A DNA stretch of 64,000 bases from an uncultured virus (IMG/VR IMGVR_UViG_3300026549_002462) (taxonomy: Duplodnaviria; Heunggongvirae; Uroviricota; Caudoviricetes), in the IMG/VR virus record IMGVR_UViG_3300026549_002462. One strand, written 5' to 3'. Shown here one piece after another: positions 1-64,000 of this stretch (position 1 is the stretch's first letter; each line of letters begins with the position of its first letter). Below the pieces are notes generated by a model, which searched no databases, was not told the DNA's origin, and saw only the letters and a list, made by a program, of their open reading frames with translations. Made by a program: the position numbers and the translations under genes.

Positions 1-426
1 TCATACCCCACTATCCTCCCTGTCTGCACTCGCGTTGTTTCTTCGAAGGAGCTTCATGAGCTTGTTTTCTTCTTCCTGCTCCTGTGCATGTTTTTTCTTC
101 TTTGCGTTAAGCTCAGGCATAGGCGGGCGGAGTGTCACGAAGATCCTCCTTTGCTCGTAGTTGGCTATGTTGAAAAGGAAGATCGAAAATGGTTCCCCGT
201 TCACGCCAAGAAGCCCGACTATGAGAAGGGCAAGGCCCACCCCTGTGCAGATATAGAACAGGATCGCCCCTCCTATAAACGGGCGGAGCATCAGATAGAT
301 CGCGAACGCGAGCCCTGCCCCTATGATCCCTTCGATCACGCGTCTTGTATCGAGCATGCCTCCGAGCAGTCCGCCTGTGCTGCTCAGGTTAGGTGGTATG
401 TATGCGTATACTGGTCTGTTTTCCAT
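1..426 (-). CDS. PrgI/VirB3-like T4SS membrane protein
   Basis: 141 aa, N-terminal Y-I-P-x-N motif, two TM segments, G-E-P motif after TM2, located in the T4SS run. Confidence 0.6.
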   Translation of the reverse strand: MENRPVYAYIPPNLSSTGGLLGGMLDTRRVIEGIIGAGLAFAIYLMLRPFIGGAILFYICTGVGLALLIVGLLGVNGEPFSIFLFNIANYEQRRIFVTLRPPMPELNAKKKKHAQEQEEENKLMKLLRRNNASADREDSGV

Positions 427-444
427 TTATTTTCTCCTCCCATA

Positions 445-1236
445 TTAGACTGCAGTGTCTGCACTCCATTGACGGAGTTCTGCATCCTGCTCCCTGAATT
501 CCCAGTCATCTTCTTTTTGCCACTTTTTCAATACGGCATAATCGCTTGCGTATTTGTATCCGTATATCTTTTTCTGTTCTGACAGACGATTTATCTGTTC
601 AAGATAGGTGAAAGGAAATTCGTTTTTTAATTCATCAAATTCATCGGGAGAGAGAGAAACATTTTTATAGGTTCCGATTTTAACCGGCCCTTTGGGTGAG
701 TCCTTACTCTCTCTCCTCTTATCTCTATCTCTAGTATCTGTACTCTTACCTCTACTCTCTTTACTCTGTGTCACATCCGGGTCACATTCTGTAACATTGT
801 GGTCACATTGTGACCCTGACTCTGGAAGTGCTGGTTTTTCAGGGTTTTCACTCATTTTTTTAAGAGCTCTGCTTTTACGCATCTTCCTTGCGGACTCTGT
901 TTCCTTGCCGACAAGCTCCTTGATCTGCGCCATATGGATCGCTCCGCTGTCGAGAATCTCTATGAGTCCTATGGAGCTGAACAGATCGATCGCTGATCTG
1001 ACTGTATCGATATCCGAGCCTGTCATTGAAGCGAGACTTTTCGCGTCATAAGGCAGCAGAGTGTTGCCCACAATGCGGATAACTATTCCTTCAGTGCGAA
1101 GACTTTTCAGGCAAAGAATAAGATAAATAATCAGGTATTTGTCTCCGTTTTGCTGCTCGCGGATATATTTGATCGTATCTTCTTCAAAGAAGTCTTCGTT
1201 CATCTTCAGCCAATAGTAAGTTTTGTTTCCACTCAT
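445..1236 (-). CDS. Phage replisome-organizer N-terminal domain protein (second initiator-like protein)
   Basis: YYWLKMNEDFF...NGDKYLIIYLILCLKSL signature. Likely start MSGNK at 1236 after a GGAGG RBS. Confidence 0.8.
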   Translation of the reverse strand: MSGNKTYYWLKMNEDFFEEDTIKYIREQQNGDKYLIIYLILCLKSLRTEGIVIRIVGNTLLPYDAKSLASMTGSDIDTVRSAIDLFSSIGLIEILDSGAIHMAQIKELVGKETESARKMRKSRALKKMSENPEKPALPESGSQCDHNVTECDPDVTQSKESRGKSTDTRDRDKRRESKDSPKGPVKIGTYKNVSLSPDEFDELKNEFPFTYLEQINRLSEQKKIYGYKYASDYAVLKKWQKEDDWEFREQDAELRQWSADTAV

Positions 1237-1262
1237 TACGATTCCTCCGTGTTGTTTCCGTG

Positions 1263-4200
1263 TCACTGCGGTTTCATTCCGGACATTCCTATGTACGGCT
1301 TCGGGTCGACGGATTTCCCGTTTATGCGCACCTCGAAGTGAAGGTGGTTTCCGAAGCTGTGGCCGGTGTTTCCGACTTCACCGATCTTCTGGCCTGCCTG
1401 TACGGTATCGCCCTTCTTAGCGATTAATTTTGACTGATGGCCGTATCTTGTGACCATCCCGCCTCCGTGGTCTATGTCTATACAGTTTCCGTAGCCGGAA
1501 TAGTATTCCGATCTTACGACTGTTCCTGCTGCTGCCGCATAGATTGGGGTGCCTTTGGCTGCACCGAGGTCGACTCCTTCGTGGAGCCTGCCCCATCTCC
1601 AGCCCCTGTCTGATGTGAATGTCCATGTTCCCTTAGGAAGCGGGAAGGTAAGTTCGCCTCCGTTTGAATATCCGCCGAATACTACATCCTGCATCGAGCT
1701 GCTGCCCATATTTATGGTGCGGACCTCGGTCTTCCCGTTGAAGAGAAGCTGCGCCGTGTTCTCGGCAAGGGTGTATCCTGCTTCGCCGTTTGTCGCAGTG
1801 CCGCCCGTAAGACCGGTATATACTTCGCCGTCACCGCCCTGGATGGCTTCAACACCTTCCATGCCGTCCTTTGTCTGTACGACCATAGCAGTGTGATTGT
1901 TGCCGTTCACTCTCATTAGAATGTCGCCAGGTCTCAGCTTCGAGGTGGACTTTGTATAGGCTTCGCTCGAATAGACGGTGAATTCACTCTTCTTTTTCAG
2001 CGTGTTGTATAAAGATTTCGAGTCGACATAGTCATTCATGTCCACGCCGAGATAACGGAGTATAGCAGCTACCATCTGCGAGCATGCTGTGTCACAGTTT
2101 TCGGAGATGGCTGAAGCATCTCCTTTGTTTGCAACCAGCTGTTTGTAGAACGATGTAGACTTGGCTTTATTCTGGTTGTTGTAGCCTACGTGGTCATTCT
2201 TGCAGGCATCGTACATGATCTTCGACGCTGCAAGTGCCTTGCTTGCGTCGCTCCATCTGATGACGTAATCCCAGTTGGTGCCGCACTTGCTTACCAGGAC
2301 TTCTTTTCCGTCCTGGTCGCCGGACTGTGACATGTTCTTCGTGCTTGCTGCGTTTCCGAGGTAGCACTCCCCGTTACCGGATTTTCCGGTCCAGCCGCCA
2401 ATACTCTGAACGGTTGATCCGGAAGATGATGTGCCTGAGCCGCCGCCAGTGCCGATGTACCGCATAACGAAGTTCTTGCTTCCCTTCTGATAGCTTTGGA
2501 ATCTTTTCTTTGCGCCTGATTTTCTGTCCGTTATTCCGGAGCCGCTTGTTGCTTCAATGAGCTCATCACCTCCGCCATAGATGCAGGCGTGTCCGCCTAC
2601 TCCCGAGGCGTACTGGATGAAGATGTCTCCCGGTTGGATGTCTGGCCAGCTGAGGTCCTTGCAGAGACCCACCTTTTTCCATATCTTCGAGCGGTTTCCC
2701 TCGAAGTTCCAGTCTGAGGTCCTCACCTTATGATTCCCGTGGTTCATCAGAAGTGGATCGCCTGTGCCGTGGGCAAACGCTGCCGCAACGAACGGGTTGC
2801 AGGTGTATTTCAGCTCGGACTTTTTAGTGCTGCCGTGACAAACAGGACAGTCATAATAGTCCCCGTAGCCTTTTCCATATGTGAACCGGTCGTCCGCAGC
2901 GATATTCCTTGCCCATTCAATGGACTTTTGGATCCCGTCCTGGGTGCTGCTGGCACTGCCGGATCCGGAGATAGACCCTGTAGCCGAGTCTGAATCGGAT
3001 CCCGTTATCTCCGTGGCTGTCATCTTAGTAGTCGCGTTGACATATGAAGCGTTCGGGTCGAGTCCGAAAGCGTCACGCATTATCTCGTGAGCTTTTCTCT
3101 GCTTGAGCGTGATCTTTATGGAGTCTCCGCTTTCGGATATCTCGTATTCGCGGTCGTAGAGGACTGCCCCTTTGAGTTTGCGTTTGAGGTCGCCCTCATA
3201 GTCGGCTTTGCCCCTGTCTTTCCCGAACCAGTAGAGCTTTACAGGCTTGCCTGCTTTTGATCCGAGCTTGCTTTCAAGCTTATTGAAGTAGCGGCCCGTG
3301 ATCGCATCATCCGCGGTCGTCTGCTTCGCATCTTCCAGGAAAACGAGTTCCGAATTGGCAAGGGATACTGAATATGCCGAGAGGATCTCAAGGTCGGATT
3401 TACTTATACCCGTCGTTCCGGCAAGGGCTCCGGAATCAAATCCGAAACCGCCTGCTCCTTCCCCGCCTAGTACATTTACGCCTGTCCATTGTATGAAGCA
3501 CCGTCCTTCGCCCTTTACATGGATTAGGAGTACCAGTTCGCCTTTTTCGATAACACAGCTTTCAAGTTCTCCGTAGTTCAGAAAATAGCTTCCTAGATAT
3601 GCTCCGTCTGATTCACGGAAAAGATCTACGTAGTTCTCTCCGGTTCCGTTTTTGAGGTTGCCCTTTTTTACGCTGTGGCAGGCATAGATTATGCCGCCTC
3701 CGGCACCTACATCCTGATAGGCGCTGCCGTGTTTTTTATATGTCTTTCTTTCGCAATTTTTTAGAGATGAATCGTATATTCTTATTGTGCCGCCTGCGGC
3801 AAGAATGTACTTTCCGGTCTGCCTGTCATAGGAAAGGCCGGATGAATTTCTGGCGGGAAGAGCTTTTGTCCCGTTGCTTGAAAGAGATTTTCCTGTCGCT
3901 GTCAGAGATGCAACTTTATTGCTTGCACCTGTAAGCCAGCCGCCGATCCATATCTCACCGTCTTTTGAGACCGTGCTGGCGTTTGCGTGGTATCCGTTGA
4001 CGTATTTATCATCAAGGTGTTTTCCGCTTGAGTCGTAAAGACTTGCGCATACTTTTGTTGTAGACGGCTGGGTCGCCCAGGCGACTACAAAATTACCATT
4101 ATCTGTAAGTGCAAAGCTCTGTCCTATCTGGTATGAGCCTCTTCTTTTCAGGTGTTCAGTTTTCCCGTCGCTTTGCTTTATCTCGCCCAGAATGTGGACG

Positions 4201-6530
4201 CTTTTGTATGATGGAAGATCGTTTGCCGATCTGGTAGTTCCCGAGAGTCCCGCTGTTGCGAACGCTGTAGAACTTACATTTACAGGTGTGGATGAGCCGG
4301 CTCTGCTGATAAATGCCCATTTTTTACTGGATGCGCCGAGTTTTCCGCCTGAGCTGAGCTTGGCTTTGTGTCCGTAGTAGCCAGAGTGTCCCGCTTCGGC
4401 TACAATCCCACCGCCGAGGTATATAAATACATGGCCGCCTCCGCTTTTTCTGGCGTAGGAGATTATGTCTCCTCTCTGGAGGGAGGACTGCTTTCCGTCC
4501 CATTCGGTCACGGTGAAGCCGTACTTTGAAAGAGTATTTGTCAGAGACTTCTTTGCCTTGCTCTTGATGTCTTGATCCGGCAGAAGCGTATCTCCGACTT
4601 TTCTGCCTATTGCTTCCGTCAGACAAGTTCTGGCATAGTGGCAGCAGCAGGTTCCTACGGCGACTGATTTGTCAGATGATTTGGATGCGTTTGGATACCA
4701 CTTCTTATATATCTCGGAAAACGGTCCGTATGCTTTTCCGCCGGACTGCCGTTTGTATTTGCTCGATGCTGTGCCGAGTTTCCATGATGTAGCATCTGCG
4801 CATCTTGCAATAGCTTCAGCTGCGTTCATCCCGCCGGATGTGGCAGAGGCTGAGCTCGTGCTAGAATCAGAGCCGCCCTGGCCAACATAGCGCATCACGT
4901 AGTTTTTACTTGTATTGCCGTCTTTTGTGCCGTATCTTTTAAGCCTTTGAGCTGCATCGCTTTTTACGCGGATCCCCGCGCCGCTGGTTGCCTCGATGAC
5001 ATCATTCCCGCCGCCGTACATCCATGCGTGGCCTGATTCGTTATTGCTGGACCATTTGATGACGACGTCGCCCGGACGAAGGTCGCTTATAGTGAGATTC
5101 TTGCAAAGCCCTACCTTTTTCCAGATCTTACCGAGATTTCCCTGGAAGTTTCCGTCGTGAAGGTTTATGACATGCTTCCCGTTGCCCATCATGATAGGGT
5201 CGCCGCCGCCGTGTGCGTATGCCGCAGCAACGAAAGGCATGCAGGTGAACTTCTTTATTTTCATATTGTTGCAGATGCAACATTTGAAGGAGCCGTGCCC
5301 GTATGTCCACGAGTCATCCGCGGCTATTTTTCTTGCCCAGGCAAGAGCTCCGTTTATCACCTGCTGATTCGCAGCCGATCCTGACGTGGAAACTGTTTCG
5401 GATCCACCGCCCGTATATCTCATGGCAATGCGCGTTCTTTTTCTGGTCCAGGTGCCTTTGTGGTAATAGATGCCGCCTTTGCCGCCGTTCATCGATCCGC
5501 CGGAGCTTTCAACTACTTTCCCGTCCCCGGCGTACAGCGCCATATGACGACTTTTTCCGTTTTCATAGCAGAGAAGAATGTCCCCAGCCTGCAGCTCGGA
5601 GTCTTTTAAATACCCGCTTGTCAGGCTTCCGGTGGTTATCATCTCCCAGTTTTCGCCGTTCCTTTTTTTCCATTTGCGGAGTACGTCATCAGGATTTTTT
5701 CCATCCAGAGTGCCTCCGCCGCCTCCGCCGCCTCCCGTGCCGAAGCCGCCGAGATGGCAGTAGGTGGTGCTTCTGTGTATGTCTGACGGAACGCCTGCCC
5801 CGTGGAAGTATGCGGCAGACACAAAACCGATGCACTGCCACCCCTGTGATGCGGAGTTCGGACTGCAGATAGGACAGTTTGTCGATTTCTTTACTCCGTT
5901 TTTGCCTGTTCCGGAGGTGCCGTAATATACGTAGTACCATTTGCCCTGCTCGGATTCTTTTGCTTTTTCTATTGCCCAGTCTACTGCGGCCTGAGCCGCT
6001 GAAGCTGACGAACCGGAGCCGGATCCGCTTAAAGCGAATACGTCCGAAATATAGTATTCCTCGGTGTCAGTATCGCATTCTATCGTCAGCGCTTTATCCG
6101 GGTAGGTCTTCTGGAGCTGTGCTTCCAGTGCTCTTCTGTCCTCTTCCTTTACCTCGTGAATTATTGATGCAAGGTTCGATGTCTTCTCGACCGAGTTGTA
6201 TTCGGACTCAACGGACGTAAGCTCATCTTCAGTCTTCGGGCTGTTTGCTTCGTTATCTTTGTCTATCGCATTTTCTGCTGTCAGATACCACGTCTCATCC
6301 ATTGAGGTCGAGCTGGTACCGCCGACTATGACTGCTGCGAACATGACTATGACCAGAGCAACGGCAATGCCGATCTGTACCGGTGCAGGAAGACGCATAA
6401 AGGTCTTTCCTGCCTTTACTGCGGTCTTTCCTGCACGGTATGCCGCTTTACCCCCACGCACGGCTCCCCGGCCTGCGTTTATGGTTGTATTCGCGCCCTG
6501 CTGCATTGATCTGTTACTCTGGTCTGACAT
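1263..6530 (-). CDS. Giant peptidoglycan hydrolase (VirB1-like): N-terminal TM, ~5 NlpC/P60/amidase-like domains, C-terminal M23 peptidase
   Basis: Repeated Cys...(L/I)xxGD...H motifs. C-terminal HEGVD, YGH and HLHFEV M23 motifs. Confidence 0.85.
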   Translation of the reverse strand: MSDQSNRSMQQGANTTINAGRGAVRGGKAAYRAGKTAVKAGKTFMRLPAPVQIGIAVALVIVMFAAVIVGGTSSTSMDETWYLTAENAIDKDNEANSPKTEDELTSVESEYNSVEKTSNLASIIHEVKEEDRRALEAQLQKTYPDKALTIECDTDTEEYYISDVFALSGSGSGSSASAAQAAVDWAIEKAKESEQGKWYYVYYGTSGTGKNGVKKSTNCPICSPNSASQGWQCIGFVSAAYFHGAGVPSDIHRSTTYCHLGGFGTGGGGGGGGTLDGKNPDDVLRKWKKRNGENWEMITTGSLTSGYLKDSELQAGDILLCYENGKSRHMALYAGDGKVVESSGGSMNGGKGGIYYHKGTWTRKRTRIAMRYTGGGSETVSTSGSAANQQVINGALAWARKIAADDSWTYGHGSFKCCICNNMKIKKFTCMPFVAAAYAHGGGDPIMMGNGKHVINLHDGNFQGNLGKIWKKVGLCKNLTISDLRPGDVVIKWSSNNESGHAWMYGGGNDVIEATSGAGIRVKSDAAQRLKRYGTKDGNTSKNYVMRYVGQGGSDSSTSSASATSGGMNAAEAIARCADATSWKLGTASSKYKRQSGGKAYGPFSEIYKKWYPNASKSSDKSVAVGTCCCHYARTCLTEAIGRKVGDTLLPDQDIKSKAKKSLTNTLSKYGFTVTEWDGKQSSLQRGDIISYARKSGGGHVFIYLGGGIVAEAGHSGYYGHKAKLSSGGKLGASSKKWAFISRAGSSTPVNVSSTAFATAGLSGTTRSANDLPSYKSVHILGEIKQSDGKTEHLKRRGSYQIGQSFALTDNGNFVVAWATQPSTTKVCASLYDSSGKHLDDKYVNGYHANASTVSKDGEIWIGGWLTGASNKVASLTATGKSLSSNGTKALPARNSSGLSYDRQTGKYILAAGGTIRIYDSSLKNCERKTYKKHGSAYQDVGAGGGIIYACHSVKKGNLKNGTGENYVDLFRESDGAYLGSYFLNYGELESCVIEKGELVLLIHVKGEGRCFIQWTGVNVLGGEGAGGFGFDSGALAGTTGISKSDLEILSAYSVSLANSELVFLEDAKQTTADDAITGRYFNKLESKLGSKAGKPVKLYWFGKDRGKADYEGDLKRKLKGAVLYDREYEISESGDSIKITLKQRKAHEIMRDAFGLDPNASYVNATTKMTATEITGSDSDSATGSISGSGSASSTQDGIQKSIEWARNIAADDRFTYGKGYGDYYDCPVCHGSTKKSELKYTCNPFVAAAFAHGTGDPLLMNHGNHKVRTSDWNFEGNRSKIWKKVGLCKDLSWPDIQPGDIFIQYASGVGGHACIYGGGDELIEATSGSGITDRKSGAKKRFQSYQKGSKNFVMRYIGTGGGSGTSSSGSTVQSIGGWTGKSGNGECYLGNAASTKNMSQSGDQDGKEVLVSKCGTNWDYVIRWSDASKALAASKIMYDACKNDHVGYNNQNKAKSTSFYKQLVANKGDASAISENCDTACSQMVAAILRYLGVDMNDYVDSKSLYNTLKKKSEFTVYSSEAYTKSTSKLRPGDILMRVNGNNHTAMVVQTKDGMEGVEAIQGGDGEVYTGLTGGTATNGEAGYTLAENTAQLLFNGKTEVRTINMGSSSMQDVVFGGYSNGGELTFPLPKGTWTFTSDRGWRWGRLHEGVDLGAAKGTPIYAAAAGTVVRSEYYSGYGNCIDIDHGGGMVTRYGHQSKLIAKKGDTVQAGQKIGEVGNTGHSFGNHLHFEVRINGKSVDPKPYIGMSGMKPQ

Positions 6531-6538
6531 TTTTCCCT

Positions 6539-8299
6539 TTACCTCTTCTTCTTAGTGTTTGTTCCGCCTCTTCCGCCGCCGGCGATCCCGCCCGGCTTTT
6601 CCGGCTTCGCTGCAGGAGCTTTTTTAGGTGATACAACGAAGTGTGCACCATCCTGTCCTGCTATCTTTGCTTCTGCGAAGGCTGATACCGACACGTTCGG
6701 GTTGGTATTCAGTATGTTGTTATATGCTGCCTTTGCGTCGTTTACGTTGGTGTAGATATGCGCCTGTGCTCCGGTGTCGGTAGTTGCTATCGATCTTTCT
6801 CCGCTGCCGCCCCGAACAGGTCCGCTTTCTATGTTGCTGACCCGGCTGGAATCGAAGATAGGTCTTCCAGCTGCGTCAGTGCCTGCAGCGCTGGAAACCT
6901 GATCGAAAGCCGCCTTGTTGGCCTGTGCCACTTCTGCAGCTGAGAGGGTTTCGCCATTTTTCTCTGACGGTGCCGCCGGAAGCTGGCTTATTGAGCCTCC
7001 GCTTACCGGATTGTCAGGACTGCCGATATTGGAAGCTGATGCATCTCCGCCAGGTTTCGGACTGACGGGTTTAGCGTCATTCTCTGCCAGCTTCTTTTCC
7101 GGTCCGCCGCCAAAGATCCCGTCAGAGACCTTTGATACCCCTTTTGTTGCGGACTGCACGCCTTTGGCTGCCACTCTTCCTGCGCTGTTCGCTGTTCTGA
7201 ACGCTGTCATCGCTACTCCGGCTCCGCCTGCGAGTGCTCCGTATATGCCGGAGCCTGTCTGTGCAGCGGAGAGGCCGAGGCTTCTTAGGTATTCGTCCAT
7301 CTTCTGGCCTGCCAGAAGCCAGCCGATCATTATGAACATGGTAGTGAGATATTGCTGGGAGCTTTCAAACACATATCCCGTTGATTGCAGGTTCTTGTAT
7401 ATGTTGAACCAGGCACCCATGAACCCTCCTATGAACAAAAGGTTTGTGCACATGAGTATGAACTGGCATACGAGCATGATGCACCAGTTTCTGAATACCT
7501 GTGACTGCTTGCTCACCATCGTTGAGAATGCGAGCGGCGCAGTTATGTACATAACGCCAATCACAACGTATCTTTCGTAGCATTCAAGTACCAGTCTGAA
7601 GAGACATATCATCAGGGTGCATCCTATGATGACCTGAATGATCACAAGACCCAGAGTTATATTGCCTGCGTTGTCAGGGTTGATCAGGCTGTCTCCTCCG
7701 AATAGGTTGAATACGTCTTCGCTTTGCCCTGTTGCGGTTTTTGCCGCCTGAAGTGCCTGATCGCCGGATACGGGGTTGTTTCTTCCCTGAAGGCTCTGGG
7801 GAAGGCTGTTAAGAGCCTGTTGTGCCTGCTCACGTTCTTCCGCAGAAGGAAGCCAGCTGCCTGAGTTGAACTCTTGTGAGAGGCCTGTGTATACCCCGAC
7901 AAAATTCTGGTACAGCTTGTTGAAGCCCTTCTCTACCAGAACGAAGATCTGGTACGAGAGGATCACGCCGACTCCCGCGAAGATCGTTCTTATCGCGATG
8001 ACTCCCGGTTCCTCAGACTGCGTAAAGGGCCCTCCCATCGACTGATAGAGTTTCAGGACGGCTGTCATTATCACGATGAACATCGCGAGCACAAGAAACG
8101 GCTTCTGGAAATCGGACACGGTGAATGTCGATTCAAAAAGTGAGCCCTGCTGGGGGCCTGCCACGTTTGCCGCTGTCTTGGCAGCCTCGCCGGTCCCTAT
8201 ATTAAGCTGGAACCCCGTCATCAGCTGGGTCGTCCACAGAAGCATATCGTTCAGCGCTTCCAGAACGACGTTCGCCAACGCATTCATGATCCATTCCAT
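6539..8299 (-). CDS. VirB6/TrbL-like polytopic T4SS membrane protein
   Basis: Multiple TM helices, ERYVVIGVMYITAPLAF motif, Ala/Gly-rich tail, next to the pilin-like gene. Confidence 0.7.
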   Translation of the reverse strand: MEWIMNALANVVLEALNDMLLWTTQLMTGFQLNIGTGEAAKTAANVAGPQQGSLFESTFTVSDFQKPFLVLAMFIVIMTAVLKLYQSMGGPFTQSEEPGVIAIRTIFAGVGVILSYQIFVLVEKGFNKLYQNFVGVYTGLSQEFNSGSWLPSAEEREQAQQALNSLPQSLQGRNNPVSGDQALQAAKTATGQSEDVFNLFGGDSLINPDNAGNITLGLVIIQVIIGCTLMICLFRLVLECYERYVVIGVMYITAPLAFSTMVSKQSQVFRNWCIMLVCQFILMCTNLLFIGGFMGAWFNIYKNLQSTGYVFESSQQYLTTMFIMIGWLLAGQKMDEYLRSLGLSAAQTGSGIYGALAGGAGVAMTAFRTANSAGRVAAKGVQSATKGVSKVSDGIFGGGPEKKLAENDAKPVSPKPGGDASASNIGSPDNPVSGGSISQLPAAPSEKNGETLSAAEVAQANKAAFDQVSSAAGTDAAGRPIFDSSRVSNIESGPVRGGSGERSIATTDTGAQAHIYTNVNDAKAAYNNILNTNPNVSVSAFAEAKIAGQDGAHFVVSPKKAPAAKPEKPGGIAGGGRGGTNTKKKR

Positions 8300-8395
8300 A
8301 TACGGTTCTCCTTTTTAGAAAAATTGCGCAGAGATCTCCAGACCGTGTGCCTGAAGAATCCTGCGCCAGAGTTATATCGGTTTTGGTGGTTCCCG

Positions 8396-8824
8396 TCACG
8401 GAAGTGTCGACTGACCTGCTGTAAGGTTCTGGATCAGTCTGAAGATTCCGCCGAGGAGCATGATGCATGCGTATGCGACCAGTACTCTTTTCAGCCATTC
8501 AAGCGGTGTTCTTGCTCCGTTCGCTGTCGGCGAGATAGCGATCCAGATGAGGCAGATGATAGCAGCGAGGCCAGCTACGAATGTTACGATGCCGAATATC
8601 TTGCCGTAGTATTCTTTCGCCGTGTCTCCTGCCTGGCTGATGATGTCGCCCTCGGCAAAGCAAGTGCTGAACGCCAGAAGAAGCATGAAGCATGTCATCA
8701 CTGCGATAAGGAAGATCCTGTCTCCCTTAGTCAGGCATGCTGCGTCGCCTGTTGACAGTCTCATACCGAAGGCTGTCAGCTCCTTTCTTACCATTCCGGC
8801 TCTTTCCCTGATTCTCTTTACCAT
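8396..8824 (-). CDS. VirB2/TrbC-like pilin
   Basis: Small protein with a signal-like segment, two hydrophobic helices and W-L-K-R-V motif, in T4SS context. Confidence 0.6.
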   Translation of the reverse strand: MVKRIRERAGMVRKELTAFGMRLSTGDAACLTKGDRIFLIAVMTCFMLLLAFSTCFAEGDIISQAGDTAKEYYGKIFGIVTFVAGLAAIICLIWIAISPTANGARTPLEWLKRVLVAYACIMLLGGIFRLIQNLTAGQSTLP

Positions 8825-8875
8825 TTTGATTCCTCCTGTTTTTGTGTGTATGTCATGTATTTGTGCTTGGCTTGA

Positions 8876-10216
8876 TCAGTCGCTGTAGTCCACTACCGTG
8901 AATATCACCTGATCTGCGTCAGGCTCTTTCACGTTGACGATGTGCGAGTAGAACGAGTGCTTGTCCCTGTTCTTGTCGACGATCCTGATCTTCACATCGC
9001 TTCCGACTTCAGGGATGACTCCCCTTCCTGCGCCCGGCCCGAGGTCTGCCATCGATACGATCTGGTCGTTCACGTTGCAGATGTAGAGCACCTTGCCTGT
9101 CTCTTCGTTTTCGACGATCCTGCTGATGGTCGCCGGAAGAAGATCTCCTTCGTCGTATTTATCAAAGTTGACGATCTGCGGGTCTGCTGTCGCTGCTCTT
9201 ATGGAAGCGTCGAACTTGACCGGATAATCGAATCTTGCAAGGGCGCGTCTGTCCTGAGGTACAGGATCGCGTCTTATGTTGGATACGCGTACAAGTACTT
9301 CCTTTCCGGCCTTGTACTTTTTCGTGTTTACTTTTTCTTCGTAGAAGTGAGATATCTGTTTTATCGGGATCGCTGCTTCAGCTCCGAAGACCTCGACTAT
9401 GATGTCGTATGGCCTTACTCTCATGATCCTTGCGTTCTGCAGGCTGTTTTCACCGATGCACCACTCGCCGTCCGATGTCTTCGCGTACCAGTTCTCGCAT
9501 CTGTCGATCTTGGTAGCATAAAGCCTCGTGCCGTAGATATCGGTCGTGACGCCCTGCTCTTTTCTGAACATGTTGAACTCTATCTCGAGCCCTTCCATAG
9601 CAGCTCCCTGCTCGTAGAGCCTCTTTTCCGGGTGCTCATCCTGGTCGTACCAGTTGTACCAGAACTTGAAGGACGGGATTAGGATGATGTACGGTCCGTA
9701 CGAGACCATGTAGTTCACAAACGGGATCCTCTTCCCGTCTATGATGCGTTCTTCCGTGCTCTTGGAGCCGAGCATCCTGCCCTTGAGGGTGTGACGCGGG
9801 TCGACTCTTGATGCCGCGAGCTCTCTGTCTATGCGGTCTATGGCTGAGGTGTCAGGCTTGCCTTCTATAGCCTTTTTTCTGACTGTCGGCACAAGGTCGT
9901 CCATCGGGATGTCTGAGTACTCATCGAGAAGTGCTCCGGACTGCTCCTTCCTGGCTTCCTTTTTCTCCTGCTTTTCTCTCGCTTCCTCCGCTGTCTGTCT
10001 GCGGCGTCTGCCTGCACCGGCTCTTGGGGCTGCGGGTCTCCTGTTTCTTTTAGGAGCTGTATCTGCGTCTGCTTCTTTCGGTGCAGATTCCTTGTTGTTG
10101 AGCTTGTCTATAAGGATCTGCCTCGTGTCCTTCGTGTGGACCTCGATCCCGAAGAGCGTGCACATCTGGATGAGCTCCGCTTTCTTCATTTCTTCGTATT
10201 TCTTAAAACCTGCCAT
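8876..10216 (-). CDS. S1-domain nucleic-acid-binding protein with N-terminal Rho-N/HeH-like and Arg-rich segments
   Basis: S1-like repeats (ARIMRV..IIVEVFGAEA.IP..QIS; VGSDVKIRI). Likely start MAGFK at 10216. Confidence 0.6.
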   Translation of the reverse strand: MAGFKKYEEMKKAELIQMCTLFGIEVHTKDTRQILIDKLNNKESAPKEADADTAPKRNRRPAAPRAGAGRRRRQTAEEAREKQEKKEARKEQSGALLDEYSDIPMDDLVPTVRKKAIEGKPDTSAIDRIDRELAASRVDPRHTLKGRMLGSKSTEERIIDGKRIPFVNYMVSYGPYIILIPSFKFWYNWYDQDEHPEKRLYEQGAAMEGLEIEFNMFRKEQGVTTDIYGTRLYATKIDRCENWYAKTSDGEWCIGENSLQNARIMRVRPYDIIVEVFGAEAAIPIKQISHFYEEKVNTKKYKAGKEVLVRVSNIRRDPVPQDRRALARFDYPVKFDASIRAATADPQIVNFDKYDEGDLLPATISRIVENEETGKVLYICNVNDQIVSMADLGPGAGRGVIPEVGSDVKIRIVDKNRDKHSFYSHIVNVKEPDADQVIFTVVDYSD

Positions 10217-10368
10217 GTTTCTTCTCCTGTCTGCTGGAAATAAAGCAGCGGGCTTCAGGCTTTCCGCCCTGCCCGCTTTAAAGTTACAACTGCTTTTTCT
10301 GTTTGTCTGTATCACCTACTGCATCGTTTGATGCATTTTGGGCGCTTTTTGTTGATGGTTATTGGTTT

Positions 10369-12453
10369 TCACACCAGAAAATCGTCTTCTGTTCTTGTGT
10401 CGTTACCTCTGATGACCTTCTGTGCCGGCTTTTTTCTGGTGCCCGGCTCGATCCTGTAATATCTTGAGGTGTTAGGCTTGCCGCCCTTTCTTACAGGAAT
10501 GTGCTGCGAAGTAAGGAATCTTGTCTCTCTGCCTGTTTCCCTGTCCACTGCATATGCTCCGAACAGAGGATGCATCGACCACTGATACTTTCTCTCCATG
10601 ACAGAGTTGTGTCCTGAAGGAGAAAGAAGGATCTCTGTCGGCTTTATTGCCTGTATCGCATCAGGAGGATATACAAGCTCTTTGTCTGTGGATATCATCT
10701 TCTTCTGGTCGAGGACGAATGCTTCCTGTACTGATTCAGGAAGAGGCTTGAATCTGTTCTCTGTCACTCTTTCCTTGATGACTTCCTTGTAGCCGGCACG
10801 GGATGAGAAATATGTCGCCGTGTCGCCCTTTACGTCAGACCCGACGCCTTCGTTGGCTCCTACGCACAACTGAAGAGCGCAGGAGGATTCTATTACGGAT
10901 CTGCCCGACGGTTCTGCTTTCGTGTTGTACTTGTCAAGCTGGTTCATCGTCTGGATCGAGATCAGGAAACTCATGTTGTAGGATCTGTTCTGCGACAGTA
11001 TCTTGTGAAGATTGTCGAGCCTTCCCAGGTTACTGAACTCCTCGAGCATGACAAACAGCATGTGTTCAAGGCTTCCTCCCCTTCTTTCAGCTATGGTCAT
11101 GTTCTCGTCAAGGACCATATTCACGAACAGCGTCATCGCCTGTATGTATGTCTCCTTTCTGCCTGAGCAGGAGATGTAAATGGTCGCATCGCCTTCTGAA
11201 AGCGCTGAGATGTCTATCTCGTCGGAACTCAGGATGTCCACTACTGCAGGTGACATCAGTACGTCCAGTGCGTTGGCAAGGGATGAACGGATCTGCTTGT
11301 AGTTCTTGTCTTCCTTCCATGTCGTGAAGTAACGGTTAATGAGCCTTCTGTCATGCGGATCTTCAAGAGCTGTCTCAAGGATAGCTATGAGTTCGTCGGA
11401 ATCTGTTGTGACAAGGTTAATGAATTCCCGCCAGGTCCTCCTGTCGTCATAGTCCTCTGAACCTCCCATATCTTCGTCAGGTGAAAGGTCTATCTCGACC
11501 GGGACGAAGCTGTCACAGTGCGTGACGTATAGAAGGAGCAGCTTGAACAGGTTCTTGTTCGTGTTGGTCCAGTATTCTTCATCACCGTTTTCGAGGATAG
11601 TTCCCGCGAAGGATTCCGCGAGCTCTATCGCTGTCGATTCTTCGGCTTCTCTTATCTGCTTAAGGCAGTCCCAGCCGTCGCTGTTCTGAAGCTCGCCGTC
11701 CTTGAAGTTCAGCAGCCATGTCCTTCTTCCGAGGCCTATATCTATCGGTTCCGTCGTCTGATACAGCTCTCCTTTAGGGTCGAATATAAGGCCACCGTGT
11801 CCCATGCATGCGTGCTGCACATATGCTCCTATCAGAAGGCCGCTGGTCTTACCTGCACCGGAAGGGCCGACGACCAGCATGTTGTCGTTCGCAAGGTGCC
11901 ACTCGATGTCTGTCCTGACACCCGGCTGCTTGTTTATGAGCTCGCCGCTCGTCTTGTTTATGGCGATCGGGATGCCTGTCGGTTTGTCTATGTCGGTCAG
12001 CTTGAAGATCCTGCGCTCTTCCTGCTCTGTGAGAATACCGCGTCTGCCTGTCGAGGAGTTGAGGACCACCCTGTCGCCCATCTCGTCCGTGACGATCTTC
12101 GGCGCGTCTATGCTGCTCATCCGGAACTTTGTTATGAGTCTCGAGGCGAAATATGACGCCACCAGGATAAGCGCGATAGTAAACGGTTTTTCCATGAGCC
12201 CGCGGAAAAAGATCGCTACGGGATTGTAGGTGCGCTGGTAATAAGCACCCTCAAAAAGTGATCTCCCGCTGTCAAAAAACTGCAGGAGTGCGAAAAGCAC
12301 CAGAAGAAAAGACCCGACCGACCATCTCGTGCGGATCTTTCTTTTCTGCTCCGGTGTTACTTTCAGCGGGTTCTCCGCTGCTTTCTCGAGCCTGCTCCAT
12401 ATGCTGAAGCGGTTGCGCTCGCCTCCGTCTGTTTCAGTTCTTGCCATTTTCAT
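10369..12453 (-). CDS. virD4: Type IV coupling protein VirD4/TraG
   Basis: N-terminal TMs, Walker A GPSGAGKT, DPKGEL, LEEFSNLG, IQTMNQL. Confidence 0.9.
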   Translation of the reverse strand: MKMARTETDGGERNRFSIWSRLEKAAENPLKVTPEQKRKIRTRWSVGSFLLVLFALLQFFDSGRSLFEGAYYQRTYNPVAIFFRGLMEKPFTIALILVASYFASRLITKFRMSSIDAPKIVTDEMGDRVVLNSSTGRRGILTEQEERRIFKLTDIDKPTGIPIAINKTSGELINKQPGVRTDIEWHLANDNMLVVGPSGAGKTSGLLIGAYVQHACMGHGGLIFDPKGELYQTTEPIDIGLGRRTWLLNFKDGELQNSDGWDCLKQIREAEESTAIELAESFAGTILENGDEEYWTNTNKNLFKLLLLYVTHCDSFVPVEIDLSPDEDMGGSEDYDDRRTWREFINLVTTDSDELIAILETALEDPHDRRLINRYFTTWKEDKNYKQIRSSLANALDVLMSPAVVDILSSDEIDISALSEGDATIYISCSGRKETYIQAMTLFVNMVLDENMTIAERRGGSLEHMLFVMLEEFSNLGRLDNLHKILSQNRSYNMSFLISIQTMNQLDKYNTKAEPSGRSVIESSCALQLCVGANEGVGSDVKGDTATYFSSRAGYKEVIKERVTENRFKPLPESVQEAFVLDQKKMISTDKELVYPPDAIQAIKPTEILLSPSGHNSVMERKYQWSMHPLFGAYAVDRETGRETRFLTSQHIPVRKGGKPNTSRYYRIEPGTRKKPAQKVIRGNDTRTEDDFLV

Positions 12454-12459
12454 TTCTCC

Positions 12460-12777
12460 CTAAAGGCCCTGGAGTCTGAAGCTTTCGGGGAGCCTCGTTA
12501 TCGACTCCTTCTCGGTTATAACGAGAGTGTAGTTCGTGCCCGGTACTCGCATGCCGAGCTGGGATGACATAGGTACCGTCAGAGAGAAGCTCAGTGCGTC
12601 GTCTGTTGCCGCTGCATCCGGCTTTATGCCGAGCTCTGTGAATACGCCGTCTTTTATCTTTTCTTTGAACATGGCTATGGCCGGATAGCTTTTTACTTCA
12701 ACATTTGTCTCATACACTGTTCTGTAGACGCCTATGCCTATGAGGTCCCTTTCAAGCAGGGTGAATTTTATCTGCAT
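12460..12777 (-). CDS. Hypothetical protein
   Basis: 105 aa ORF with RBS, co-oriented upstream of virD4. Confidence 0.6.
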   Translation of the reverse strand: MQIKFTLLERDLIGIGVYRTVYETNVEVKSYPAIAMFKEKIKDGVFTELGIKPDAAATDDALSFSLTVPMSSQLGMRVPGTNYTLVITEKESITRLPESFRLQGL

Positions 12778-12906
12778 TTTTCTCCCCTTTCGTTTTAATA
12801 GAGTGTTATATTTTTTCAGCCTGTCCGATTATATCGCTCCGGACTGTATTATTTTGCACATTCGGAGATGATCTCGTCTCCGGTTCTCATCAAAGAACTT
12901 TCACAG

Positions 12907-12994
12907 ATTTTTCAATTTGAAAAAAATCGCGGAAACCGTTGATACAGCTTTGTTTCAGCTATACTTAAGGAACGCGTTTTTGCGATGGAAATCA
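12907..12994. repeat. ~89 bp dispersed repeat, copy 1
   Basis: TTTTTCAATTTGAAAAA...AGCTATACTTAAG...TTGCGATGGAAATCA. Confidence 0.85.
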
Positions 12995-13459
12995 GTCTCC
13001 GTATCTGTTCTTCTGCCTCTTCTGGAATTCTGTCTGCTCCCAGTCGGGTACGGCTCCATCAGCCTCAAGGCACATAAGAGCTGTTTCTATGAGAAGCGAC
13101 CTCTTTCCTTCCGAAAGAGCTTTCAGTATAGGTGCGAAGATAGTCAGCCCCGTCCTTTCCCAGTCGTTCATTTTCGGGTAGCCCTTTTCGGAGAGCTCGA
13201 TCCGCTTTCTTCCCCAGAGCTGATCAAGGGAGATGTCGAGAGCGTTAGCGATGTCCTTGTCTTTGACATCCCTTTTCCCCGTACCCGGGAGCCTGCTTCC
13301 GTTCTCTATAGCTACGATACCTGCCTTTGTCTCATATCCGGCCTTCTCCGCAAGTTCAGCCTGGCTCATGCCTTTGCTTCTTCTGATCACGCTCACGTTG
13401 AGTGCGAGCCTCTCTTTTTTCTTGCGTTCAATGAAATCCTTCTTCTCTTTGTCGTTCAT
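12992..13459 (-). CDS. XRE-family HTH regulator
   Basis: IRRSKGMSQAELAEKAG...IENG...IANALDISLDQL. Confidence 0.85.
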   Translation of the reverse strand: MNDKEKKDFIERKKKERLALNVSVIRRSKGMSQAELAEKAGYETKAGIVAIENGSRLPGTGKRDVKDKDIANALDISLDQLWGRKRIELSEKGYPKMNDWERTGLTIFAPILKALSEGKRSLLIETALMCLEADGAVPDWEQTEFQKRQKNRYGD

Positions 13460-13461
13460 TG

Positions 13462-14073
13462 CTATGCCTCCCTTCCGCTTTTCTGTTTCCTGTCCACTTC
13501 ACTTTTCAGCTCACTGAGGCGTTCTTCGCATGCTTCGAGCACTCCGCTCTTGGACAGATAGTATTTTGCGTACATGCACATAGTGCACCGCCCTTTGTTG
13601 TCGGGATGGTTCCTGTCATTGAACGAGCAGCATGTCTCCGATGTCATGATCTCTCCTTCTTCGGTCACATGGGTGTCTGCGAAGACCAGAGCTGCGGTGA
13701 TAGGGTTCCAGCCGTAGGTTTCATCGTAGTTCCTGTACTGCCTTACACAGGAGACTGCGTCCTGTTTGAAGCCTGCTTTCGTCATGAGTGATCCGAGCAC
13801 CACCCGGTTCTGATCAGCATAGCCTATGTCCCACATGTCCGGGACCCGGTACAGCAGTCCCGTGTTGTACCAGGCATCGCTCTGCCCCTTCGGGGCTATC
13901 CGTGCCATTATCTCTGCTACTGCAAGATTGTGGTTGTACCAGTCTTCAGAGCTCCTTAGAGCGGTGCAGATCTCGTTCAGATAGATGCATGCGGTCTTGT
14001 ATGATCGTCCGTTTCTCCTCATTCTGGTCAGGTGGTCCAGCATTTCTTTTGATGATAGGTCGCTTTTACTCAT
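13462..14073 (-). CDS. Hypothetical protein with C-terminal Cys cluster
   Basis: ORF with GGAGG RBS. CC...C-x2-C...C motif. Confidence 0.6.
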   Translation of the reverse strand: MSKSDLSSKEMLDHLTRMRRNGRSYKTACIYLNEICTALRSSEDWYNHNLAVAEIMARIAPKGQSDAWYNTGLLYRVPDMWDIGYADQNRVVLGSLMTKAGFKQDAVSCVRQYRNYDETYGWNPITAALVFADTHVTEEGEIMTSETCCSFNDRNHPDNKGRCTMCMYAKYYLSKSGVLEACEERLSELKSEVDRKQKSGREA

Positions 14074-14094
14074 ATCATCCTCCTGTAGTGTCAA

Positions 14095-14183
14095 ATTTTT
14101 TCAATTTGAAAAAAATCGCTGCAGCCCTTGCAATGCAACGGTTACAGCTATACTTAAGAGTCGCGTTTTTGCGATGGGATCTA
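14095..14183. repeat. ~89 bp dispersed repeat, copy 2
   Basis: Same conserved blocks as copy 1. Confidence 0.85.
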
Positions 14184-14522
14184 TGACAGTACGTCGTCCA
14201 TCCTCTTAACGCTCCCTTTTCTCATTTCTTCAAGTGCCTTAGTGTACGGCTCAGGCAGGAAACTGCTCTTTCTCCCGTATGCAGTGATAACAGTCGCATC
14301 CGGGAATATGATCGTGAGTCTGAGCCTGCCGGATGCATCATCTGCAAGCTTCCCCGTCACGATGCAGTTTTCCCATTTTCCGTTTCTGGAGGCTATACAC
14401 TTTAGTGATGACGGCCTGAGGACACTGTTGATCCCAGCGAACCACTGGCTCATATCTCTGAGTTCCCTCTCTCTTACAGTCACGTTCTTTACTATCAGCT
14501 CAGTCAGTATTGGCTTTCTCAT
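14181..14522 (-). CDS. Hypothetical protein
   Basis: 113 aa ORF co-oriented with neighbours. Confidence 0.5.
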   Translation of the reverse strand: MRKPILTELIVKNVTVRERELRDMSQWFAGINSVLRPSSLKCIASRNGKWENCIVTGKLADDASGRLRLTIIFPDATVITAYGRKSSFLPEPYTKALEEMRKGSVKRMDDVLS

Positions 14523-14567
14523 GGTTTTTCCTGCTTCCGTCCTTTTCCTGTTATTGCCATGCGGGAT

Positions 14568-15116
14568 CTATCTCATTCCCGCAAGCTTCTGTTTCACCGT
14601 TATCTTTACTCCGTTTTTCTCTATGCGCTTGCAGAGCCACATGATGTTGTTGCTGAGACCGTCTACAAACATCACGCGTCTGCCTTTGCTGTATAGATCA
14701 AGTCCCCCTCGTTTCATTACGCAGCGGTCTATGTCCTTAAGGAGCACCGTCCGCTTTATGCACCACAGCCTGTATGCCGTGATGCTGTCGTCTGTCACTC
14801 GCTGGTCCCAGAAGTGTTTTACAGGAGCCAGCATCAGAAGGACGCTGATAACTATGAATGAACCGTATATTGCGAGGAGCGGTTTATCAAGCTGCCCGCT
14901 TACGTATGCGCCGTATGCACACGCTGTTGAGAATCCCCCGAATAACGCACCTGTGAATGCAAGTGATGAGTTCGGTCTCACGTCGAAGTTTTTGCCCGGC
15001 CCGCCTTTTTTCCTGTTTGCACTTACAAAGATCAGGTCGAGCGAAAGGGGAACTATGTATATGACGAACAGTATCCCTATACCGCTGAATATGTTTTCTA
15101 TAACCTTGACGATCAT
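14568..15116 (-). CDS. Membrane protein (3 TM plus possible PH-like tail)
   Basis: Hydrophobic segments followed by a beta-rich tail. RBS present. Confidence 0.6.
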   Translation of the reverse strand: MIVKVIENIFSGIGILFVIYIVPLSLDLIFVSANRKKGGPGKNFDVRPNSSLAFTGALFGGFSTACAYGAYVSGQLDKPLLAIYGSFIVISVLLMLAPVKHFWDQRVTDDSITAYRLWCIKRTVLLKDIDRCVMKRGGLDLYSKGRRVMFVDGLSNNIMWLCKRIEKNGVKITVKQKLAGMR

Positions 15117-15331
15117 ACTGCTCCCTTCTTGTTTTTGTGTTCTGTGTTTCTGCCCGCCCCGGGGAGCGCTCTCTGCATAGCGTTCAAAGCGGTTGTTTTT
15201 GGCTGTGCGCGTCTTTTTGCTTTGTTTCGTGGAATTATGCGTTGCGGCCGTAAAAATCGCTTAAATCGCAAATTTTGACCTTTAGTAGCTGCGCTTTCCT
15301 TTCTTTTCTTCCGGATGAGTTTGCCACACCA

Positions 15332-15420
15332 ATTTTTTCAATTTGAAAAATTTCTCTGTAACGCAGTCAAATCAACGCTTTGGGGCATACTTAAGGATTT
15401 GAAAATTGCGATGGAAATCA
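15332..15420. repeat. ~89 bp dispersed repeat, copy 3 (more diverged)
   Basis: TTTTTCAATTTGAAAAA...ATACTTAAGG...TTGCGATGGAAATCA. Confidence 0.8.
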
Positions 15421-16074
15421 GCTGACGAATCCCTTATGCTGATCACTGTTGCCCGCCTCATCAAAAATGTCGTCGTAAAGGCCTTTCCCGTACGCGGCTA
15501 CTTCTATGCCTTCGACGTGTACACTAAGCGCCTCAGGCACAGCGGAGACAGCTCTTTTTATCATTTCCACCTTGTCTGCGCCATTTTCCATCGCTACATC
15601 GGTCACCATAGCGATTCCCCTTGCCAGTATCTCTATTACTGCAGCTTCGACCACATCTGCACTTTTCATGACATGATCGCCGGCATAGCTTACAAGACAC
15701 TCTCCGTCGACATTGAGCGATAACTCTCCGTCTCCGCCGTACAGGCACACGATGGAATCTCTTGCCCTGTTCGCCAGGCATTCAATGAATTCCACTTTAT
15801 CCTCTGGTGCATTCGTGACCGTAAGAAGGTCTGCCAGTGTGAGCAGGAGCCCGCCTGTCACCTGTTTTGCGACATTACCGATGTCGCAGCCGTTTTCATC
15901 AGAGAAGCACTTGATCCTGTCTGCGAGCACATATCCTGCAAGTGTCATTGCGAGTTCTTCGTCTTCTGCGTTCTGATCTGCACCTATCAGTTCAATGGCT
16001 GTTATTCGGTCTGTCACTCTTAGCTTTATGTTGCTTCCGTCATAATCGATCGACGCTATCTGTTTCTTTTTCAT
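15418..16074 (-). CDS. Hypothetical acidic protein
   Basis: Likely start MKKKQ at 16074 after an AGGAG RBS. Confidence 0.6.
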   Translation of the reverse strand: MKKKQIASIDYDGSNIKLRVTDRITAIELIGADQNAEDEELAMTLAGYVLADRIKCFSDENGCDIGNVAKQVTGGLLLTLADLLTVTNAPEDKVEFIECLANRARDSIVCLYGGDGELSLNVDGECLVSYAGDHVMKSADVVEAAVIEILARGIAMVTDVAMENGADKVEMIKRAVSAVPEALSVHVEGIEVAAYGKGLYDDIFDEAGNSDQHKGFVS

Positions 16075-16224
16075 TTGCGTTGTTCTCCTGTTTGCTGCTT
16101 TGGGAACGGAAAGGCACCTCACATAGCTCTGTGGGCGCCGTATTTTTGTTCTGAAGCGTTTTTTGTAGTTTTCGGGGCATTTCCCCATGTTGGTGTTTTT
16201 GTCCGCTCTAAGGCGGGATTCCGG

Positions 16225-17370
16225 CTATTCTCTTTCTGCAGCGAGCAGAAGCCCTCTGAAGTGAGAAGGGGAGAGCACCATCGCGTCAAGCCCTGTATCA
16301 TACACACTTTCCAGCACCTCTTTCTGCCAGTCATGTACTATGAGTCTGCACCTTTTGCGCCTGATGCGTGATTCTATCTCCTTGATCCTGCCAAGATTGC
16401 AGCACAGAAGGTTATATATCGGCTTTCCGGACTCTGTTCTTCCATCTTCATCGTTTCCCGGAGAGGAGGAGAGACCGAGAATCTTGTTTATCTTGTTCCT
16501 CCAGTCAGGTATCGTGAGCATTTTTGCAACATCCATAGCGTGGCTTTCGTCCTCCGTCGGGATAACGTAGCACAACCTGTATATCGCTGTGGGGTCCATT
16601 CTGCTTTCTTCCTTGCCACTCATCTTAAGAAGGTCTTCCGCAACTTTTCCTGTCTCAGCGAAGATGACTGCCTTGAGTCTCCGGTCTCTGCTGCGCTCAA
16701 TGTCCAGAGCGTCCTCGTACATACGCCTGATGTCGATTGCTGTCTGTGTCTCGGATGCAGCATACCACCGGAACTTTGGGGTGGAGATAATATAAACACA
16801 TATCGGGCCTGTTTCGCTGAAGATCGTGCCTGACTGTATGGACATTTCGCGCCGTGTGTGCTGCATGTCCTGTGTCTTTCTTTTGAGGATCGGACCGCTT
16901 ATGTATAGGGGCATTCTTTTTGGTGCACTCCGGATTATCTCCGTGGCATCGGTAAGGGTAGGGGAGTAGAACAGATGTTCCTTATTCTCGAATCCGGCTC
17001 CGTCTACATTGAAGCCCGCGTCCAGGAACGCATTTATAAGCATGGCCTCCCTGCGCTTTTTGAGGCGGTATTCTTTTCCCCCGGGATATCTTGCCCCTTT
17101 TTTGCCGGCGAGAACTTCCACATGTTCCGAGAGCCGCGGGTCCATATTATCTATCCAGTCAAAGCCGGCGGGGTCGCAGATCCGGTACGTTCTCTTCCTG
17201 TCCGGGTGACGGAAGTAGCGTATAAGATCATCAGCGAGCATGTGCCTCAGTTCGTCGCCTGCCGACGACGGTGGGGCGGGGGCCCTGTCCCGAACCTTAA
17301 GCGAAAGAATCTCACCAGACATACCAAGTCTAAACATGTAATGATTTCTTACTTTTTCATTCATAACCAA
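16225..17370 (-). CDS. Hypothetical conjugation-region protein (possibly replication-relaxation-like)
   Basis: 381 aa ORF between virB4 and virD4. Only weak resemblance to the family. Confidence 0.4.
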   Translation of the reverse strand: MVMNEKVRNHYMFRLGMSGEILSLKVRDRAPAPPSSAGDELRHMLADDLIRYFRHPDRKRTYRICDPAGFDWIDNMDPRLSEHVEVLAGKKGARYPGGKEYRLKKRREAMLINAFLDAGFNVDGAGFENKEHLFYSPTLTDATEIIRSAPKRMPLYISGPILKRKTQDMQHTRREMSIQSGTIFSETGPICVYIISTPKFRWYAASETQTAIDIRRMYEDALDIERSRDRRLKAVIFAETGKVAEDLLKMSGKEESRMDPTAIYRLCYVIPTEDESHAMDVAKMLTIPDWRNKINKILGLSSSPGNDEDGRTESGKPIYNLLCCNLGRIKEIESRIRRKRCRLIVHDWQKEVLESVYDTGLDAMVLSPSHFRGLLLAAERE

Positions 17371-17557
17371 AACCCAACATGATCTAAGGTTTTTATTTTT
17401 ATTCTTCCTCCTGTTTGGTTTAACGAGGTATTGCTTTCAGCAACCACCTCTACCAAACCCTTTAGGATGAGGCGGGTAAAAATCGTGGTCAAACCATTGG
17501 AATTTCAACGGTTTCAGCTAACTGATTTTTTGATTTTTGCAAAAAGCAGAAAATCAG

Positions 17558-18265
17558 TTACTTTTTTGACTGATTTTTTGTGATTTTTACAGCCGAATCC
17601 GAGCTTCTTGCAGCAATCATTTCGTAGATGAAAGGCTCTTTTCTGTCTGCAATATAGATGTCGCAGTAGGACTCATCCGGATCTTTGACTGCCATGTTCA
17701 TCGTAATGAGAGAGAGGGCGTTATCGTCTCTTATGAAGGTGCCCTGAAGTGCATCCAGGGCTCTTTTTGAATCGATATTGTCGAAGTCAAACACCTTCTG
17801 AAAGCTGCTGCAAATGTGATGTTCAAAGACAATAAGAGGTTCTTCTATCTTCTGGATCTTCCCGTTTTCGCGTTCGTAATCTGCCTGAAGATTCATCACG
17901 AGATAGAATATGTGCTTACCTGCATTTGACGGCCCTCTGTCAGAAGACTGGACGGAGTAGAAGGGAGGGAGATGGAATTTCCAGAGTCCCGGCTTCAGCT
18001 CCGTGAGGCATGCATCAAAATAGTCGGTAGTGCCGATCATTTCATGATTGTTGCCGATCTGCCTGTCCTGCATGTCGTACACAAGTCTTTTCAGTTTCAG
18101 GTAGATTTCTTCATTGTCGATCGCGAAACTGTTTGTTAATGCCTTCACGCTTTCATCCTGCTCGGTGTATAGCGCGTACGCAAGGTCGCTGATTTTTCTT
18201 GTCTGCAATTTGACCAGTTCCTGGTAATCCAGGAGGCTCTTTATGCTTCTATCTCTGTCTATCAT
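17558..18265 (-). CDS. DUF6100-like protein with RusA-type acidic motif
   Basis: D-F-D-N-x3-K-x3-D...DD motif. Confidence 0.55.
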   Translation of the reverse strand: MIDRDRSIKSLLDYQELVKLQTRKISDLAYALYTEQDESVKALTNSFAIDNEEIYLKLKRLVYDMQDRQIGNNHEMIGTTDYFDACLTELKPGLWKFHLPPFYSVQSSDRGPSNAGKHIFYLVMNLQADYERENGKIQKIEEPLIVFEHHICSSFQKVFDFDNIDSKRALDALQGTFIRDDNALSLITMNMAVKDPDESYCDIYIADRKEPFIYEMIAARSSDSAVKITKNQSKK

Positions 18266-18875
18266 TTTTTCCCTCTGTGTCTGTGAGTATGCATGTTGCT
18301 ATGCCTGTTTCCGGTGACTTTCTCACTATGCCAAGTCTGTGGCTGCCGAAAAGGACCGGCTTTTTGCCCCTCAGTTCCTCGGACGGTATCCTTGACGGAT
18401 ACACAAATAAAGTGATTTCACCTTTTTTTCTTTTCTTTTCGAATTTTTCCAGAAGCCGCAGTTTCTGTGCGCCCCGGTCATTATTTATGATCACATCATA
18501 CATAAGTCCGGTCGTCGTATAGAAAATGTAGTCCTCAGGAAGGTCTGTGCGAACAGCAGCGACCTCGTTCTCTTCTCCTTTTTCCTTTTCTTCTTTCATC
18601 ACCGCAAGGTACACATCAAAGGCATCAAGTTTGTCGCTGCTTGCTCTTTCTTTCTTGTCTGCCTTGAGGATATGTGTGTCTGCATATTTCGCCTTTGTGA
18701 TGATGCGCGCCTGCAGAAATTTTTCCGTCAGATCCTCGGCGGTCTCCTTGCATATGCCGAAATAAAGGCAAAGATAGAGAAGAAAAGAATCGTATCTGAT
18801 CGCACCGAACACCTTTATAAGCTGCGATGTGTCAGAGAGAAATCGTCTTGTTATCTTTATTTCTTTTCTGCCCAT
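18249..18875 (-). CDS. Hypothetical protein (DUF5697-like)
   Basis: 208 aa ORF directly downstream of virB4. Confidence 0.45.
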   Translation of the reverse strand: MGRKEIKITRRFLSDTSQLIKVFGAIRYDSFLLYLCLYFGICKETAEDLTEKFLQARIITKAKYADTHILKADKKERASSDKLDAFDVYLAVMKEEKEKGEENEVAAVRTDLPEDYIFYTTTGLMYDVIINNDRGAQKLRLLEKFEKKRKKGEITLFVYPSRIPSEELRGKKPVLFGSHRLGIVRKSPETGIATCILTDTEGKNDRQR

Positions 18876-18883
18876 GTTTCCTC

Positions 18884-21418
18884 CTATGAGTAGTTTTCCA
18901 TACCGGCACGAGCCTGTTTTTCAAGTTCCTCGCGCTGAGTCGTGAACAGCATGTGCTCAGACGGGGAGGCTTTGACCTTGATAGGAATATGACTTGCTCC
19001 TGCGCAGAAAAGGGCTTCGCCCTTATCCTGGCTCGGGATGGTCATCATTTCCTCTCTTGTAAGTCCCAGTTTGGCGGAAATATTATCGAGGTCGGTCTTT
19101 TCCATTCCGAGGATCAGCTTTGAGTGAGAGCAGGAGAGGATGGCATTGCCGTAATTGTCTCTTCCGTTGAAAAGGTCGACGATAGACTGTGTAGCGAAGA
19201 TCGCTCCTCCGCCGAATCCTCTTATGACCTTGAAGATCTCCTGAACGAACTCTCCTACCTGACGGTTGTTTCCGTCCAGAAGCTGCCATCCCTCGTCGAT
19301 GGTTATCATCTTTTTCTTGGTTCTGTCCTGCCTGCATTTTGCCCATATGAATTCCAGTATGATGAACATTGTCGGTGCAAGCATATCGTTTTTGATATTT
19401 TCAAGGCCAAAGACTATATACTTGTTGCCGAGATTCACATTCGTATGACCGTTCATGTTCCTGCAGGCACCATTGATGAAACGGGACATGATTATCACGA
19501 TCTCCTTGCGGATCTTTCCCTCATCGGATGCTGCCTTGATCCTGTCGTAGAAGTCGGAAATTATAGGCATCTTCTTGAGCGTGGTATGCTCAGCGTCTTC
19601 GTAGATGCTGTTGTTATCCTCGTTCATGCCGAAATCTTCGTAAAGATGCAGCAGGATCGTCTCAAGCTGCGTTTTTTCAGCAAGTGTAAGGTCAGGGATG
19701 AGATACGTCAGCCATATCTTGAGGTTGTCTATCTTGTCGATGACCCATGATTTTTCTGAATATGAATTTCCTCCGAGAAATGCAGTGACAGGGGAGGACA
19801 TAGGCCTTATCTCGAGAGGATTGATCCTCTGGTTCGATGTGGCTGCTATGTCGACAAACTCTCCGCCGACTGCGTCACATATCCTTCTGAACTCGTCCTG
19901 TTTGTCCGGTGCGAGAATAAAGTTCTGCACGCCGTGATATCTGAGCCTTGTCGTTATGGTCATGAGAGAGTAGGTCTTTCCGTGTCCTGATGCTCCGTAA
20001 ATCGACATGTTTGCGTTCGCATATCTCGAGTCGAACGGGTCGTAGAGTACCATCGACGCATTCTCTCTGTGATATCCGACTGCGATGCCGTTTTTATCCG
20101 AAAGGGAAAATGCCGTGAACGGATATGCTGCGGCAACTGCGCTGGTAGTGAGGTTGCGTCTGCCCACGTTCAGGAGTTTCGGCCTTAGATTCATAGTGTA
20201 TCCGGTCGAATAGAAGGCTTCTTCCTGATATCTTTTACACTCAAGAATGTCTACGTCGAGAGTTATGGCAGCCTTTTTCATCGCTTTCTTACGAAGATCC
20301 AGCTCTTCAAGAGTGTGTGCCCAGACGGTTATGAGGACTGTGATATCGTAAACGGACTCTCTTCCTCCCTTAAGAGCCTGCTTCATCCACATCGCTCCGG
20401 AGTAGTTTTCAGCTATCTCTTCTGCGTTTTCCTGCTCGGCCTCTGTGTTCGTGAGCTTGTATTTCTGCCACTTGAGGGTGTTTTTTATGCTGCTTAGCTT
20501 CTGTGAAGAGTCATCTTTGATGAAATAGATGTCTATATCGTAACCGTATCCGAAGTTTATGATCCCCGAAAGCCAGCCGCCCTGCGTCAGCATGTAGTTC
20601 GGCATCGTGTTTCCTCTAACGAAGAAGTGGCTCCTGTACATGCCGTCGATGACCATGTAGGAAGGGGACTCGTTAAAGTCTATCGACTTCGGCGCTATCA
20701 GATTCCTGATGTCGAACGGGATATCTGCATCAGGCAGCATCTCGAGCACCTTTGCGCGGTCGTCCCTTATCCTCAGAACTCTTTTGTTGTAAGGCTCAGT
20801 GTTCTTCGTGGCTCTGTTATAGTAGTTATACAGAAGTTCAGACAGCTTTCCGTCTTCGTTCGAAGTAAAAAGAAAAACGTCGTTTCCGAGGCCTTTGAAT
20901 CCGGAAGCGATCTCTTCTGCTTTTCGGTTTATTATATTTATGCCTTCTTCTTCAGTTTGGATGCCTTTTACTTCCTCGCCCTGGAGCTGGAAGATGAAGT
21001 AGTAGTGCTTACGATATGTATCTAGTCCTCCTTCGTTCTGGAGATACTGTATATACTGCGAAATAAGTGATTTGCAGGAGTCATCCTTTTCTTCCTGATA
21101 AGCGGCCCGTGCCATAGCTACGTATTCATCGATATTTGAGAAGGTCGTGATGACTTTGATGTGGAAATCAGCATAGATCGTTTTGATGAGAGCCGCGTAT
21201 TTTCTTATGGTCGAATCCTGCTCTTCATCAGACATGATGTTGAAGTTGATGGCCACGATCTCCATTATCTTGATGAATTTCCGGTTTCTGCCGTTCTCAT
21301 CTTCGGTAATGACGACGCCGTCCTTTATTCTGCTCTCCTGAATGAAGTCCTGTGTCCACTCCGGGACTCTTGTGCTGTTAAATGACAGTCCGAGATCCCT
21401 CCCGAGATTTATATCCAT
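18884..21418 (-). CDS. virB4: VirB4-like T4SS ATPase
   Basis: Walker A GASGHGKT, INPLEI, IDEGWQ, ATQ. Start MDINL at 21418 after a GAAAGGAG RBS. Confidence 0.92.
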   Translation of the reverse strand: MDINLGRDLGLSFNSTRVPEWTQDFIQESRIKDGVVITEDENGRNRKFIKIMEIVAINFNIMSDEEQDSTIRKYAALIKTIYADFHIKVITTFSNIDEYVAMARAAYQEEKDDSCKSLISQYIQYLQNEGGLDTYRKHYYFIFQLQGEEVKGIQTEEEGINIINRKAEEIASGFKGLGNDVFLFTSNEDGKLSELLYNYYNRATKNTEPYNKRVLRIRDDRAKVLEMLPDADIPFDIRNLIAPKSIDFNESPSYMVIDGMYRSHFFVRGNTMPNYMLTQGGWLSGIINFGYGYDIDIYFIKDDSSQKLSSIKNTLKWQKYKLTNTEAEQENAEEIAENYSGAMWMKQALKGGRESVYDITVLITVWAHTLEELDLRKKAMKKAAITLDVDILECKRYQEEAFYSTGYTMNLRPKLLNVGRRNLTTSAVAAAYPFTAFSLSDKNGIAVGYHRENASMVLYDPFDSRYANANMSIYGASGHGKTYSLMTITTRLRYHGVQNFILAPDKQDEFRRICDAVGGEFVDIAATSNQRINPLEIRPMSSPVTAFLGGNSYSEKSWVIDKIDNLKIWLTYLIPDLTLAEKTQLETILLHLYEDFGMNEDNNSIYEDAEHTTLKKMPIISDFYDRIKAASDEGKIRKEIVIIMSRFINGACRNMNGHTNVNLGNKYIVFGLENIKNDMLAPTMFIILEFIWAKCRQDRTKKKMITIDEGWQLLDGNNRQVGEFVQEIFKVIRGFGGGAIFATQSIVDLFNGRDNYGNAILSCSHSKLILGMEKTDLDNISAKLGLTREEMMTIPSQDKGEALFCAGASHIPIKVKASPSEHMLFTTQREELEKQARAGMENYS

Positions 21419-21483
21419 TAAAAATCTCCTTTCGCTTCGATGTATTTTGCCCGCCTGTTTCATACCTTTCTTTTCACGGTACG

Positions 21484-21512
21484 AAAAAAGGGCAGGGGAG
21501 TATCCCTTGCCC
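21484..21512 (-). terminator. Intrinsic terminator in the virB4 leader
   Basis: Minus strand GGGCAAGGG-atact-CCCCTGCCC-TTTTTT. Confidence 0.75.
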
Positions 21513-21626
21513 GAATCAGTCTAGGTTCATGTTAACATGATAGCACTGCTTGACACGAATGTCCGTATCACTTAGTGTCGTTTTTGATGCATTTTGCCGT
21601 TTTTTTGGATGAAAATCGCCGGTTTT

Positions 21627-22214
21627 TTATTTTTGTTTTTTCCCAAGTTGCCAGATTATGTCTACCAGATGTGAAATTTCCTTCTGTGCATTGCCGTCCT
21701 CGTCGAAGTTCGCCATGCTGCACATATACTCATAGAGGCTGTATGCCGCCTGCTCGAAAAAGTAGTTGCAGTTGTTGAATGTGAAGTATTGCTTCAGCAT
21801 TTTGCCGAACAGTTCAGCCCTGTCTTTGGGTTTGATGCCTTCAAAGAATGATCGTGCAGCCAGTTGATCAGGATCATTATTTTCCAGATCGAAGACGATG
21901 ATCCGTCTTTTGGCTTCACTTATTGGATCGGCTTTGGCATCGCTGTGTAGTTCAGGGTGGCGGACAGCATAGCTAATGTCCTCTTTATACTCAATTCTGA
22001 ATATATCAGTAAAGACCTCACACAGCTTTTTTGTGTAGAAAAGATCCATAGCTTCAGCCGGCATGGTTTCATCGTAACTCAGGTAAGATTTCGTGAGCAT
22101 ATCGGCAGCATTTTGAAAACCAAGTCTTTTAGGGAGTCTGATCGACATGGCGACTATTTTTTCTTGTTGATTCGCGGTATCCCTGATCGGGAGCTCAAGA
22201 TTTATTGGTTGCAT
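21627..22214 (-). CDS. Hypothetical protein divergent from rep
   Basis: 195 aa ORF with GAGG RBS. Confidence 0.6.
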   Translation of the reverse strand: MQPINLELPIRDTANQQEKIVAMSIRLPKRLGFQNAADMLTKSYLSYDETMPAEAMDLFYTKKLCEVFTDIFRIEYKEDISYAVRHPELHSDAKADPISEAKRRIIVFDLENNDPDQLAARSFFEGIKPKDRAELFGKMLKQYFTFNNCNYFFEQAAYSLYEYMCSMANFDEDGNAQKEISHLVDIIWQLGKKQK

Positions 22215-22535
22215 TTCCTACCTCGCTTCACTGCTTTGTGCGGCTTTTAGTCCGCTTAGTTTATTCGTTACTCACGCTTTATAAGATATTACCATTTTTT
22301 TACACTATTCGATATGTTTTTTACACTATATTGCAAGTAAATAACATAAAACTGTAATGTGTTGTAGCTATATGATAATATCTAACAGGCTTTTGATGCT
22401 ATAGAAAATTGTTCTTTTTGAAATAAAAGTCAATGAGTAAACCGCTGGGTTTTTATATTAAGTTTATTTTTCAATTTATTTTTTAATTTATTTATCGGAG
22501 CAGCCAAGCCCAGTGATATCAACGGGTTCACGAAA

Positions 22536-23050
22536 TCAATCGTGACATTTTGGGGTCAATCGTGACATTTTGGGGAGTAAACGAGACAAATTGGGAATTT
22601 AATCGTGACATTTTGGGGAAGGGCGAAATTTCAATCGGGACGTTTTGGGGCGCATAGCACTTCGATCCATGAAAATGCATTTAAAACCCCTGCGAAAGGC
22701 TGATAATTCAAGGATTTTGGGCAGAAACGGCGATATGGGGCCATATAATAGATCGATATGAGGTAAAAAGTCCCGTTATTTCAAGGCTTTTGTTAACGGA
22801 TAAAATGAATGTGTACAGTTCAATCGTGACATTTTGGGGCGGTTTTTATTTCAATCGTGACATTTTGGGCAAGAGCGATATTTCAATCGTGACATTTTGG
22901 GGAACGTTGAAATTTCAACGTTTGCAGTCTCTTTGAGGCTCGTGAAAAGCAGATTTTGCATCTCCAATCGTGACATTTTGGGGAAGTCTTATATTTTCAA
23001 TCGTGACATTTTGGGGACGATAGCGATAGTTCAATCGTGACATTTTGGGG
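22536..23050 (+). repeat. Iteron array (plasmid oriV), consensus TCAATCGTGACATTTTGGGG, ~11 copies in two clusters
   Basis: Copies at about 22536, 22556, 22577 (degenerate), 22599, 22631, 22820, 22851, 22883, 22964, 22997, 23031. AT-rich tract at 22260-22500. Upstream of rep. Confidence 0.92.
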
Positions 23051-23093
23051 AAGAGGGTGTTCGCAGTAAAACCACAAAATAAGGTGCGCCCAC

Positions 23094-23142
23094 CTCAATC
23101 GTGACGCAATTTATTGACATGTCACGATTGAGCCCTTATAAT
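23094..23142 (+). promoter_or_regulatory. rep promoter with inverted half-iteron operator
   Basis: TTGACA(23114)-17 bp-TATAAT(23137), overlapped by the inverted repeat CTCAATCGTGAC...GTCACGATTGAG. Confidence 0.9.
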
Positions 23143-23185
23143 CAAGCTGCAACTATGGCAACGAAGTATAGAGGTGCTTTCAATA

Positions 23186-24442
23186 ATGGCTAACGAAATT
23201 GTAAGATATCATAACGACTTTGCTTCAGTCAGCCTCGTCAGCTTTTCTGCGGTTGAGCAGAACATGTTTGCGGCAGTACTGTATGAATGTCGGGGAAAGG
23301 GTTCACAGAAGCACTATCTGTCTCTTGAATATCTGAGAGAGCTTTCAGGATTTTCGGCAAAGGATAACGCGAGATTTATGTCTTGTGTCAAAGAATTTGC
23401 AAAGAAGATGCACACTCTTTTCTATATGGAAGATAAAGAGGACGGCGGGTTCAAAAGTTTTGTGTTGTTTCCCCGGTTTGAGACAGTGGATCTGGACACG
23501 GATGATCCTAAACTGGAAATAAGGGTGGATGAGGATTACGCTTATATAATCAACACTGATCCGGAGTTTCTCCCCGAAGGGACACTGAAGCTTTTGAGTG
23601 CTGGTTATACCACGTTCGAGCTGGCTCAGCATAATGCTCTGAAATCAGGCTACAGCAAGAATGCATTCAGACAGCTCAAACGGTTCAAAAAGACAGGCTG
23701 GTGGGAGGTATCCATTGAGGATTTCAGGCGGCTTTTAGATGTACCTGAAAAGTACAGGATGTCTGAGCTAAGAAAGCGCGTGCTTGTACCTATCAAAGAG
23801 GAGCTTTCAGATCTGTTCGAAGGGCTTACTATCACCGAAAAAAAGGGAGGGCCGTCAGGTAGGAAGGTTCTTGGTTTGAGATTTGATTTCAAGCCGCAGC
23901 TGGAAAAAGGGATCTGGCACGATGATGATATCTACGGAGAGCTGCGTGAAGAATACAACTGTCCTGTATGCGGAGAACCTTTGTATGCAATAGTCAAGAA
24001 TACAGGTGACGTGTTCTACGGTCATAAAGGAGGGTGGAATACGTCGGCTCCTTGCAGACAAACATTTGGAAGTCTCAGAGAGATACTCAGACAGAAGGGC
24101 AGCCCAATAATTAAAGAAGCTGAAAAGCATCCATATATTGAAAGGGATAAGCCTAAAATAGAAAAAACGGGATTCAGCTGCAGAGCGTGCGGAAAGCCTC
24201 TGTTCAAACTTTACAACGATAAGGGGGAAATGTTCTACGGACATATAGACGGATGGAAGAAAGATGCTGTCTGCAGAGAGACCTACAGCAGCGTTGCTGA
24301 GATAAGAGGGTACAGCGAGACACCGACGCGATCCGATCATGCAGATTATGATTTGACCGAAGGAGATCCTAATACAGCAAAGGATATATACGGGATATTC
24401 GAAACGATAACCAACGATATCATGGACAAGGAGCAGGAATGA
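23186..24442 (+). CDS. repB: Rep_3/RepB-family replication initiator with two C-terminal zinc ribbons
   Basis: IVRYHNDF, LKSGYSK..FRQLKRF, DFRRLLDVP..Y..SEL.KRVL.P motifs. Adjacent iterons. Confidence 0.9.
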   Translation: MANEIVRYHNDFASVSLVSFSAVEQNMFAAVLYECRGKGSQKHYLSLEYLRELSGFSAKDNARFMSCVKEFAKKMHTLFYMEDKEDGGFKSFVLFPRFETVDLDTDDPKLEIRVDEDYAYIINTDPEFLPEGTLKLLSAGYTTFELAQHNALKSGYSKNAFRQLKRFKKTGWWEVSIEDFRRLLDVPEKYRMSELRKRVLVPIKEELSDLFEGLTITEKKGGPSGRKVLGLRFDFKPQLEKGIWHDDDIYGELREEYNCPVCGEPLYAIVKNTGDVFYGHKGGWNTSAPCRQTFGSLREILRQKGSPIIKEAEKHPYIERDKPKIEKTGFSCRACGKPLFKLYNDKGEMFYGHIDGWKKDAVCRETYSSVAEIRGYSETPTRSDHADYDLTEGDPNTAKDIYGIFETITNDIMDKEQE

Positions 24443-24714
24443 TTCTGAAAGGAAGAAGAGATTTCGGAGATGGGTGCTATACAGCCATCTATGAAGATGA
24501 TAAGTACAAGTATACGCTGAAAGTAAGCGACGGAATCAGGGTGGTATCTGCTGAACCGTTTGACCCCTGCAGGCCGGTAATAACCATCACGGACAAGGAG
24601 CCTGCACGACTTGAGTTCTTCGGCGGCGTTCTGATGGAAGAGATGCTTGGGTCATATATGGCGGCGCTGAGCGAGGTACCTGATATCACCGAACAGATGA
24701 GAAAACTTGTGTGA
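24439..24714 (+). CDS. Hypothetical protein
   Basis: ATGA overlap with the rep stop codon. Confidence 0.6.
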   Translation: MILKGRRDFGDGCYTAIYEDDKYKYTLKVSDGIRVVSAEPFDPCRPVITITDKEPARLEFFGGVLMEEMLGSYMAALSEVPDITEQMRKLV

Positions 24715-24722
24715 AAAAATAA

Positions 24723-24756
24723 CTCCCCTGACAAAAGTCAGGGGAGCATTTTTTTA
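24723..24756. terminator. Terminator between convergent genes
   Basis: CTCCCCTGAC-aaaa-GTCAGGGGAG followed by a T-run. Confidence 0.85.
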
Positions 24757-24757
24757 T

Positions 24758-25219
24758 TTAGGCTTTTGCCTTCAGAGAGAATCTTCCTTCGGCCATTACG
24801 GCGATAGTGTCATCGATGCCGGTGGTTACCTGATCATAGACAACATCCATCACTATCCTGGCACAGAAGTTAGCTGCTTCTCTGCGCGACGCCGGATTCT
24901 CACCATCTATGAGGTGAGGGTGTAGCGGCTCGCAGTGGAGGGAAAGCGCAAGTCTGTACAGAAGATTCATGCTCGCAATGGCTGCGTTATGGCAGCTTTT
25001 TCTATTGCTGTCGAGCTTTACTGTATAGTCTCTGAGCGCGTCGCCATCAAGTCTGAAGCGCTGGATAGGAAGGAGGACTTCCATCGCGTAAATCGAGTTT
25101 ACGTAATTTGAAAAGTCCATCATTCCGCTTTCAACTGCATTCAGATCAGTTTCTCTGAAAGCTTCGTCCTCGGCTCCGATCGCAGTGACCAGAGCCAGAT
25201 ACTTATTCTTTAGTTCCAT
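24758..25219 (-). CDS. DUF3232-like hypothetical protein
   Basis: YVNSIY.ME...LD..RK..HNAAI pattern. Confidence 0.55.
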   Translation of the reverse strand: MELKNKYLALVTAIGAEDEAFRETDLNAVESGMMDFSNYVNSIYAMEVLLPIQRFRLDGDALRDYTVKLDSNRKSCHNAAIASMNLLYRLALSLHCEPLHPHLIDGENPASRREAANFCARIVMDVVYDQVTTGIDDTIAVMAEGRFSLKAKA

Positions 25220-25248
25220 TTGTGTTGTTTCCTCCTTCTAATTCTTGA

Positions 25249-25734
25249 TTAATGTTTTGATGATGAAAGAATGGTTTTTACGATCATAACCGGATTCATC
25301 TGAGGATTAATGCAGTGAGCATGCTTTGCCCGTTCCTTCTGCATATCCTTTTCATCCCGGGAAACCTTCACGTATGCGCCCGGCCAGTTTCTCGTATTTA
25401 CTCCGTAATCGTCTACGAGAATGTCGCTTTCTCCGCAGTTCACATAATCTGCCTTGTTCATTCCGCAAGGGACGAAGATGATGTGGTCCTGAGAAACGAA
25501 CGGAGCGTAAACCTTAAGCCACCGAAGTTTTTCCTTCTTTGCTGTCGGATGGTCCTCGAGCACGGAGGTCAGAACATAAACATCCGTATCTGGCATTTCA
25601 GAAAGACTCTTCATTGCCTTCAGGATGTTCCTGTGCGGACGGAGAAAAAGAAAGTATCCCCATATGTACAGGACAAAGAGGGGAACATAACGGAATTCAG
25701 CAAGGACCCCGTCCTGATCAAAGTAGATTTTCAT
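25249..25734 (-). CDS. HAD-superfamily 5'-nucleotidase (NT5C-like)
   Basis: IYFDQDGVLA, EK..WL and ILVDDY motifs. Confidence 0.8.
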   Translation of the reverse strand: MKIYFDQDGVLAEFRYVPLFVLYIWGYFLFLRPHRNILKAMKSLSEMPDTDVYVLTSVLEDHPTAKKEKLRWLKVYAPFVSQDHIIFVPCGMNKADYVNCGESDILVDDYGVNTRNWPGAYVKVSRDEKDMQKERAKHAHCINPQMNPVMIVKTILSSSKH

Positions 25735-26009
25735 TTCTGCTCCTCCTTTTCCGCGGCGGCGTGTGCCATTGCCTCTATCAGTTCGAGCGCAGCCATATCT
25801 GCTTTATTGAAATGGCTGTAGTACGAATATGCATTCTGGATATGCTCTGCTATGAATGTCTTCTTTTCTTCAGCCGGTGAAATGAGCTCCGATGAGCGGA
25901 TCGTCCTTATGAAAGAATCGATTTCCGATATGAGACACATTTCCTCCGGTGTCAGCCTTTCTCTTGTTAGGGCCGCGATCAGGTAAGGGGGTTTCAACAT
26001 TGGTGTCAT
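25731..26009 (-). CDS. Hypothetical protein
   Basis: Short ORF translationally coupled to the nucleotidase gene. Confidence 0.45.
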   Translation of the reverse strand: MTPMLKPPYLIAALTRERLTPEEMCLISEIDSFIRTIRSSELISPAEEKKTFIAEHIQNAYSYYSHFNKADMAALELIEAMAHAAAEKEEQK

Positions 26010-26020
26010 CCTCCTTCCTA

Positions 26021-26968
26021 CTACGCACACATTGTGAATGTGTCGGATCCTTTGTCAAAGTAGAAAACGTTGTACGAAAGAAGCTCGTGCGGTTCTACTA
26101 CGCTTTCGTTGGCCTGTCTTACCAGTTCTTTAAGGTCCGCTGGTTCGATCATCTCCGAGTCCGGGACCAGTATGAACTCGTGCAGGCTTGACGGAAGGAT
26201 ATAGTAGCTGCAGCCGATAACATCTCCTGCCTTTTCCATGACGCCCGGATAGAACAGGGCAGCTGCGCCGTGTTCTCCGGTGCGGTTGCTCAGGATATAC
26301 ATCTGGCTGTGGCCATCAGTATCTGCTCCGACCGTCAGCAGGTTGGTGCTGCTTCCGTACAAAGCATCTTCCATGTCAACGAGCTTTGCTGAATCCAAAC
26401 GTGATGCACTTTTAAGCGCCTGCCTGAACAGGGTGGCCTTGTCGACATCCAGACTGCTGAAAATAGAATCGTTTATAGTGACTGAGAGCGAGCCTATCTT
26501 CGGTTCTTCAATCTGGACAATCGCAATAAGCGCAAGTCCGTTTCCGACATCGAAGAATGGCTTGTCTTTAAGAAAGTCACCGTTTCGGCCGATCTCCAGA
26601 AGGCGAACTGAAAGGCTGTCTTTTACAGCATCCCAGTTAAAGGCGATTGCGTCATCTGCTATTCTTTGCATGTCTGCGCCGGATGCGTACTCCATAGCAG
26701 AGTCATACTGTGACAGGATCTCCATCGCCTGATAACGGACCGGTTCTCCCTGCAGATAATGCATCTCATATTCGCCGTTTATGTAGATCGTCGGAGCTGC
26801 CGTCTGGTCTGCAAGCTTGAAGGTGAGGCCTACAAGCTTCTGGTCATTGACCTTATCCACGCTCATAATGCGGATATCCAGATTGCTCTTCTGCTTCTCG
26901 GTCATAAGGGCAATAACTTCTTCTCTCATTTTTTCGGCATAATCGCCTATATTCATCATTGTGTTCAT
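26021..26968 (-). CDS. DUF5688-family protein
   Basis: APTIYIN, MYILSN..GAAALFYP, YYILPSSLHE, LS..V motifs. Confidence 0.8.
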   Translation of the reverse strand: MNTMMNIGDYAEKMREEVIALMTEKQKSNLDIRIMSVDKVNDQKLVGLTFKLADQTAAPTIYINGEYEMHYLQGEPVRYQAMEILSQYDSAMEYASGADMQRIADDAIAFNWDAVKDSLSVRLLEIGRNGDFLKDKPFFDVGNGLALIAIVQIEEPKIGSLSVTINDSIFSSLDVDKATLFRQALKSASRLDSAKLVDMEDALYGSSTNLLTVGADTDGHSQMYILSNRTGEHGAAALFYPGVMEKAGDVIGCSYYILPSSLHEFILVPDSEMIEPADLKELVRQANESVVEPHELLSYNVFYFDKGSDTFTMCA

Positions 26969-27044
26969 GTGTTGTCTCCTTTCTTAAAAAAGAGACGGGC
27001 ATAAAAAAGCCCGTCTCATATAACATCAGATATTGATTTTCTTT

Positions 27045-27890
27045 CTAGTGAAGGTATTTGGTCACAGCTGCGAGCAGTACGGGAACTGATATCGCTCCGA
27101 TAGGGGCGGACGGCAGATTCTGTACAGGCTCATCTTCTGATTTCTCTGTCATGGAGACAGGCTCAGACGGGATCTTTGCTGTGTCAATAACTTCATCTTC
27201 AGCCTTTTCTTCTTCAGCAGCGAGATATTCATATTCCGGTGTCACGGTATCTTCTGCGTCATCGCAATATCCATCTTCACAGTCTTCCTCGCAGTCACAG
27301 TCGTCATAGAAAAGAATGACGCCTGCGAGCGTTGAGTTGTTCATTCCTCCTGTGCTGATCAGCGCAAAACCGCATGAACCTTCCATGTACACGCCGCTCA
27401 TGATGCAATCAACAAAGCCGGGAGTATCCTCGAACTTGATGTCGAGGTCCTTGAGGCTGACGTATTCGCTGCCTGTTTTGACCGCGCTGCCGATCCTGTC
27501 TTTAGCAGTAGCAATAGAATTCCGCTTTACGGCTGCCGGAGCAGGGGAGTATTCTATGACTTCCTCGTGTTCCGCTTCCGGTTCTACAGCAGGAGCTGAA
27601 GGTTCAGAAGGTGCAGGGACCTCATCCTGTTGAAGGTCCTGATCTGACGGAGGCTCGCTGGAAGGTATGTCCTGCGTAGCAGGATCATCTTCCTCTGACG
27701 AGCCGTTATCAGCAGCATCTTCCTCCGGGAGAGTTTCTGCATTTTCGGCTTCAATATCTTCTGTTGTTTCCTCGCTGACTACGGTCACCTCTTCGCAGTC
27801 AGCTTCTTCAGTAATGATTTCATCTGCATATACGCCAACAGGCATGAGTGCCAGAAGCAGGATAGCAGTGATCGTTAAGACTCTTTTCAT
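27045..27890 (-). CDS. Secreted or surface acidic protein
   Basis: Signal peptide MKRVL...VYA, E/D/P-rich body, hydrophobic C-terminus. Confidence 0.6.
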   Translation of the reverse strand: MKRVLTITAILLLALMPVGVYADEIITEEADCEEVTVVSEETTEDIEAENAETLPEEDAADNGSSEEDDPATQDIPSSEPPSDQDLQQDEVPAPSEPSAPAVEPEAEHEEVIEYSPAPAAVKRNSIATAKDRIGSAVKTGSEYVSLKDLDIKFEDTPGFVDCIMSGVYMEGSCGFALISTGGMNNSTLAGVILFYDDCDCEEDCEDGYCDDAEDTVTPEYEYLAAEEEKAEDEVIDTAKIPSEPVSMTEKSEDEPVQNLPSAPIGAISVPVLLAAVTKYLH

Positions 27891-27901
27891 GCCGACACCT
27901 C

Positions 27902-28279
27902 CTACCACATCTTGCGAATGAACTGGTTGGTGATGTCAGTAATCATGGCTGTTCCCGAATCTCCGGCTACGTGTATGTCATAGTAGCCGTTTCGGCCTGC
28001 GCCGTTGGCGAAAACAGGACGGACCTTTTCTTCGTCAGGCATATACACCAGATCGACGAGCGGGTTGCCTTCGGCGGCGCCACCATTTTCGGTAAGGCGG
28101 ATCGCGTCGCGCATTGCGCTGCAGATCATCTGCCTGTCGTCAAGGGTGAGGTCGTAGACATCTCTGTCCAGCAGTGCGCGGGCTGCAGCCTGCAGCGCTG
28201 CCGGTGCATCGTTCTGGCTTATGCCGTAGTCCATCAGGATTTGTTCGGCTTTGCCGAGTCTTGCTTTGATCGTGTTCAT
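27902..28279 (-). CDS. Hypothetical protein
   Basis: 125 aa ORF with the conserved RBS motif. Confidence 0.65.
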   Translation of the reverse strand: MNTIKARLGKAEQILMDYGISQNDAPAALQAAARALLDRDVYDLTLDDRQMICSAMRDAIRLTENGGAAEGNPLVDLVYMPDEEKVRPVFANGAGRNGYYDIHVAGDSGTAMITDITNQFIRKMW

Positions 28280-28362
28280 GTGTTGTTTCCTTTCCCCCGC
28301 TTTGCGGGAATAAAAATAGGACGGCCGATGGTCGTCCGGTTAATATATGAAATGCTGATCTC

Positions 28363-29505
28363 TCAGCGTTTCATCGCGTTGAGATAGTCATCAAGACCCT
28401 TATAGGTCGGATCCCATTTCATGGTGGAGTGGGAGAGACCGAGCCTTCTTCCGCATCTCGGACACATGCCGTCCTTGATCTGATCGCGTTTGTCGGCACG
28501 AACTATAAGACTGCAGTGTGTGCACGTAGCGTTGAGTGTAGAGACAAGCTTGTCTTTGGCTGCCTGAACGTGCTCGTTTGTGTCTGCATCCATGTCATAG
28601 GCGATACGAATCTTGCGAAGTCCCTTAGGAAGGAGAGTCTTGAACGCGGTAGGAAGGTACTTCTGGGAATTTACTCCCGGAACAGACAGTACGGAATATC
28701 CTGAAAGGGCACATATTACATCTGCCTTCAGGGCGCCTTCTGTCAAAATAACTTCCGAGACACCGCGTGCACCGCGCCGGAAATGCACATATGCATGAGC
28801 CGGAGCGCCGCCTTCCTTATCTCTGCTTGAAAGAGAGATGTACCTCGGCCCATCTGCGAGTTTCCTGTCAAGTCTGATCTGAAAACCCTGGATCTGACCT
28901 TTCGAGTTGCGCTGCGGTATAAGGATGCCCGACCCGGTGTACAACATTGTCCACGAACCGTCTTTGTCCTTATAAAATCCCGGCACATTCTCAATGGTGC
29001 ATCCCATTCTCAGCAGTTTTAAAGCTATCGCTTTCGGATCGGAAGGCATTGACCTGTATGCGAACTTTCGGATCTGCTCCTCTGACAGTCCTCTTGCCAT
29101 CAAATCCCCGGCATGACGCTTGTGGAGATTTGTAAGAGATAAGAGAGCGCGGTATGTTGCGTCTCTTACGGCTAAAGGCGCCAGTTTCTCTTCCTCCACA
29201 GGTTGTGGGGGTTGTGGCTTCGAATCGGGGGTCTCCTGAGTATAAGCGTCGCCGCTAAAGGCTCTATATGCGTCGCGGATATCTGAGATACCCATGAACA
29301 GCATATAGAGATCAAGCGGACCGCCCTGTGTGTGGATTTCTTTGTCTCCGCATTTATTACAGCGGAATACGTTTTTTCCGTAATTGAGGTTAAGCTTACG
29401 CTTTCCGTTACAGTTAGGACAATCCACATACAGGGAGTTCTTATCTGCAGGAAGGCCAAGTCTCAGGGCCACATCAAACAGGGTGATTGTCTGATGTTCG
29501 CTCAT
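28363..29505 (-). CDS. Zn-finger/TOPRIM primase-like protein (DUF3854-like)
   Basis: CPNC...CNKC, LTEGALKAD, AYDMD, KGLDD. Confidence 0.8.
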   Translation of the reverse strand: MSEHQTITLFDVALRLGLPADKNSLYVDCPNCNGKRKLNLNYGKNVFRCNKCGDKEIHTQGGPLDLYMLFMGISDIRDAYRAFSGDAYTQETPDSKPQPPQPVEEEKLAPLAVRDATYRALLSLTNLHKRHAGDLMARGLSEEQIRKFAYRSMPSDPKAIALKLLRMGCTIENVPGFYKDKDGSWTMLYTGSGILIPQRNSKGQIQGFQIRLDRKLADGPRYISLSSRDKEGGAPAHAYVHFRRGARGVSEVILTEGALKADVICALSGYSVLSVPGVNSQKYLPTAFKTLLPKGLRKIRIAYDMDADTNEHVQAAKDKLVSTLNATCTHCSLIVRADKRDQIKDGMCPRCGRRLGLSHSTMKWDPTYKGLDDYLNAMKR

Positions 29506-29508
29506 GGA

Positions 29509-30303
29509 TTATGCCTCCTTTTTCTTCTGCTTCTTCATGTTGTCGATCTTCCGCTTTCTTTCCTTAAGATTCAGAAGGGCGTCGTTGTAACGCTTTTCTG
29601 TTTCAGCGAGTTCACTAAGATCCTTGATCCCGTAGTGCTTGAGCATATTCTCCTCCGAGTACTTTGCTTCAGCCATTCTGGTACGGAGTTCAGTGACCCT
29701 CTCTGCGACATCAGCGGAGACCTCCTGACGGTACTCACGGGTGCCTTTGTTCACATACTCGTGAACGATATCGCCGGTCTTTTCTTCGGCAATGGTCATG
29801 GCCTTGATGAAATCACCGGCAACACTTGTGCCGAATGAGATACTCAGAACCTTGAACTTTGCGAATCTGAGAGTGTCCTTCAGAGTCTTCTCGGGTCCGA
29901 GATCAAGAGCATCTGCAACATCATTCTCATTGATCCTGAAAGTCGGGACAGTTCCCAATGCGCGGAATGCCGGTACGATATTCATCGCAGCTCTCTTGAG
30001 AGCGTCTGAGGCTGCTGCCTTTGGGCTGTCGCCTTCACCGGCGTCTTCACGGAAAAAGTCGACATCGTCTGTATGGACATGAATCCTGCAGATGCTGTAG
30101 AACGGCGTGTCTGCGGACTTCTTATCCATCGTGACTGTCTTATCCCAGTTTCCTGCGCCATAGAGCTCGTCGAGATAGTTCCATGCAGTCTCCTTCTTGA
30201 TATACGGGACGACTGTGAAACTCTTCCCGGACTTGGAGATGGAGTCTACTCTTATCTCCACTTCTTCAGGCTGGAGTGACCTGTTCTTCACGCTTGCTTT
30301 CAT
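29509..30303 (-). CDS. Sak/Rad52-like single-strand annealing protein
   Basis: PYI...LDELYG..NW and K.AASDALKRAA motifs. Confidence 0.75.
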   Translation of the reverse strand: MKASVKNRSLQPEEVEIRVDSISKSGKSFTVVPYIKKETAWNYLDELYGAGNWDKTVTMDKKSADTPFYSICRIHVHTDDVDFFREDAGEGDSPKAAASDALKRAAMNIVPAFRALGTVPTFRINENDVADALDLGPEKTLKDTLRFAKFKVLSISFGTSVAGDFIKAMTIAEEKTGDIVHEYVNKGTREYRQEVSADVAERVTELRTRMAEAKYSEENMLKHYGIKDLSELAETEKRYNDALLNLKERKRKIDNMKKQKKKEA

Positions 30304-30396
30304 AGTGTTGTTTCCTTTCGTTTGATGATGTGAGTGCTTTCAAATAAACAGAGGCGATGATGTCGCCTCTGTTATCTGACATATCGGGCAGGACGT

Positions 30397-31185
30397 TTAG
30401 AACTCGTCGAAGTATTCTTCGTCGAATTCATCAGGAAGGGCAACGAATCCCGTGGATTCGAAGTCGTCTTCCTCTGGCTCTGGTGCCGCCTTAGGTGCCG
30501 GGGCTTCATCGGCTGCTGCCACAGCCTCAGGTTTCTTTCCTTTGAGGAAAGAAATGGCGTCCTCGTCTGCCGAAGGGATGACGTCCCAAGTGTAGACCGT
30601 CGTTCCGTCTGAGCGTTTGTAGCTTCCGGTGTCGACTCTTCCCTTGATAACGACTCCCTTGCCCTTTGTAAGATATCTGGCCAGCGCCTCGCCGCGCTTT
30701 CCGTACATCTTTACAGGGATGATGTCCGGGTTCTCCTTGTCCCATGACTTATTGACAAATACGCGGAATTCCACGATAGCTGTCTGCGAGTCCTGGATAT
30801 AGGTAGTTGTGGCATCAGCAGCAATGTTGCCTCTGATTACCGCTGTGGACATTCCGGCTGACCCGCCGTCTTCGATAAGCTGGAACCCCTTCGGGTCGGC
30901 TATCAGCACTTTGGTGTACTGTGTCTTGCCGTCCTTGTTCTTGTAGCTCCCTGTCTGGACTCTTCCGGTCACGGAGACAGTCTTGCCTGCCTTGAGGTAG
31001 TCATAGACGTTCTCGTTACCGTAAAGCTCTACCGGGAAGAAGTTGCTCTTCGGATCGTTGCCCGACTTGGTCTTCCTTCCGTAGTTCCAGACGAGAGTGA
31101 ACTTGGCTACAGGTTTGCCCTTTGCGGTCAATCCAGTGTCAGCGTCCTTGACGATGCGTCCGATAATAGTGAAATAGTTGCTCAT
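30397..31185 (-). CDS. ssb: Single-stranded DNA-binding protein with two tandem OB folds
   Basis: Two YLxxGK.V.V.GR..TGSY repeats and an acidic C-terminal tail ending in F. Confidence 0.88.
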   Translation of the reverse strand: MSNYFTIIGRIVKDADTGLTAKGKPVAKFTLVWNYGRKTKSGNDPKSNFFPVELYGNENVYDYLKAGKTVSVTGRVQTGSYKNKDGKTQYTKVLIADPKGFQLIEDGGSAGMSTAVIRGNIAADATTTYIQDSQTAIVEFRVFVNKSWDKENPDIIPVKMYGKRGEALARYLTKGKGVVIKGRVDTGSYKRSDGTTVYTWDVIPSADEDAISFLKGKKPEAVAAADEAPAPKAAPEPEEDDFESTGFVALPDEFDEEYFDEF

Positions 31186-31357
31186 GGTGTAACCTCCTTT
31201 AAATAAAAGAATGGTTTCACGTCACCGGCATGAAACCATCGCTTGCTTAAATAAAAAAAGCACCTGCCATGTCTGTGGACATACAGGTGCTCCATTATCA
31301 AAGCTGGGAATACGTTAATATGTTTATATTATATATACAAGTGCCGTCAAATACAAG
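31183..31357 (-). promoter_or_regulatory. Conserved structured leader, copy A (promoter-terminator-hairpin-RBS)
   Basis: TTGTAT-17-TATAAT, AGCACCTG...CAGGTGC-T-run, hairpin with CGGTGA loop. Homologous to 44123-44300. Confidence 0.85.
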
Positions 31358-31365
31358 CCGTTTCT

Positions 31366-32367
31366 CTACACATTCGCTTCTGCAAAAGCTCTGATAGCTG
31401 CCTTGTAGTACTCGGCACGTTCTTCAGTCGGAAGTTCTTTTACTTCCTCTGGAACCGCGTCAAGGAACATTGCTTCGGTGACCGACTCTTTCTTGGCTTT
31501 CTTCTTCTTTGTGCGCGGGTTCAGCTTTCCTGCCAGAATGCTTTCGGCCGTCTCTCTTGTGAGTCCGCGGGCTGCAGCTTTCTTAAGCTTCTCCGCTTCC
31601 TTCAGAGATATCGCGATCTCTTTATCTGCTACGATATCTGTAATGACCTCCTGATGCGAAGCACTTAGGTCTGCAAGGATGACGCCGGCTGTAACAGGCA
31701 ATTTTCCTTCATCCACTTTGTCAAGAAGAGCAGGGGAGAGGTCGTTCAGCTTGAGATATCTTCTGACGTTCGAGTCAGAATCAGAGCTTTCCTCGGCAAT
31801 CGCCTTTAACTCATCTGCCTGTCTCTTGCCCTGCCTTACGGCAGCTTCAAGGCGAACTTTGTAAGTTCTGGCTTTTTCGGAAGGGAGTATCGTTTCTCTT
31901 GCGATGTTTGTATCCGCCATGACGATATCTGCCATGTCATCATCAAGGTCAAGTACGCGGCACGGAACTTCACTGAGGCCAAGCTTTTCGGCTGCGAAGC
32001 GGCGCCTGTGACCGGATATGATCTCATATTTCCCACCGTTAAGCTCTCGGACGATGATCGGGAGAAGTATCCCGTAGTCTCTGATGGAGTCTACAAGAAT
32101 GTCCATGTCTTCATTGTCCAGGACTTTGTATGTGTGGTTATGGTAGGTGACGAGATCTTTAAGGGGAATGCTTCTGATATCTCCTTCGCCGGACCTGGCG
32201 ATCTCTATTTCCTTCTTTGTTGGAGCTAATGTTCCCCCGAAGGGCGTATTGAGGATATTGACTGCACCATCTAACAGCCTGCTAAGTGCATCAGGATCAT
32301 TGATTTGCTCTACCTGAGAGGAATCAACGACATTACTGAGGTCATATTTTGGTTTTTTCTTTGCCAT
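31366..32367 (-). CDS. parB: ParB/Spo0J partition protein
   Basis: LVDSIRDYGILLPIIVR, YEIISGHRR, HTH region. Confidence 0.9.
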   Translation of the reverse strand: MAKKKPKYDLSNVVDSSQVEQINDPDALSRLLDGAVNILNTPFGGTLAPTKKEIEIARSGEGDIRSIPLKDLVTYHNHTYKVLDNEDMDILVDSIRDYGILLPIIVRELNGGKYEIISGHRRRFAAEKLGLSEVPCRVLDLDDDMADIVMADTNIARETILPSEKARTYKVRLEAAVRQGKRQADELKAIAEESSDSDSNVRRYLKLNDLSPALLDKVDEGKLPVTAGVILADLSASHQEVITDIVADKEIAISLKEAEKLKKAAARGLTRETAESILAGKLNPRTKKKKAKKESVTEAMFLDAVPEEVKELPTEERAEYYKAAIRAFAEANV

Positions 32368-32370
32368 CGT

Positions 32371-33429
32371 TTATATCTCCTCTCTTTCAAGAAATTCATC
32401 ACACAGCATACTGTAAGCGAGTCTTGTCGGACTGTTTTTCATGAAGTTCATCAGTGGCATTCCTGCAAGCTGTGCCTGGTTGACCACGGTGGATCTAGGT
32501 ATCTGCGTGTTGAATATATACATGTTGCGCTCGATCAGCGGCTCAAACTGGCTCATTACTTCCTTTACAGCCGACCTGTTCTTCTCAACCATAGTATACA
32601 CGAGGCCGGAGAACTCGAGTGGTGGATTTACCGTCGCCTGCACCTTCTGCACTGTAGATACGAGATGGACGATTCCGGATACAGAATAAGGGTCAGGTGT
32701 TGCAGGAACCAGAACTCTGTCGGCCATGTTCAGTACGTTGAGTGTTGTGGCCGAGAGGGCAGGAGGGCAGTCCACCAGGATATAATCGTATTTATCGGTT
32801 ATGCGTGAGAATATGCTGCGGAATATGGTCATGCCGTTATCTTTTTTCTTGAGGAGACCGACTTCTCCCATTCTTTCGTAAAAGGCGTTTTCAGACTGAT
32901 GATATACGTCTACGATCTTTGCAAATCCTTCTACGTACTGCTCAGCACCCGCTTCCCTGACCTTCTCCTGAAGATTATCATAATCGTCGCGGTAGTTTTT
33001 CAGAAACGTTTCCGCAGGTGTAGGCATAGGCGTGATAGAGTACAGGATCTCATCCATACTGGCCATTGCTACACTACCCGGGATGAGATCGACCCCGTAG
33101 TCGGTATGCACGATTACTCCGCTCAGGTCCTTTTTATATGGCCTGTCGTAGATTTCTGCACACAGAAGGGTATAGAGTGTTGCTTTGCATCTGCTTGGCA
33201 TGACACCGAAGGATACTGACAGGTTTTCCTGCTGGTCCGCGTCGATCATAAGGACCTTCTTGCCTCTGGAATTAAGTTCTCTTGCGAGATTGGCAACTGC
33301 TTGTGTCTTTCCTGCGCCGGACTCATCACCTCTTTCCTTCAGTTCCATCGCAAGATTTGCGACTGTAGCGGTTTTTCCGACGCCGCCTTTCTGATTGAAT
33401 ATCGCTATTATTTTAGCTCTTCTTGACAT
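32371..33429 (-). CDS. parA: ParA/Soj partition ATPase
   Basis: NQKGGVGKT, LMIDAD, YDYILVDCPP, IPRS. Confidence 0.9.
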   Translation of the reverse strand: MSRRAKIIAIFNQKGGVGKTATVANLAMELKERGDESGAGKTQAVANLARELNSRGKKVLMIDADQQENLSVSFGVMPSRCKATLYTLLCAEIYDRPYKKDLSGVIVHTDYGVDLIPGSVAMASMDEILYSITPMPTPAETFLKNYRDDYDNLQEKVREAGAEQYVEGFAKIVDVYHQSENAFYERMGEVGLLKKKDNGMTIFRSIFSRITDKYDYILVDCPPALSATTLNVLNMADRVLVPATPDPYSVSGIVHLVSTVQKVQATVNPPLEFSGLVYTMVEKNRSAVKEVMSQFEPLIERNMYIFNTQIPRSTVVNQAQLAGMPLMNFMKNSPTRLAYSMLCDEFLEREEI

Positions 33430-33586
33430 TTTTCTCGCTCCCTTCGTAATGATTCCTAAGAAACTCCTCGATGGCGACTTCTGTGGCGTTCGAGATGCTG
33501 CGCTTCTCTTCCTTGCAGAAGGCTAAGAGTGTTTCAAGCAGAACCGGATCGATAGTCAATGACAGCTTCTTTTTCTTGTTTGACAT
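33413..33586 (-). CDS. Small ribbon-helix-helix protein (57 aa, not in the ORF track)
   Basis: Translated by hand: MSNKKKKLSLTIDPVLLETLLAFCKEEKRSISNATEVAIEEFLRNH... GGAGG RBS, overlaps the parA start. Confidence 0.75.
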   Translation of the reverse strand: MSNKKKKLSLTIDPVLLETLLAFCKEEKRSISNATEVAIEEFLRNHYEGSEKNVKKS

Positions 33587-33811
33587 ATTTTCCTCCGGAT
33601 GTAATGAGTATCTTTGCGTATTAGATGCGTATTGATACGCTTTTTACGTATTGATTGTAGCACATACGGACTCTGCTACAAAGAGGTTCGGTACTTGAGA
33701 AAAAAATACTTTTCGGGCAGTTGTCCGAAGACTCTTTAAAACATCGGGTGTATAATAAAAAATTTTCGAAAAAAAGAAAGCGCCGCACTATGGCGACGCT
33801 CTCCAGGTTCG

Positions 33812-34003
33812 TTAATTTGCGCATTCCTTCCATTTGCCGACCTTGCGGCCTTCTATGAACAGAAATCCTTCTGTATCGCCGTATGCGACACTCGGAACCA
33901 TCTGCTGCTGCATCAGTTCCAGAAGGTACTGAGCTTTTGAGTAAGGTGTGCGCTGGCCGTCATCGGCCAGAAAGGTTGATGTATCTATCATGATCTTAAG
34001 CAT
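33812..34003 (-). CDS. Hypothetical protein
   Basis: 63 aa ORF overlapping the recD2 stop. Confidence 0.5.
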   Translation of the reverse strand: MLKIMIDTSTFLADDGQRTPYSKAQYLLELMQQQMVPSVAYGDTEGFLFIEGRKVGKWKECAN

Positions 34004-35819
34004 TACGGAGTCTCCTTTCGACTGTGTCTGCGAAATCGTCTATAAGCTCTGCCAGACAGCTGATTCTTTCGTTGAAAGCCTCGCTGACGTCATCCGTGCC
34101 TGTAAGTATGACCTTTTCAAGGAGTTTCTTCTGTCCGACGCATATGCATTTCTTCTTGCTGCGGCTTATCGCAGTATAGATGATCTCCCGTGAAAGCATA
34201 TTGGAGTGCTTTTCATCGAGGATGATGATACAAGTCGGATATTCCAGTCCCTGAGACTTGTGCACCGTCTGGACAAAAGCCGGTTCGATGAACGAAAGGT
34301 CGTCGCCATGCAGGACAATCTCTTTATCTCCGAATCTGCATACCGCCGTATCCGGGTAGCACTTTACTGCGATGCCTGTTTCTCCGTTTACGAGACCGTC
34401 ACGGTTTCTGAGAAACGTGATCTTGTCTCCAGTGTAAACTCTGCCGGATTCATTCTCGCAGTAGGTGAGTCCTTTTACATCTGTCAGTACTTTTCTGAGC
34501 TTGCTGTTCAGCTTGTTGACACCTGTTTCAGTGCTTCTTCTGTACGGAGTAAGCACTACTACTGAATCGACGCCGTTTTTCTCTGCTTCCCTTCGGTAGA
34601 GATCAACGACCTGCCTGCAGATCGCTTTGGAAGAGCGCTCTTCTATGAATTCAAAACTGTCGTCTATATCCAGACCGGGATTCCCGGCCTGGATCTTGGC
34701 ACAGTTGAATGCGATCGAATTGTCTCCCTGTCTGAAGATCTTGGTGAGCCTTGTCACCGGGACACTTTCAGACGCGATAAGCTCTGCAAGAACGTTGCCC
34801 GCTCCTACAGATGGAAGCTGAGCGACGTCACCCACGAATACGATCGTTGAGCCTGAAGATATGCTCCTCATCAGGTCCCTGAAAAGATACGCATCTATCA
34901 TCGAAGCCTCATCACATATGATAAGAGTCTCAGACAGAGTACATTTCGATTCGGTGCTGATGCCCGGAACTATCTTAAGGGCCTTGTGGATCGTGGTAGC
35001 GGGGCAGCCTGTCGCGTCGGTCATCCTTCTGGCTGCCTGTCCGGTAGGTGCGATGCACCTTACCGTGGCGTTTGGGTCAAGGTTTTTAAGAGCCTGTATC
35101 AGCACAAGCTCTGTCTGTGTCTTACCCGTACCCGGACCTCCTGTCAGAACAGACATCTTGTTCTGCAATATCATGAATACCGCATTCTTCTGTTCCTGCG
35201 ACAGGATCTTTCCGGTCATTGCCATAGCTGAGTCGATAGCCTTAAATACAGGCTTCAGACGCCCGTACTTCAAAGGTGCGGTAAGCATCGTTGCGGCGAT
35301 TTCCGCTGCTTCCTTCTCGGCGGAATAAGCACTTTTCGTTGCCAGATATATCTGATCGCCTATGCGGTTCACAGATACTTTTCCGGCGAGAGAAAGATGC
35401 TTTATGCATTTGTCGAGAAGCGGCTGCTCTATAGTGCCTTCTTCAAATCCGAGGAGGGATTCGATGAAGTCATATATCCGGCTTTTCGCGATGCAGGTGC
35501 TCCCTGCGTTGTGTGCGATCATCTCGTCAAATGTGTTCTCGTTGTCTTCAGCGCTTCTTGCTGCTCCGCTTTCACATATGTTCAGCGTATAGAGCAGCGC
35601 ATAGGCGATTCTCGAAGGACATAAGGTGTCAACCTTTGTTTTATTGAGAACATACCTGTCTATCACTGAGAACTTTGCGTCCTGTTCCAGCGTCAGCTGA
35701 TAAGGGCAGAACCTCAGGATATCGAGGGATCCATACAGGCCGTACTTGTCGATCATGCTTTCGCATTCAGTCTCCGTGAGGCCGAATGGAGCCAAAGCTC
35801 TGTATAAATCGTTATCCAT
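33996..35819 (-). CDS. recD2: RecD2-like SF1B helicase
   Basis: LTGGPGTGKT, APTG.AA, DEASM, GD..QLPSVG.G, TVHKSQGLE, YTAISR. Confidence 0.9.
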   Translation of the reverse strand: MDNDLYRALAPFGLTETECESMIDKYGLYGSLDILRFCPYQLTLEQDAKFSVIDRYVLNKTKVDTLCPSRIAYALLYTLNICESGAARSAEDNENTFDEMIAHNAGSTCIAKSRIYDFIESLLGFEEGTIEQPLLDKCIKHLSLAGKVSVNRIGDQIYLATKSAYSAEKEAAEIAATMLTAPLKYGRLKPVFKAIDSAMAMTGKILSQEQKNAVFMILQNKMSVLTGGPGTGKTQTELVLIQALKNLDPNATVRCIAPTGQAARRMTDATGCPATTIHKALKIVPGISTESKCTLSETLIICDEASMIDAYLFRDLMRSISSGSTIVFVGDVAQLPSVGAGNVLAELIASESVPVTRLTKIFRQGDNSIAFNCAKIQAGNPGLDIDDSFEFIEERSSKAICRQVVDLYRREAEKNGVDSVVVLTPYRRSTETGVNKLNSKLRKVLTDVKGLTYCENESGRVYTGDKITFLRNRDGLVNGETGIAVKCYPDTAVCRFGDKEIVLHGDDLSFIEPAFVQTVHKSQGLEYPTCIIILDEKHSNMLSREIIYTAISRSKKKCICVGQKKLLEKVILTGTDDVSEAFNERISCLAELIDDFADTVERRLRNA

Positions 35820-35878
35820 TTGTGTTGTTTCCTTTCCCGGAGCAGGGGAGAGTTAAGATCTCCCTCTGTCCGATCCAT

Positions 35879-37081
35879 CTAAACTGCTTCTTCTGGGGCT
35901 TCCTCTTTTGAGGTGTACTTGAAATCGCAGCGGAGGGTCGGTTTGAGATTGCTGATCTCCTCCCAAAGCTCCGGATAATCTTCCGCTACTTTCTGCTTGA
36001 CATCTTTGTCAAGGCTGAAGCTGCGTACTACGTCGATCTGGTAGATCGCTCTTGACGTCTCAATGATTCCGCCTGGCGCATTGCCGATGTGCGGAAGAAG
36101 GGAAGAGCGAAGCTTCTTTTCTTCTGCCTCGATCTGGCGGATGAGCTTAGTGGAATCCTTGATGTCGTCGTTCAGAGCGTCCTTGTCCTTTGCGAGCTTT
36201 TCAAGTTTGTTCAGGGTGCCGAGGGCTTTGCGCGGAAGCTTTACATAGCCGAGCGTGTCGTCGACAGTCCTGTAAACATGGGCGGCCTCGTCAGGAAGGA
36301 GGACCTCATCGTACTCGATCCCCGCTGCTGTCTCTGCAACGAATCTTGCACAGTCCTCAAGTATCTTGATGGCACGTTCTTCATCGCGTGCAACGTGGAG
36401 GTAGACAAAGTCTTCTGCGCTGTCAGCGTGCTTGCTGTGAGCAAGAACGTAGCAGTCATCGATTCCGAGGACCTGCATGTAGGCCTGCACCTGATCCTGA
36501 TAGTCTTCAGGTACGTACCCGGCACTGAATTCATCTTTCCATGTAGCAGCGCTCTTGTGCGAGGATTTGACCTCTGCCAGAGCAACGATTTTTCTGGTCT
36601 TTCTGTCTCTCAGAAATCCATCGGGATGAGCGAGGAATGTCGGCCAGTTTGTGTTGATATATCCGTAGTCACACGGTTCATAAACAACATCTATGCCGTT
36701 TCTTCTCATCTTGCCTGCGCAGAACCTTCCGATGTCGGTCTCGAAGATGTGGCCGTAATCGTAGATGAACTGCTGGCTCGGAAGGGTGGCTTTTTCGACA
36801 TGCCCGAGCTTCTCAAGCTGAAGAAACCTTCTGGTCTTGAAGCTGCTGTGTCCCTCGATGATCCCTGCGTCAGATCCACCCGTGAAGAACGGTATCATAT
36901 CGCTGTATTCAGCGAGAAACGCTTCTCCTTCCGGGGTGTTGAACTTGCCTTTTCTGAATTCGTTTCCGAATGTCGCGTCGAATTCTTCCTGTGTGAGGTA
37001 TCCGCTGTCCAGGGCTTCTGCATAGCTGCTCATGTCCTGAACGATTATAAGGTCGCTCCCAGTTATTGTTGTGTCCTTCAT
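35879..37081 (-). CDS. YqaJ/lambda-exonuclease-like nuclease
   Basis: GGSDAG, GH.FE, AHPDG, AEVK, Y..QVQ.YM. Confidence 0.8.
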   Translation of the reverse strand: MKDTTITGSDLIIVQDMSSYAEALDSGYLTQEEFDATFGNEFRKGKFNTPEGEAFLAEYSDMIPFFTGGSDAGIIEGHSSFKTRRFLQLEKLGHVEKATLPSQQFIYDYGHIFETDIGRFCAGKMRRNGIDVVYEPCDYGYINTNWPTFLAHPDGFLRDRKTRKIVALAEVKSSHKSAATWKDEFSAGYVPEDYQDQVQAYMQVLGIDDCYVLAHSKHADSAEDFVYLHVARDEERAIKILEDCARFVAETAAGIEYDEVLLPDEAAHVYRTVDDTLGYVKLPRKALGTLNKLEKLAKDKDALNDDIKDSTKLIRQIEAEEKKLRSSLLPHIGNAPGGIIETSRAIYQIDVVRSFSLDKDVKQKVAEDYPELWEEISNLKPTLRCDFKYTSKEEAPEEAV

Positions 37082-37142
37082 AATAATTCCTTTCCGGCAG
37101 GGAAGGAGCCGTTGGGCCCCTCCTCGCCTGTGCTTGTTCCTG

Positions 37143-40100
37143 TTAAGCCTTTTTCCTTGCTTTACGCTCGGTTTTTTCGGCTACTTCCTTGATTCTTTTT
37201 TCGCGTTTTTTGTCGCTTTCCTTCTTGCCCTCTTCCTTGACATCGGAAACGTCAACTCCGGCTATCTTGGCAGCCTCCTTGACGAACTCGTTATACGCGA
37301 ATCCTGATTCAGCGGTGCCCGAGAGTCTGACCTGTCCGGTTATGAACAGTTCATCTCTTGCTCGTGTTGCCGAAACGAAGAGGAGCCTTCTGTTTTCCTC
37401 TCTCTCATCGAGGCTCATTCCGTCCTTCTTGTCATATTTGGTGATTGAGTTGATGATGACCGGCCACTCAAGACCTTTGGACGAGTGTGCTGTGGAGAGT
37501 ACTACGCCAGAATAAAGACCTTCTCTTTTGAGTTCTTCGCCGTCAAAGCGGATGAATGCGTCAATGTAGCTGACCATTTCATCGGTAGTGACGAAGCGAA
37601 CGAGCCTCTTGGCGAGGTTTACAGCGACATCATCCTCTGCTGCGATCTCCTTAGCGAGCGCTCTGAAAGCCTCGGATCTCTTAGGCTCGTAAAGTGAACG
37701 CAGGTGAAGGATCGTCTGCTGACCTTCATCGATGATCTCATTGATTTCCTCATCCGTGTTGGAAAGGACCTTTCCACCTTCAAGGCAATTCTGGAAAATC
37801 AGGATCTCTTTTGTGGCGGTGTAGTCTTTGTATGCTCTGGCGAGAGAACATATTCCCTGAACTCTGGAGTTCTCAAGCATCTTCTGAGGTGCCTGAAGTG
37901 AGGATTCGATGCCTTCGTCTGTGAGCTTTCCTGCGATCTTGACGATCTCGGTCTTTGTTCTTGCAAGGATAGCGATATCTTCAGGGGCATAACCCTCTTT
38001 GATTTTCTCCTTGACGACGGAAACGATGTAGTCGTATTCCTTGTCGACCTTATAGAATGCCTTGACGGTCACCGGCTTGCCGGATGGTCTTGTTGCAACG
38101 AGGTCTTTTTCGACTCTTCTTATGTTGAGCGCGTTGACTTTGTTGGCAAACTCGAGGATCTCCGGTGTTGAACGATGGTTTTCGACGAGATTGACGTCCT
38201 TTACGGGCTGACCGATGCGGTCCTCGAACTCGATGATGTTGCCGGAGTCGGCATCACGCCAGCTGTAGATAGCCTGGCTGTCATCACCGACTACCAGAAG
38301 CGATTCAAATGCAGCAACATCGAGAAGCTGTTTTATGATCTCCATCTGGTTTTTCGAGGTATCCTGGAACTCGTCAATGATGATGTGCTTGTAGCCCATC
38401 TTGTCGAAGTAGTAAGGGTCCATGTCGAGAATATCGAAGATCATGGCTTCCTGATCAGCAAATTCGATCAGGTTCCTTGACCTTAATGTCTCGTCGTAGT
38501 CCTCATACAGCTCGAGAAGAGCCTGATAAGCATCTTCACTGTCAATGGACGAATACCATTTCACATTCAGCTTTCTTCTCAGCTCATCTACATCGTAGAC
38601 CGAGAGCCTGTCGCGCTTGATGATTTCGAACGCAGCTTCCGTTACGAGCCTTGCTCCGCCGAAACCTTTGAACTTAAGGTTTATGTTCTCGTAGTAAAGA
38701 CCCGGAACGGTCTTTTTATCGAGAAGGCGGGCGATGATGGCAGATCTTTCCGTGGCGTCGATAGGGCGGGGCGGAGCGGTGAATCCAAGACGTCCGAACT
38801 CAGTGTTCAGAATGTCCTGTCCGAACTCATTGAATGTGACGATACGAATATCGTTTACATCCATGTCTATACCCAGTCCTTTGAGGTATGATGATGTCCT
38901 GTCTTTCATCTCTCTTGCTCCTGCGTTGGAGAAGGTGATGAGAAGTATGGATGCGGGATCAATCCCCTCAGCGATCATGAACGCCGTGTTCAGAGCTACC
39001 ACTGTGGTCTTTCCGGAGCCTGCTCCTGCATTGCAGCGCATAATACCGTGTCTATGCCTTACGACCTCGTCCTGCTTGTCGGAAAGCGAGATGCCTGAAA
39101 GAGGCTTTTCTCTTCTTTCGACCTCAGTTTTGAGAGGTGCTTCGGCAAAGTGGCACAGCTGGTACCAATCGCAGTCAAGGCAATCATCTCCGTCGCAGTC
39201 GTGGCCGATGATGTATTCCTTGAACTGAGGCTCATAAACCTTGTCTATCTCGACTGCCATGCCGGAGAGTGTGCAGATATGTCTTCTTTTCTCGTCTGAG
39301 AAGAAGCCCGGGACAAGATGATCCGTGCGGTCTGAGTCCTTGCGGAGAAAGTAATAGCTTCCCTTTGCAGCCCAGTCTTCCGGATCTTTTTCCTTAGCAG
39401 CTTCGCTTCTGGCATAAGCGTATATGCCGTAAAGCTCTTTATTGTTAAGAATATTTCTGTCCTGTGATCTTCCGCGTGCCGAACAATCAGGCTTGCCACA
39501 TCTGATACGGATAGCTTCGATTGTTTTCGTACGTACATTTCTGTACAGAAGATCAGGTCTGGCCCCCTTGACTTCCTGTCCGAAAAGAACAAGGTCTTTA
39601 GGTGCCGGAACTGTGAGGCTTCTTTCTTCTTCGTCGAGATATCTGAATATTCTCCTGGAAACTGTCTCGCCGAGAAGGCGGGCGGTCTCTCTTGTGTCGA
39701 AGCTGTAGCTTCTGTACGTGCGGAGGATCAGATCTTTTACATAGTCCTTGCGGCTTGCCAGCTTGACGACCATAAACGCCTTTGTCTCGTTGAAAATTCC
39801 GGTGATAAGGTCGAATCTTCCGTCTGCACGAAGGATCGACTTTACTCCGTCATAGACGTAGAGCATATCGTCTTCGACAAGATCTCTTTCAAGTTTGTCC
39901 TGAATTAGCATGATTGCTGTTTTCACGTCATAGTCGCGGTCACGGAGTGACTTGCTCCAGAACCAGTTTTTGATGACTGTTTTCTGGAATGCGAACTGTT
40001 CGTAGCGATCATCCTTTCCGCTTGAAAGGTTCAGATCTCTTGAACGCTTGGAATAACAGGAATTATTTCCTTTGAGTTGTGAAAGTCGCACTGATTCCAT
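37143..40100 (-). CDS. UvrD/PcrA SF1A helicase with N-terminal Cas4/AddB-like domain
   Basis: AGAGSGKT, IDEFQD, VGDDSQAIYSWR, NHRST, STAHSSKGLEW, FVSATRA. Start MESVR at 40100. Confidence 0.88.
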   Translation of the reverse strand: MESVRLSQLKGNNSCYSKRSRDLNLSSGKDDRYEQFAFQKTVIKNWFWSKSLRDRDYDVKTAIMLIQDKLERDLVEDDMLYVYDGVKSILRADGRFDLITGIFNETKAFMVVKLASRKDYVKDLILRTYRSYSFDTRETARLLGETVSRRIFRYLDEEERSLTVPAPKDLVLFGQEVKGARPDLLYRNVRTKTIEAIRIRCGKPDCSARGRSQDRNILNNKELYGIYAYARSEAAKEKDPEDWAAKGSYYFLRKDSDRTDHLVPGFFSDEKRRHICTLSGMAVEIDKVYEPQFKEYIIGHDCDGDDCLDCDWYQLCHFAEAPLKTEVERREKPLSGISLSDKQDEVVRHRHGIMRCNAGAGSGKTTVVALNTAFMIAEGIDPASILLITFSNAGAREMKDRTSSYLKGLGIDMDVNDIRIVTFNEFGQDILNTEFGRLGFTAPPRPIDATERSAIIARLLDKKTVPGLYYENINLKFKGFGGARLVTEAAFEIIKRDRLSVYDVDELRRKLNVKWYSSIDSEDAYQALLELYEDYDETLRSRNLIEFADQEAMIFDILDMDPYYFDKMGYKHIIIDEFQDTSKNQMEIIKQLLDVAAFESLLVVGDDSQAIYSWRDADSGNIIEFEDRIGQPVKDVNLVENHRSTPEILEFANKVNALNIRRVEKDLVATRPSGKPVTVKAFYKVDKEYDYIVSVVKEKIKEGYAPEDIAILARTKTEIVKIAGKLTDEGIESSLQAPQKMLENSRVQGICSLARAYKDYTATKEILIFQNCLEGGKVLSNTDEEINEIIDEGQQTILHLRSLYEPKRSEAFRALAKEIAAEDDVAVNLAKRLVRFVTTDEMVSYIDAFIRFDGEELKREGLYSGVVLSTAHSSKGLEWPVIINSITKYDKKDGMSLDEREENRRLLFVSATRARDELFITGQVRLSGTAESGFAYNEFVKEAAKIAGVDVSDVKEEGKKESDKKREKRIKEVAEKTERKARKKA

Positions 40101-40183
40101 TGTGTTGTTTCCTTTCCACCACAAAAGGAGAGACTTGCGGCCTCTCCTCTCGTGGATTTAATAATATTTAACTATATCTTTTC

Positions 40184-42727
40184 TTAGTGAAAGTATCTCT
40201 GCAGGATGCGTGTAAGCTCGTCTTCGATCTCGTCGAGAGAAGCGAAGATGATCTCTTGGCCGTACATTTCTCTGAAAACTGCAAAGTCTTCATCGTCTTG
40301 ATCGTGGTACATATACATGCCGATCGTGCGGATGCCTGCCTTGCGAGCGTCTTCTACTGCTGATTTTACATCCTTGATGCCTTCTTTGAAGCCACCTCTG
40401 TAGTCAGTAGGGAAGCCGTCTGATGCGATGATCAGGATCTTGTCCTTCTCAGGTCTCATTGAGAGCTGCTTGGCTGCGACACGGATGCTGTAGCCGTCCT
40501 TGTTGCCCCAGCCGGATCTTCCGAGGTCTCTGAAGTTGTATGACAGATTCGCAGGTGCGACCTCGTCAAACTCCTTGATGACTTCGTGCATGACTCTGTC
40601 AGAACCGTTTGCGTCGAACGCAGCGATCTTGAGAGGCATGTGATCCTTGAAGCCTTCCTCCAGAACAGCGAATGCGTTGCAGCATGCAAATCTTGTTGAG
40701 CCCGGACCATTTCCCATCGAGCCGGAATTGTCCATAAGGAGGAATCCGGCTACGTCTGACTTTACAGGCGCTCCCTTTTTCTTGAACACGTCGATATCGC
40801 CCATCGCGAGATTAGCGATCCTTCTTGTGTCAAGCATACCGGATCTTAAGAACCTCAGATCTGGCTCCTGCTTATTCTTGATAAGCTGGTCGATCTTGCG
40901 GTCAAGAGACTTGCCCTTGTTTTCAAGTTCCATAGGGAGCCTTCCTGTCGGATCGTACTTTCTTACGGATTCTGTGAATTTCACATTGCCTGCGTATCTG
41001 GCATCGATATCTCCCATAGGGATCGGTGTCGAAGTAACAGGTTTGAAATTCTTAGCCGCCTTGCTGAAGGCTTCATCAAGCTTTGCGTCTGCTTCAGCAA
41101 TCTCAAAGTCTGCAGATGCCTTCTTTGCAGCTTCTTCCATAGCCTCTTCGAGGCGGGAAGTGAATTCCTCTTCCGACAGGCTGCTTTCAGAGGCGCTCTC
41201 AACGACATTGTTGCTTCCGGTATCGTTGTTCTCTGTGAACAGGCCGTCTGCGGATTCAATGCCGTCAGTTTCATCGGAGCCGCCAGAAGATTTGCCTGAT
41301 TTCTCTCCGGATCCGGTTGCGCTGTCGGAGCTGCTTTCTGAGGAGGAGTCGAAACCGTCTCCGTTTCCTTCTTCTCCGCTGTCGGATGATTCGCTTCCGG
41401 CATTATCGGCAGGTTCTCCTCTCTTATCTGAAGCAGAGGAGTCTTTGCCGGATTTGCCAAGCGATATCCCGCTTGCTGCAGCTTCGTCTGCCTCATCAGA
41501 TCCTTCGCTGTCGGAATCGTCTTCTCCGTTTTCGGAAGAATTGGTATCGGCTGCCTTGCCGGAGCTTTTACCTTTTTCGGAATCTGAAGGGTCGTCGCCG
41601 TCTTCGCTGTCGCTTTTGACTTTGAACTTTACACCCGGTGCCGAGTCGTCGTCGAGCTCAGACTCTTCCTTGAGCTTTTCGTAAGTTTCTTTATCGACTT
41701 CCATCTCAAGTTCGGTCTGTCCGAAGACACTCTCCGCAGGTGTTCCGTCGCCCTTTTCCTCAGTGGAAGGGGAGGCGGACATCTTGGTCTTGTCAAGATT
41801 TTCAAGAAGCTTATCGACAAGCTTCTCGAGGAACTTCTTGAATGCTTTTGCATCAGCCTCAACTGAGCAGACGTCAACGATCATGTCCAGAAGGCGATCG
41901 AATATGATGCGTCCCTGGTCCATGCATTCCTTGCAGGTCTTTCCGAGTACTGCTGCTGCGATCTCCGGTATGAAGCTGGCACACAGATCATGCGCGTCGG
42001 TTCCGCCGTATGCTGCGAGGAATCCACGCTGGTAGATACCAAGTGTTGCAAGCGGATACAGCTGCCCGAGGATCATTACCAGCTTATCGAAGTCGTTAAG
42101 GTCAGCAGGGTCTTCTTTGAAGCCGTCCATGTCGCGGAAATCGTCTTCAAGCCATCTCTTACCGCGGAATGTTTTGCGGTAATTGCCGAAGCCCGGATGG
42201 AGCTGCGTGCGGATGTTCTCGATCCTGCCATCCTCGAGTACGTTGAGCACATACTTGATGTACTCGAAAAGAAGCTGCTGATTGACGAAAATGCCTTTAT
42301 TGGCCAGTTCTGCGAAGAACTTTTCGTAATCCGAGTCCTTTGTGAGGCGACGCGGCTTGCCGAACGCCTTGATGGCGAGCTTGTCGCAAGCTCTGTTGAA
42401 GCACATCTTCTGTGCTGCCTCCCAGTCCTTCGCGGTCGTTGATAGCATATGCTGAAGCTCGTGACCGAGAAGGTGATGGACCTGATCGAAAAATTCCTGC
42501 GGAGTGTCCGCATCAACCATTCCATATCCGATGTGAATCGTGCAAGGGTAGGTTCTGCCTGTCTTTTCGTCCTTGAATGCAGGATGCTGATAGCTTCCGT
42601 CATCAGGCTCAAGCTCAAATACAGGAATCTTCTTTATGGTGTGTGCAAGGCACTCAACATATATAAGCGATTCGAAGTGTCTGCGCCATTTGAGCGCAAG
42701 GTTGGTCTTTTCTTTCATAGTCAGCAT
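40184..42727 (-). CDS. vWA-domain protein (NorD/CobT-like) with acidic Ser-rich linker
   Basis: N-terminal HELQH and LEDGRIE, MIDAS DNSGSM, SDG.P. Confidence 0.85.
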   Translation of the reverse strand: MLTMKEKTNLALKWRRHFESLIYVECLAHTIKKIPVFELEPDDGSYQHPAFKDEKTGRTYPCTIHIGYGMVDADTPQEFFDQVHHLLGHELQHMLSTTAKDWEAAQKMCFNRACDKLAIKAFGKPRRLTKDSDYEKFFAELANKGIFVNQQLLFEYIKYVLNVLEDGRIENIRTQLHPGFGNYRKTFRGKRWLEDDFRDMDGFKEDPADLNDFDKLVMILGQLYPLATLGIYQRGFLAAYGGTDAHDLCASFIPEIAAAVLGKTCKECMDQGRIIFDRLLDMIVDVCSVEADAKAFKKFLEKLVDKLLENLDKTKMSASPSTEEKGDGTPAESVFGQTELEMEVDKETYEKLKEESELDDDSAPGVKFKVKSDSEDGDDPSDSEKGKSSGKAADTNSSENGEDDSDSEGSDEADEAAASGISLGKSGKDSSASDKRGEPADNAGSESSDSGEEGNGDGFDSSSESSSDSATGSGEKSGKSSGGSDETDGIESADGLFTENNDTGSNNVVESASESSLSEEEFTSRLEEAMEEAAKKASADFEIAEADAKLDEAFSKAAKNFKPVTSTPIPMGDIDARYAGNVKFTESVRKYDPTGRLPMELENKGKSLDRKIDQLIKNKQEPDLRFLRSGMLDTRRIANLAMGDIDVFKKKGAPVKSDVAGFLLMDNSGSMGNGPGSTRFACCNAFAVLEEGFKDHMPLKIAAFDANGSDRVMHEVIKEFDEVAPANLSYNFRDLGRSGWGNKDGYSIRVAAKQLSMRPEKDKILIIASDGFPTDYRGGFKEGIKDVKSAVEDARKAGIRTIGMYMYHDQDDEDFAVFREMYGQEIIFASLDEIEDELTRILQRYFH

Positions 42728-42739
42728 AAGATCACCTCC

Positions 42740-44125
42740 TTAGAATGTGATCTTGTCACGGACCATGCCGCCTAAGACCATGCGCTCTTCAGGCAGACAG
42801 CCGTTCAGGACCTGGATCGTGATACGGTGTGCAAGGCTTGTGGCTTCAGGGAACCTCTCAACGTCTGCAAGAGCTCTTACGAACCCTCTGATGTTGAGGC
42901 ATCTTTTAGATACGCGGCCTTGTTCAACAGCACTTTTGAAATCCTTGTAGACTCTTGAGCATGCCTTGAAGTGTTTCTTGCTGAGCTTGGTATCTTCAGG
43001 GAAGTTTGCTCTGAGGAGGCTTTCGATGTCTTCCGGCATCTCGACCTGGATCCTCGCGAGTCTTGAAGATGTAGCCTCGTTCAGTTCTCTTGTTCCTGCG
43101 TAGTCTGAACCGACCGGGTTCATACCGCCCGCAAGAACGCAGTGAGGGTGAAGCTTGATAGCTCCTTCTCCGCCAGGGAGTACAAGAACGCGCTCTCCGT
43201 CAGCAAGAGGGTGTACCAGAGCCTGAAGGAAGTTGGCTTCTGCCATGTTGATCTCGTCAAACAGCAGAACGCCTCCGTCCTTTGCCCAGTCTACGATCTC
43301 CGCCTTGTTCTGGATGATCCTCAGGGATGCACTCTGAGCTTTCAGCAGCTCGAACTTTGCCGCATCAGCGAGGTAGTTTTCGTATTTCACCGGATCGGCG
43401 GATACGAGGACCTTTGCCATTGCGAGCTCAAGGTCAAGGCCTTCAGCTGCAGAGTTGTCTGTGGACTTTCCTCCGAAGACGGAGTCCATGTCCATGCCTG
43501 CGGACATTCCGATCCTGTAGTACGGTTTGCAGTTGAACCATGCAAGTGTAGTTGTCAGAACGTTCTTGCCCGTTGACTTTTCTCCTTCAAGAAGGAGACC
43601 TTCTCCATTGAGCATGCAGATGATTGCATCGTTCATGTAGGAAAATTCAGTGCTAGGGTTTCCATCCTGATAGATCGGCATTCCGTTAGGCTTGAAGCGC
43701 TTTTCAGAGGCATTTGCTACTCTCTCTCTAAGCACGCGTGCTATGAGGGTAGGGTGCACTCTGTTGTCCTCCATGCATTTGATCATGGCGTCGACTTCTT
43801 CTTCCGGAACGGATTCAAAGTCGATGAGGGCTTTTTCAGCTGCGTAATCGCCGCCGTTTGCAGATGTCTCTGCGCAGTCAACGTCGATGATGAACGAGAG
43901 GGTCTCCGCTCCCGGCCCTACGAGCTTAGCCTCATAGAGCTTCGGGATCTCGAAGCCGTCTTCTGCGTAGCCGATCGACAGATCGTCAATGACGGCCTCA
44001 ACCTTATTTCCCGGAGCTGGTCTGAAGAATACCGGAGTCAGTACCGACTTGCCGTCATTCAGAAGCTCTGAGAAGTGATTTGCTCCAGGCTGCAGAAATG
44101 TTCCTTTTACTGTGATAGTTTTCAT
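42740..44125 (-). CDS. MoxR/CbbQ-type AAA+ ATPase
   Basis: GEKSTGKN, LFDEIN, GMNP..YAGT..LN.A..SR. Confidence 0.88.
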   Translation of the reverse strand: MKTITVKGTFLQPGANHFSELLNDGKSVLTPVFFRPAPGNKVEAVIDDLSIGYAEDGFEIPKLYEAKLVGPGAETLSFIIDVDCAETSANGGDYAAEKALIDFESVPEEEVDAMIKCMEDNRVHPTLIARVLRERVANASEKRFKPNGMPIYQDGNPSTEFSYMNDAIICMLNGEGLLLEGEKSTGKNVLTTTLAWFNCKPYYRIGMSAGMDMDSVFGGKSTDNSAAEGLDLELAMAKVLVSADPVKYENYLADAAKFELLKAQSASLRIIQNKAEIVDWAKDGGVLLFDEINMAEANFLQALVHPLADGERVLVLPGGEGAIKLHPHCVLAGGMNPVGSDYAGTRELNEATSSRLARIQVEMPEDIESLLRANFPEDTKLSKKHFKACSRVYKDFKSAVEQGRVSKRCLNIRGFVRALADVERFPEATSLAHRITIQVLNGCLPEERMVLGGMVRDKITF

Positions 44126-44300
44126 GGTGTTATCTCCTTTCGTTAAATAGAAAATGACTTCGCGTCACCGCTGCGAAGCCACCGTTTGCTTAAACAAAAA
44201 AGCACCTGCAATGCCCTAAAGACATACAGGTGCTCCGATTGTAAGCTGAGAATACGTTAATATGAGTATATATTATAGCATTCCGGCTGATTTTACAAGT
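44123..44300 (-). promoter_or_regulatory. Conserved structured leader, copy B
   Basis: TGcTATAAT, CATATTAACGTATTC, AGCACCTG...CAGGTGC-T-run, hairpin with CGGTGAC loop. Confidence 0.85.
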
Positions 44301-44309
44301 AGAACTGGG

Positions 44310-44588
44310 CTACTTGTTGACTGCGTCCTTGAGTCCCTTTCCGGCCTTGAAGGAAGGTACAGTCGCTGCAGGGATGACTACGGTCTCTTCAGGATTGTGA
44401 GGGTTTCTTCCGGCCCTTTCCTTACGCTGTCTGGTTTCGAATGTACCGAAGCCGATAAGTCTTACGCTGTCTTTCTCCTTGAGCGCATCTGTGATTGCTG
44501 CAAATACAGCGTCTGTTGCGGCGGCTGCATCTTTCTTGGACAGAAATGCTTTCTCTGCTACCTTTTCTATAAGTTCTGCTTTGTTCAT
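44310..44588 (-). CDS. hup: HU family DNA-binding protein
   Basis: MNKAELI...GFGTF...R.GRNP...P.FKAGK.LKDAV. Confidence 0.95.
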   Translation of the reverse strand: MNKAELIEKVAEKAFLSKKDAAAATDAVFAAITDALKEKDSVRLIGFGTFETRQRKERAGRNPHNPEETVVIPAATVPSFKAGKGLKDAVNK

Positions 44589-44644
44589 ATGAGTCTCCTT
44601 GTTTTCTGCTGAAGTATTAGCGTTTTTATTAACACCATCTGGCG

Positions 44645-45187
44645 TTATCTGCTTTGGTATTCGGTGTCGTCGCTATCAATAGCTGTATAGCCATAGACGG
44701 TAGGAAAGTACTTTCTTCCGCTGTATTCGGCAGGTTCTATGTCCGAAGGGACATATACGTTTACGAGCCAGCCGGGAAGGGGGATCGCCTTTTTCCCGGA
44801 TACAGCTATATGGTATTCTCCCCGGTCGTTTTCTGTTTCGGGATCGGCTTTGATCATAATAAGTCCGGTCGGGTTTCTGCTCAGCCTTGTCAGATATGTG
44901 TAGTCAACGATTTTGAACAATATCTCCCTGTATCCCCGCGAGATGACGTCATATCTTTGCCAGGTCCCGTATCCCAGAAGAGACAGGGCTATAAGAGCCA
45001 GAAAAGGAGCAAGTCCTCTTGTGGATGGAACGACCAGCGTTGTGACCGCAAGAAGAAGCGCTACGGCGCCTATCGTGAGGAGCGGGTTGATCCTGGCTGC
45101 GATCGGAGGAGGGAGAGCTTCCGTGTAGATTTGTCTCAGGCTGATACGGTTCTTCTTTGCTTTGGATCTTTTCTTTTTCTTTTTCAC
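44645..45187 (-). CDS. Membrane protein
   Basis: Basic N-terminus and two TM helices. Confidence 0.6.
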   Translation of the reverse strand: MKKKKKRSKAKKNRISLRQIYTEALPPPIAARINPLLTIGAVALLLAVTTLVVPSTRGLAPFLALIALSLLGYGTWQRYDVISRGYREILFKIVDYTYLTRLSRNPTGLIMIKADPETENDRGEYHIAVSGKKAIPLPGWLVNVYVPSDIEPAEYSGRKYFPTVYGYTAIDSDDTEYQSR

Positions 45188-45205
45188 TTTTCTTCTCCGT
45201 GTTTA

Positions 45206-45811
45206 CTAGAATACGAAATGGAAATACAGTGCAGATGCCACAAGGAAGAGGACGAGAACTCCGATGAGTACGATCAGCGCAGTATTGACAGGCTTTTCTT
45301 CTTCGTAATCTCCGTTAGCATCTTCCGGCTCGATCTCGTCGTAATATCCGTCTGAATTCACCAGCTCGTTGATTTCGTCCTCTATCTGCTGCTGTTCTAT
45401 TTCTGAATAGTCAAAGAGGGCGTTAGCTACTTTCGTGGCGACCCGGTTTCTGAATCGCTTGAGGCGGCGAGGATTTTCTGCAGCTTCCTGTCCATCATTT
45501 TCTTCGAACTCCGCTTCTATGGAGTCTTCTATCTCGCTCTTACTGAAGCCCGCGTAGGCCGGTGAGAATTCGGACAGGGCGTTTGTGTATTCTGCATGCA
45601 CGCGGTCCTCGGCTCTTCTTTCCTGCATCAGTACCCTTGAGGCGCTGGCTGCTCTTCGCTCTTTCTCTCTCATCTCGGCAAGAAGAGTTTTAGTGCCGTC
45701 ACTTCTCGGGTGCAGCCTGACCTTTCCGACTTCATCGAATGAGTATGTGCTGCGTGACAGCGGTCTGCACCACAAGCTTATTTTAGTGTAATGCTCCTCG
45801 ATTATGCTCAA
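45206..45811 (-). CDS. C-terminally anchored membrane protein
   Basis: Acidic body and C-terminal TM. Start uncertain. Confidence 0.55.
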   Translation of the reverse strand: MSIIEEHYTKISLWCRPLSRSTYSFDEVGKVRLHPRSDGTKTLLAEMREKERRAASASRVLMQERRAEDRVHAEYTNALSEFSPAYAGFSKSEIEDSIEAEFEENDGQEAAENPRRLKRFRNRVATKVANALFDYSEIEQQQIEDEINELVNSDGYYDEIEPEDANGDYEEEKPVNTALIVLIGVLVLFLVASALYFHFVF

Positions 45812-45905
45812 GTTCCTGTACCGTTTCCTTTCTGTAGGTTAGGATATTACTTTTACTGTTAAAAAATCAAAGGGTTCGCGCTTATGAATTTAAAAAGTTG
45901 AATAA

Positions 45906-47174
45906 TTATTTCAGTTTGAGGCTCTGGATCGCCGCCTTCGCAATCTTCATCGCGGTCTTCTCCTGCGGTGCCTCATACATAATGGCGATCATGTAGTTAT
46001 TGCCTCCGCGTTCAACGATGAACATGTCCACGCATCTGATGCCCGGGTTGCCGTAAGGGTTCTCGGCGCTGGTATAGTCGTAGAGATTGGTCGGCAGGTT
46101 CACATATCCTCTGAAGGCAGCCTTTTCATCCGCCAGGGGCTCACCTTCATAATCGGTGCAGCTTGCTGCAGGATAGTAATGTTTTGAATAATCCGGGTCC
46201 AGGAGCAGTGATATCACGCCGTCTATATAAGTGCCCTGCACGTATTCAGCCGAAAGATCCTTGACGGGCTCTGAAACGCTGAAGACGCCAACGGCCATGC
46301 TGGAATCAGCTTTTATATCCATGCTTGATGTAAGGAACACATTTCCCTTGTTTGCTGCGGCCTGCTGGAACTCTGAAGGCAGTTCAAGAGACAGCTTTCT
46401 GTATTCATATGTAGCAAGAGGCGAGAGCTTGGGCTCTTTATATGCCGCACTTGAGATCATGTAATTAATCATGTCCTGTGCAGTCGTTACCCAGTCAGTA
46501 GGCACCACTGTCATAAGCATTGCCGGAACATCGTTCCATCTGAAGTAACCTGCCACAAGATCAAATCCTTCGATCGAGTATGTGTCGGCAGTAGTCTTGT
46601 CTATCAGGACGACATCGTTCGTCACCTTGAGGCTTGCTGCTGTTTTATCTTCTGTGAACGGAGGGGTCTGTTCGTCGTCTGAAGCAGAGTAGCTGTTAAT
46701 CCAAACATTTCTTCCTTCGTTATACGGGAACGGCAGGCCTGTGATAAATATGCTCATCCGTTTTCCGAAGTCAGACGCTACGTGGTTGAACGGGTCCTGT
46801 TCGCTCTCCAGTGCAGAGCTGTCAAGATCGCATTTCAGATAGAACACGGCACCCGGCAGGTTCTGGTCATCGCCGGGAACATCGTATCTTATACATGTGT
46901 GGTTTACGATGGTCTGCTTCCATGTCTTTGGCACATCGAATGTCATGCAGGCGCTTTCGAAGTCTACGGTCTTATATGTGTATTCCTCAAACGGGTTGTC
47001 TGTCCTTGTGAAAGGTGTTTCCGCAGAGCTTTCTGCAGGCTCGCTATCGGTAATGTCTGCGTCACCGATACCGCCGTATTCACCGTCGTTGTTTCCACAG
47101 GAAGAGAGCGGGACGATCATCAGAGCGGCTGCAAGAGCAAATACGATCAGTTTCTTCAGTTTGGTAGCTATCAT
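45906..47174 (-). CDS. Lipoprotein
   Basis: Signal peptide with lipobox LSSC. Confidence 0.75.
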   Translation of the reverse strand: MIATKLKKLIVFALAAALMIVPLSSCGNNDGEYGGIGDADITDSEPAESSAETPFTRTDNPFEEYTYKTVDFESACMTFDVPKTWKQTIVNHTCIRYDVPGDDQNLPGAVFYLKCDLDSSALESEQDPFNHVASDFGKRMSIFITGLPFPYNEGRNVWINSYSASDDEQTPPFTEDKTAASLKVTNDVVLIDKTTADTYSIEGFDLVAGYFRWNDVPAMLMTVVPTDWVTTAQDMINYMISSAAYKEPKLSPLATYEYRKLSLELPSEFQQAAANKGNVFLTSSMDIKADSSMAVGVFSVSEPVKDLSAEYVQGTYIDGVISLLLDPDYSKHYYPAASCTDYEGEPLADEKAAFRGYVNLPTNLYDYTSAENPYGNPGIRCVDMFIVERGGNNYMIAIMYEAPQEKTAMKIAKAAIQSLKLK

Positions 47175-47310
47175 GTTGAACCTTCTTTCGCATATATGCA
47201 CAATTGGCACTGCTAACTTGTTGGGTTTTTTCTTTTTTGATGGTATGATATCAGAATAACACAAGAAAATACCATTCTTTGAATACTACAATGACGCAAG
47301 GTGAAGGAAA

Positions 47311-48267
47311 ATGTCAACAAGAAACACCGAAAAAAGGAAAAAAAGACGCCGCAGGCGCAAGGTAAAGACTTCTGTCAAGCTCATAACGGCTGTTGTTGTT
47401 CTGGTCCTGAGTCTTGGCACTTATACGGGTATCAGGATATATCAGCTTCGCAACAACCCAGATCCGTACGGAGATATCAGTTCGCAGGATCTGGCGGACG
47501 ATGATTCCTTTACCGTGGCTGACGGGAGTGCGAATTATACAGTCCTGAACCTGGGGCAGGGAGAAGCGATAATAGTCAAGGTCGGCAATGTCGAGGCTCT
47601 AATAGATACGGGACCGGCGGATAAAAGCAAGGAGCTTATGAAGGCTCTTAAAGAAAATGTCTCAGGGCAGCTTGAATATCTTGTTATCACCAGCCCGGCT
47701 CCGGGAAGAACAGGCGGCATAGGCGCGGTCGTGGACGGGATGAGCGTAGGAACGTGCGTCTACTGCGACTTAGGCGAGGAGGGCGGTGAGATCCGAGAAA
47801 AGCTTTTGAAATGCAAAACGGCGTTCCCGGGCAAAGATATGTCTCTTGATATGGGCGTGGACGCAACCTTGTCGATCATAAAGCCTGAGGTATCGTCAAG
47901 CGATGCAAGAGATCAGTCTCTTGTCACGTATTTCACATACGGGACAACAGGATTTGTAGGTTTGTCGGATGCAGGAAAGGAAGAGATATCGAGGGCGTTC
48001 GGGGATATAGTAATGAGCAACGTAGTGGTGCTTTCGCAGTATGGAGCGTCAGAACCGAATATGGCTATCCCTGAAGGTAATTACAGCACAACATTCATTG
48101 CATCTGCTGCAAAGGACTCGGGCGTTCCGACTGAAGAGCTGACGGATCATCTCAAGGGCTCGGTCCTGACTACAAGCAGCGAGGGGAACATAAACCTTGT
48201 ATCTACTGGCAGTGTCGTTGAGAGAGTCCTTCCGGCAGAAGAAGAAACGAAGGACTCTGAGGAATAG
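47311..48267 (+). CDS. ComEC/Rec2-like MBL-fold protein with degenerate active site
   Basis: LNLGQGEAI, LIDTG, YLVITSP...GG. N-terminal TM. Confidence 0.75.
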   Translation: MSTRNTEKRKKRRRRRKVKTSVKLITAVVVLVLSLGTYTGIRIYQLRNNPDPYGDISSQDLADDDSFTVADGSANYTVLNLGQGEAIIVKVGNVEALIDTGPADKSKELMKALKENVSGQLEYLVITSPAPGRTGGIGAVVDGMSVGTCVYCDLGEEGGEIREKLLKCKTAFPGKDMSLDMGVDATLSIIKPEVSSSDARDQSLVTYFTYGTTGFVGLSDAGKEEISRAFGDIVMSNVVVLSQYGASEPNMAIPEGNYSTTFIASAAKDSGVPTEELTDHLKGSVLTTSSEGNINLVSTGSVVERVLPAEEETKDSEE

Positions 48268-48283
48268 CTTCAGGTCGATAGGG

Positions 48284-48310
48284 CCGGGGATAATGCATCC
48301 CCGGTTTTTT
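48284..48310 (+). terminator. Intrinsic terminator
   Basis: CCGGGGAT-aatgc-ATCCCCGG-TTTTTT. Confidence 0.85.
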
Positions 48311-48517
48311 GTTGCTTCCGTACGCTGCATATATTTGCGAAGAAAGTGCACGCTATCGCTATCATACTGCAATAATATAGCAGATTATGTATATTTTAGA
48401 TATTATACTGATAAAATGTTGCGGATAACTATTGCATTTACGCAACAAAGTGAAGTATAATTTCAACATAATAAAGACCAACCAACACAAATTGAAAAAC
48501 ATAGAAAGGCATAGGTT

Positions 48518-49015
48518 ATGAATCAGGTCATATTAATCGGAAGACTGACAAGAGATGTTGAGCTGTCATACACACCATCCACACAGCAGCCGGTAGCAAA
48601 ATTCACCCTCGCTGTAGACAAGCCGAGGCGAGAAGGACAGGACCAGGGTGCTGATTTCATCAGGATCACGGTCTGGGGCAAGCAGGCAGAGACCTGCGAG
48701 CGATATCTGTCAAAGGGAAGACAGGCGGCCGTACAGGGAAGGATCCAGACTGGAAGCTATACAAAGGACGGTGTGACTGTATATACGACTGACGTTGTTG
48801 CCGACAGGGTAGAGTTCCTCGGCGGTGGACAGGGCGGTCAGAGCGGTCAGGAACGCGGACGCGGAAGTGCACCGAGAGACAACGGCCGCACAGGCGGCAG
48901 CGGGAACTCGCGCGCAAACAACAGCTATAACAATCCGGACAGCAGATTCGGATTCAACGACTTCGACGATCTTCCGGATACTTTCGAAGCAGCAGAAGAT
49001 GACATCCCGTTCTAA
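48518..49015 (+). CDS. ssb: Canonical single-stranded DNA-binding protein
   Basis: MNQVILIGRLTRD...DDIPF. Confidence 0.95.
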   Translation: MNQVILIGRLTRDVELSYTPSTQQPVAKFTLAVDKPRREGQDQGADFIRITVWGKQAETCERYLSKGRQAAVQGRIQTGSYTKDGVTVYTTDVVADRVEFLGGGQGGQSGQERGRGSAPRDNGRTGGSGNSRANNSYNNPDSRFGFNDFDDLPDTFEAAEDDIPF

Positions 49016-49052
49016 GCAGACGGGAACCGGATAGGAAGGAGCTACGGTCGGC

Positions 49053-49301
49053 ATGAATGAAAATGTAACACTTTCTCTTTACGCCGCTCGCGTTAACGCT
49101 GGGATGTCAAGGGCGTTTGTGGCGGATGAGCTTGGTATTTCCGCCGGTACTCTCGGAAAGTATGAGAAGGGAGAGATCGAACCGGGATCGATCGTGTTTG
49201 TACAGATGTGCAAGCTTTACGGCGTGCCGTGCGAGATGATCCGGTTCGAAGAGCGCCTGATAAAGCGCAGAGAGAAAAAGATGAAGAAGGGAGATATCTG
49301 A
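49053..49301 (+). CDS. XRE/Cro-like HTH protein
   Basis: AARVNAGMSR..VA..LGIS..TL.KYEKG. Confidence 0.85.
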   Translation: MNENVTLSLYAARVNAGMSRAFVADELGISAGTLGKYEKGEIEPGSIVFVQMCKLYGVPCEMIRFEERLIKRREKKMKKGDI

Positions 49302-49302
49302 T

Positions 49303-49548
49303 ATGAAGGAAAGGCTCATGGTAAGGGGCAAGCGCCACTGGGTCGCCGACAAGGACGGTAAAGTGCTCCTCGGCAATTATGACACCTATCAGGACGCAAG
49401 GAATGCCCTGGTCGAAATGGAACGCGTTGATAAGGAAAATGGTATATATGTCGCAAGATTCTATACCGTAGTGGAGGGATTTCTCAACACGCTGAGGCTT
49501 AACGGCTACACTGCGATAGAAGACATTTACCTCTGTACGGACCTTTAG
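49303..49548 (+). CDS. Hypothetical protein
   Basis: Tightly packed ORF with RBS. Confidence 0.6.
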   Translation: MKERLMVRGKRHWVADKDGKVLLGNYDTYQDARNALVEMERVDKENGIYVARFYTVVEGFLNTLRLNGYTAIEDIYLCTDL

Positions 49549-49559
49549 GAGACAAGGCA

Positions 49560-50420
49560 ATGTTCGAAAAGATTTATACGGTAGACAAAAGCGGAGCTCA
49601 GCACAAGCTGTCAGCTCAGGACCTCAGAATCATGGTCAACAATGATCAGGTGTCCGATCTGAACCTCATATACAGGGCGAATACGAAAAAGGCCTTCGCA
49701 GCGTTCAGACTTACATCCTGGCTGGACAGGGACAAGGCCGAAAAGGGCATCCGCGAGCGCGTCGTGAAGTTCCTTGTAGAGGTAGGCGCGTATGATCCAA
49801 GCAAGCCGAAGGGGCAGCGACAGAAAGAGTATATCCAGATCTTCATGGATGAAGATGAATTCTCTTACTTCTGCGGGCTTCTTAAGGGCGGAAGGATCAT
49901 GGATGTAATGGAGAGAAAGGAGAGGAGCGGCGACAGGGTCCCGTATCTTCTTCATAACGGAAAGGGCGATGCCAAGAGGCTGAGGATCTACAGGGGCAGC
50001 AAGATGCCTGTGATCCTGGAGGCCGCGCAGGGTCCCGGAAAACTCGGTGAAAACGGACAGACGCTTCCTGATGCCTGGGAGGGCGCGAACAAGGATAAGG
50101 TCCGCAAGACAATGATAGGCCTTTCCGAACAGGAAATCGGAAAGATCGGCGCTGCCGGGGAAAGAGCTCTGTCGATCCTGGACATGTGGAGAGCTTTCGG
50201 CAGAGAAGAGGAAAATCTCAGCCTTATCAACATAAGAAAAGAGGGGCGAAAAAACGACAGTGCCGGGCGCTACGATGGACGCAGCTCCTACAGAGAACAG
50301 GGGAGCGGACAGTCGGGGCAGGGCTACGGCAGCTATGCTGCAAAGGGTTCAGGCCCACGTGGCGGAGCCCGGGAAAGCAGCTACTACGAAAACAGCTATG
50401 CCTCCGGACAGGGCTGGTAG
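49560..50420 (+). CDS. Hypothetical protein with G/S/Y-rich tail
   Basis: 286 aa ORF with AGGAG RBS. Confidence 0.65.
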   Translation: MFEKIYTVDKSGAQHKLSAQDLRIMVNNDQVSDLNLIYRANTKKAFAAFRLTSWLDRDKAEKGIRERVVKFLVEVGAYDPSKPKGQRQKEYIQIFMDEDEFSYFCGLLKGGRIMDVMERKERSGDRVPYLLHNGKGDAKRLRIYRGSKMPVILEAAQGPGKLGENGQTLPDAWEGANKDKVRKTMIGLSEQEIGKIGAAGERALSILDMWRAFGREEENLSLINIRKEGRKNDSAGRYDGRSSYREQGSGQSGQGYGSYAAKGSGPRGGARESSYYENSYASGQGW

Positions 50421-50472
50421 CAATTCTTTTCCATAGTACACGAGTTTGCGGTCTCGTCAAAACCGCCTTGTG

Positions 50473-50511
50473 GTCCCGGTGGATGTGAGCAGGTTCGACT
50501 CCTGCAGGGAC
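50473..50511 (+). ncRNA. tRNA-like minihelix (T-arm plus short acceptor-like stem)
   Basis: GTCCC...GCAGG-TTCGACT-CCTGC-A-GGGAC. Confidence 0.45.
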
Positions 50512-50527
50512 AAATGGGGCATAAAAG

Positions 50528-50983
50528 ATGAAGAAGAAAAAGAAAAAAAGCAATAAGAAGGTTATTGACAAGACCACTGTACTTAAGACAAGGGCTGAAA
50601 TGACGGATGAGGAATATTCAAGGCTGTCAAACAAAGCTGAGGGCAGACTGCAGGAATACCTCTTCTCTGTTTCTTCCCCTGATATGTCAGTGTCAAGCAG
50701 GGCCAAAGTGACGGGTGTGATCGCTGAAGAGTTCAGGATCAGGCTTGCAACCGACGAAGCGTTCTTCAATAAGATCAACGGTTTTGTGAACGGCAGGCCG
50801 ACTGCCACGCCTGCGGAGAGGACGGAGTTTTTCTTCGGTGTCGTGCAGGAGATCTGCAGACAGAACAGAGTGAAACAAAAGCTTGCCGAAAGATACCCGG
50901 ATGCCTACAGGCTGCCGGAGAACAGAAGAAAGGCAGGCAGAAAGCGCAGGGTCTTCAAGGACCTTTCGGGCAGCTATCGCTGA
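50528..50983 (+). CDS. Hypothetical basic protein
   Basis: 151 aa ORF. Confidence 0.6.
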   Translation: MKKKKKKSNKKVIDKTTVLKTRAEMTDEEYSRLSNKAEGRLQEYLFSVSSPDMSVSSRAKVTGVIAEEFRIRLATDEAFFNKINGFVNGRPTATPAERTEFFFGVVQEICRQNRVKQKLAERYPDAYRLPENRRKAGRKRRVFKDLSGSYR

Positions 50984-51118
50984 TAGCTGATATGGTTTCA
51001 ACTGGCGGGGCGGCATATATTGTCGTAATTAATTCTCCAAAATAACGAAAAGCGCATATATCTAAAAAATATCAACCCAACACCGCTGCCCCGTCACGCG
51101 AATATATGCAAATGCAAA

Positions 51119-52876
51119 ATGGTAACAATACAGCAGATATCCAAAGAGTATATAAGGCTGAGTTTTGTCAGTTACTATCACTATGTGATACGTGACAACA
51201 GGCTTGAGGATATACCGGGCGTTGTAAGGTGTGACGCCAGGAAGTATTGTGTTGTTCCTTTGAGCAGCCTGCCCTTCATAAGAGCAGAGTTCGATGGGGA
51301 AATCTATTACAAGACTCCGTTGTGGAAGCTCCTCGGCCAGAGCGAGCCTGAAAAGGCCGAGATAAAGTTCTTCGGACCGGAGCCTGATGTCCCTTCTCTC
51401 GCTCTTAAGCCGTATGAGTATCAGAACGAGGGAATAAAGTTCATGATCGACAGGCTCAATAATGAAGGCTTCGTACTGAACGGCGATGGGGTAGGGCTTG
51501 GCAAAACACTCCAGACTATCGGAACGATCAAGTGGTTCGTGGAAAACAGGGGCGCGAGAAAGATACTCATCATCTGTAAGAAGTCCATCAAGACTCAGTG
51601 GTCAGAAGAGATACGGCGTATTGCTGACTGGCAGAAGGTGCCTATCTTCGTCACGGGAAGCACCAAGAAAAAACGCAGTGAAGCGTATGAGGGAATAAGA
51701 AATTCCAGGACGGGGATACTTATAACGAATTACCATAGCTTTCTCAATGATTCGGAAGAGATCAACACGGTCAACTATGACATCTGCGTGATTGATGAAG
51801 CGCATTGCATAAAAGGCAAGGACGGTAAGATGAACAACCTCATCGCAGAGACCGTAAGCGGAAAGAGAACGATCCTTCTCACGGGCACTCCGATAATGTC
51901 AAGACCCGAAGATATCTACGGCATCGTGAGCATGGTATCACCAAACTTCTTCGGGACGTACGATGCATTCGAGGCCAGATACATGCGAATGGCTGACGGC
52001 AAGTTCGGAAGGCAGATGTTCGGCGTTTGGCACCTTGATGAACTTCAGGAGAAGATACAGCGCTTTCTGATAATGCGCAGTGCTGAAGATGTGGCTCTGG
52101 AACTTCCGAAGAGGAAGCTAAAGTGCATAACCTGCGAGATGGATTCCCTGCAGAAGCGGATGCATGAGATCGTTTCAGAAAGGATAGAACGTATAAACGA
52201 GGAGCTTGATAAGGTCGAGCTCAGCGGGATGCCTCATGAAGAGAAGCTTGCAATGAAGGCAGAGATCGCAAAGAAGATCAATGCGTACAACGCGCCGCTT
52301 CAGTTCATAGCCGACGATCCATCCATCTTCCGTTACAGAGACTGGAAAAAGGGGACTGTAAATTATCAGCTGGCCAGGAAGCTTCCCGCGAGCTACAGGA
52401 TGTCCGAAAAGACCGCAGCACTTCTGGATCTTGTCAGCGAGATAGTAAATGCGGGCGAGAAGGCTATCATCTTCTGTCACTGGGAAACTTCCACGAAGAT
52501 GCTGTGTGACAGGCTGGAGCAGAACAAGATAACAGTCGTGAGGTATACAGGCAGAGAGGACGATGAGGAACGTGCTGCGAATGTTGATGCGTTTAAAAGC
52601 GATCCTTCCGTAAATGTCATGATAGGCACAGACGCTATGGCCGAGGGTCTGAACCTTCAGGTCTGTCCGTTTCTCATCAATTACGAACAGGCAGATACTG
52701 ACGCTCTCAAGGACCAGCGCTCGGGTCGTATACGCAGGATCGGGTCCAGATATGAGTCTGTATATATCATCGACCTTGTGACAAAAGAGAAGGATTCAAA
52801 GGATGTAAAGAAAATGCGGAAGATGACGAGGGATGGGGATATGTCCTCGGGGATCCTTGTTCAGGCGACCGCATAG
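51119..52876 (+). CDS. SNF2-family helicase
   Basis: GDGVGLGKT, DEAH, LTGTP, AEGLNLQ, QRSGRIRRIG. Confidence 0.9.
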   Translation: MVTIQQISKEYIRLSFVSYYHYVIRDNRLEDIPGVVRCDARKYCVVPLSSLPFIRAEFDGEIYYKTPLWKLLGQSEPEKAEIKFFGPEPDVPSLALKPYEYQNEGIKFMIDRLNNEGFVLNGDGVGLGKTLQTIGTIKWFVENRGARKILIICKKSIKTQWSEEIRRIADWQKVPIFVTGSTKKKRSEAYEGIRNSRTGILITNYHSFLNDSEEINTVNYDICVIDEAHCIKGKDGKMNNLIAETVSGKRTILLTGTPIMSRPEDIYGIVSMVSPNFFGTYDAFEARYMRMADGKFGRQMFGVWHLDELQEKIQRFLIMRSAEDVALELPKRKLKCITCEMDSLQKRMHEIVSERIERINEELDKVELSGMPHEEKLAMKAEIAKKINAYNAPLQFIADDPSIFRYRDWKKGTVNYQLARKLPASYRMSEKTAALLDLVSEIVNAGEKAIIFCHWETSTKMLCDRLEQNKITVVRYTGREDDEERAANVDAFKSDPSVNVMIGTDAMAEGLNLQVCPFLINYEQADTDALKDQRSGRIRRIGSRYESVYIIDLVTKEKDSKDVKKMRKMTRDGDMSSGILVQATA

Positions 52877-52892
52877 GCGGGAGGGACCGAAT

Positions 52893-53186
52893 ATGCTGCC
52901 ACTCGGAAACAATATAAGGCGGATGCTCAGGAAAAAGAAGATGAGCAGGCGTGAGCTCGGTGATCTGCTCGGGGTCTGTGAGGGCTCGGTATCACGGTAC
53001 ATCTACGGTGAGCGTGAGCCGAATCTTTCCCAGCTTGTAAAGATGGCAGATATATTCGGGGTCTCTCTTGACTGGCTCATCACAGGGAAGGAGGCTGCGG
53101 ACAGAGAGCGGCTTCTTCCTGCGAAAAAGTATGTGTTGACCGTTGAGGGAAGCATGTTTCTCGAAGAGGTTATACACGAACAGTAG
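52893..53186 (+). CDS. XRE-family HTH regulator
   Basis: LGNNIRR..MSRRELG..LGV....SRY..G.REP...FGVSLDWL. Confidence 0.85.
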   Translation: MLPLGNNIRRMLRKKKMSRRELGDLLGVCEGSVSRYIYGEREPNLSQLVKMADIFGVSLDWLITGKEAADRERLLPAKKYVLTVEGSMFLEEVIHEQ

Positions 53187-53221
53187 AAGCCGCGCCCTAT
53201 TCGGCAAGGGGCGCAAGTTTT

Positions 53222-53290
53222 GACAGGCGCCGGTGTGGAGACTCTTTTGTCTGATCTCGTCTCCTGCGGTTCGACTCCGCAGACTGTCCA
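53222..53290 (+). ncRNA. D-arm-less tRNA-like RNA 1
   Basis: Acceptor GACAGgC/GaCTGTC, hairpin GGAGAC/GTCTCC, T-arm TGCGG-TTCGACT-CCGCA. Confidence 0.55.
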
Positions 53291-53333
53291 TGCTTTAGAA
53301 GCCCGCCGCATGCGCAAGACGGCGGGCGATACG

Positions 53334-53400
53334 GCGGACGCAGGATTGCCATCCCTTCGTGGTGTCTTTCATAATGCGGGGTTCGATTCCCCGGTCCGCG
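53334..53400 (+). ncRNA. D-arm-less tRNA-like RNA 2
   Basis: Acceptor GCGGAC/GTCCGC, T-arm CGGGG-TTCGATT-CCCCG. Confidence 0.55.
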
Positions 53401-53489
53401 AACCCGGCGGGAAAGCTGCCTTATGGCTGCAGCTCCCTGCTAACAAAGGGCATTTCGCCATAAAACGAAATAACCGCCGGACCCCTCAT

Positions 53490-53564
53490 CGGGATGTGGC
53501 GCATCGGATGCGCTCCTGGTCGGGGACCAGAAGGGAGCAGGTTCAACTCCTGCCATCTCGACCA
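53490..53564 (+). tRNA. tRNA-Pro (GGG), atypical
   Basis: CGGGATG/CATCTCG acceptor, GCGC D-stem, anticodon loop TCGGGGA, GCAGG-TTCAACT-CCTGC T-arm, encoded ACCA. Confidence 0.8.
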
Positions 53565-53658
53565 TCCGGTTTGATCGAGCCGGAAATCATTAGTCATAAG
53601 GATCGCATATTCAAAAGTCTTCTGACTGACATACAGCAAAACTCACAACCTTTATGTT

Positions 53659-54020
53659 GTCAACTACCCACCGCTTAGACTGACGTCTTGAAGCGGGGGC
53701 TTGTGAAAACAAGTCAGTTGATTAGCCTGAGTGCTCAGGGCACTACGTTATCTGCGAATAACGATATAAGGAATCCTCCCGCATAGCGGGTCCCTCCTTG
53801 TATCAAGCATAGGTACCCCGGGATGCTCCACAAGTCCCGGGCACTACGGATATGCGTTAAACATCGGTGATGGGCAGCCGAAGTGCGTATATCATCAAAC
53901 CGCGGAATAACATTGGCGATGTGGACACCGCCCTTCGGGGCGAGGATCCGTATACACGCCTCTTCGGAGACACGGTATGCGGAAAGCCGTAAGGCAGCAT
54001 GTTAGCACTAAAAAAACAGA
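53659..54020 (+). ncRNA. omegaRNA (HEARO-type) scaffold of IscB1
   Basis: GTCAAC...GTTGATTAGCCT.AG..CTACGTTA...AACATTGGCGA motifs and nested hairpins upstream of iscB. Confidence 0.85.
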
Positions 54021-54032
54021 AAGGAGGAGCAC

Positions 54033-55382
54033 ATGACGACTTTCGTTATATCGGCAGAAGGCGAAAAGCTGATGCCGACAACAAATATCAAAAAAATCCG
54101 AAAGCTCCTCCGATCAGGAAGAGCCAAGATCGTGAAGCACGCGCCGTTCACCGTGCAGCTTCTGTACGAGAGCGGAAACGCCGTGCAGCCAATCGAGTTT
54201 ACGGAAGATACCGGCTATCAGTATATCGGAGTCTCTCTCAAATCGGAGAAGCACGAATACGTGAGCGCCGAGTATACGCTTCTTAAGAACGAGAAGCAGC
54301 ATCACGACGATCAGCGTCGCGAGGTAAGACGCCCGCGTCGCAACAGAAAACGCTACCGCAAGGCGCGCTTCGACAACAGAAGAAAGTCTGAAGGCTGGCT
54401 CGCTCCGTCGCTCAGAAACAAGGCGGACCGCCATGTAGATATCTTCAAGATGTACTGCGAGGTATGCCCGATAACAAGCGTCACGCTCGAGATTGGACAG
54501 TTCGACCCGGCGGTGCTCGATGCTGTAGAGCAAGGCAAGCCCTTGCCGGAAGGCGTTGATTACCAATACGGGCCGCGTTACGGATACGACACGCTGAGAG
54601 AAGCAGTCTTCGCAAGAGACGGTTACAGATGCCTCTGCTGCGGTAAATCAGTTATAGAAGACGGCACCGCTCTCAGGCTCCATCATGTGGGCTTTCGCAC
54701 GGGCGACAGATCGAACAGGCTCGGCAACCTCGCATCAGTATGCGAGAAATGCCACAGCCCGAAGAACCATAAACCCGGCGGAAAACTGTGGGATATGGCA
54801 CCTCCTAAAGGCACGGCATCCGCAGCGTACATGAACATCGTCAGGTGGCATATCTACGAGGGAGTCAAGGCGTTTGGCGTAGACACACATATAACCTATG
54901 GTGCCGTAACGAAGCGCACAAGACGTGATCTCAACATCGGAAAGTCACACGCGAATGATGCCTACTGCATCGGCAGCATGAGACCGAAACGCCGCACGAA
55001 GACGCAATACTTTGAAAAGCGCCGCCGCAACAACCGCATACTCGAGAAGTTCTATGACGCGAAATATGTGGACATACGTGATGGCAAAACAAAGAAGGCG
55101 GCGGAACTCGGGTGTAACCGCACCTCAAGATCGATACCGCGAAGCAATCCGCAGAACGAGCGCGTCTTCCGCGGGGAGAAGGTGTCGAACGGCAGACGCA
55201 GTATACGCGCTCAGAGGTATCTGTACCAGCCGGACGACATTATCATCTTCGGCGGCAAGAAGCGCATGGTCAAGGGTACGCATAACAAGGGCGCAAGCGT
55301 ACAGCTTATCGGAGGAGGCGATATTTCGCCGAGAAAGATAAAACTTCATCACCACGCTGGTGGCTGGAGACAAGTAGTTTAA
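54033..55382 (+). CDS. iscB: RNA-guided endonuclease IscB
   Basis: KLMP (PLMP), RuvC-I DTG, RRxRR, RuvC-II E, HNH (HH...N...CxxCH), RuvC-III H..DA. Confidence 0.93.
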   Translation: MTTFVISAEGEKLMPTTNIKKIRKLLRSGRAKIVKHAPFTVQLLYESGNAVQPIEFTEDTGYQYIGVSLKSEKHEYVSAEYTLLKNEKQHHDDQRREVRRPRRNRKRYRKARFDNRRKSEGWLAPSLRNKADRHVDIFKMYCEVCPITSVTLEIGQFDPAVLDAVEQGKPLPEGVDYQYGPRYGYDTLREAVFARDGYRCLCCGKSVIEDGTALRLHHVGFRTGDRSNRLGNLASVCEKCHSPKNHKPGGKLWDMAPPKGTASAAYMNIVRWHIYEGVKAFGVDTHITYGAVTKRTRRDLNIGKSHANDAYCIGSMRPKRRTKTQYFEKRRRNNRILEKFYDAKYVDIRDGKTKKAAELGCNRTSRSIPRSNPQNERVFRGEKVSNGRRSIRAQRYLYQPDDIIIFGGKKRMVKGTHNKGASVQLIGGGDISPRKIKLHHHAGGWRQVV

Positions 55383-55612
55383 TATCATGGGCGCATTCCT
55401 CCCCGGCTTAAAGAAGCCGTGGTCTCCTGCGCTACGTAACGAGAAAGGTTTATGATGAAAAATCGATCCCTCAGCAGAGCCGAGGCTCAGGACTCTGCAG
55501 CGTGCAAGCTGCTAAGTGCTGCCGGGCCGGCTGCGGTTTCACCAGGTATATGCTGTGGCCGGCTGTTAACGACAAATTCAACCATTTACATATATATAAG
55601 GAGATGCCGAAG

Positions 55613-56323
55613 ATGCTGAGACGGCTTAGGCGCAACGAAATAGAGACATTCTATACGGATCGGTATTCCCCGTATGTGCGAGAGCTTTCTCAGTACGGAA
55701 GTACCGACGGGATGCAGGTCTTTAATATGACGAAAAAGGCAGCCTCCGGAGATCTTGGCATATACGTCTTCTCGGACGATGAATGTGAAAAGGGATTCGT
55801 TATCGTCGAGCTGAAAGGAGATCTTCTCAGACCGAGACTCCTTCTTCATGCATTCTATGTGAATGAGGATTTCAGAAGGAAGGGCACCGGAACGATCATG
55901 TTCGGTGAGCTTCTCGGAATGGCCGATGCTCCGCTTGTATCTACAGTTCTCTATAAGAACAGACCTGCGGTGAGGTTCTGGAGAAAGATGATAGCTGTCT
56001 ACGGACTTCAGCCGGTATCTCTGGATCAGGACATCGTCTGTGGCCCGGTACGTGAGCCGGTATTCTGCGTGAGAAAGCCGGACGGTGTAGGCTGCGCTGA
56101 CAGGATGCTCTGGCCTGTAGATATGCTTGGCCTTGCCAACAGGACCAGGTATGGGCTCCTCAGGAGCGGGATTCGCACTGTCAGTGATGTTCTTAAAACG
56201 AGGGAGGAAGAACTTATAACGATACGTAATTTCGGGCAGATCTCGATGGACGACCTCAGAGAAGCCCTGATCGACATCGGAAATGCCCCGAACTGGTCAA
56301 CTACCCGCCGCTTAACTCGCTGA
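55613..56323 (+). CDS. GNAT acetyltransferase fused to an RNA polymerase alpha-CTD-like domain
   Basis: FYV..DFRRKGTG acetyl-CoA motif. C-terminal LGL..RT...L.RSGI.TV.D.....EEL..IRNFG..S. Confidence 0.75.
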   Translation: MLRRLRRNEIETFYTDRYSPYVRELSQYGSTDGMQVFNMTKKAASGDLGIYVFSDDECEKGFVIVELKGDLLRPRLLLHAFYVNEDFRRKGTGTIMFGELLGMADAPLVSTVLYKNRPAVRFWRKMIAVYGLQPVSLDQDIVCGPVREPVFCVRKPDGVGCADRMLWPVDMLGLANRTRYGLLRSGIRTVSDVLKTREEELITIRNFGQISMDDLREALIDIGNAPNWSTTRRLTR

Positions 56324-56495
56324 CGCTTCGTTAGAAGCGGGGGCTTGTAAGGCGAGAGTAGTTGAGCAAGAGCGTGATGTATCTCACACTGCGGGATTTT
56401 CCCAGTCCCGCACATACTGGTCTGATGCACCAAGCTCAGGGAAACATCACCCGCCCATCGAGGCGGAGACTAACAGTTATAACTCAACTAGAAGG
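56296..56495 (+). ncRNA. omegaRNA scaffold of IscB2 (~200 nt)
   Basis: TCAACTAC/GTAGTTGA closing stem and multiple hairpins upstream of iscB. Confidence 0.8.
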
Positions 56496-56509
56496 AAAGG
56501 AGGACGCAC

Positions 56510-57973
56510 ATGACATACGTATATGTGCTGAGCAGGAGCGGCAGGCCGCTTATGCCGACAGCAAGATGCGGCCATGTGCGCATCCTGCTGAAGGAAAAGA
56601 AAGCCAGGGTCGTATGCGGCAGGCCGTTCACAGTGCAGCTTCTGTACGATACAGACGAAGCAGAGCCATATCTCTACGGAGGAACAGACCCGGGCAGGAC
56701 GAACATCGGCAATGCCGTCGTGACGGAAGACGGCGAGTGCGTTTACCGCGACAAGGTCGAGACAAGAAATGATGAAGTGGCGAAAGGCGTGTCCGACAGG
56801 AAGAAGAATCGTCAGGCTCGGCGCAGAGGTGAAAGGCTCGTAAGGAAGCGCCGGGCGAAAAGATGCGGCACCCTGTCGACAAAGCTCGGAAGCGGCAGAC
56901 TTATCCCGGGGACGAAAAAGCCTACGCTCGTGAAGGATATCATCAATCAGGAGGCGCGGTTCCGGAACCGGAAGAAGAGGCAGCTCATAACACCGAGTGT
57001 TAAACAGCTTGTCGACACGCATCTGAACCACGTCGATCAGATAAGAAAGATACTTCCGGTCAAAGGCTGGTGCCTGGAAGCTAACCGCTTCGCGTTCATG
57101 AAGCTGGAGGACGGATCGGTCAGAGGTATCGACTTCCAGAACGGCAGACTGAAAGGCTACGCCTCGGTCGATGATTTCGTGTACGAGCGTCAGAAAGGCA
57201 AGTGCTTCTGCTGCGGAGCCCCGATCGAACACTACCATCATGTGAAGGAGCAGAACGACAACGGCTTTGACGGACCGGAGAACAAGGTGGGTCTGTGCAA
57301 TAGCTGCCACACTAAGATACATATCGGTGAGCTCGAGCTCGATGTCGAGGGCTTCGGCAAGAAGTATCAGGCGCTGAGCGTGCTGAACCAGGCAATACCG
57401 TACATTTATCTGGGCCTTGTCGAACGCTTCGATGAAGAGAATGTCTTCATCTGCGCCGGATACGACACGAAGGAGATACGCGAAGCAGCCGGCCTTGACA
57501 AGGACCACGATATCGATGCTCTGTGCATCGCGTCGATGGCGACAGGCGTGATACCAAAGCAGCCTGAGGAACAGGCCTTCAGTGTGAAGCAGTACAGGCG
57601 CCACGACAGAGCGAAGATCAACAATCAGCCTGAACGCACATACAAGCTTGACGGCAAGACCGTTGCGAGGAACCGAAAGCCGCGCATCGACCAGAAAGGC
57701 CTCGCATTGTCACAGTGGTACGAAAAGCAGGTCAGACTTTGCGGCAGGAAAGAAGCTGACCGCATGCTGTCGAGGCTGAAGGTAAGGAAGTCCTACAGAC
57801 GCTACAACAACCTGTACCGCGTCATGCCGGGTGCGATCGTTCGCCATGACGGCAGGATCGAAGTTATGGAGAGACAGCAGAACAACGGCTATTACTTCAA
57901 CCTTCGATGCGGGAGAATAAAGGCTTCAGAATGCGAGATCCTGCACCATAACGCAGGGCTTGTATATATTTAG
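56510..57973 (+). CDS. iscB: RNA-guided endonuclease IscB (OgeuIscB-like)
   Basis: PLMPT.RCGHVRILLKE, DPGRTNIG, LE.NRF, HYHHV, KDH..DA.CIA. Confidence 0.93.
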   Translation: MTYVYVLSRSGRPLMPTARCGHVRILLKEKKARVVCGRPFTVQLLYDTDEAEPYLYGGTDPGRTNIGNAVVTEDGECVYRDKVETRNDEVAKGVSDRKKNRQARRRGERLVRKRRAKRCGTLSTKLGSGRLIPGTKKPTLVKDIINQEARFRNRKKRQLITPSVKQLVDTHLNHVDQIRKILPVKGWCLEANRFAFMKLEDGSVRGIDFQNGRLKGYASVDDFVYERQKGKCFCCGAPIEHYHHVKEQNDNGFDGPENKVGLCNSCHTKIHIGELELDVEGFGKKYQALSVLNQAIPYIYLGLVERFDEENVFICAGYDTKEIREAAGLDKDHDIDALCIASMATGVIPKQPEEQAFSVKQYRRHDRAKINNQPERTYKLDGKTVARNRKPRIDQKGLALSQWYEKQVRLCGRKEADRMLSRLKVRKSYRRYNNLYRVMPGAIVRHDGRIEVMERQQNNGYYFNLRCGRIKASECEILHHNAGLVYI

Positions 57974-58057
57974 CGATTCATCCCCTACCTGTAGAGGAAG
58001 GGGCTTTCTCGCAAAGTGTTGGTAAACGATGTGCAAACATCAGAAAGGAAACGCGAC

Positions 58058-59101
58058 ATGGCAGAAAGTGCAGTAACAAGTTTCAAGAAGACGCTTGAGG
58101 AAACTACCAAAGAAACAGGCTACAACTATCAGGTCCTCCATCCGAATTTCACTTCGGTGCTCAGTAATGGCAGAATCTACGCCCACTGGTTTGAGCCGGG
58201 GACTGTAATCGCTTCTGTTGAGGCCGACGGCAATGTCATCATCTTTGATATTTCCGGAGATCTCAAGGCGGACATCTTTGATCCCGAAGGGGCTCTCACT
58301 AAAACATTTGAGAAAACTCTTACAGAGATCCCTCCTGTAGATGGACTCAAGCTTGTCAGCGACAAGGATGTAAATGCTCTTCTTAGCGAAGGCGGACTCA
58401 ACGGGTACAAGATGGACCTGTACGAGGGGAATGTCGTCCGAGTTTACCTTGAGGCACATCCGGAGGTCTTCGTGTATGCGAAGCACCCAAGTGTAGCAAG
58501 GGCTATCGTCAACGTAGAACTGGTCGAGGAACTTCTTTCACGAGTTCCGGAAGAATCAGAAGAAGAGCAGGTGCAGGAAGAAACGGACGCGTTCGCTCTT
58601 GCACCTTCTGAAGAAGCTGAGGTGATGGAAGATGCGGAATTTGCAGAAGAGGAGTCCGTTTCTGAAGAAAAGAAGCCTGCAAAGAAGACTGCGAAGAAAA
58701 AGTCGGCAAAGAAGGCCTCTGAAGCTCCGATGTCTGTCGAAGCCAGATACGATCTTCTTCCTCTCGATGTTATCGGATCGTTCCTGGACAAGTTTGGCGT
58801 AATGAGTCAGGTCTCATTCTTCTCCGCGATCGAGGGCTATAAGAAGGGCAGCAGCAGACTCCTGGACGCCGCTGTGGCAATAGCGCAGGACGTGTATGCT
58901 GACGGACCTGAGGCGGTGATGAAGCTTGCATGCATCGCAGCGGGAAAAACTGAGGCAGCAGGAGACGCGCCGCGCGATTCGCTCTACTACATCAATGACG
59001 CAGTCAATGAATATCTGCTCCATCTGAGAAGTGGAGATGATGAGACGGATCACATCGCTAATATTCTTTGGGACATGATCTGCGGAGAAGCAGCAGATTA
59101 A
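58058..59101 (+). CDS. Hypothetical protein with degenerate C-terminal DUF5664 (dATP/dGTP diphosphohydrolase)-like segment
   Basis: RYDLLP...GDDETDH.A..LW pattern. Start MAESA at 58058. Confidence 0.5.
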   Translation: MAESAVTSFKKTLEETTKETGYNYQVLHPNFTSVLSNGRIYAHWFEPGTVIASVEADGNVIIFDISGDLKADIFDPEGALTKTFEKTLTEIPPVDGLKLVSDKDVNALLSEGGLNGYKMDLYEGNVVRVYLEAHPEVFVYAKHPSVARAIVNVELVEELLSRVPEESEEEQVQEETDAFALAPSEEAEVMEDAEFAEEESVSEEKKPAKKTAKKKSAKKASEAPMSVEARYDLLPLDVIGSFLDKFGVMSQVSFFSAIEGYKKGSSRLLDAAVAIAQDVYADGPEAVMKLACIAAGKTEAAGDAPRDSLYYINDAVNEYLLHLRSGDDETDHIANILWDMICGEAAD

Positions 59102-59150
59102 ATACAACTAAGATCTCAAGGCCGGCTGTCATGCAGTCGGCCTGGAGTGT

Positions 59151-60173
59151 ATGGAAGAAAAAATGCAGAGCAGCCCTTGTGAGCTGCACAGACGAGTAGC
59201 TATGGTTAGGAATAAAGCAAATAAAACACACAAGACAGACGACATACAGAAGCTGAAGAAAGAAAAGCTGATCGCTCTTTTGGAGAAAGGGGCGAGCAGA
59301 CTGGGTGTTTATGCGTCTTCTGCGGTAGCTATTGGCGGGGAACCGGGGGTGTTCGGCGTCGTGGATTACATGACCTTTTCCCCGTCAGGGACTGAAGATA
59401 TATCCGGCATAGAGAAGGGCGTATTTACATGCTATATGGTAAGAACCAGTTACAAGGAACTATATTCAGATGAAAGCCTGAATTTTGTCGGTGAGAGAAA
59501 TTATCTTGTAACGACTGCGGATGTCTACGCCCGTATCGTTGATGATGAGCAGGCAGATAAGGAAAAGGGTGTGATGAATGCGGAGGGCGGGAAACTGCAG
59601 AAGCATATCCAGTCCTTGAATCCCGAGGCAAAGTGTCATATCGGGGCAGATGTCGGGATCCTTGTTGCAGTTCGAAAAGGGGAGTCTCTATCTGAGGCGT
59701 GCTCCAGGCCTGCTGAGTTTGATCCGGATGAAGAATACACTCTCATATGTGCAGAGCCATGCAGCAACAGAGCAGCAAGAAGACACGGTATGACCGAGAT
59801 GCTGTTTCTGATGCTGAGGGCATATAAGATGAAGGCCGGGAGAATCGCTTTGCGGTATGGTGCTGAAGATTTAAAGAATCTGCAGCTGAACCAGAGGCTT
59901 TCATATGACGGCAGGGGACGGCTCCTTCTTGACGGCGATCCCGTGTCATTCAGAAGGACCAAGACCAGGAAGATGTTTGATTATCTGGTATGGAACCGCG
60001 GACGTTGGGTGTCAAACGAGGAACTGCTGGATGAGGTCTGGGGCGATCCGAGTGATGCAAATAAATCCAGCCTGCGGGTCAGTAGGTCTGAGATGGTTGC
60101 GATCCTCAGGGCAGCGGGCTGTGAGGACCTTCTTTCCCGTGAATGGGGCTGGCAAGGTATTTTCGAGGAATAG
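59151..60173 (+). CDS. Degenerate PD-(D/E)xK-like domain fused to an OmpR/SARP-type winged helix
   Basis: VDYM.F.P..IEKG.F.CY...NF.G..NY. C-terminal K..K.FDYLV..RG..VS.EEL...VW. Confidence 0.55.
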   Translation: MEEKMQSSPCELHRRVAMVRNKANKTHKTDDIQKLKKEKLIALLEKGASRLGVYASSAVAIGGEPGVFGVVDYMTFSPSGTEDISGIEKGVFTCYMVRTSYKELYSDESLNFVGERNYLVTTADVYARIVDDEQADKEKGVMNAEGGKLQKHIQSLNPEAKCHIGADVGILVAVRKGESLSEACSRPAEFDPDEEYTLICAEPCSNRAARRHGMTEMLFLMLRAYKMKAGRIALRYGAEDLKNLQLNQRLSYDGRGRLLLDGDPVSFRRTKTRKMFDYLVWNRGRWVSNEELLDEVWGDPSDANKSSLRVSRSEMVAILRAAGCEDLLSREWGWQGIFEE

Positions 60174-60282
60174 AGAAAGGGGGCTTTTCAATGTCAGGAA
60201 CGATGGGGTTTGAGTCGGGCAAGGAGCAGATAGACTTTGCCAGGCGATATGCGAAAGAGGTTTTAGAGGGGGATATCTTCAT

Positions 60283-61623
60283 CATAATTCGCGCAGGATA
60301 CTCCCGCCTCTATAGGCGGCGAGAGGAATGCGCATTACCCGCCTTTCTCACTAAACGTGTGGTATAATATGTTTAATGAAACAAACACTGACTGCGAAAC
60401 TCAAAATAGTTCCGACTGAAGTGGATGCTACGCTGCTGGCAGATACCATGCATGCATATACTTCCGCTTGTAATTTTGCGTCTGAATACATTTTCGAGAC
60501 CCACGATCTTGTTCAGGCCTCTCTTAACAGAGCGCTGTACCATAATATTCGAACAAACTTCGGACTTCGATCACAGATGGCGCAGTCTGTTCTGAAAACT
60601 GTTATTGCAAGATACAGAACGATCCTGACTAACCAGCATAAGTGGATAAAGCCTGTTTTCAGAAAGCCTGAGCTTGACCTTGTCTGGAACAGAGACTATT
60701 CGCTTAATGCGGATAAGACGTTATTCAGCGTCAACACCCTTGACGGAAGGATCAAGGTTTCCTTCTTTTCGAAAGGTGCAGACCTGAACGGCATGTTCGG
60801 TACTGCGAAGCTTGTGCACAGGCACGGCAAGTTTTTTCTGCACGTACCGGTGACAAAAGAGATCAATGCGCTCTCTATGAGTGATGTCTCGAATATCGTC
60901 GGTGTCGACCGCGGGATCCGCTTCCTAGCCGCTACATATAACAGTAACGGGAAAAGCGTATTTTGCTCCGGCAATGCCGTCAAGGAAAAGCGCGCTCACT
61001 ATAAGGCACTTCGCAAGCAGCTGCAGCAGGTCGGCACTCCGTCTTCGAGACGAAGACTTAAAGCCCTCGGACAGCGAGAAAACCGTTGGATGCGCGATGT
61101 CAATCATTGCGTATCGAAGGCACTCGTTGAAAATAATCCCGAAGGCACGCTTTTCGTTCTCGAGGACCTAAATAATATCCGCAAGGCTACCGAACGTGTC
61201 TGCAAAGACGGACGCTATGTTTCAGTCTCGTGGGCTTACTTTGACCTTGAGCAGAAGCTTAAGTATAAGGCCCTCAAGAATCGCCAGTTAGTTGTTAACG
61301 TTGATCCTGCATACACTTCGCAGACCTGCCCTAAGTGCGGCCATGTAGCTAAAAGTAATCGTGATAAGAAGAAGCATCTCTTCTGCTGCGAGAACTGTGG
61401 CTACACGTCCAATGACGACCGTATCGGGGCTATGAATCTGCACCGCATGGGAATCGAGTACCTGGTGCAGTGCCAGGGGAGCAACGCTCCTCTGGCCGGG
61501 TAGCAGTCAATCTGCCCTGATGTGACGACAGCTCTCCTTTGAGAGTTATAAACGTGGGAGGCTTATGCCGGACACCACGGGTCTGTCACAAGCTCCCGCC
61601 TCTATAGGCGGTGAGTAGTTGAC
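60283..61623 (+). mobile_element. IS1341-type (tnpB-only) IS200/IS605 element
   Basis: Near-identical end hairpins CTCCCGCCTCTATAGGCGG(C/T)GAG at 60301 and 61593. Ends in TAGTTGAC, preceded by (T)TCAT. Confidence 0.9.
60376..61503 (+). CDS. tnpB: RNA-guided endonuclease TnpB
   Basis: VGVDRG, VLEDL, YTSQTCPKCG...CENCG, NDD..GA.N. Confidence 0.95.
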   Translation: MKQTLTAKLKIVPTEVDATLLADTMHAYTSACNFASEYIFETHDLVQASLNRALYHNIRTNFGLRSQMAQSVLKTVIARYRTILTNQHKWIKPVFRKPELDLVWNRDYSLNADKTLFSVNTLDGRIKVSFFSKGADLNGMFGTAKLVHRHGKFFLHVPVTKEINALSMSDVSNIVGVDRGIRFLAATYNSNGKSVFCSGNAVKEKRAHYKALRKQLQQVGTPSSRRRLKALGQRENRWMRDVNHCVSKALVENNPEGTLFVLEDLNNIRKATERVCKDGRYVSVSWAYFDLEQKLKYKALKNRQLVVNVDPAYTSQTCPKCGHVAKSNRDKKKHLFCCENCGYTSNDDRIGAMNLHRMGIEYLVQCQGSNAPLAG

Positions 61624-62258
61624 TCAGATATCTGCATACATAGATTTTCTGAGGATATCTATGACGACAGCGAGACTATCCTGCGAGCTTGATGAGGCTA
61701 TAGAGCATTACGATTATGCGGAATGGCTGGTGGGTGCAGGCTGCAGTGAGGTCGCTGAGCTGGACGGGTGCCTCGGACGGGCATCTGTTCTTTTGGTCAC
61801 GGTAACAGAGAGGACGCTTGCAAGGATACGTGCCATAATACTGAAATTCCCTGAAACTGCACAGCTTACACTGTGGGGCGGGAAGGTGCCGGACGATGAC
61901 AGATTCTTTGAAATGCTCGAGACCTACATGGTAGACTCAGATGGGTTGGATTACACCTATCCGATGGTAGAAACAAACATCTTCTTCTGTGATTCAGTAA
62001 GAGCTGTGCTTGGGATATATGCTGAAACGCAGCGGGAGGCCTGACGAGGCGTATGCAATCAAACATGTAATCTCTACTAAGTCTTGCGCACGCGCGTATG
62101 ATGTAGATATAGTCGTAAAAAGTTGTATGTAACGGGCTGGACTCGTGCATGCGCAAGTATGGTTTGTAAATGCGTATTTATCGAGACCGTCAATCGTGCA
62201 TAGTTCGCGCTCAAGCACGCACTGATAGCAGATCGTCTTAAGAGGAGGAACCTTCTTG

Positions 62259-64000
62259 ATGGGGAAAAAGCTGATAATAGCTGAAAAACCCAGTCTGATG
62301 CGGACCATAATCCACGCCCTTGAGTCAATGGGCGAAAGGTTCAGCGAATCAGAAGATAAAGAGTATTATGAGAGCCCGAGCTATGTGGCGACAGCCCAGT
62401 TCGGACATCTTCTGGAGCTTAAAATGTCGGAGGAATATGAAGGCAGGGAAGGTCTTTCGTGGAACCTTGCCTACCTACCTTTCTTCCCACAAAGATATGA
62501 ATATAACATCAGAAGTGACGCAAAGAAGCGATACAGCACTATAGGAAAGCTTCTTAAACGCGGCGACATAGACGTTGTGATCCATTGCGGGGACCCTGAT
62601 CGCGAAGGGCAGATCCTCGTTGATCTTGTGCTCCGTAATCTAGGCAATAAAAAGCCTGTTATAAGGCCTCAGCTCAAGGCACTTACAGACGAAGCGATCC
62701 TTGACGCTTTCAGGGCCGCAAAACCAAACGCGGAATACAAAGACGTTTTCAACGAGGGAATGACCCGCATGTGTTTTGACTGGGATTTCGGTATAAATCT
62801 CAGCCAGTATGCGACGCTCAAGACAAATGCAAGGCCAGCTCTCAATGTAGGAAGGGTCATAGGTGCTATCGTCACCGAGATATATAACAGGGATGTCTCT
62901 ATAGAGAGGTTCGTCCCTGAAGAGTATTTCAAGGTCGTATCTGACGTCGATGGCGGTTTTAAGCTCACATCCAAGCTGAAATTTCCGGGAGACAAGTTTA
63001 ATGAGGCAGAAGACTATGCCCGGAAGCTGCAGGCAGGCGATTCTGTGGTCTCCGACATCCAGAAGAAACGCATAACAAAGAAGCCGCCGAAGCTGTTTTC
63101 ACAGACGTCACTTCAGGCGGCTATGTCGAAGAAGTTTAATTATAAGCCTGAGCAGACTCTTGATCTTGCTCAGAAACTATACGAAAAGGGTTTTACTTCA
63201 TATCCCCGGACCAACACCGAATATATAGCAGAGGACGAGAAGGAGAACATAAAAGGAGTAATAAATAAGATAAACAGGGATGGTCATCTGGCATTCAGAG
63301 ACAGCAAGTCCATATTTGACGACAGCAAGATAGACGGGCATTCGGCTATCACTGTCACTGGGAAAAGGCCGTCAGGGTTGTCTGATGCGGAAAAGAACTG
63401 TTATCTCACTATCCTTTACCGCTTTATGGCCGTGTTCTGTAAGGATCCTTGTCTTTATGATAAGACAACTGTTGTTATAGATAATCCGCTTGAGCAGTTC
63501 AAGGTCAGCGGTGAGGTAATGGTGCAGCAGGGATGGCAAAGGTTTGAGCCGCCTGCAGGGAAAAGGGACAAAGATTCTGATGATGACAAGGATCAGGACG
63601 AAAGCCGCGTCCTGCCTCCTGTGAATATAGGCGACAAAGTGGAGACGGATTTCAAGGCGGTTTCTGCGGAGACGAAGCCTCCGAAGCATTACACTGTTGA
63701 AACTCTCGGCAAATGGATGCAGAATCCGTTCAGAAAGGAAGACTCTACTGACGAGGAAGATTACAAGAACATATTAGCAGGATTGGAGATCGGGACGGAG
63801 GCCACAAGAGCCGGGATCTTAGCCAAGGCCACCGACAAGGGATACATAAGCCTTAAGAAAAAAGCGTATCACATAGAGCCGAGAGGGAGGTTCCTTGTAG
63901 AGAGCTGCAAGGGCCTCGGCATAGACTTTTCTGCGCAGATGACCGCGGACATGGGCAGAAAGCTCAAGTCTGTCGGCAGGGGCGAGATTGGTATTATGGA
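62259..64000 (+). CDS. topB: Type IA DNA topoisomerase (TopB/TraE-like), runs off the window end
   Basis: Translated by hand: MGKKLIIAEKPS, GHLLEL, GDPDREG, LNVGRV, AQKLYE.G..SYPRT, IGTEATRA. Confidence 0.92.
   Translation, partial: MGKKLIIAEKPSLMRTIIHALESMGERFSESEDKEYYESPSYVATAQFGHLLELKMSEEYEGREGLSWNLAYLPFFPQRYEYNIRSDAKKRYSTIGKLLKRGDIDVVIHCGDPDREGQILVDLVLRNLGNKKPVIRPQLKALTDEAILDAFRAAKPNAEYKDVFNEGMTRMCFDWDFGINLSQYATLKTNARPALNVGRVIGAIVTEIYNRDVSIERFVPEEYFKVVSDVDGGFKLTSKLKFPGDKFNEAEDYARKLQAGDSVVSDIQKKRITKKPPKLFSQTSLQAAMSKKFNYKPEQTLDLAQKLYEKGFTSYPRTNTEYIAEDEKENIKGVINKINRDGHLAFRDSKSIFDDSKIDGHSAITVTGKRPSGLSDAEKNCYLTILYRFMAVFCKDPCLYDKTTVVIDNPLEQFKVSGEVMVQQGWQRFEPPAGKRDKDSDDDKDQDESRVLPPVNIGDKVETDFKAVSAETKPPKHYTVETLGKWMQNPFRKEDSTDEEDYKNILAGLEIGTEATRAGILAKATDKGYISLKKKAYHIEPRGRFLVESCKGLGIDFSAQMTADMGRKLKSVGRGEIGIM

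Follow-up and report, generated by a model that had tools for sequence, protein, structure and literature searches.

Three conserved repeats between gene pairs of a megaplasmid conjugation operon as candidate control and boundary elements

The type IV secretion (conjugation) operon on a megaplasmid of an uncultured rumen Firmicutes-type bacterium contains three copies, R1 to R3, of a composite repeat that begins each time on the stop codon of the gene upstream. We analysed these repeats within a 64,000-nt stretch of the plasmid (the window) and they appear to be selected cis elements at module boundaries. The explanation that we favour, with a probability of about 0.4, is that they are composite intercistronic control and insulator elements which also mark module boundaries, analogous to the promoter-early stem-loop (PeSL) cassettes of T4-like phages (PMC2839356, PMC4122927).

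The repeats are read on the minus strand because the genes run on that strand. In this direction the stop codon is followed by box A (CCATCGCAA), 10 nt, box B (CTTAAGTAT), a variable centre of 36 nt and the 17-bp palindrome C (TTTTTCAAATTGAAAAA), an 8-1-8 dyad that is perfect in all three window copies. R1 (12903..12995; A 12980-12988, N10 12970-12979, B 12961-12969, centre 12925-12960, C 12908-12924) begins on the stop TGA at 12992-12994 of an XRE gene, R2 (14091..14183; A 14169-14177, B 14150-14158, centre 14114-14149, C 14097-14113) on the TAG at 14181-14183 of g113 and R3 (15328..15421; A 15406-15414, B 15387-15395, centre 15351-15386, C 15334-15350) on the TGA at 15418-15420 of g256. All three lie on the same strand and their stop codons overlap the first bases of the repeat, GAT. 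Within 23 nt after R2 come the ribosome-binding site and the ATG (14073) of the next gene. An earlier note on this DNA had described units of about 89 bp that abut stop codons; the equal size holds with a conserved unit of about 93 nt instead, and the ORF ends at 12992, 14181, 15418 and 17558 are indeed the last three bases of four sites, the fourth being the more distant site R4 described below. With up to 3 mismatches the palindrome occurs at three places in the 64 kb (6 matches over both strands) compared to a mean of 0.27 in shuffled sequence, and 6 matches were reached in 0 of 100 shuffles. The B-N10-A pattern at the same tolerance gave 3 occurrences against 0.02 expected, a number again reached in 0 of 100 shuffles. 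A nhmmer profile built from 5 copies recovered R1-R3 and no other full copy from the window (E 1e-25 to 1e-23) and these same three in a near-identical contig of 162,836 nt (~163 kb; G001:C42), while 0 further full copies were found in genome G001 outside the plasmid contig. Pattern counts, shuffles and profile thus confirm the shared blocks at fixed spacing that had been noticed by eye. Chance is excluded as the origin of the resemblance, and R1-R3 are real and plasmid-specific.

The proposal that the repeats bracket two-gene units was borne out as well, all genes being on the minus strand. Between R2 and R1 (12992..14073) lie g203 (13462-14073), for which no family was found, and the gene of an XRE-family HTH protein (12992-13459; Pfam HTH_3, E 3.9e-8). 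A structure match in the Atlas to HD-domain clusters (TM 0.57) makes an HD-like fold of g203 a lead only. Between R3 and R2 (14181..15116) lie g182 (14568-15116), which is membrane-like and matches Pfam DUF6560 (E 5.5e-8), and g113 (14181-14522) as the second gene of the unit. The stretch between R4 and R3 (15418..17364) holds g381 (16225-17364), a core gene of the plasmid family, and, directly upstream of R3, g256 (15418-16074 or 15418-16188). The flanks are formed downstream (10369..12777) by g105 (12460-12777) and a VirD4-type coupling protein (10369-12453; Pfam T4SS-DNA_transf, E 6e-31) and upstream by a VirB4-like ATPase (18884..21463; Pfam TraG P-loop, E 3e-20, and AAA_10).

The comparison set consisted of two short partial relatives, L011 and L017, that are 76-82% identical to the window. 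Taken together, boxes A, B and C match those of the relatives at 102 of 103 aligned positions, with one gap column besides (R1 against L011, 34/34 and the gap column; R2 against L011, 33/34; R3 against L017, 35/35), compared to 79-86% identity in coding DNA and 59-62% in other intergenic DNA. Identity in the centres is 50% (18/36, R1), 83% and 72%, and the 108 centre positions aligned with 0 gap columns, compared to 8 in the spacer that follows R1. Near-invariant boxes amid diverged coding, intergenic and centre DNA show that purifying selection acts on the boxes and on the distances between them and that the centre drifts. The same pattern bears on the idea that the repeats are selfish or relic DNA without function, either a MITE-like insertion or the leftover of a segmental duplication. 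Their shortness, equal length and weakly similar ends (GATTTCCATCGCAAAAA versus GATTTTTTTCAAATTGAAAAA) would suit such an origin, but there are three copies only, all within 2.5 kb, in one orientation and at stop codons, target duplication is absent and the enclosed genes, when compared with each other, are not paralogues. With boxes far better conserved than neutral DNA around a drifting centre, this very improbable reading is already largely refuted.

The imperfect central palindrome reported earlier is clear in R1 and R2 and barely present in R3. In R2 the centre folds into a hairpin of -17.0 kcal/mol directly before GA and T7 and is therefore terminator-like; the R1 hairpin has -5.7 kcal/mol and the L011 orthologues of R2 and R1 have -14.1 and -10.0 kcal/mol, respectively. 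The centre of R3 hardly folds (-3.1 kcal/mol; orthologue -5.9 kcal/mol). By these predictions centre and T-run look like an intrinsic terminator in R2, weakly so in R1 and not in R3; a simple terminator scan flagged none of R1-R3. RNAalifold gave an 8-pair stem right before GA and T7 with compensatory change in 2 pairs, and 0 covarying pairs involving box A or B. A, B and C are retained even in R3 and its orthologue, where folding is minimal, so that the hairpin is not needed for the function that is conserved. Neither a scan nor reading of the sequence detected a sigma-70 promoter on the gene strand of R1-R3, and the element is therefore not a full promoter-terminator cassette. Further upstream in the operon, a strong hairpin (GGGCAAGGGATACTCCCCTGCCC) with T6 at 21484..21512 on the minus strand precedes the VirB4 start codon by about 20 nt, within a 77-nt segment that folds as a whole at -23.5 kcal/mol. 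It is a predicted leader terminator, and expression of the operon would accordingly require transcription through terminators.

Boxes A and B could equally act in RNA. It is possible, though doubtful, that A, B and an AU hairpin formed by C work in the polycistronic mRNA, either as binding motifs for a termination or antitermination factor that recognises RNA or as processing or stability signals by which each gene pair would have an mRNA fate of its own. From the stop codon on, the whole element is transcribed as part of the intercistronic RNA, with conserved single-stranded boxes at a fixed distance before the hairpin and U-run, and the same operon encodes a protein with an S1 RNA-binding domain (8876-10315). 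One contig from an RNA run ends at 12993, the first base past the flank of box A, which is a single observation. Against an RNA element speak 0 matches of the repeat to Rfam families, the lack of covariation in pairs with A or B just described and R3 copies that have no hairpin to regulate. Palindrome C is a perfect dyad in 5 of the 6 copies compared (the three window copies, R2 of L011 and R3 of L017; R1 of L011 has a T at the outermost base of one arm) and its centre CAAATTG is identical in all 6; as a perfect DNA dyad with weak A-U pairs and no G-U variants it fits a DNA operator better than an RNA structure. Repeated attenuators bound by one regulator are found in the B. subtilis pyr operon with PyrR and in bgl/sac with RAT sites. 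There too several intercistronic motif copies stand beside a terminator hairpin in one operon, but these systems act via alternative RNA folds, whereas no alternative fold is conserved in R1-R3 and the R3 copy is without hairpin.

Read on the plus strand, box B resembles a -10 element, TATACT (CATACT in R3), of a putative antisense promoter, in which AT-rich C at about -64 to -48 would be an UP-like or activator site, as judged from the positions of UP elements relative to promoters. An antisense RNA beginning with the conserved box A would then extend back into the 3' end of the preceding gene pair. TATACT fits the consensus at 5/6 positions, the sole substitution seen in B (R2 of L011) gives TATATT, which is still 5/6, and the C-to-B spacing is fixed as a promoter requires. 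By eye, TTGATA, TTGCAA or TTGAAA is found 15 bp upstream in 3 of the 6 copies; such -35-like hexamers are absent from the other 3, the spacer is 15 bp and a promoter scan with 16-18-bp spacers reports none there, making an antisense promoter distinctly unlikely.

The resemblance to a gene-cassette or recombination-site array, on which the earlier note had dwelt, stands in part. Integron attC sites lie directly 3' of a promoterless gene, have conserved ends with a variable centre between them that is an imperfect palindrome, and form direct-repeat arrays. R1-R3 are alike in lying directly 3' of a promoterless unit, in their ends and centre and in their direct-repeat array, but their ends are not inverse copies (R''/R' and L''/L' pairs are absent), no IntI, attI or Pc is near, each unit comprises a pair of genes and the array persists in relatives. 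The statement that neither the attC nor the dif consensus is matched is correct, the architecture of both being absent. A novel site-specific recombination site would have C as its core, with T/A-rich arms around a 7-bp CAAATTG overlap and A and B as one-sided accessory sites, and a recombinase elsewhere on the replicon would excise or insert the two-gene cassettes. Direct repeats that bracket gene pairs and begin on stop codons, as well as the invariant CAAATTG, are in accordance with such a site, and so is the fixed spacing across a variable spacer, which multi-site recombination sites such as res typically show as well. A Pfam search agreed that the window encodes no recombinase; the rest of the replicon does encode four tyrosine recombinases, one resolvase and a DDE transposase, but no recombinase gene lies within about 27 kb of the repeats. 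The outer boxes are neither complementary nor inverted copies of each other, so that no attC hairpin is formed, and the 11-6-11 dif layout is absent. The three direct sites and the genes they enclose are stable across ~20% nucleotide divergence: g203 and the XRE gene are both kept in L011 (80% nt identity), g182 and g113 in L017 (79%), and the order of both units is unchanged across these relatives. Contigs of 3 DNA runs contained 0 R-to-R joints, which is weak evidence because contigs drop rare forms. The narrow distribution of g203 would suit a recombination site, and so would a break in L017, whose match to the window ends precisely at the 5' edge of R3 with different DNA beyond and with g256 not found upstream of R3, but this break is at the A end and not at C. 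Site-specific recombination is thus unlikely to explain the repeats and the units are at most putative mobile cassettes; the evidence now favours the kind of reading, operators or RNA sites, that had been named as an alternative.

A boundary role is favoured by the L017 break and by the contrast between g203 and the core gene g381. The protein collection contains just 2 clusters of g203 (100% and 82% identity), a narrow distribution compared to the 19 clusters of g381; the longest contigs of six of these equal those of VirD4 homologues in nt (39500, 100446, 44112, 15795, 28835 and 10435). Representatives of g182 include one at 85% identity, the next being at 41-44%.

The fourth site, R4 (17476..17560, minus strand), does abut a stop codon but is a distant relative (nhmmer E 0.11, centre only; z -4.2) whose resemblance to R1-R3 is limited to the central hairpin and to the CGATTTTT tail with its T-run. 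Its stop TAA (17558-17560) lies inside an AT-rich palindrome with 18-bp arms, downstream of which follow a hairpin (AGCTGAAACCGTTG..CAATGGTTT) and CGATTTTTAC. A fifth, partial site that the earlier note lacked, R3b (15250-15275, minus strand; AAATTTGCGATTTAAGCGATTTTTAC), is a partial relic or motif in the gap after R3 and has the tail CGATTTTTAC in common with R4; L017 carries the R3b motif twice, flanking R3, as a 17-nt direct repeat at 1026-1042 and 1337-1353. On the gene strand, (G/A)CGATTTT occurs 6 times in 1-23 kb, with 5 occurrences within 2,180 intergenic bases. The same plasmid has another repeated regulatory module, a promoter with two hairpins, in 5 copies.

As described in the relevant sections of the two papers (PMC2839356, PMC4122927), PeSLs are conserved composite elements of about 100 nt in intergenic gaps. 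Each begins on the stop codon of the preceding gene and includes a stem-loop that serves as terminator or attenuator. PeSLs border small genes whose function is unknown, located in a variable region that core genes enclose, and they are proposed to be homologous-recombination linkers; in all of this they are similar to R1-R3. According to the same sections PeSLs carry a strong sigma-70 promoter, whereas none is detectable in R1-R3, and number about 50 per phage genome against 3 plasmid copies here; boxes A and B and the 17-bp dyad C have no counterpart in PeSLs as described there, and mini-circles are a PeSL feature, hypothetical at most for R1-R3. In the parts of the literature that concern them, Gram-positive conjugation operons have many internal terminators and weak internal promoters, the transcripts of which end two genes downstream (PMC8955417), and processive antitermination by conAn of pLS20 bypasses the internal intrinsic terminators of the conjugation operon (PMC8955417, PMC8191782). 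Common to these operons and ours are hairpin and T-run signals inside a long conjugation operon, a (here predicted) leader terminator before the first T4SS gene and two-gene sub-sets that could be expressed differently; in those passages of PMC8955417 the description of the pLS20-type terminators mentions no sequence family with conserved flanking boxes at fixed spacing.

If R1-R3 are composite control and boundary elements, RNA polymerase coming from the operon promoter would meet the hairpin and T-run directly after each gene pair, and these would act as a partial terminator or attenuator that is strong in R2, weak in R1 and decayed in R3. The hairpin would be held at a fixed distance between the upstream boxes A and B and palindrome C, which overlaps the T-run. 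C could be the operator of a dimeric DNA-binding protein, for which the nearest candidate, by position only, is the XRE-family product of the gene directly upstream of R1, and A and B may be bound by that same protein or by another one. In combination these elements would set the transcription that passes into the next unit and thereby insulate the two-gene units from each other, and the repeats may mediate module exchange via homologous recombination, as is proposed for PeSLs in T4-like phages.

The window belongs to a large conjugative plasmid-like replicon of ruminant gut metagenomes, in which three loci (L013-L015) match it at 100% identity; contig C42 of genome G001 (162,836 nt) does so at 99.9%. 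A Rep3 initiator gene lies at 23174-24442, with a perfect sigma-70 promoter (TTGACA-17-TATAAT, 23114-23142) and, upstream of the gene, about eleven 20-nt iterons TCAATCGTGACATTTTGGGG in three groups (22536-23054), a region that is likely the oriV. ParA, ParB, two SSB genes and helicases are also encoded. The transfer operon, of Gram-positive type, runs on the minus strand from about 22 kb down to position 1 and includes a VirB4-like ATPase (18884-21463, minus), the VirD4 coupling protein (10369-12453, minus), a TrbL/VirB6-like protein, a 1755-aa NlpC/P60-M23 cell-wall hydrolase and a PrgI-like protein. The nearest annotated plasmid relatives of VirD4, found by tblastn against PLSDB in Subdoligranulum and Oscillibacter, share 23% identity, and of the 401 genomes sampled in the order to which G001 belongs, all but G001 itself lack this protein.

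Three repeats of about 93 nt, R1 (12903-12995), R2 (14091-14183) and R3 (15328-15421), lie on the minus strand of this operon. In gene direction each opens with a stop codon and box A CCATCGCAA; box B CTTAAGTAT comes 10 nt later, and a 36-nt centre separates it from a 17-bp palindrome C TTTTTCAAATTGAAAAA, the left arm of which prolongs a run of 5-7 T. With up to three mismatches C is found in three places (six matches over both strands) against 0.27 expected, a number reached in none of 100 shuffles, and the B-N10-A pattern occurs three times against 0.02 expected. A five-copy nhmmer profile returned R1-R3 as the only full copies both in the window and across C42, while the rest of G001 held two chance B-N10-A matches at 3 mismatches, as many as a reversed control pattern gave. 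The element is thus present three times, within 2.5 kb and in a single orientation, in a 2.5-Mb genome. The earlier note had proposed that the repeats abut the stop codons of upstream minus-strand genes, and indeed the upstream ORF ends (12992, 14181 and 15418 for R1, R2 and R3, and 17558 for a fourth site, R4) coincide with the site ends; the stops TGA, TAG and TGA (12992-12994, 14181-14183, 15418-15420) overlap the opening GAT of the repeats. R4 itself (17476-17560), which had been taken for a related copy, is so in part: besides abutting a stop it has only two parts in common with R1-R3, the hairpin AGCTGAAACCGTTG...GGTTT of the centre and the CGATTTTT tail (nhmmer E 0.11). A relic carrying the R4-type tail lies at 15250-15275.

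A pattern scan of metagenomes returned 11 loci, three of them the window's own record, six unrelated chance matches and two true relatives, L011 and L017. No relatives were found among genome contigs and viral contigs queried with the VirD4 protein and then with a 17-sequence alignment; megablast of a 5.3-kb stretch and blastn of R2 against PLSDB gave nothing related, and pattern scans of viral sequences gave 2, 0 and 7 loci, all of which lacked related flanks. L011 (82% identity to the window) spans part of R2, g203, the XRE gene, R1, g105 and the start of virD4, and L017 (76%) spans part of g113, g182, the gap and R3. Identity between the window and these relatives is 79-86% in coding regions and falls to 59% and 62%, with indels, in the gaps after R1 and R3. 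Boxes A, B and C are identical at 102 of 103 aligned positions, with one gap column and a sole change of CTTAAGTAT to CTTAAATAT, while the centres of R1, R2 and R3 have drifted to 50%, 83% and 72% identity with no indels in 108 positions. This pattern, which comes from two short metagenome contigs, indicates purifying selection on the boxes and on the 10-nt and 36-nt spacings, with the sequence from B to C largely free. Such conservation excludes a neutral relic and speaks against a mobile repeat that has spread recently; that the repeat is without function is highly improbable when the boxes stay so nearly identical beside diverging centres. A MITE or other small transposable repeat was rejected as well, since the ends are weakly similar, flanking duplications are absent and the three copies sit within 2.5 kb in one orientation. 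Reading the boxes as a translated read-through tail fails because the reading frame is lost in R1 of L011, and the enclosed genes are not paralogues, no pair matching at E below 0.08.

Taken as a consensus, the centre is a long palindrome of the R4 type that has decayed. An 8-pair outer stem, GCTGAAAC/GTTTCAGC, with compensatory change at two pairs, was predicted by RNAalifold and is broken in both R3 copies; the consensus fold holds only this central stem and a small AU hairpin at C. Hairpin energies range from -17.0 kcal/mol in R2 through -14.1 (L011 R2), -10.0 (L011 R1), -5.9 (L017 R3) and -5.7 (R1) to -3.1 in R3, and the hairpin is followed by GA and T7, or in R3 by AAA and T5. Judging from these energies and T-runs R2 resembles an intrinsic terminator and R1 a weak one, whereas R3 has no such appearance. 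In folding terms, a GC hairpin with a U-run is found in R2, L011 R2 and L011 R1, is weak in R1 and is missing from R3 and L017 R3; a simple terminator scan flagged none of R1-R3. The motif (G/A)CGATTTT occurs six times on the gene strand of the first 23 kb, five of them within 2,180 intergenic bases and each behind a gene end. Elsewhere in the operon a strong hairpin GGGCAAGGGATACTCCCCTGCCC with T6 (21484-21512, minus) lies about 20 nt before the virB4 start codon, with a promoter-like site upstream of it (21565-21537). The operon thus has to be read through terminators, and the hairpin suggests that the leader controls the transfer operon by attenuation or antitermination. Hairpins with T-runs inside a transfer operon agree with what is described for Gram-positive conjugation operons (PMC8955417), namely many internal terminators with processive antitermination, and weak internal promoters from which two-gene sub-units are expressed up to the next terminator.

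No sigma-70 promoter was found in R1-R3 in the gene direction (minus), either by consensus scan or by reading the sequence, the best hexamer pairs read being at most 4/6 plus 3/6 with the wrong spacing. On the opposite strand box B reads TATACT or CATACT, which could make the repeat an antisense promoter module; -35-like hexamers at a 15-bp spacer accompany it in only three of six copies, and we consider this reading very unlikely. A plasmid-encoded sigma factor was rejected, as C42 gave no Sigma70_r2 or Sigma70_r4_2 match. Rfam 15 gave no match at 8000-24000 with E up to 1, and over the whole window with E up to 0.1 nothing beyond a HEARO RNA and one tRNA, both away from the repeats. The Rep3 iterons bear no similarity to the repeats, and none of SECIS, sigma-54, CodY box, parS, oriT or lambda att core fits by eye against consensus sequences.

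The fixed spacing across a drifting centre, the overlap of a perfect 17-bp dyad with the T-run, and the presence of all three boxes in R3, where the hairpin is missing, favour a nucleoprotein or RNA-protein site over a bare terminator. Our preferred reading of R1-R3, with a probability of roughly 40%, is a composite intercistronic control element. It would act as a partial terminator gated or reinforced by a putative factor at C, and at A/B; by position only, the XRE protein encoded beside R1 is a candidate for binding C. Such a gated terminator would insulate the two-gene units within the transfer operon. The same fixed layout could also belong to an element that acts in the RNA, as a protein-binding or processing site; given a stem that is broken in both R3 copies we regard this as unlikely, though it is the likeliest of the alternatives.

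In the earlier note the placement of the repeats around gene pairs had suggested a cassette array. The outer core sites of attC (R''/L'' and L'/R') are inversely complementary, which lets one strand fold up as one long hairpin. Here the left end is the self-complementary C and the right end (B, A) has no complementarity to it; an integron attC is rejected since the outer boxes lack mutual complementarity, and an integron integrase with attI and Pc beside the array was not found. The dif site is 28 bp long, with two 11-bp arms around a 6-bp centre; a Xer dif/pdif is rejected as well, the 11-6-11 layout being absent and the only dyad found being C, 8-1-8 (17 bp) with T/A-run arms. The earlier note's view that the repeats match neither site thus holds, as does its statement that the window lacks a recombinase, with no Phage_integrase match among the 52 ORFs scanned. 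On C42 three tyrosine recombinases stand in a row (91-3270) and a single one lies at 105000-106115, the nearest being at least 27 kb from the window's end of the contig; a resolvase (161993-162676) is far from the repeats, and a DDE transposase is also encoded. Sites of the res type have several dimer-binding subsites with one half-site motif and lie beside the resolvase gene; by reading, A and B lack the half-site of C, while the fixed spacing and the total of about 90 bp are compatible.

Gene content speaks on both sides. The 5' edge of R3, GATTT(T)CCATCGCAA, is exactly where L017 ceases to be homologous to the window. The 206 nt that L017 has upstream of this edge are unrelated to g256, and in them the 17-nt motif ATTTGCGATTTAAGCGG that is present after R3 is found a second time. 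The enclosed units R2-R1 and R3-R2 are both kept in L011 and L017, the two short relatives; the DNA that differs, in L017, is upstream of R3. Among 5.8 billion protein clusters g203 is found in only two, its own cluster and another at 82% identity. The closest representative of g182 is at 85% identity, and those after it are at 41-44%; g381 is found in 19 clusters down to 47% identity. For six g381 clusters the longest contigs have the same sizes as those of VirD4 homologues (39500, 100446, 44112, 15795, 28835 and 10435), which places g381 in the core of the plasmid family. The break in L017, the narrow distribution of g203 and the core character of g381 together suggest that the repeats are located where content differs between lineages. 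g203 (13462-14073), which is paired with the XRE gene, has no sequence family; in its Atlas model it is similar to HD-domain phosphohydrolases (TM 0.57; feature score 0.94), as a lead only.

The main contigs of three DNA sequencing runs (X11, X15 and X17) are colinear with the window. X17 has joints from 15275 to 17497 (skipping 2221, with 16 letters between and a side of 22), from 15275 to 16128 (side 26) and from 17465 to 17640, and loose ends occur at 15250/15275 and 17430/17518, and in X15 at 17485/17520; with short sides or likeness below 90%, and possibly from other organisms, these are leads only. An RNA run (X20) gave six contigs of 151-241 nt without differing letters and two short partial matches, whose ends and strand are not usable. 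One of the six exact contigs (record 24) ends at 12993, the stop/repeat boundary of R1; it is a single read-length contig and the coincidence may be chance (about 2 in 100 by our own estimate).

A new kind of site-specific recombination site with C as its core would account for the break at R3, but the intact enclosed units and the distant recombinases make it quite improbable. Its more specific form, a cassette system without integron in which crossover would take place at C (T/A arms, invariant CAAATTG) as the core, with A/B as accessory sites on one side of it, is similarly doubtful. If it were true, two-gene units would be excised, captured and reshuffled inside a conjugation operon, and accessory functions would ride on the transfer machinery's own transcription. 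We found no description in the literature of such an element or of this plasmid type. The closest described analogue is the PeSL of T4-like phages, which is about 100 nt long, starts at the upstream stop codon, has a stem-loop, flanks small genes of unknown function and recombines into mini-circles (PMC2839356). R1-R3 likewise are conserved intergenic elements starting at the upstream stop with a stem-loop inside (R1 and R2; weak in R3). They differ in lacking the promoter that PeSL has (PMC2839356). For insertions, deletions or replacements with break points at the element there is one candidate case, L017 at the 5' edge of R3.

The replicon has other features of its own. A second repeat family of about 150 nt has five copies 87-95% alike, at 31237-31336 and 44119-44271 in the window and at 131665-131815, 132375-132449 and 140620-140779 on C42. 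Each copy has a TATAAT-type promoter, a conserved TTAACGTATTCTCAGCTT, two strong hairpins each with a T-run, a ribosome-binding site and an ATG; the copies precede different genes, one of them upstream of parB, and have no Rfam match. The family looks like a shared promoter-leader/attenuator or small-RNA module. Three window intervals (53490-55382, 56510-57973 and 60376-61503) hold a tRNA gene, a HEARO (omega) RNA (Rfam 121.7 bits), an IscB-type RRXRR+HNH protein, a second RRXRR protein and TnpB (Cas12f-like TNB domain), and a third RRXRR gene lies at C42 107818-109167. At 55502-56323 a GNAT acetyltransferase is fused, unusually, to an RNA polymerase alpha C-terminal domain (Pfam E 1.6e-10). 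Outside the window, C42 13571-13894 and 14452-14721 are two copies of a TTGACA...TATAAT promoter with a conserved RNA-like stretch and an opposing short hydrophobic ORF, a module that resembles a duplicated type I toxin-antitoxin locus. C42 also encodes, at 146277-149930, 152295-158697 and 91-3270, Cas12a (Cpf1), a type I restriction system with a GmrSD gene and the three tyrosine recombinases, as well as sortase-dependent pilin-like proteins and a second VirD4-like gene (21954-23936).

The 5.3-kb stretch is at least partly present in 20 public runs from 11 studies, mostly of bovine and sheep gut, with at least half of its sampled words found in 18 of the 20, and three of these runs may be where it came from; the plasmid is thus common in ruminant gut metagenomes and material for testing the idea exists. 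Conjugation operons are long, costly and tightly controlled, and how accessory genes enter them and are expressed without harming the machinery is poorly understood, especially where the plasmids belong to uncultured anaerobes of the gut. A three-box family of intercistronic terminators gated by a protein would be as new as a cassette system, and the conservation of the composite control element would also make it a natural linker for the homologous exchange of modules. The element is thus a candidate, open to testing, for an insulator and a linker by which modules may be added to a transfer operon.

Follow-up and report, generated by a model that had tools for sequence, protein, structure and literature searches.

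A leader cassette stands in five same-strand copies on a plasmid-like contig of 162,836 bp, and the reading that we favor, albeit tentatively, is that it constitutes the leader of a regulon, placed at the head of operons, whose promoter-proximal terminator is read through conditionally; an unregulated, leaky terminator would leave an identical pattern in the sequence. Two of the copies lie within the window, by which we mean the whole stretch of 64,000 nucleotides analyzed, and their parts are listed in Table 1.

The leader copies, their genes, and their relatives

A sequence-only reading of the window had reported a duplicated leader at 31183-31357 and 44123-44300. Both members were found at those sites, on the minus strand, and the repeat is real, but the copy number on the contig is five rather than two, the other three being outside the window. 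BLAST and a covariance model agreed on the five, and neither returned further copies in the rest of that genome; within the window the covariance model, run with its filters off, found none besides copies 1 and 2. The only other contigs with copies were that of a second assembly, whose leaders are identical, and a 99% variant contig; in the PLSDB plasmids blastn gave no match.

The cassette measures ~150 nt between the -10 and the ATG, or ~175 nt if the -35 is included, in the order: sigma-A-type promoter, a box at ~+1 to +22, a terminator hairpin with its U tract (T1), a second hairpin (H2), and the ribosome-binding site (RBS). Each of the five copies adjoins, or leads into, the first open reading frame (ORF) of a gene string: in four of them the cassette finishes at an RBS and ATG, while the remaining one leads to a 79-aa ORF via a ~200-nt UTR. 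The GC content is 41-45%, versus 46-52% in the flanking windows, and the folds of the two window copies gave z-values of -5.69 and -4.74 relative to shuffled sequences, with none of 200 shuffles being equally stable.

The genes behind the cassettes comprise ssb, recombination and helicase genes, an AAA/VWA pair, and ~40 small ORFs without family; the earlier claim that the leader heads operons of a conjugative plasmid was supported. We regard the contig, plasmid-like as it is, as probably belonging to a large conjugative megaplasmid of a rumen bacterium of the Clostridia; its 162,836 bp yielded neither a relaxase nor an oriT, so that the leading region cannot be placed. The end of parB is ~10 nt before the promoter of copy 1.

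Table 1. Coordinates of the two leader copies in the window and of the neighboring genes.
Feature	Position	Strand	Score or basis
Leader copy 1, -35 to ssb start codon	31183..31356	-	120 bits to model R1
Copy 1 predicted promoter, TTGTAT-17-TATAAT	31328..31356 (-35 31356-31351; -10 31333-31328)	-	read from sequence
Copy 1 box, CATATTAACGTATTCCCAGCTT, ~+1 to +22	31301..31322	-	five-copy alignment
Copy 1 T1, 13-bp stem, 1-nt bulge, loop CACA, U7	31253..31291 (hairpin 31291-31260; T7 tract 31259-31253)	-	-18.3 kcal/mol; sequence
Copy 1 H2, ATGGTTTCATG / CCGGTGA / CGTGAAACCAT, then U-rich run	31211..31239	-	-14.0 kcal/mol
Copy 1 RBS, AGGAGG	31198-31193	-	sequence
Copy 1 ATG	31185-31183	-	sequence
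ssb, the first gene after copy 1; 262 aa with two stretches of SSB domain	30397..31185	-	
Rad52-like, DUF3854, and DUF5688 genes, after ssb	down to ~24758	-	
parA (352 aa) and parB (333 aa)	31366..33429	-	
57-aa gene ahead of parA, candidate ribbon-helix-helix DNA binder	33413..33586	-	DUF6364 E 0.0023; RHH_5 E 0.2
par promoter, TTGTAG-16-TACAAT, then AATACG(T/C) units, three in direct and one in inverted orientation	33611..33681	-	
Leader copy 2, -35 to AAA_5 start codon	44123..44298	-	122.6 bits
Copy 2 predicted promoter, TTGTAA and TATAAT	44298-44293 and 44277-44272	-	sequence
Copy 2 box, CATATTAACGTATTCTCAGCTT	44243..44264	-	five-copy alignment
Copy 2 T1 and U6	44196..44234 (hairpin 44234-44202; T6 44201-44196)	-	-18.5 kcal/mol
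Copy 2 H2, GTGGCTTCGC / AGCGGTGAC / GCGAAGTCAT	44154..44182	-	-14.5 kcal/mol
Copy 2 ATG	44125-44123	-	sequence
Copy 2 operon: AAA_5 ATPase, VWA-like, UvrD-type helicase, YqaJ/lambda-exonuclease-like, RecD-like helicase	33996..44125	-	
End of copy 2 operon: 63-aa ORF, then conventional terminator	33804-33775 (terminator)	-	
HU-like gene, immediately upstream of copy 2; neighborhood kept in diverged relative L061	44310..44588	-	

That the leader falls outside the known Rfam families, as had been supposed, was borne out, there being no match among 4227 families at either gathering or permissive thresholds. At the gathering threshold the window yielded just HEARO and a tRNA, both away from the leaders, and in the permissive scans the best E-values for the five leader regions were 0.18-1.7, with scores far below the gathering ones. 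Upstream of a 62%-identical AAA_5 ortholog from another metagenome the layout is kept with little sequence similarity—an HU-like gene, TTGCAT-17-TATAAT, ~45 nt, an extended-stem terminator with U8, a second hairpin, and an RBS—and in a 40% relative, too, the upstream region contains a promoter, a terminator, and a hairpin.

Promoter, box, and terminator

A promoter of the form TTGnnn-15/17-TATAAT (or TAATAT) was predicted in silico in all five copies, and a scan found the TTGnnn-17-TATAAT layout of copy 1 again in copies 3 and 4; in the leaders as read, the stretch from T1 to the RBS shows nothing resembling a further promoter. T1, a GC-rich hairpin followed by a U tract, qualifies as an intrinsic terminator in every copy (13-bp stem, -17.5 to -18.5 kcal/mol, U6-7), with a loop of 3-6 nt, and its pattern occurs twice in the window versus never in 100 shuffles. 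The promoter and the intrinsic terminator previously proposed for the leader look real in both window copies, the T1 pattern exceeding chance. At 13 bp plus a bulge, the stem is longer than the average of 9 +/- 2 bp quoted for intrinsic terminators in the available portion of PMC10325885. Copies 3 and 4 possess, in addition, a separate conventional terminator upstream of the cassette promoter, so that T1 is superfluous there for ending the upstream operon and would act on the cassette's own transcripts.

In the alignment of the five copies, one of 18 columns varies in the core of the box and 2 of 27 in the T1 stem, as opposed to 8 of 20 in the H2 stem and all 13 in the spacer and loop (T1 versus H2 stem, Fisher p 0.011). 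Judged from this alignment, constraint on sequence is strongest in the box (+1 to +22) and in the T1 stem rather than in H2; and the near-invariance of box and T1 stems beside a varying spacer and loop, resting as it does on five related paralogs, suggests sequence-specific recognition and a constraint beyond structure, which may point to a specific factor yet to be found. The copies do exchange segments, the 99% variant contig carrying the spacer of another copy.

An alternative pairing between ACGUAU of the box and GUAUGU of the 5' arm of T1 is weak (6 bp, two of them G.U), appears in the partial fold of four of the five copies (the whole partial folds of all five ranging from -6.5 to -9.5 kcal/mol), and is far weaker than T1; both its sides are invariant, and hence without covariation support, and some factor could stabilize it. 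T1 itself would be stabilized by a possible extension of GCUU with AAGC and by pairing of the A-rich 5' flank with the U tract, neither of which invades H2; the box would form only a few weak pairs with the base of H2.

Proposed conditional read-through and comparison with known systems

According to the reading that we favor, the predicted sigma-A-type promoter of each cassette would start the RNA at the near-invariant 22-nt box, and the polymerase would meet the long-stem T1 after ~35 nt; the default product would then be, for the most part, a terminated RNA of ~66-69 nt, and the downstream operon (ssb, recombination genes, the AAA/VWA pair, helicases, and dozens of small genes) would be expressed on T1 read-through only. 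Read-through may be conditional and set by a plasmid-specific factor that recognizes the invariant box and/or the T1 sequence—either an antiterminator protein or RNA, or one loaded at the promoter-proximal box—and repression at the box may form a second layer. H2, located after T1 and 15-20 nt before the RBS, would more likely serve as a 5' stabilizer or translation modulator of the read-through mRNA than in termination. The RNA-library data consist of assembled contigs, which are broken at repeats and may include DNA.

A narrower version, which we consider improbable, postulates a promoter-specific antitermination regulon, in which T1 would block both read-in and the unmodified polymerase from the cassette's own promoter, and a factor picked up at the box would allow passage. 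Lambdoid late control consists of the PR' promoter, the qut site, a sigma-dependent pause close to the promoter, the tR' terminator, and the antiterminator Q, with a short RNA as the default product. The likeness to lambda Q is one of logic only—a strong promoter, a terminator at short distance, and a conserved stretch of DNA that reaches from the -10 into the initially transcribed region, with a -10-like CATATT at ~+1—and differs in that here the copies are five, on a plasmid, and that no Q-like protein was recognized. Were the antitermination regulon true, a Q-like logic would operate in five copies on a plasmid of the Clostridia, and the five operons would fire together, for example upon entry into a new host. 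A protein atlas gave no hint of an antiterminator among the neighboring proteins of unassigned function. An RfaH/LoaP-type regulon was rejected, there being no NusG paralog on the plasmid contig; the sole match to the NGN domain lies on contig C36 and was taken as the housekeeping copy. The conAn system was likewise discarded, since the ConAn1 domain (PF17362) had no match at E <= 1 in the whole genome G001 (85% complete, plasmid contig included). In the portions available of PMC10325885 and PMC8191782, conAn is a processive antitermination system and TerR an antitermination-resistant terminator with a long stem of 15 bp at the operon end. T1 resembles TerR in its unusually long stem (13 bp plus the extension versus 15 bp) and in an A-rich 5' flank that pairs with the U tract, but TerR stands at the end of an operon (PMC10325885) and T1 behind a promoter.

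With the attenuators of conjugation operons, as the accessible text of PMC13401043 presents them—cATT of pLS20 and, cited therein, the counter-transcript attenuation of pCF10—the cassette would share an intrinsic terminator in the 5' leader that decides expression after initiation, along with a conserved upstream segment suspected of recruiting a factor. cATT, however, is a single leader of 456 nt, whose central long hairpin is extended by an upstream stem-loop pairing with the terminator, (PMC13401043), whereas in the cassette the terminator itself forms the long hairpin, the possible extension of which would stabilize rather than compete, and the copies are five. A zipper-type attenuator such as cATT was set aside, the extension of the long hairpin leaving H2 uninvaded; and the promoter scan revealed no antisense promoter aimed into the leader.

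The resemblance to the EGeRS elements of pLS20 establishment genes, noted in the sequence-only reading, holds in logic, and the cassette is EGeRS-like in that sense while lying outside the family. As in EGeRS1, a conserved and predictedly structured non-coding sequence precedes five operons of a Gram-positive conjugative plasmid, ends immediately upstream of the RBS, and would stop transcription arriving from upstream (Val-Calvo et al. 2021, PMC8708921, in the sections available). EGeRS1, however, is described in those sections as being of 420-750 bp, GC-rich, with many inverted repeats and no constitutive promoter, whereas the cassette measures ~150 nt, has two hairpins (one a terminator) and 41-45% GC—which values fall outside EGeRS1 in size and GC—and possesses a clear predicted sigma-A-type promoter (PMC8708921). 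A promoter with a built-in terminator before several operons would represent a third design, extending the EGeRS concept to uncultured rumen Clostridia, and the cassette would mark a set of genes regulated together, of which the only examples described to date come from Bacillus plasmids, providing a simple sequence handle for finding the plasmid's co-regulated and largely uncharacterized genes.

Alternative explanations

The foremost alternative, which we consider rather unlikely, is a repressor-operator cassette with zygotic induction in the manner of EGeRS2/Reg576, in which the box would be a DNA operator over the transcription start and T1 a constitutive, leaky damper or insulator. The box at +1 to +22 occupies the classical position of an operator and is almost invariant; and a candidate repressor exists in the ribbon-helix-helix (RHH)-like protein of 57 aa encoded ahead of parA, whose link to the box would run through a shared motif. 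The opposite strand of the box reads GAATACGT, and the only AATACG(T/C) cluster of the contig lies immediately downstream of the -10 that serves the operon of the 57-aa gene, parA, and parB. AATACG repeats are found at the promoter of the candidate gene and a single unit in the box; by a rough estimate, a given 6-mer would fall in a 22-nt box by chance in ~1% of cases. Each leader, however, has just one exact unit, the second (AATATG) being degenerate, and shifted in copy 4; moreover, AATACG occurs 82 times on the contig versus ~80 expected. The RHH signals of the 57-aa protein are weak (the two family matches in Table 1, and PDB 2k9i, E 0.41), and its model predicts an extended N-terminus followed by two helices, but a fold search with that model gave no significant match. 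This alternative leaves unexplained, furthermore, the invariance of the T1 stem and the presence of a terminator after the promoter in the plasmid and the diverged relative alike. In p576, according to the available part of Val-Calvo et al. 2018 (PMC6294495), the RHH repressor Reg576 acts on four establishment-gene promoters, with a dual TTATCCC motif as the operator of EGeRS2. Each copy here similarly has its own promoter, and it is plausible that a small repressor of the plasmid controls several promoters, its own included; the difference lies in the promoter-proximal terminator, none being described for EGeRS2 in that part of the source (PMC6294495). The EGeRS2 operator itself was rejected: TTATCCC occurs 5 times in the window and 0 times in 31183-31357 or 44123-44300.

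The cassettes might instead be small-RNA genes, promoter, box, and T1 producing a ~67-nt RNA that would act in trans, for example on Shine-Dalgarno (SD) regions, with downstream expression resulting from leakage; we assign this possibility a low probability. Gram-positive sRNA genes have this shape: a promoter, a 5' end unpaired over ~30 nt, and a strong terminator. The proposed 5' seed, UAUUCYC, is single-stranded and pyrimidine-rich. The box can pair with the SD and the start of the gene in the same cassette (UUCY with GGAG, UCAU with AUGA), and an 8-bp pairing of box and SD occurs in the minimum-energy fold of the diverged relative, but these long-range pairs exhibit no compensatory change. 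Targets on the plasmid are at chance level, with 7 and 2 non-self matches at 12/14 versus an estimated ~5 expected per strand. Conservation, moreover, extends through H2, the RBS, and ACACCATG in four of the five copies; the unit therefore evolves as an mRNA leader.

H2 had been put forward as the regulatory heart—a boxB-like protein-binding hairpin or an antisense target whose conserved loop would control read-through—and this proposal seems to us to have a slim chance. H2 is transcribed after T1 and so cannot decide termination there. The compensatory changes described for copies 1 and 2 are correct, and H2 is the sole helix with changes on both sides, but across the five copies the covariation is thin: 2 of 10 pairs change on both sides, a number reached by 258 of 500 shuffles (the covariation score being reached by 12 of 500), and one pair is an A.C mismatch in three copies. 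The supposedly invariant loop, CGGTGAC, is the same in four copies, but the fifth has AAAAATGCC, and the relatives have other loops, although both the 62% and the 40% relative have a hairpin at the H2 position. The H2 stems are also the least constrained paired part of the leader. A U-rich run follows H2 in four of the five copies, the terminator scan having flagged that of copy 1.

Least probable of all, and in our view very unlikely, is a DNA-level element, with the hairpins acting on the transferred strand (as a priming site, a single-strand origin, or an Frpo-type promoter) or T1 being a dispersed ParB site. In F-like plasmids, ssb is a classical example of a leading-region gene driven by an ssDNA promoter, a topic that PMC8708921 also treats, and the KorB sites of RK2 are dispersed ParB-type binding sites; here the five copies share a single orientation, and copy 1 comes directly after parB. 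An Frpo-type ssDNA promoter was nonetheless discarded, the promoter hexamers being upstream of both hairpins and in no inverted repeat; the bulge, the 3-6 nt loop, and the U tract of T1 suit an RNA terminator better than a fixed-spacing operator, its G.U pairs would become A.C mismatches on the other strand, and every copy is positioned either precisely at an RBS or so as to lead into an ORF.

A leader cassette repeated at operon heads

The cassette is a real operon-head leader, present in five copies and previously uncatalogued, which adds a variant to the kind of leader that is repeated through a regulon. Both of the stretches that the sequence-only reading had singled out are present as described, and reading on the minus strand confirms the order of the parts: a sigma-A-type promoter (TTGTAT-17-TATAAT in copy 1, TTGTAA-15-TATAAT in copy 2); the box CATATTAACGTATTCYCAGCTT, beginning some 6–7 nt past the -10; a variable spacer of 8 nt; the hairpin T1 (AGCACCTGTATGTC, a loop, GACAT-N-GCAGGTGC, then U6-7); the segment TTTAAGCAA between the U tract of T1 and the second hairpin, H2; and, after H2, a U-rich run, AGGAG(G), ACACC, and the ATG. 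The T1 pattern occurred twice in the window and in none of 100 shuffles, and the leaders fold much more stably than shuffled sequences (z = -5.69 for one copy and -4.74 for the other). The two leaders counted earlier are thus real, but the contig holds five, all on one strand: BLAST of the contig and its genome returned five places at E <= 2e-20 (four further places had E > 1), and a covariance model trained on the five leaders recovered, in that genome (G001), the same five and nothing more; run over the window with its filters off, the model picked up just the two leaders already counted there. A match to a known Rfam family, which had been named as a possible refutation, was found at neither gathering nor permissive thresholds.

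Behind copy 3 come a 265-aa gene and then many small family-less ORFs in a long string; behind copy 5, a 99-aa membrane-like protein and a further such string; while copy 4 has a variant H2 without an adjacent RBS, some 200 nt leading from there to a 79-aa ORF. Nearly all the regulon genes remained without a name in NCBIfam. A MITE-like mobile repeat was ruled out, the copies being co-oriented, fused to an RBS, and absent elsewhere in the genome by BLAST; as was a leader peptide, since the spacer contains an AUG in just two of the five copies.

Conservation and covariation

RNAalifold resolved two helices from the five copies—an extended T1 and H2—with 95.9% of the cells paired on that structure, compared with 36–44% when the partners were slid. 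The compensatory changes that had been claimed for H2 are real, but coming from five related paralogs they carry little statistical weight: pairs changed on both sides number two, both in H2, and at least that count arose in 258 of 500 shuffles; the covariation score was attained by 12 of 500. One H2 pair appears as G-C, G.U, and, in three copies, A.C. The CGGTGAC loop, said to be invariant, is kept in four of the five copies.

The variation among columns is unevenly spread, affecting 1 of 18 in the box core, 2 of 27 in the T1 stem (one of these being the bulged base), 8 of 20 in the H2 stem, and all 13 in the spacer plus T1 loop; by Fisher's test T1 differed from H2 at p 0.011 and the box from the spacer plus loop at p 7e-8, values which the kinship of the copies overstates. 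Recent copying alone would hardly account for a mosaic on the scale of 10 nt, and the pattern points to a sequence-specific constraint on the box and T1, not on H2. Judging from the sequences, control is likely to lie with the box and with the terminator close behind the promoter, and not with the covarying hairpin to which it had earlier been ascribed.

Proposed mechanism

The promoter is good, and no second promoter-like sequence lies between T1 and the RBS. By its bulged 13-bp stem (-17.5 to -18.5 kcal/mol) and U6-7 tract, T1 shows all the sequence features of an efficient intrinsic terminator; for comparison, the mean stem of B. subtilis terminators is put at 9 +/- 2 bp, and the stem of TerR, which resists antitermination, at 15 bp (PMC10325885). 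Copies 3 and 4 have a separate conventional terminator upstream of the cassette promoter, and therefore T1 is more than the end of a preceding operon; no such upstream terminator was seen at copies 1, 2, and 5, so that there T1 would be able to double as an insulator.

The default transcript would accordingly be an RNA of about 66–69 nt, and expression of the operon would proceed by read-through of T1. Such read-through would be conditional, because the order of promoter and then terminator is kept in a diverged relative and the sequences of the box and T1 are constrained. Three candidates might impose the condition: a factor stabilising a weak alternative pairing, seen in the partial fold of four of the five copies, that joins ACGUAU of the box to GUAUGU in T1's 5' arm; a factor boarding the polymerase at the promoter-proximal box; or an RNA acting in trans. 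The second would follow the logic of Q, where a factor is loaded onto the polymerase at a promoter-proximal site. The search for a regulator found no ConAn1 domain and no NusG paralog on the plasmid, the protein atlas gave no hint for the neighbouring 201-aa and 180-aa unknown proteins, and no plasmid sequence that the box might target in trans rose above chance.

Because H2 is transcribed later than T1 and lies 15–20 nt upstream of the SD, we assign it a possible role on the read-through mRNA, in stability or translation. A long-range pairing between the box and the SD/start region is also predicted, with an 8-bp version in the metagenome locus L061; compensatory changes are absent. In four bovine-gut RNA-library runs the stretch is present as assembled contigs only, possibly DNA-derived, and these end inside the repeated box or T1 (31303/31305, 44244), which makes them uninformative on the starts, ends, or levels of transcripts.

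The box as a possible DNA operator

The main rival is that the box may be a DNA operator, in which event the cassette would be EGeRS2-like. The 57-aa gene ahead of parA gives weak ribbon-helix-helix signals, and the model of its protein suggests an extended N-terminus and two helices, though a fold search with that model returned no matches at E <= 0.001. Directly behind the promoter of this gene (TTGTAG-16-TACAAT) come four AATACG(T/C) units, three of them direct and the fourth inverted, the sole such cluster on the contig, and on the opposite strand the box reads GAATACGT. Each leader, however, has only one exact unit; the AATACG motif is not enriched on the contig (82 seen against about 80 expected); and an operator leaves T1 unexplained. 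The array at the par promoter is itself likely to be an autoregulatory operator or a centromere-like site. In p576, the RHH repressor Reg576 governs four promoters, its own among them (PMC6294495). In the present cassette an operator layer and a terminator layer may well coexist. Lesser alternatives would make the cassette an sRNA gene or a DNA-level single-strand or ParB site, or H2 the switch, against which stand its variable stem and its place behind T1.

Comparison with known systems

In logic the cassette comes closest to the EGeRS (establishment gene regulatory sequences) of the pLS20 family, conserved sequences which are repeated ahead of several operons and which served to define a regulon (PMC8708921). 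The cassette nonetheless belongs to neither EGeRS type: EGeRS1 spans 420–750 bp, is GC-rich, and showed no promoter (PMC8708921), and the EGeRS2 operator motif TTATCCC is missing from the leaders. It differs likewise from the zipper-type attenuator (PMC13401043), from conAn (PMC8191782), and from the Tn916 insulator with canT (PMC11658703).

Plasmid-like contig and gene setting

The window lies on contig C42 (162,836 bp) of the nearest genome, G001, window positions being contig positions minus 29,952. From its gene content this contig looks like a conjugative megaplasmid: it encodes a Rep3 initiator with ten adjoining iterons; ParA and ParB; a type IV secretion set (VirB4-like, two coupling proteins, TrbL-like, and an M23/NlpC hydrolase); sortase-dependent adhesins; Cas12a, type I R-M, and GmrSD; and three IscB genes. 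The relaxase families PF03432, PF03389, and PF02486 had no match on the contig, and therefore the leading region is not placeable. The genes surrounding the leader copies are on the minus strand. The label "establishment" for the regulon would be based on gene content alone, namely ssb, recombination and helicase genes, and many small unknown ORFs.

Further features are located in the table. The iterons, with core AATCGTGACATTTTGGGG at a spacing of ~32 nt in two blocks, likely form the replication origin. A second intergenic cassette, set between small genes that precede the T4SS coupling-protein gene, runs CCATCGCAA..CCTTAAGTATAGCTG, a variable hairpin, GCGATTTTTTT, and the palindrome TTTTTCAAATTGAAAAA, and looks like another unit of -10-like sequence, hairpin, and U run. 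The ssb behind copy 1 encodes a protein of 262 aa in which two stretches belong to the SSB domain, whereas the other ssb encodes an ordinary SSB of 165 aa. A tRNA gene, a HEARO RNA (121.7 bits), and an IscB-type RRXRR gene follow one another; two further genes lie nearby, one again of the RRXRR type and one TnpB/Cas12f-like. One 273-aa protein joins a GNAT acetyltransferase domain to an RNA polymerase alpha C-terminal domain, a fusion unusual for a plasmid.

Locations of the cassette copies and other features (window positions unless a locus is named)
Feature	Location	Strand
Cassette copy 1, before ssb	31183-31356	-
Cassette copy 2, before AAA_5 ATPase gene	44123-44298	-
57-aa gene ahead of parA	33413-33586	
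AATACG(T/C) array	33611-33681	
Iterons, ten copies	22520-23052	
Rep3-family initiator gene	23174-24442	
Second cassette, three copies	12880-13010; 14069-14180; 15306-15415	-
ssb behind copy 1	30397-31185	-
Second ssb	48518-49015	opposite to first ssb
tRNA gene	53490-53561	
HEARO RNA	53659-53931	
IscB-type RRXRR gene	54033-55382	
GNAT–alpha C-terminal domain fusion	55502-56323	
Second RRXRR gene; TnpB/Cas12f-like gene	56510-57973; 60376-61503	
Third RRXRR gene, beyond window	L013 7819-9168	
Cas12a (Cpf1), type I restriction-modification set, GmrSD-type nuclease; same contig, beyond window	L012 6278-9931; 12296-18698	
Mini-ORF region upstream of AAA_5 relative	L064 about 5580-5910	

Distribution and relatives

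In PLSDB the leader DNA had no match and the AAA_5 protein no tblastn match. Over the contigs of species genomes the exact box occurred on one MAG contig, whose leaders are identical to copies 3 and 5, and among 151 related genomes the covariance model matched only G001 (five copies) and G056 (three). The latter genome looks to carry the same element, its matches scoring equal to three of the G001 copies, a likeness by score and not by aligned sequence. Over viral contigs the box pattern hit seven stretches of one unrelated sequence, which we took as chance, the terminator and hairpin being missing downstream; an AAA_5 alignment found no relative there. Against 401 genomes of the order, the AAA_5 protein gave, besides the plasmid itself, only weak MoxR-like matches (28–36% identity over residues of about 270–455).

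Metagenomic relatives of the copy 2 AAA_5 protein were found at 91, 86, 57–62, and 37–49% identity. Scanning metagenome contigs with an alignment of these relatives yielded 19 loci, among which the leader model recognised L059 alone, a 99% variant. Its leader 2 differs from the window copy in the spacer, in one T1 loop base, and in the first H2 loop base; the spacer resembles that of copies 1 and 3, which therefore indicates sequence exchange among copies. In four long metagenome loci, a search for internal repeats found no second leader.

At L061 (a 62% relative, with L060) the order of the parts is preserved and most of the sequence is not. The series opens with an HU-like gene that shares 47% identity with the one in the window and continues with TTGCAT-17-TATAAT, some 45 nt, a terminator with U8 behind it and a stem lengthened by A-rich/U-tract pairing and closing G-C pairs, a second hairpin interrupted by a GAA/GAA internal loop, an RBS, and the AAA_5 gene. 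The 46% relative (L062) has a terminator and RBS only, and the 40% relative (L064) combines a promoter with a terminator of extended stem, a small hairpin, and one more terminator; between its two terminators lies an Arg/Lys-rich mini-ORF of 14 codons.
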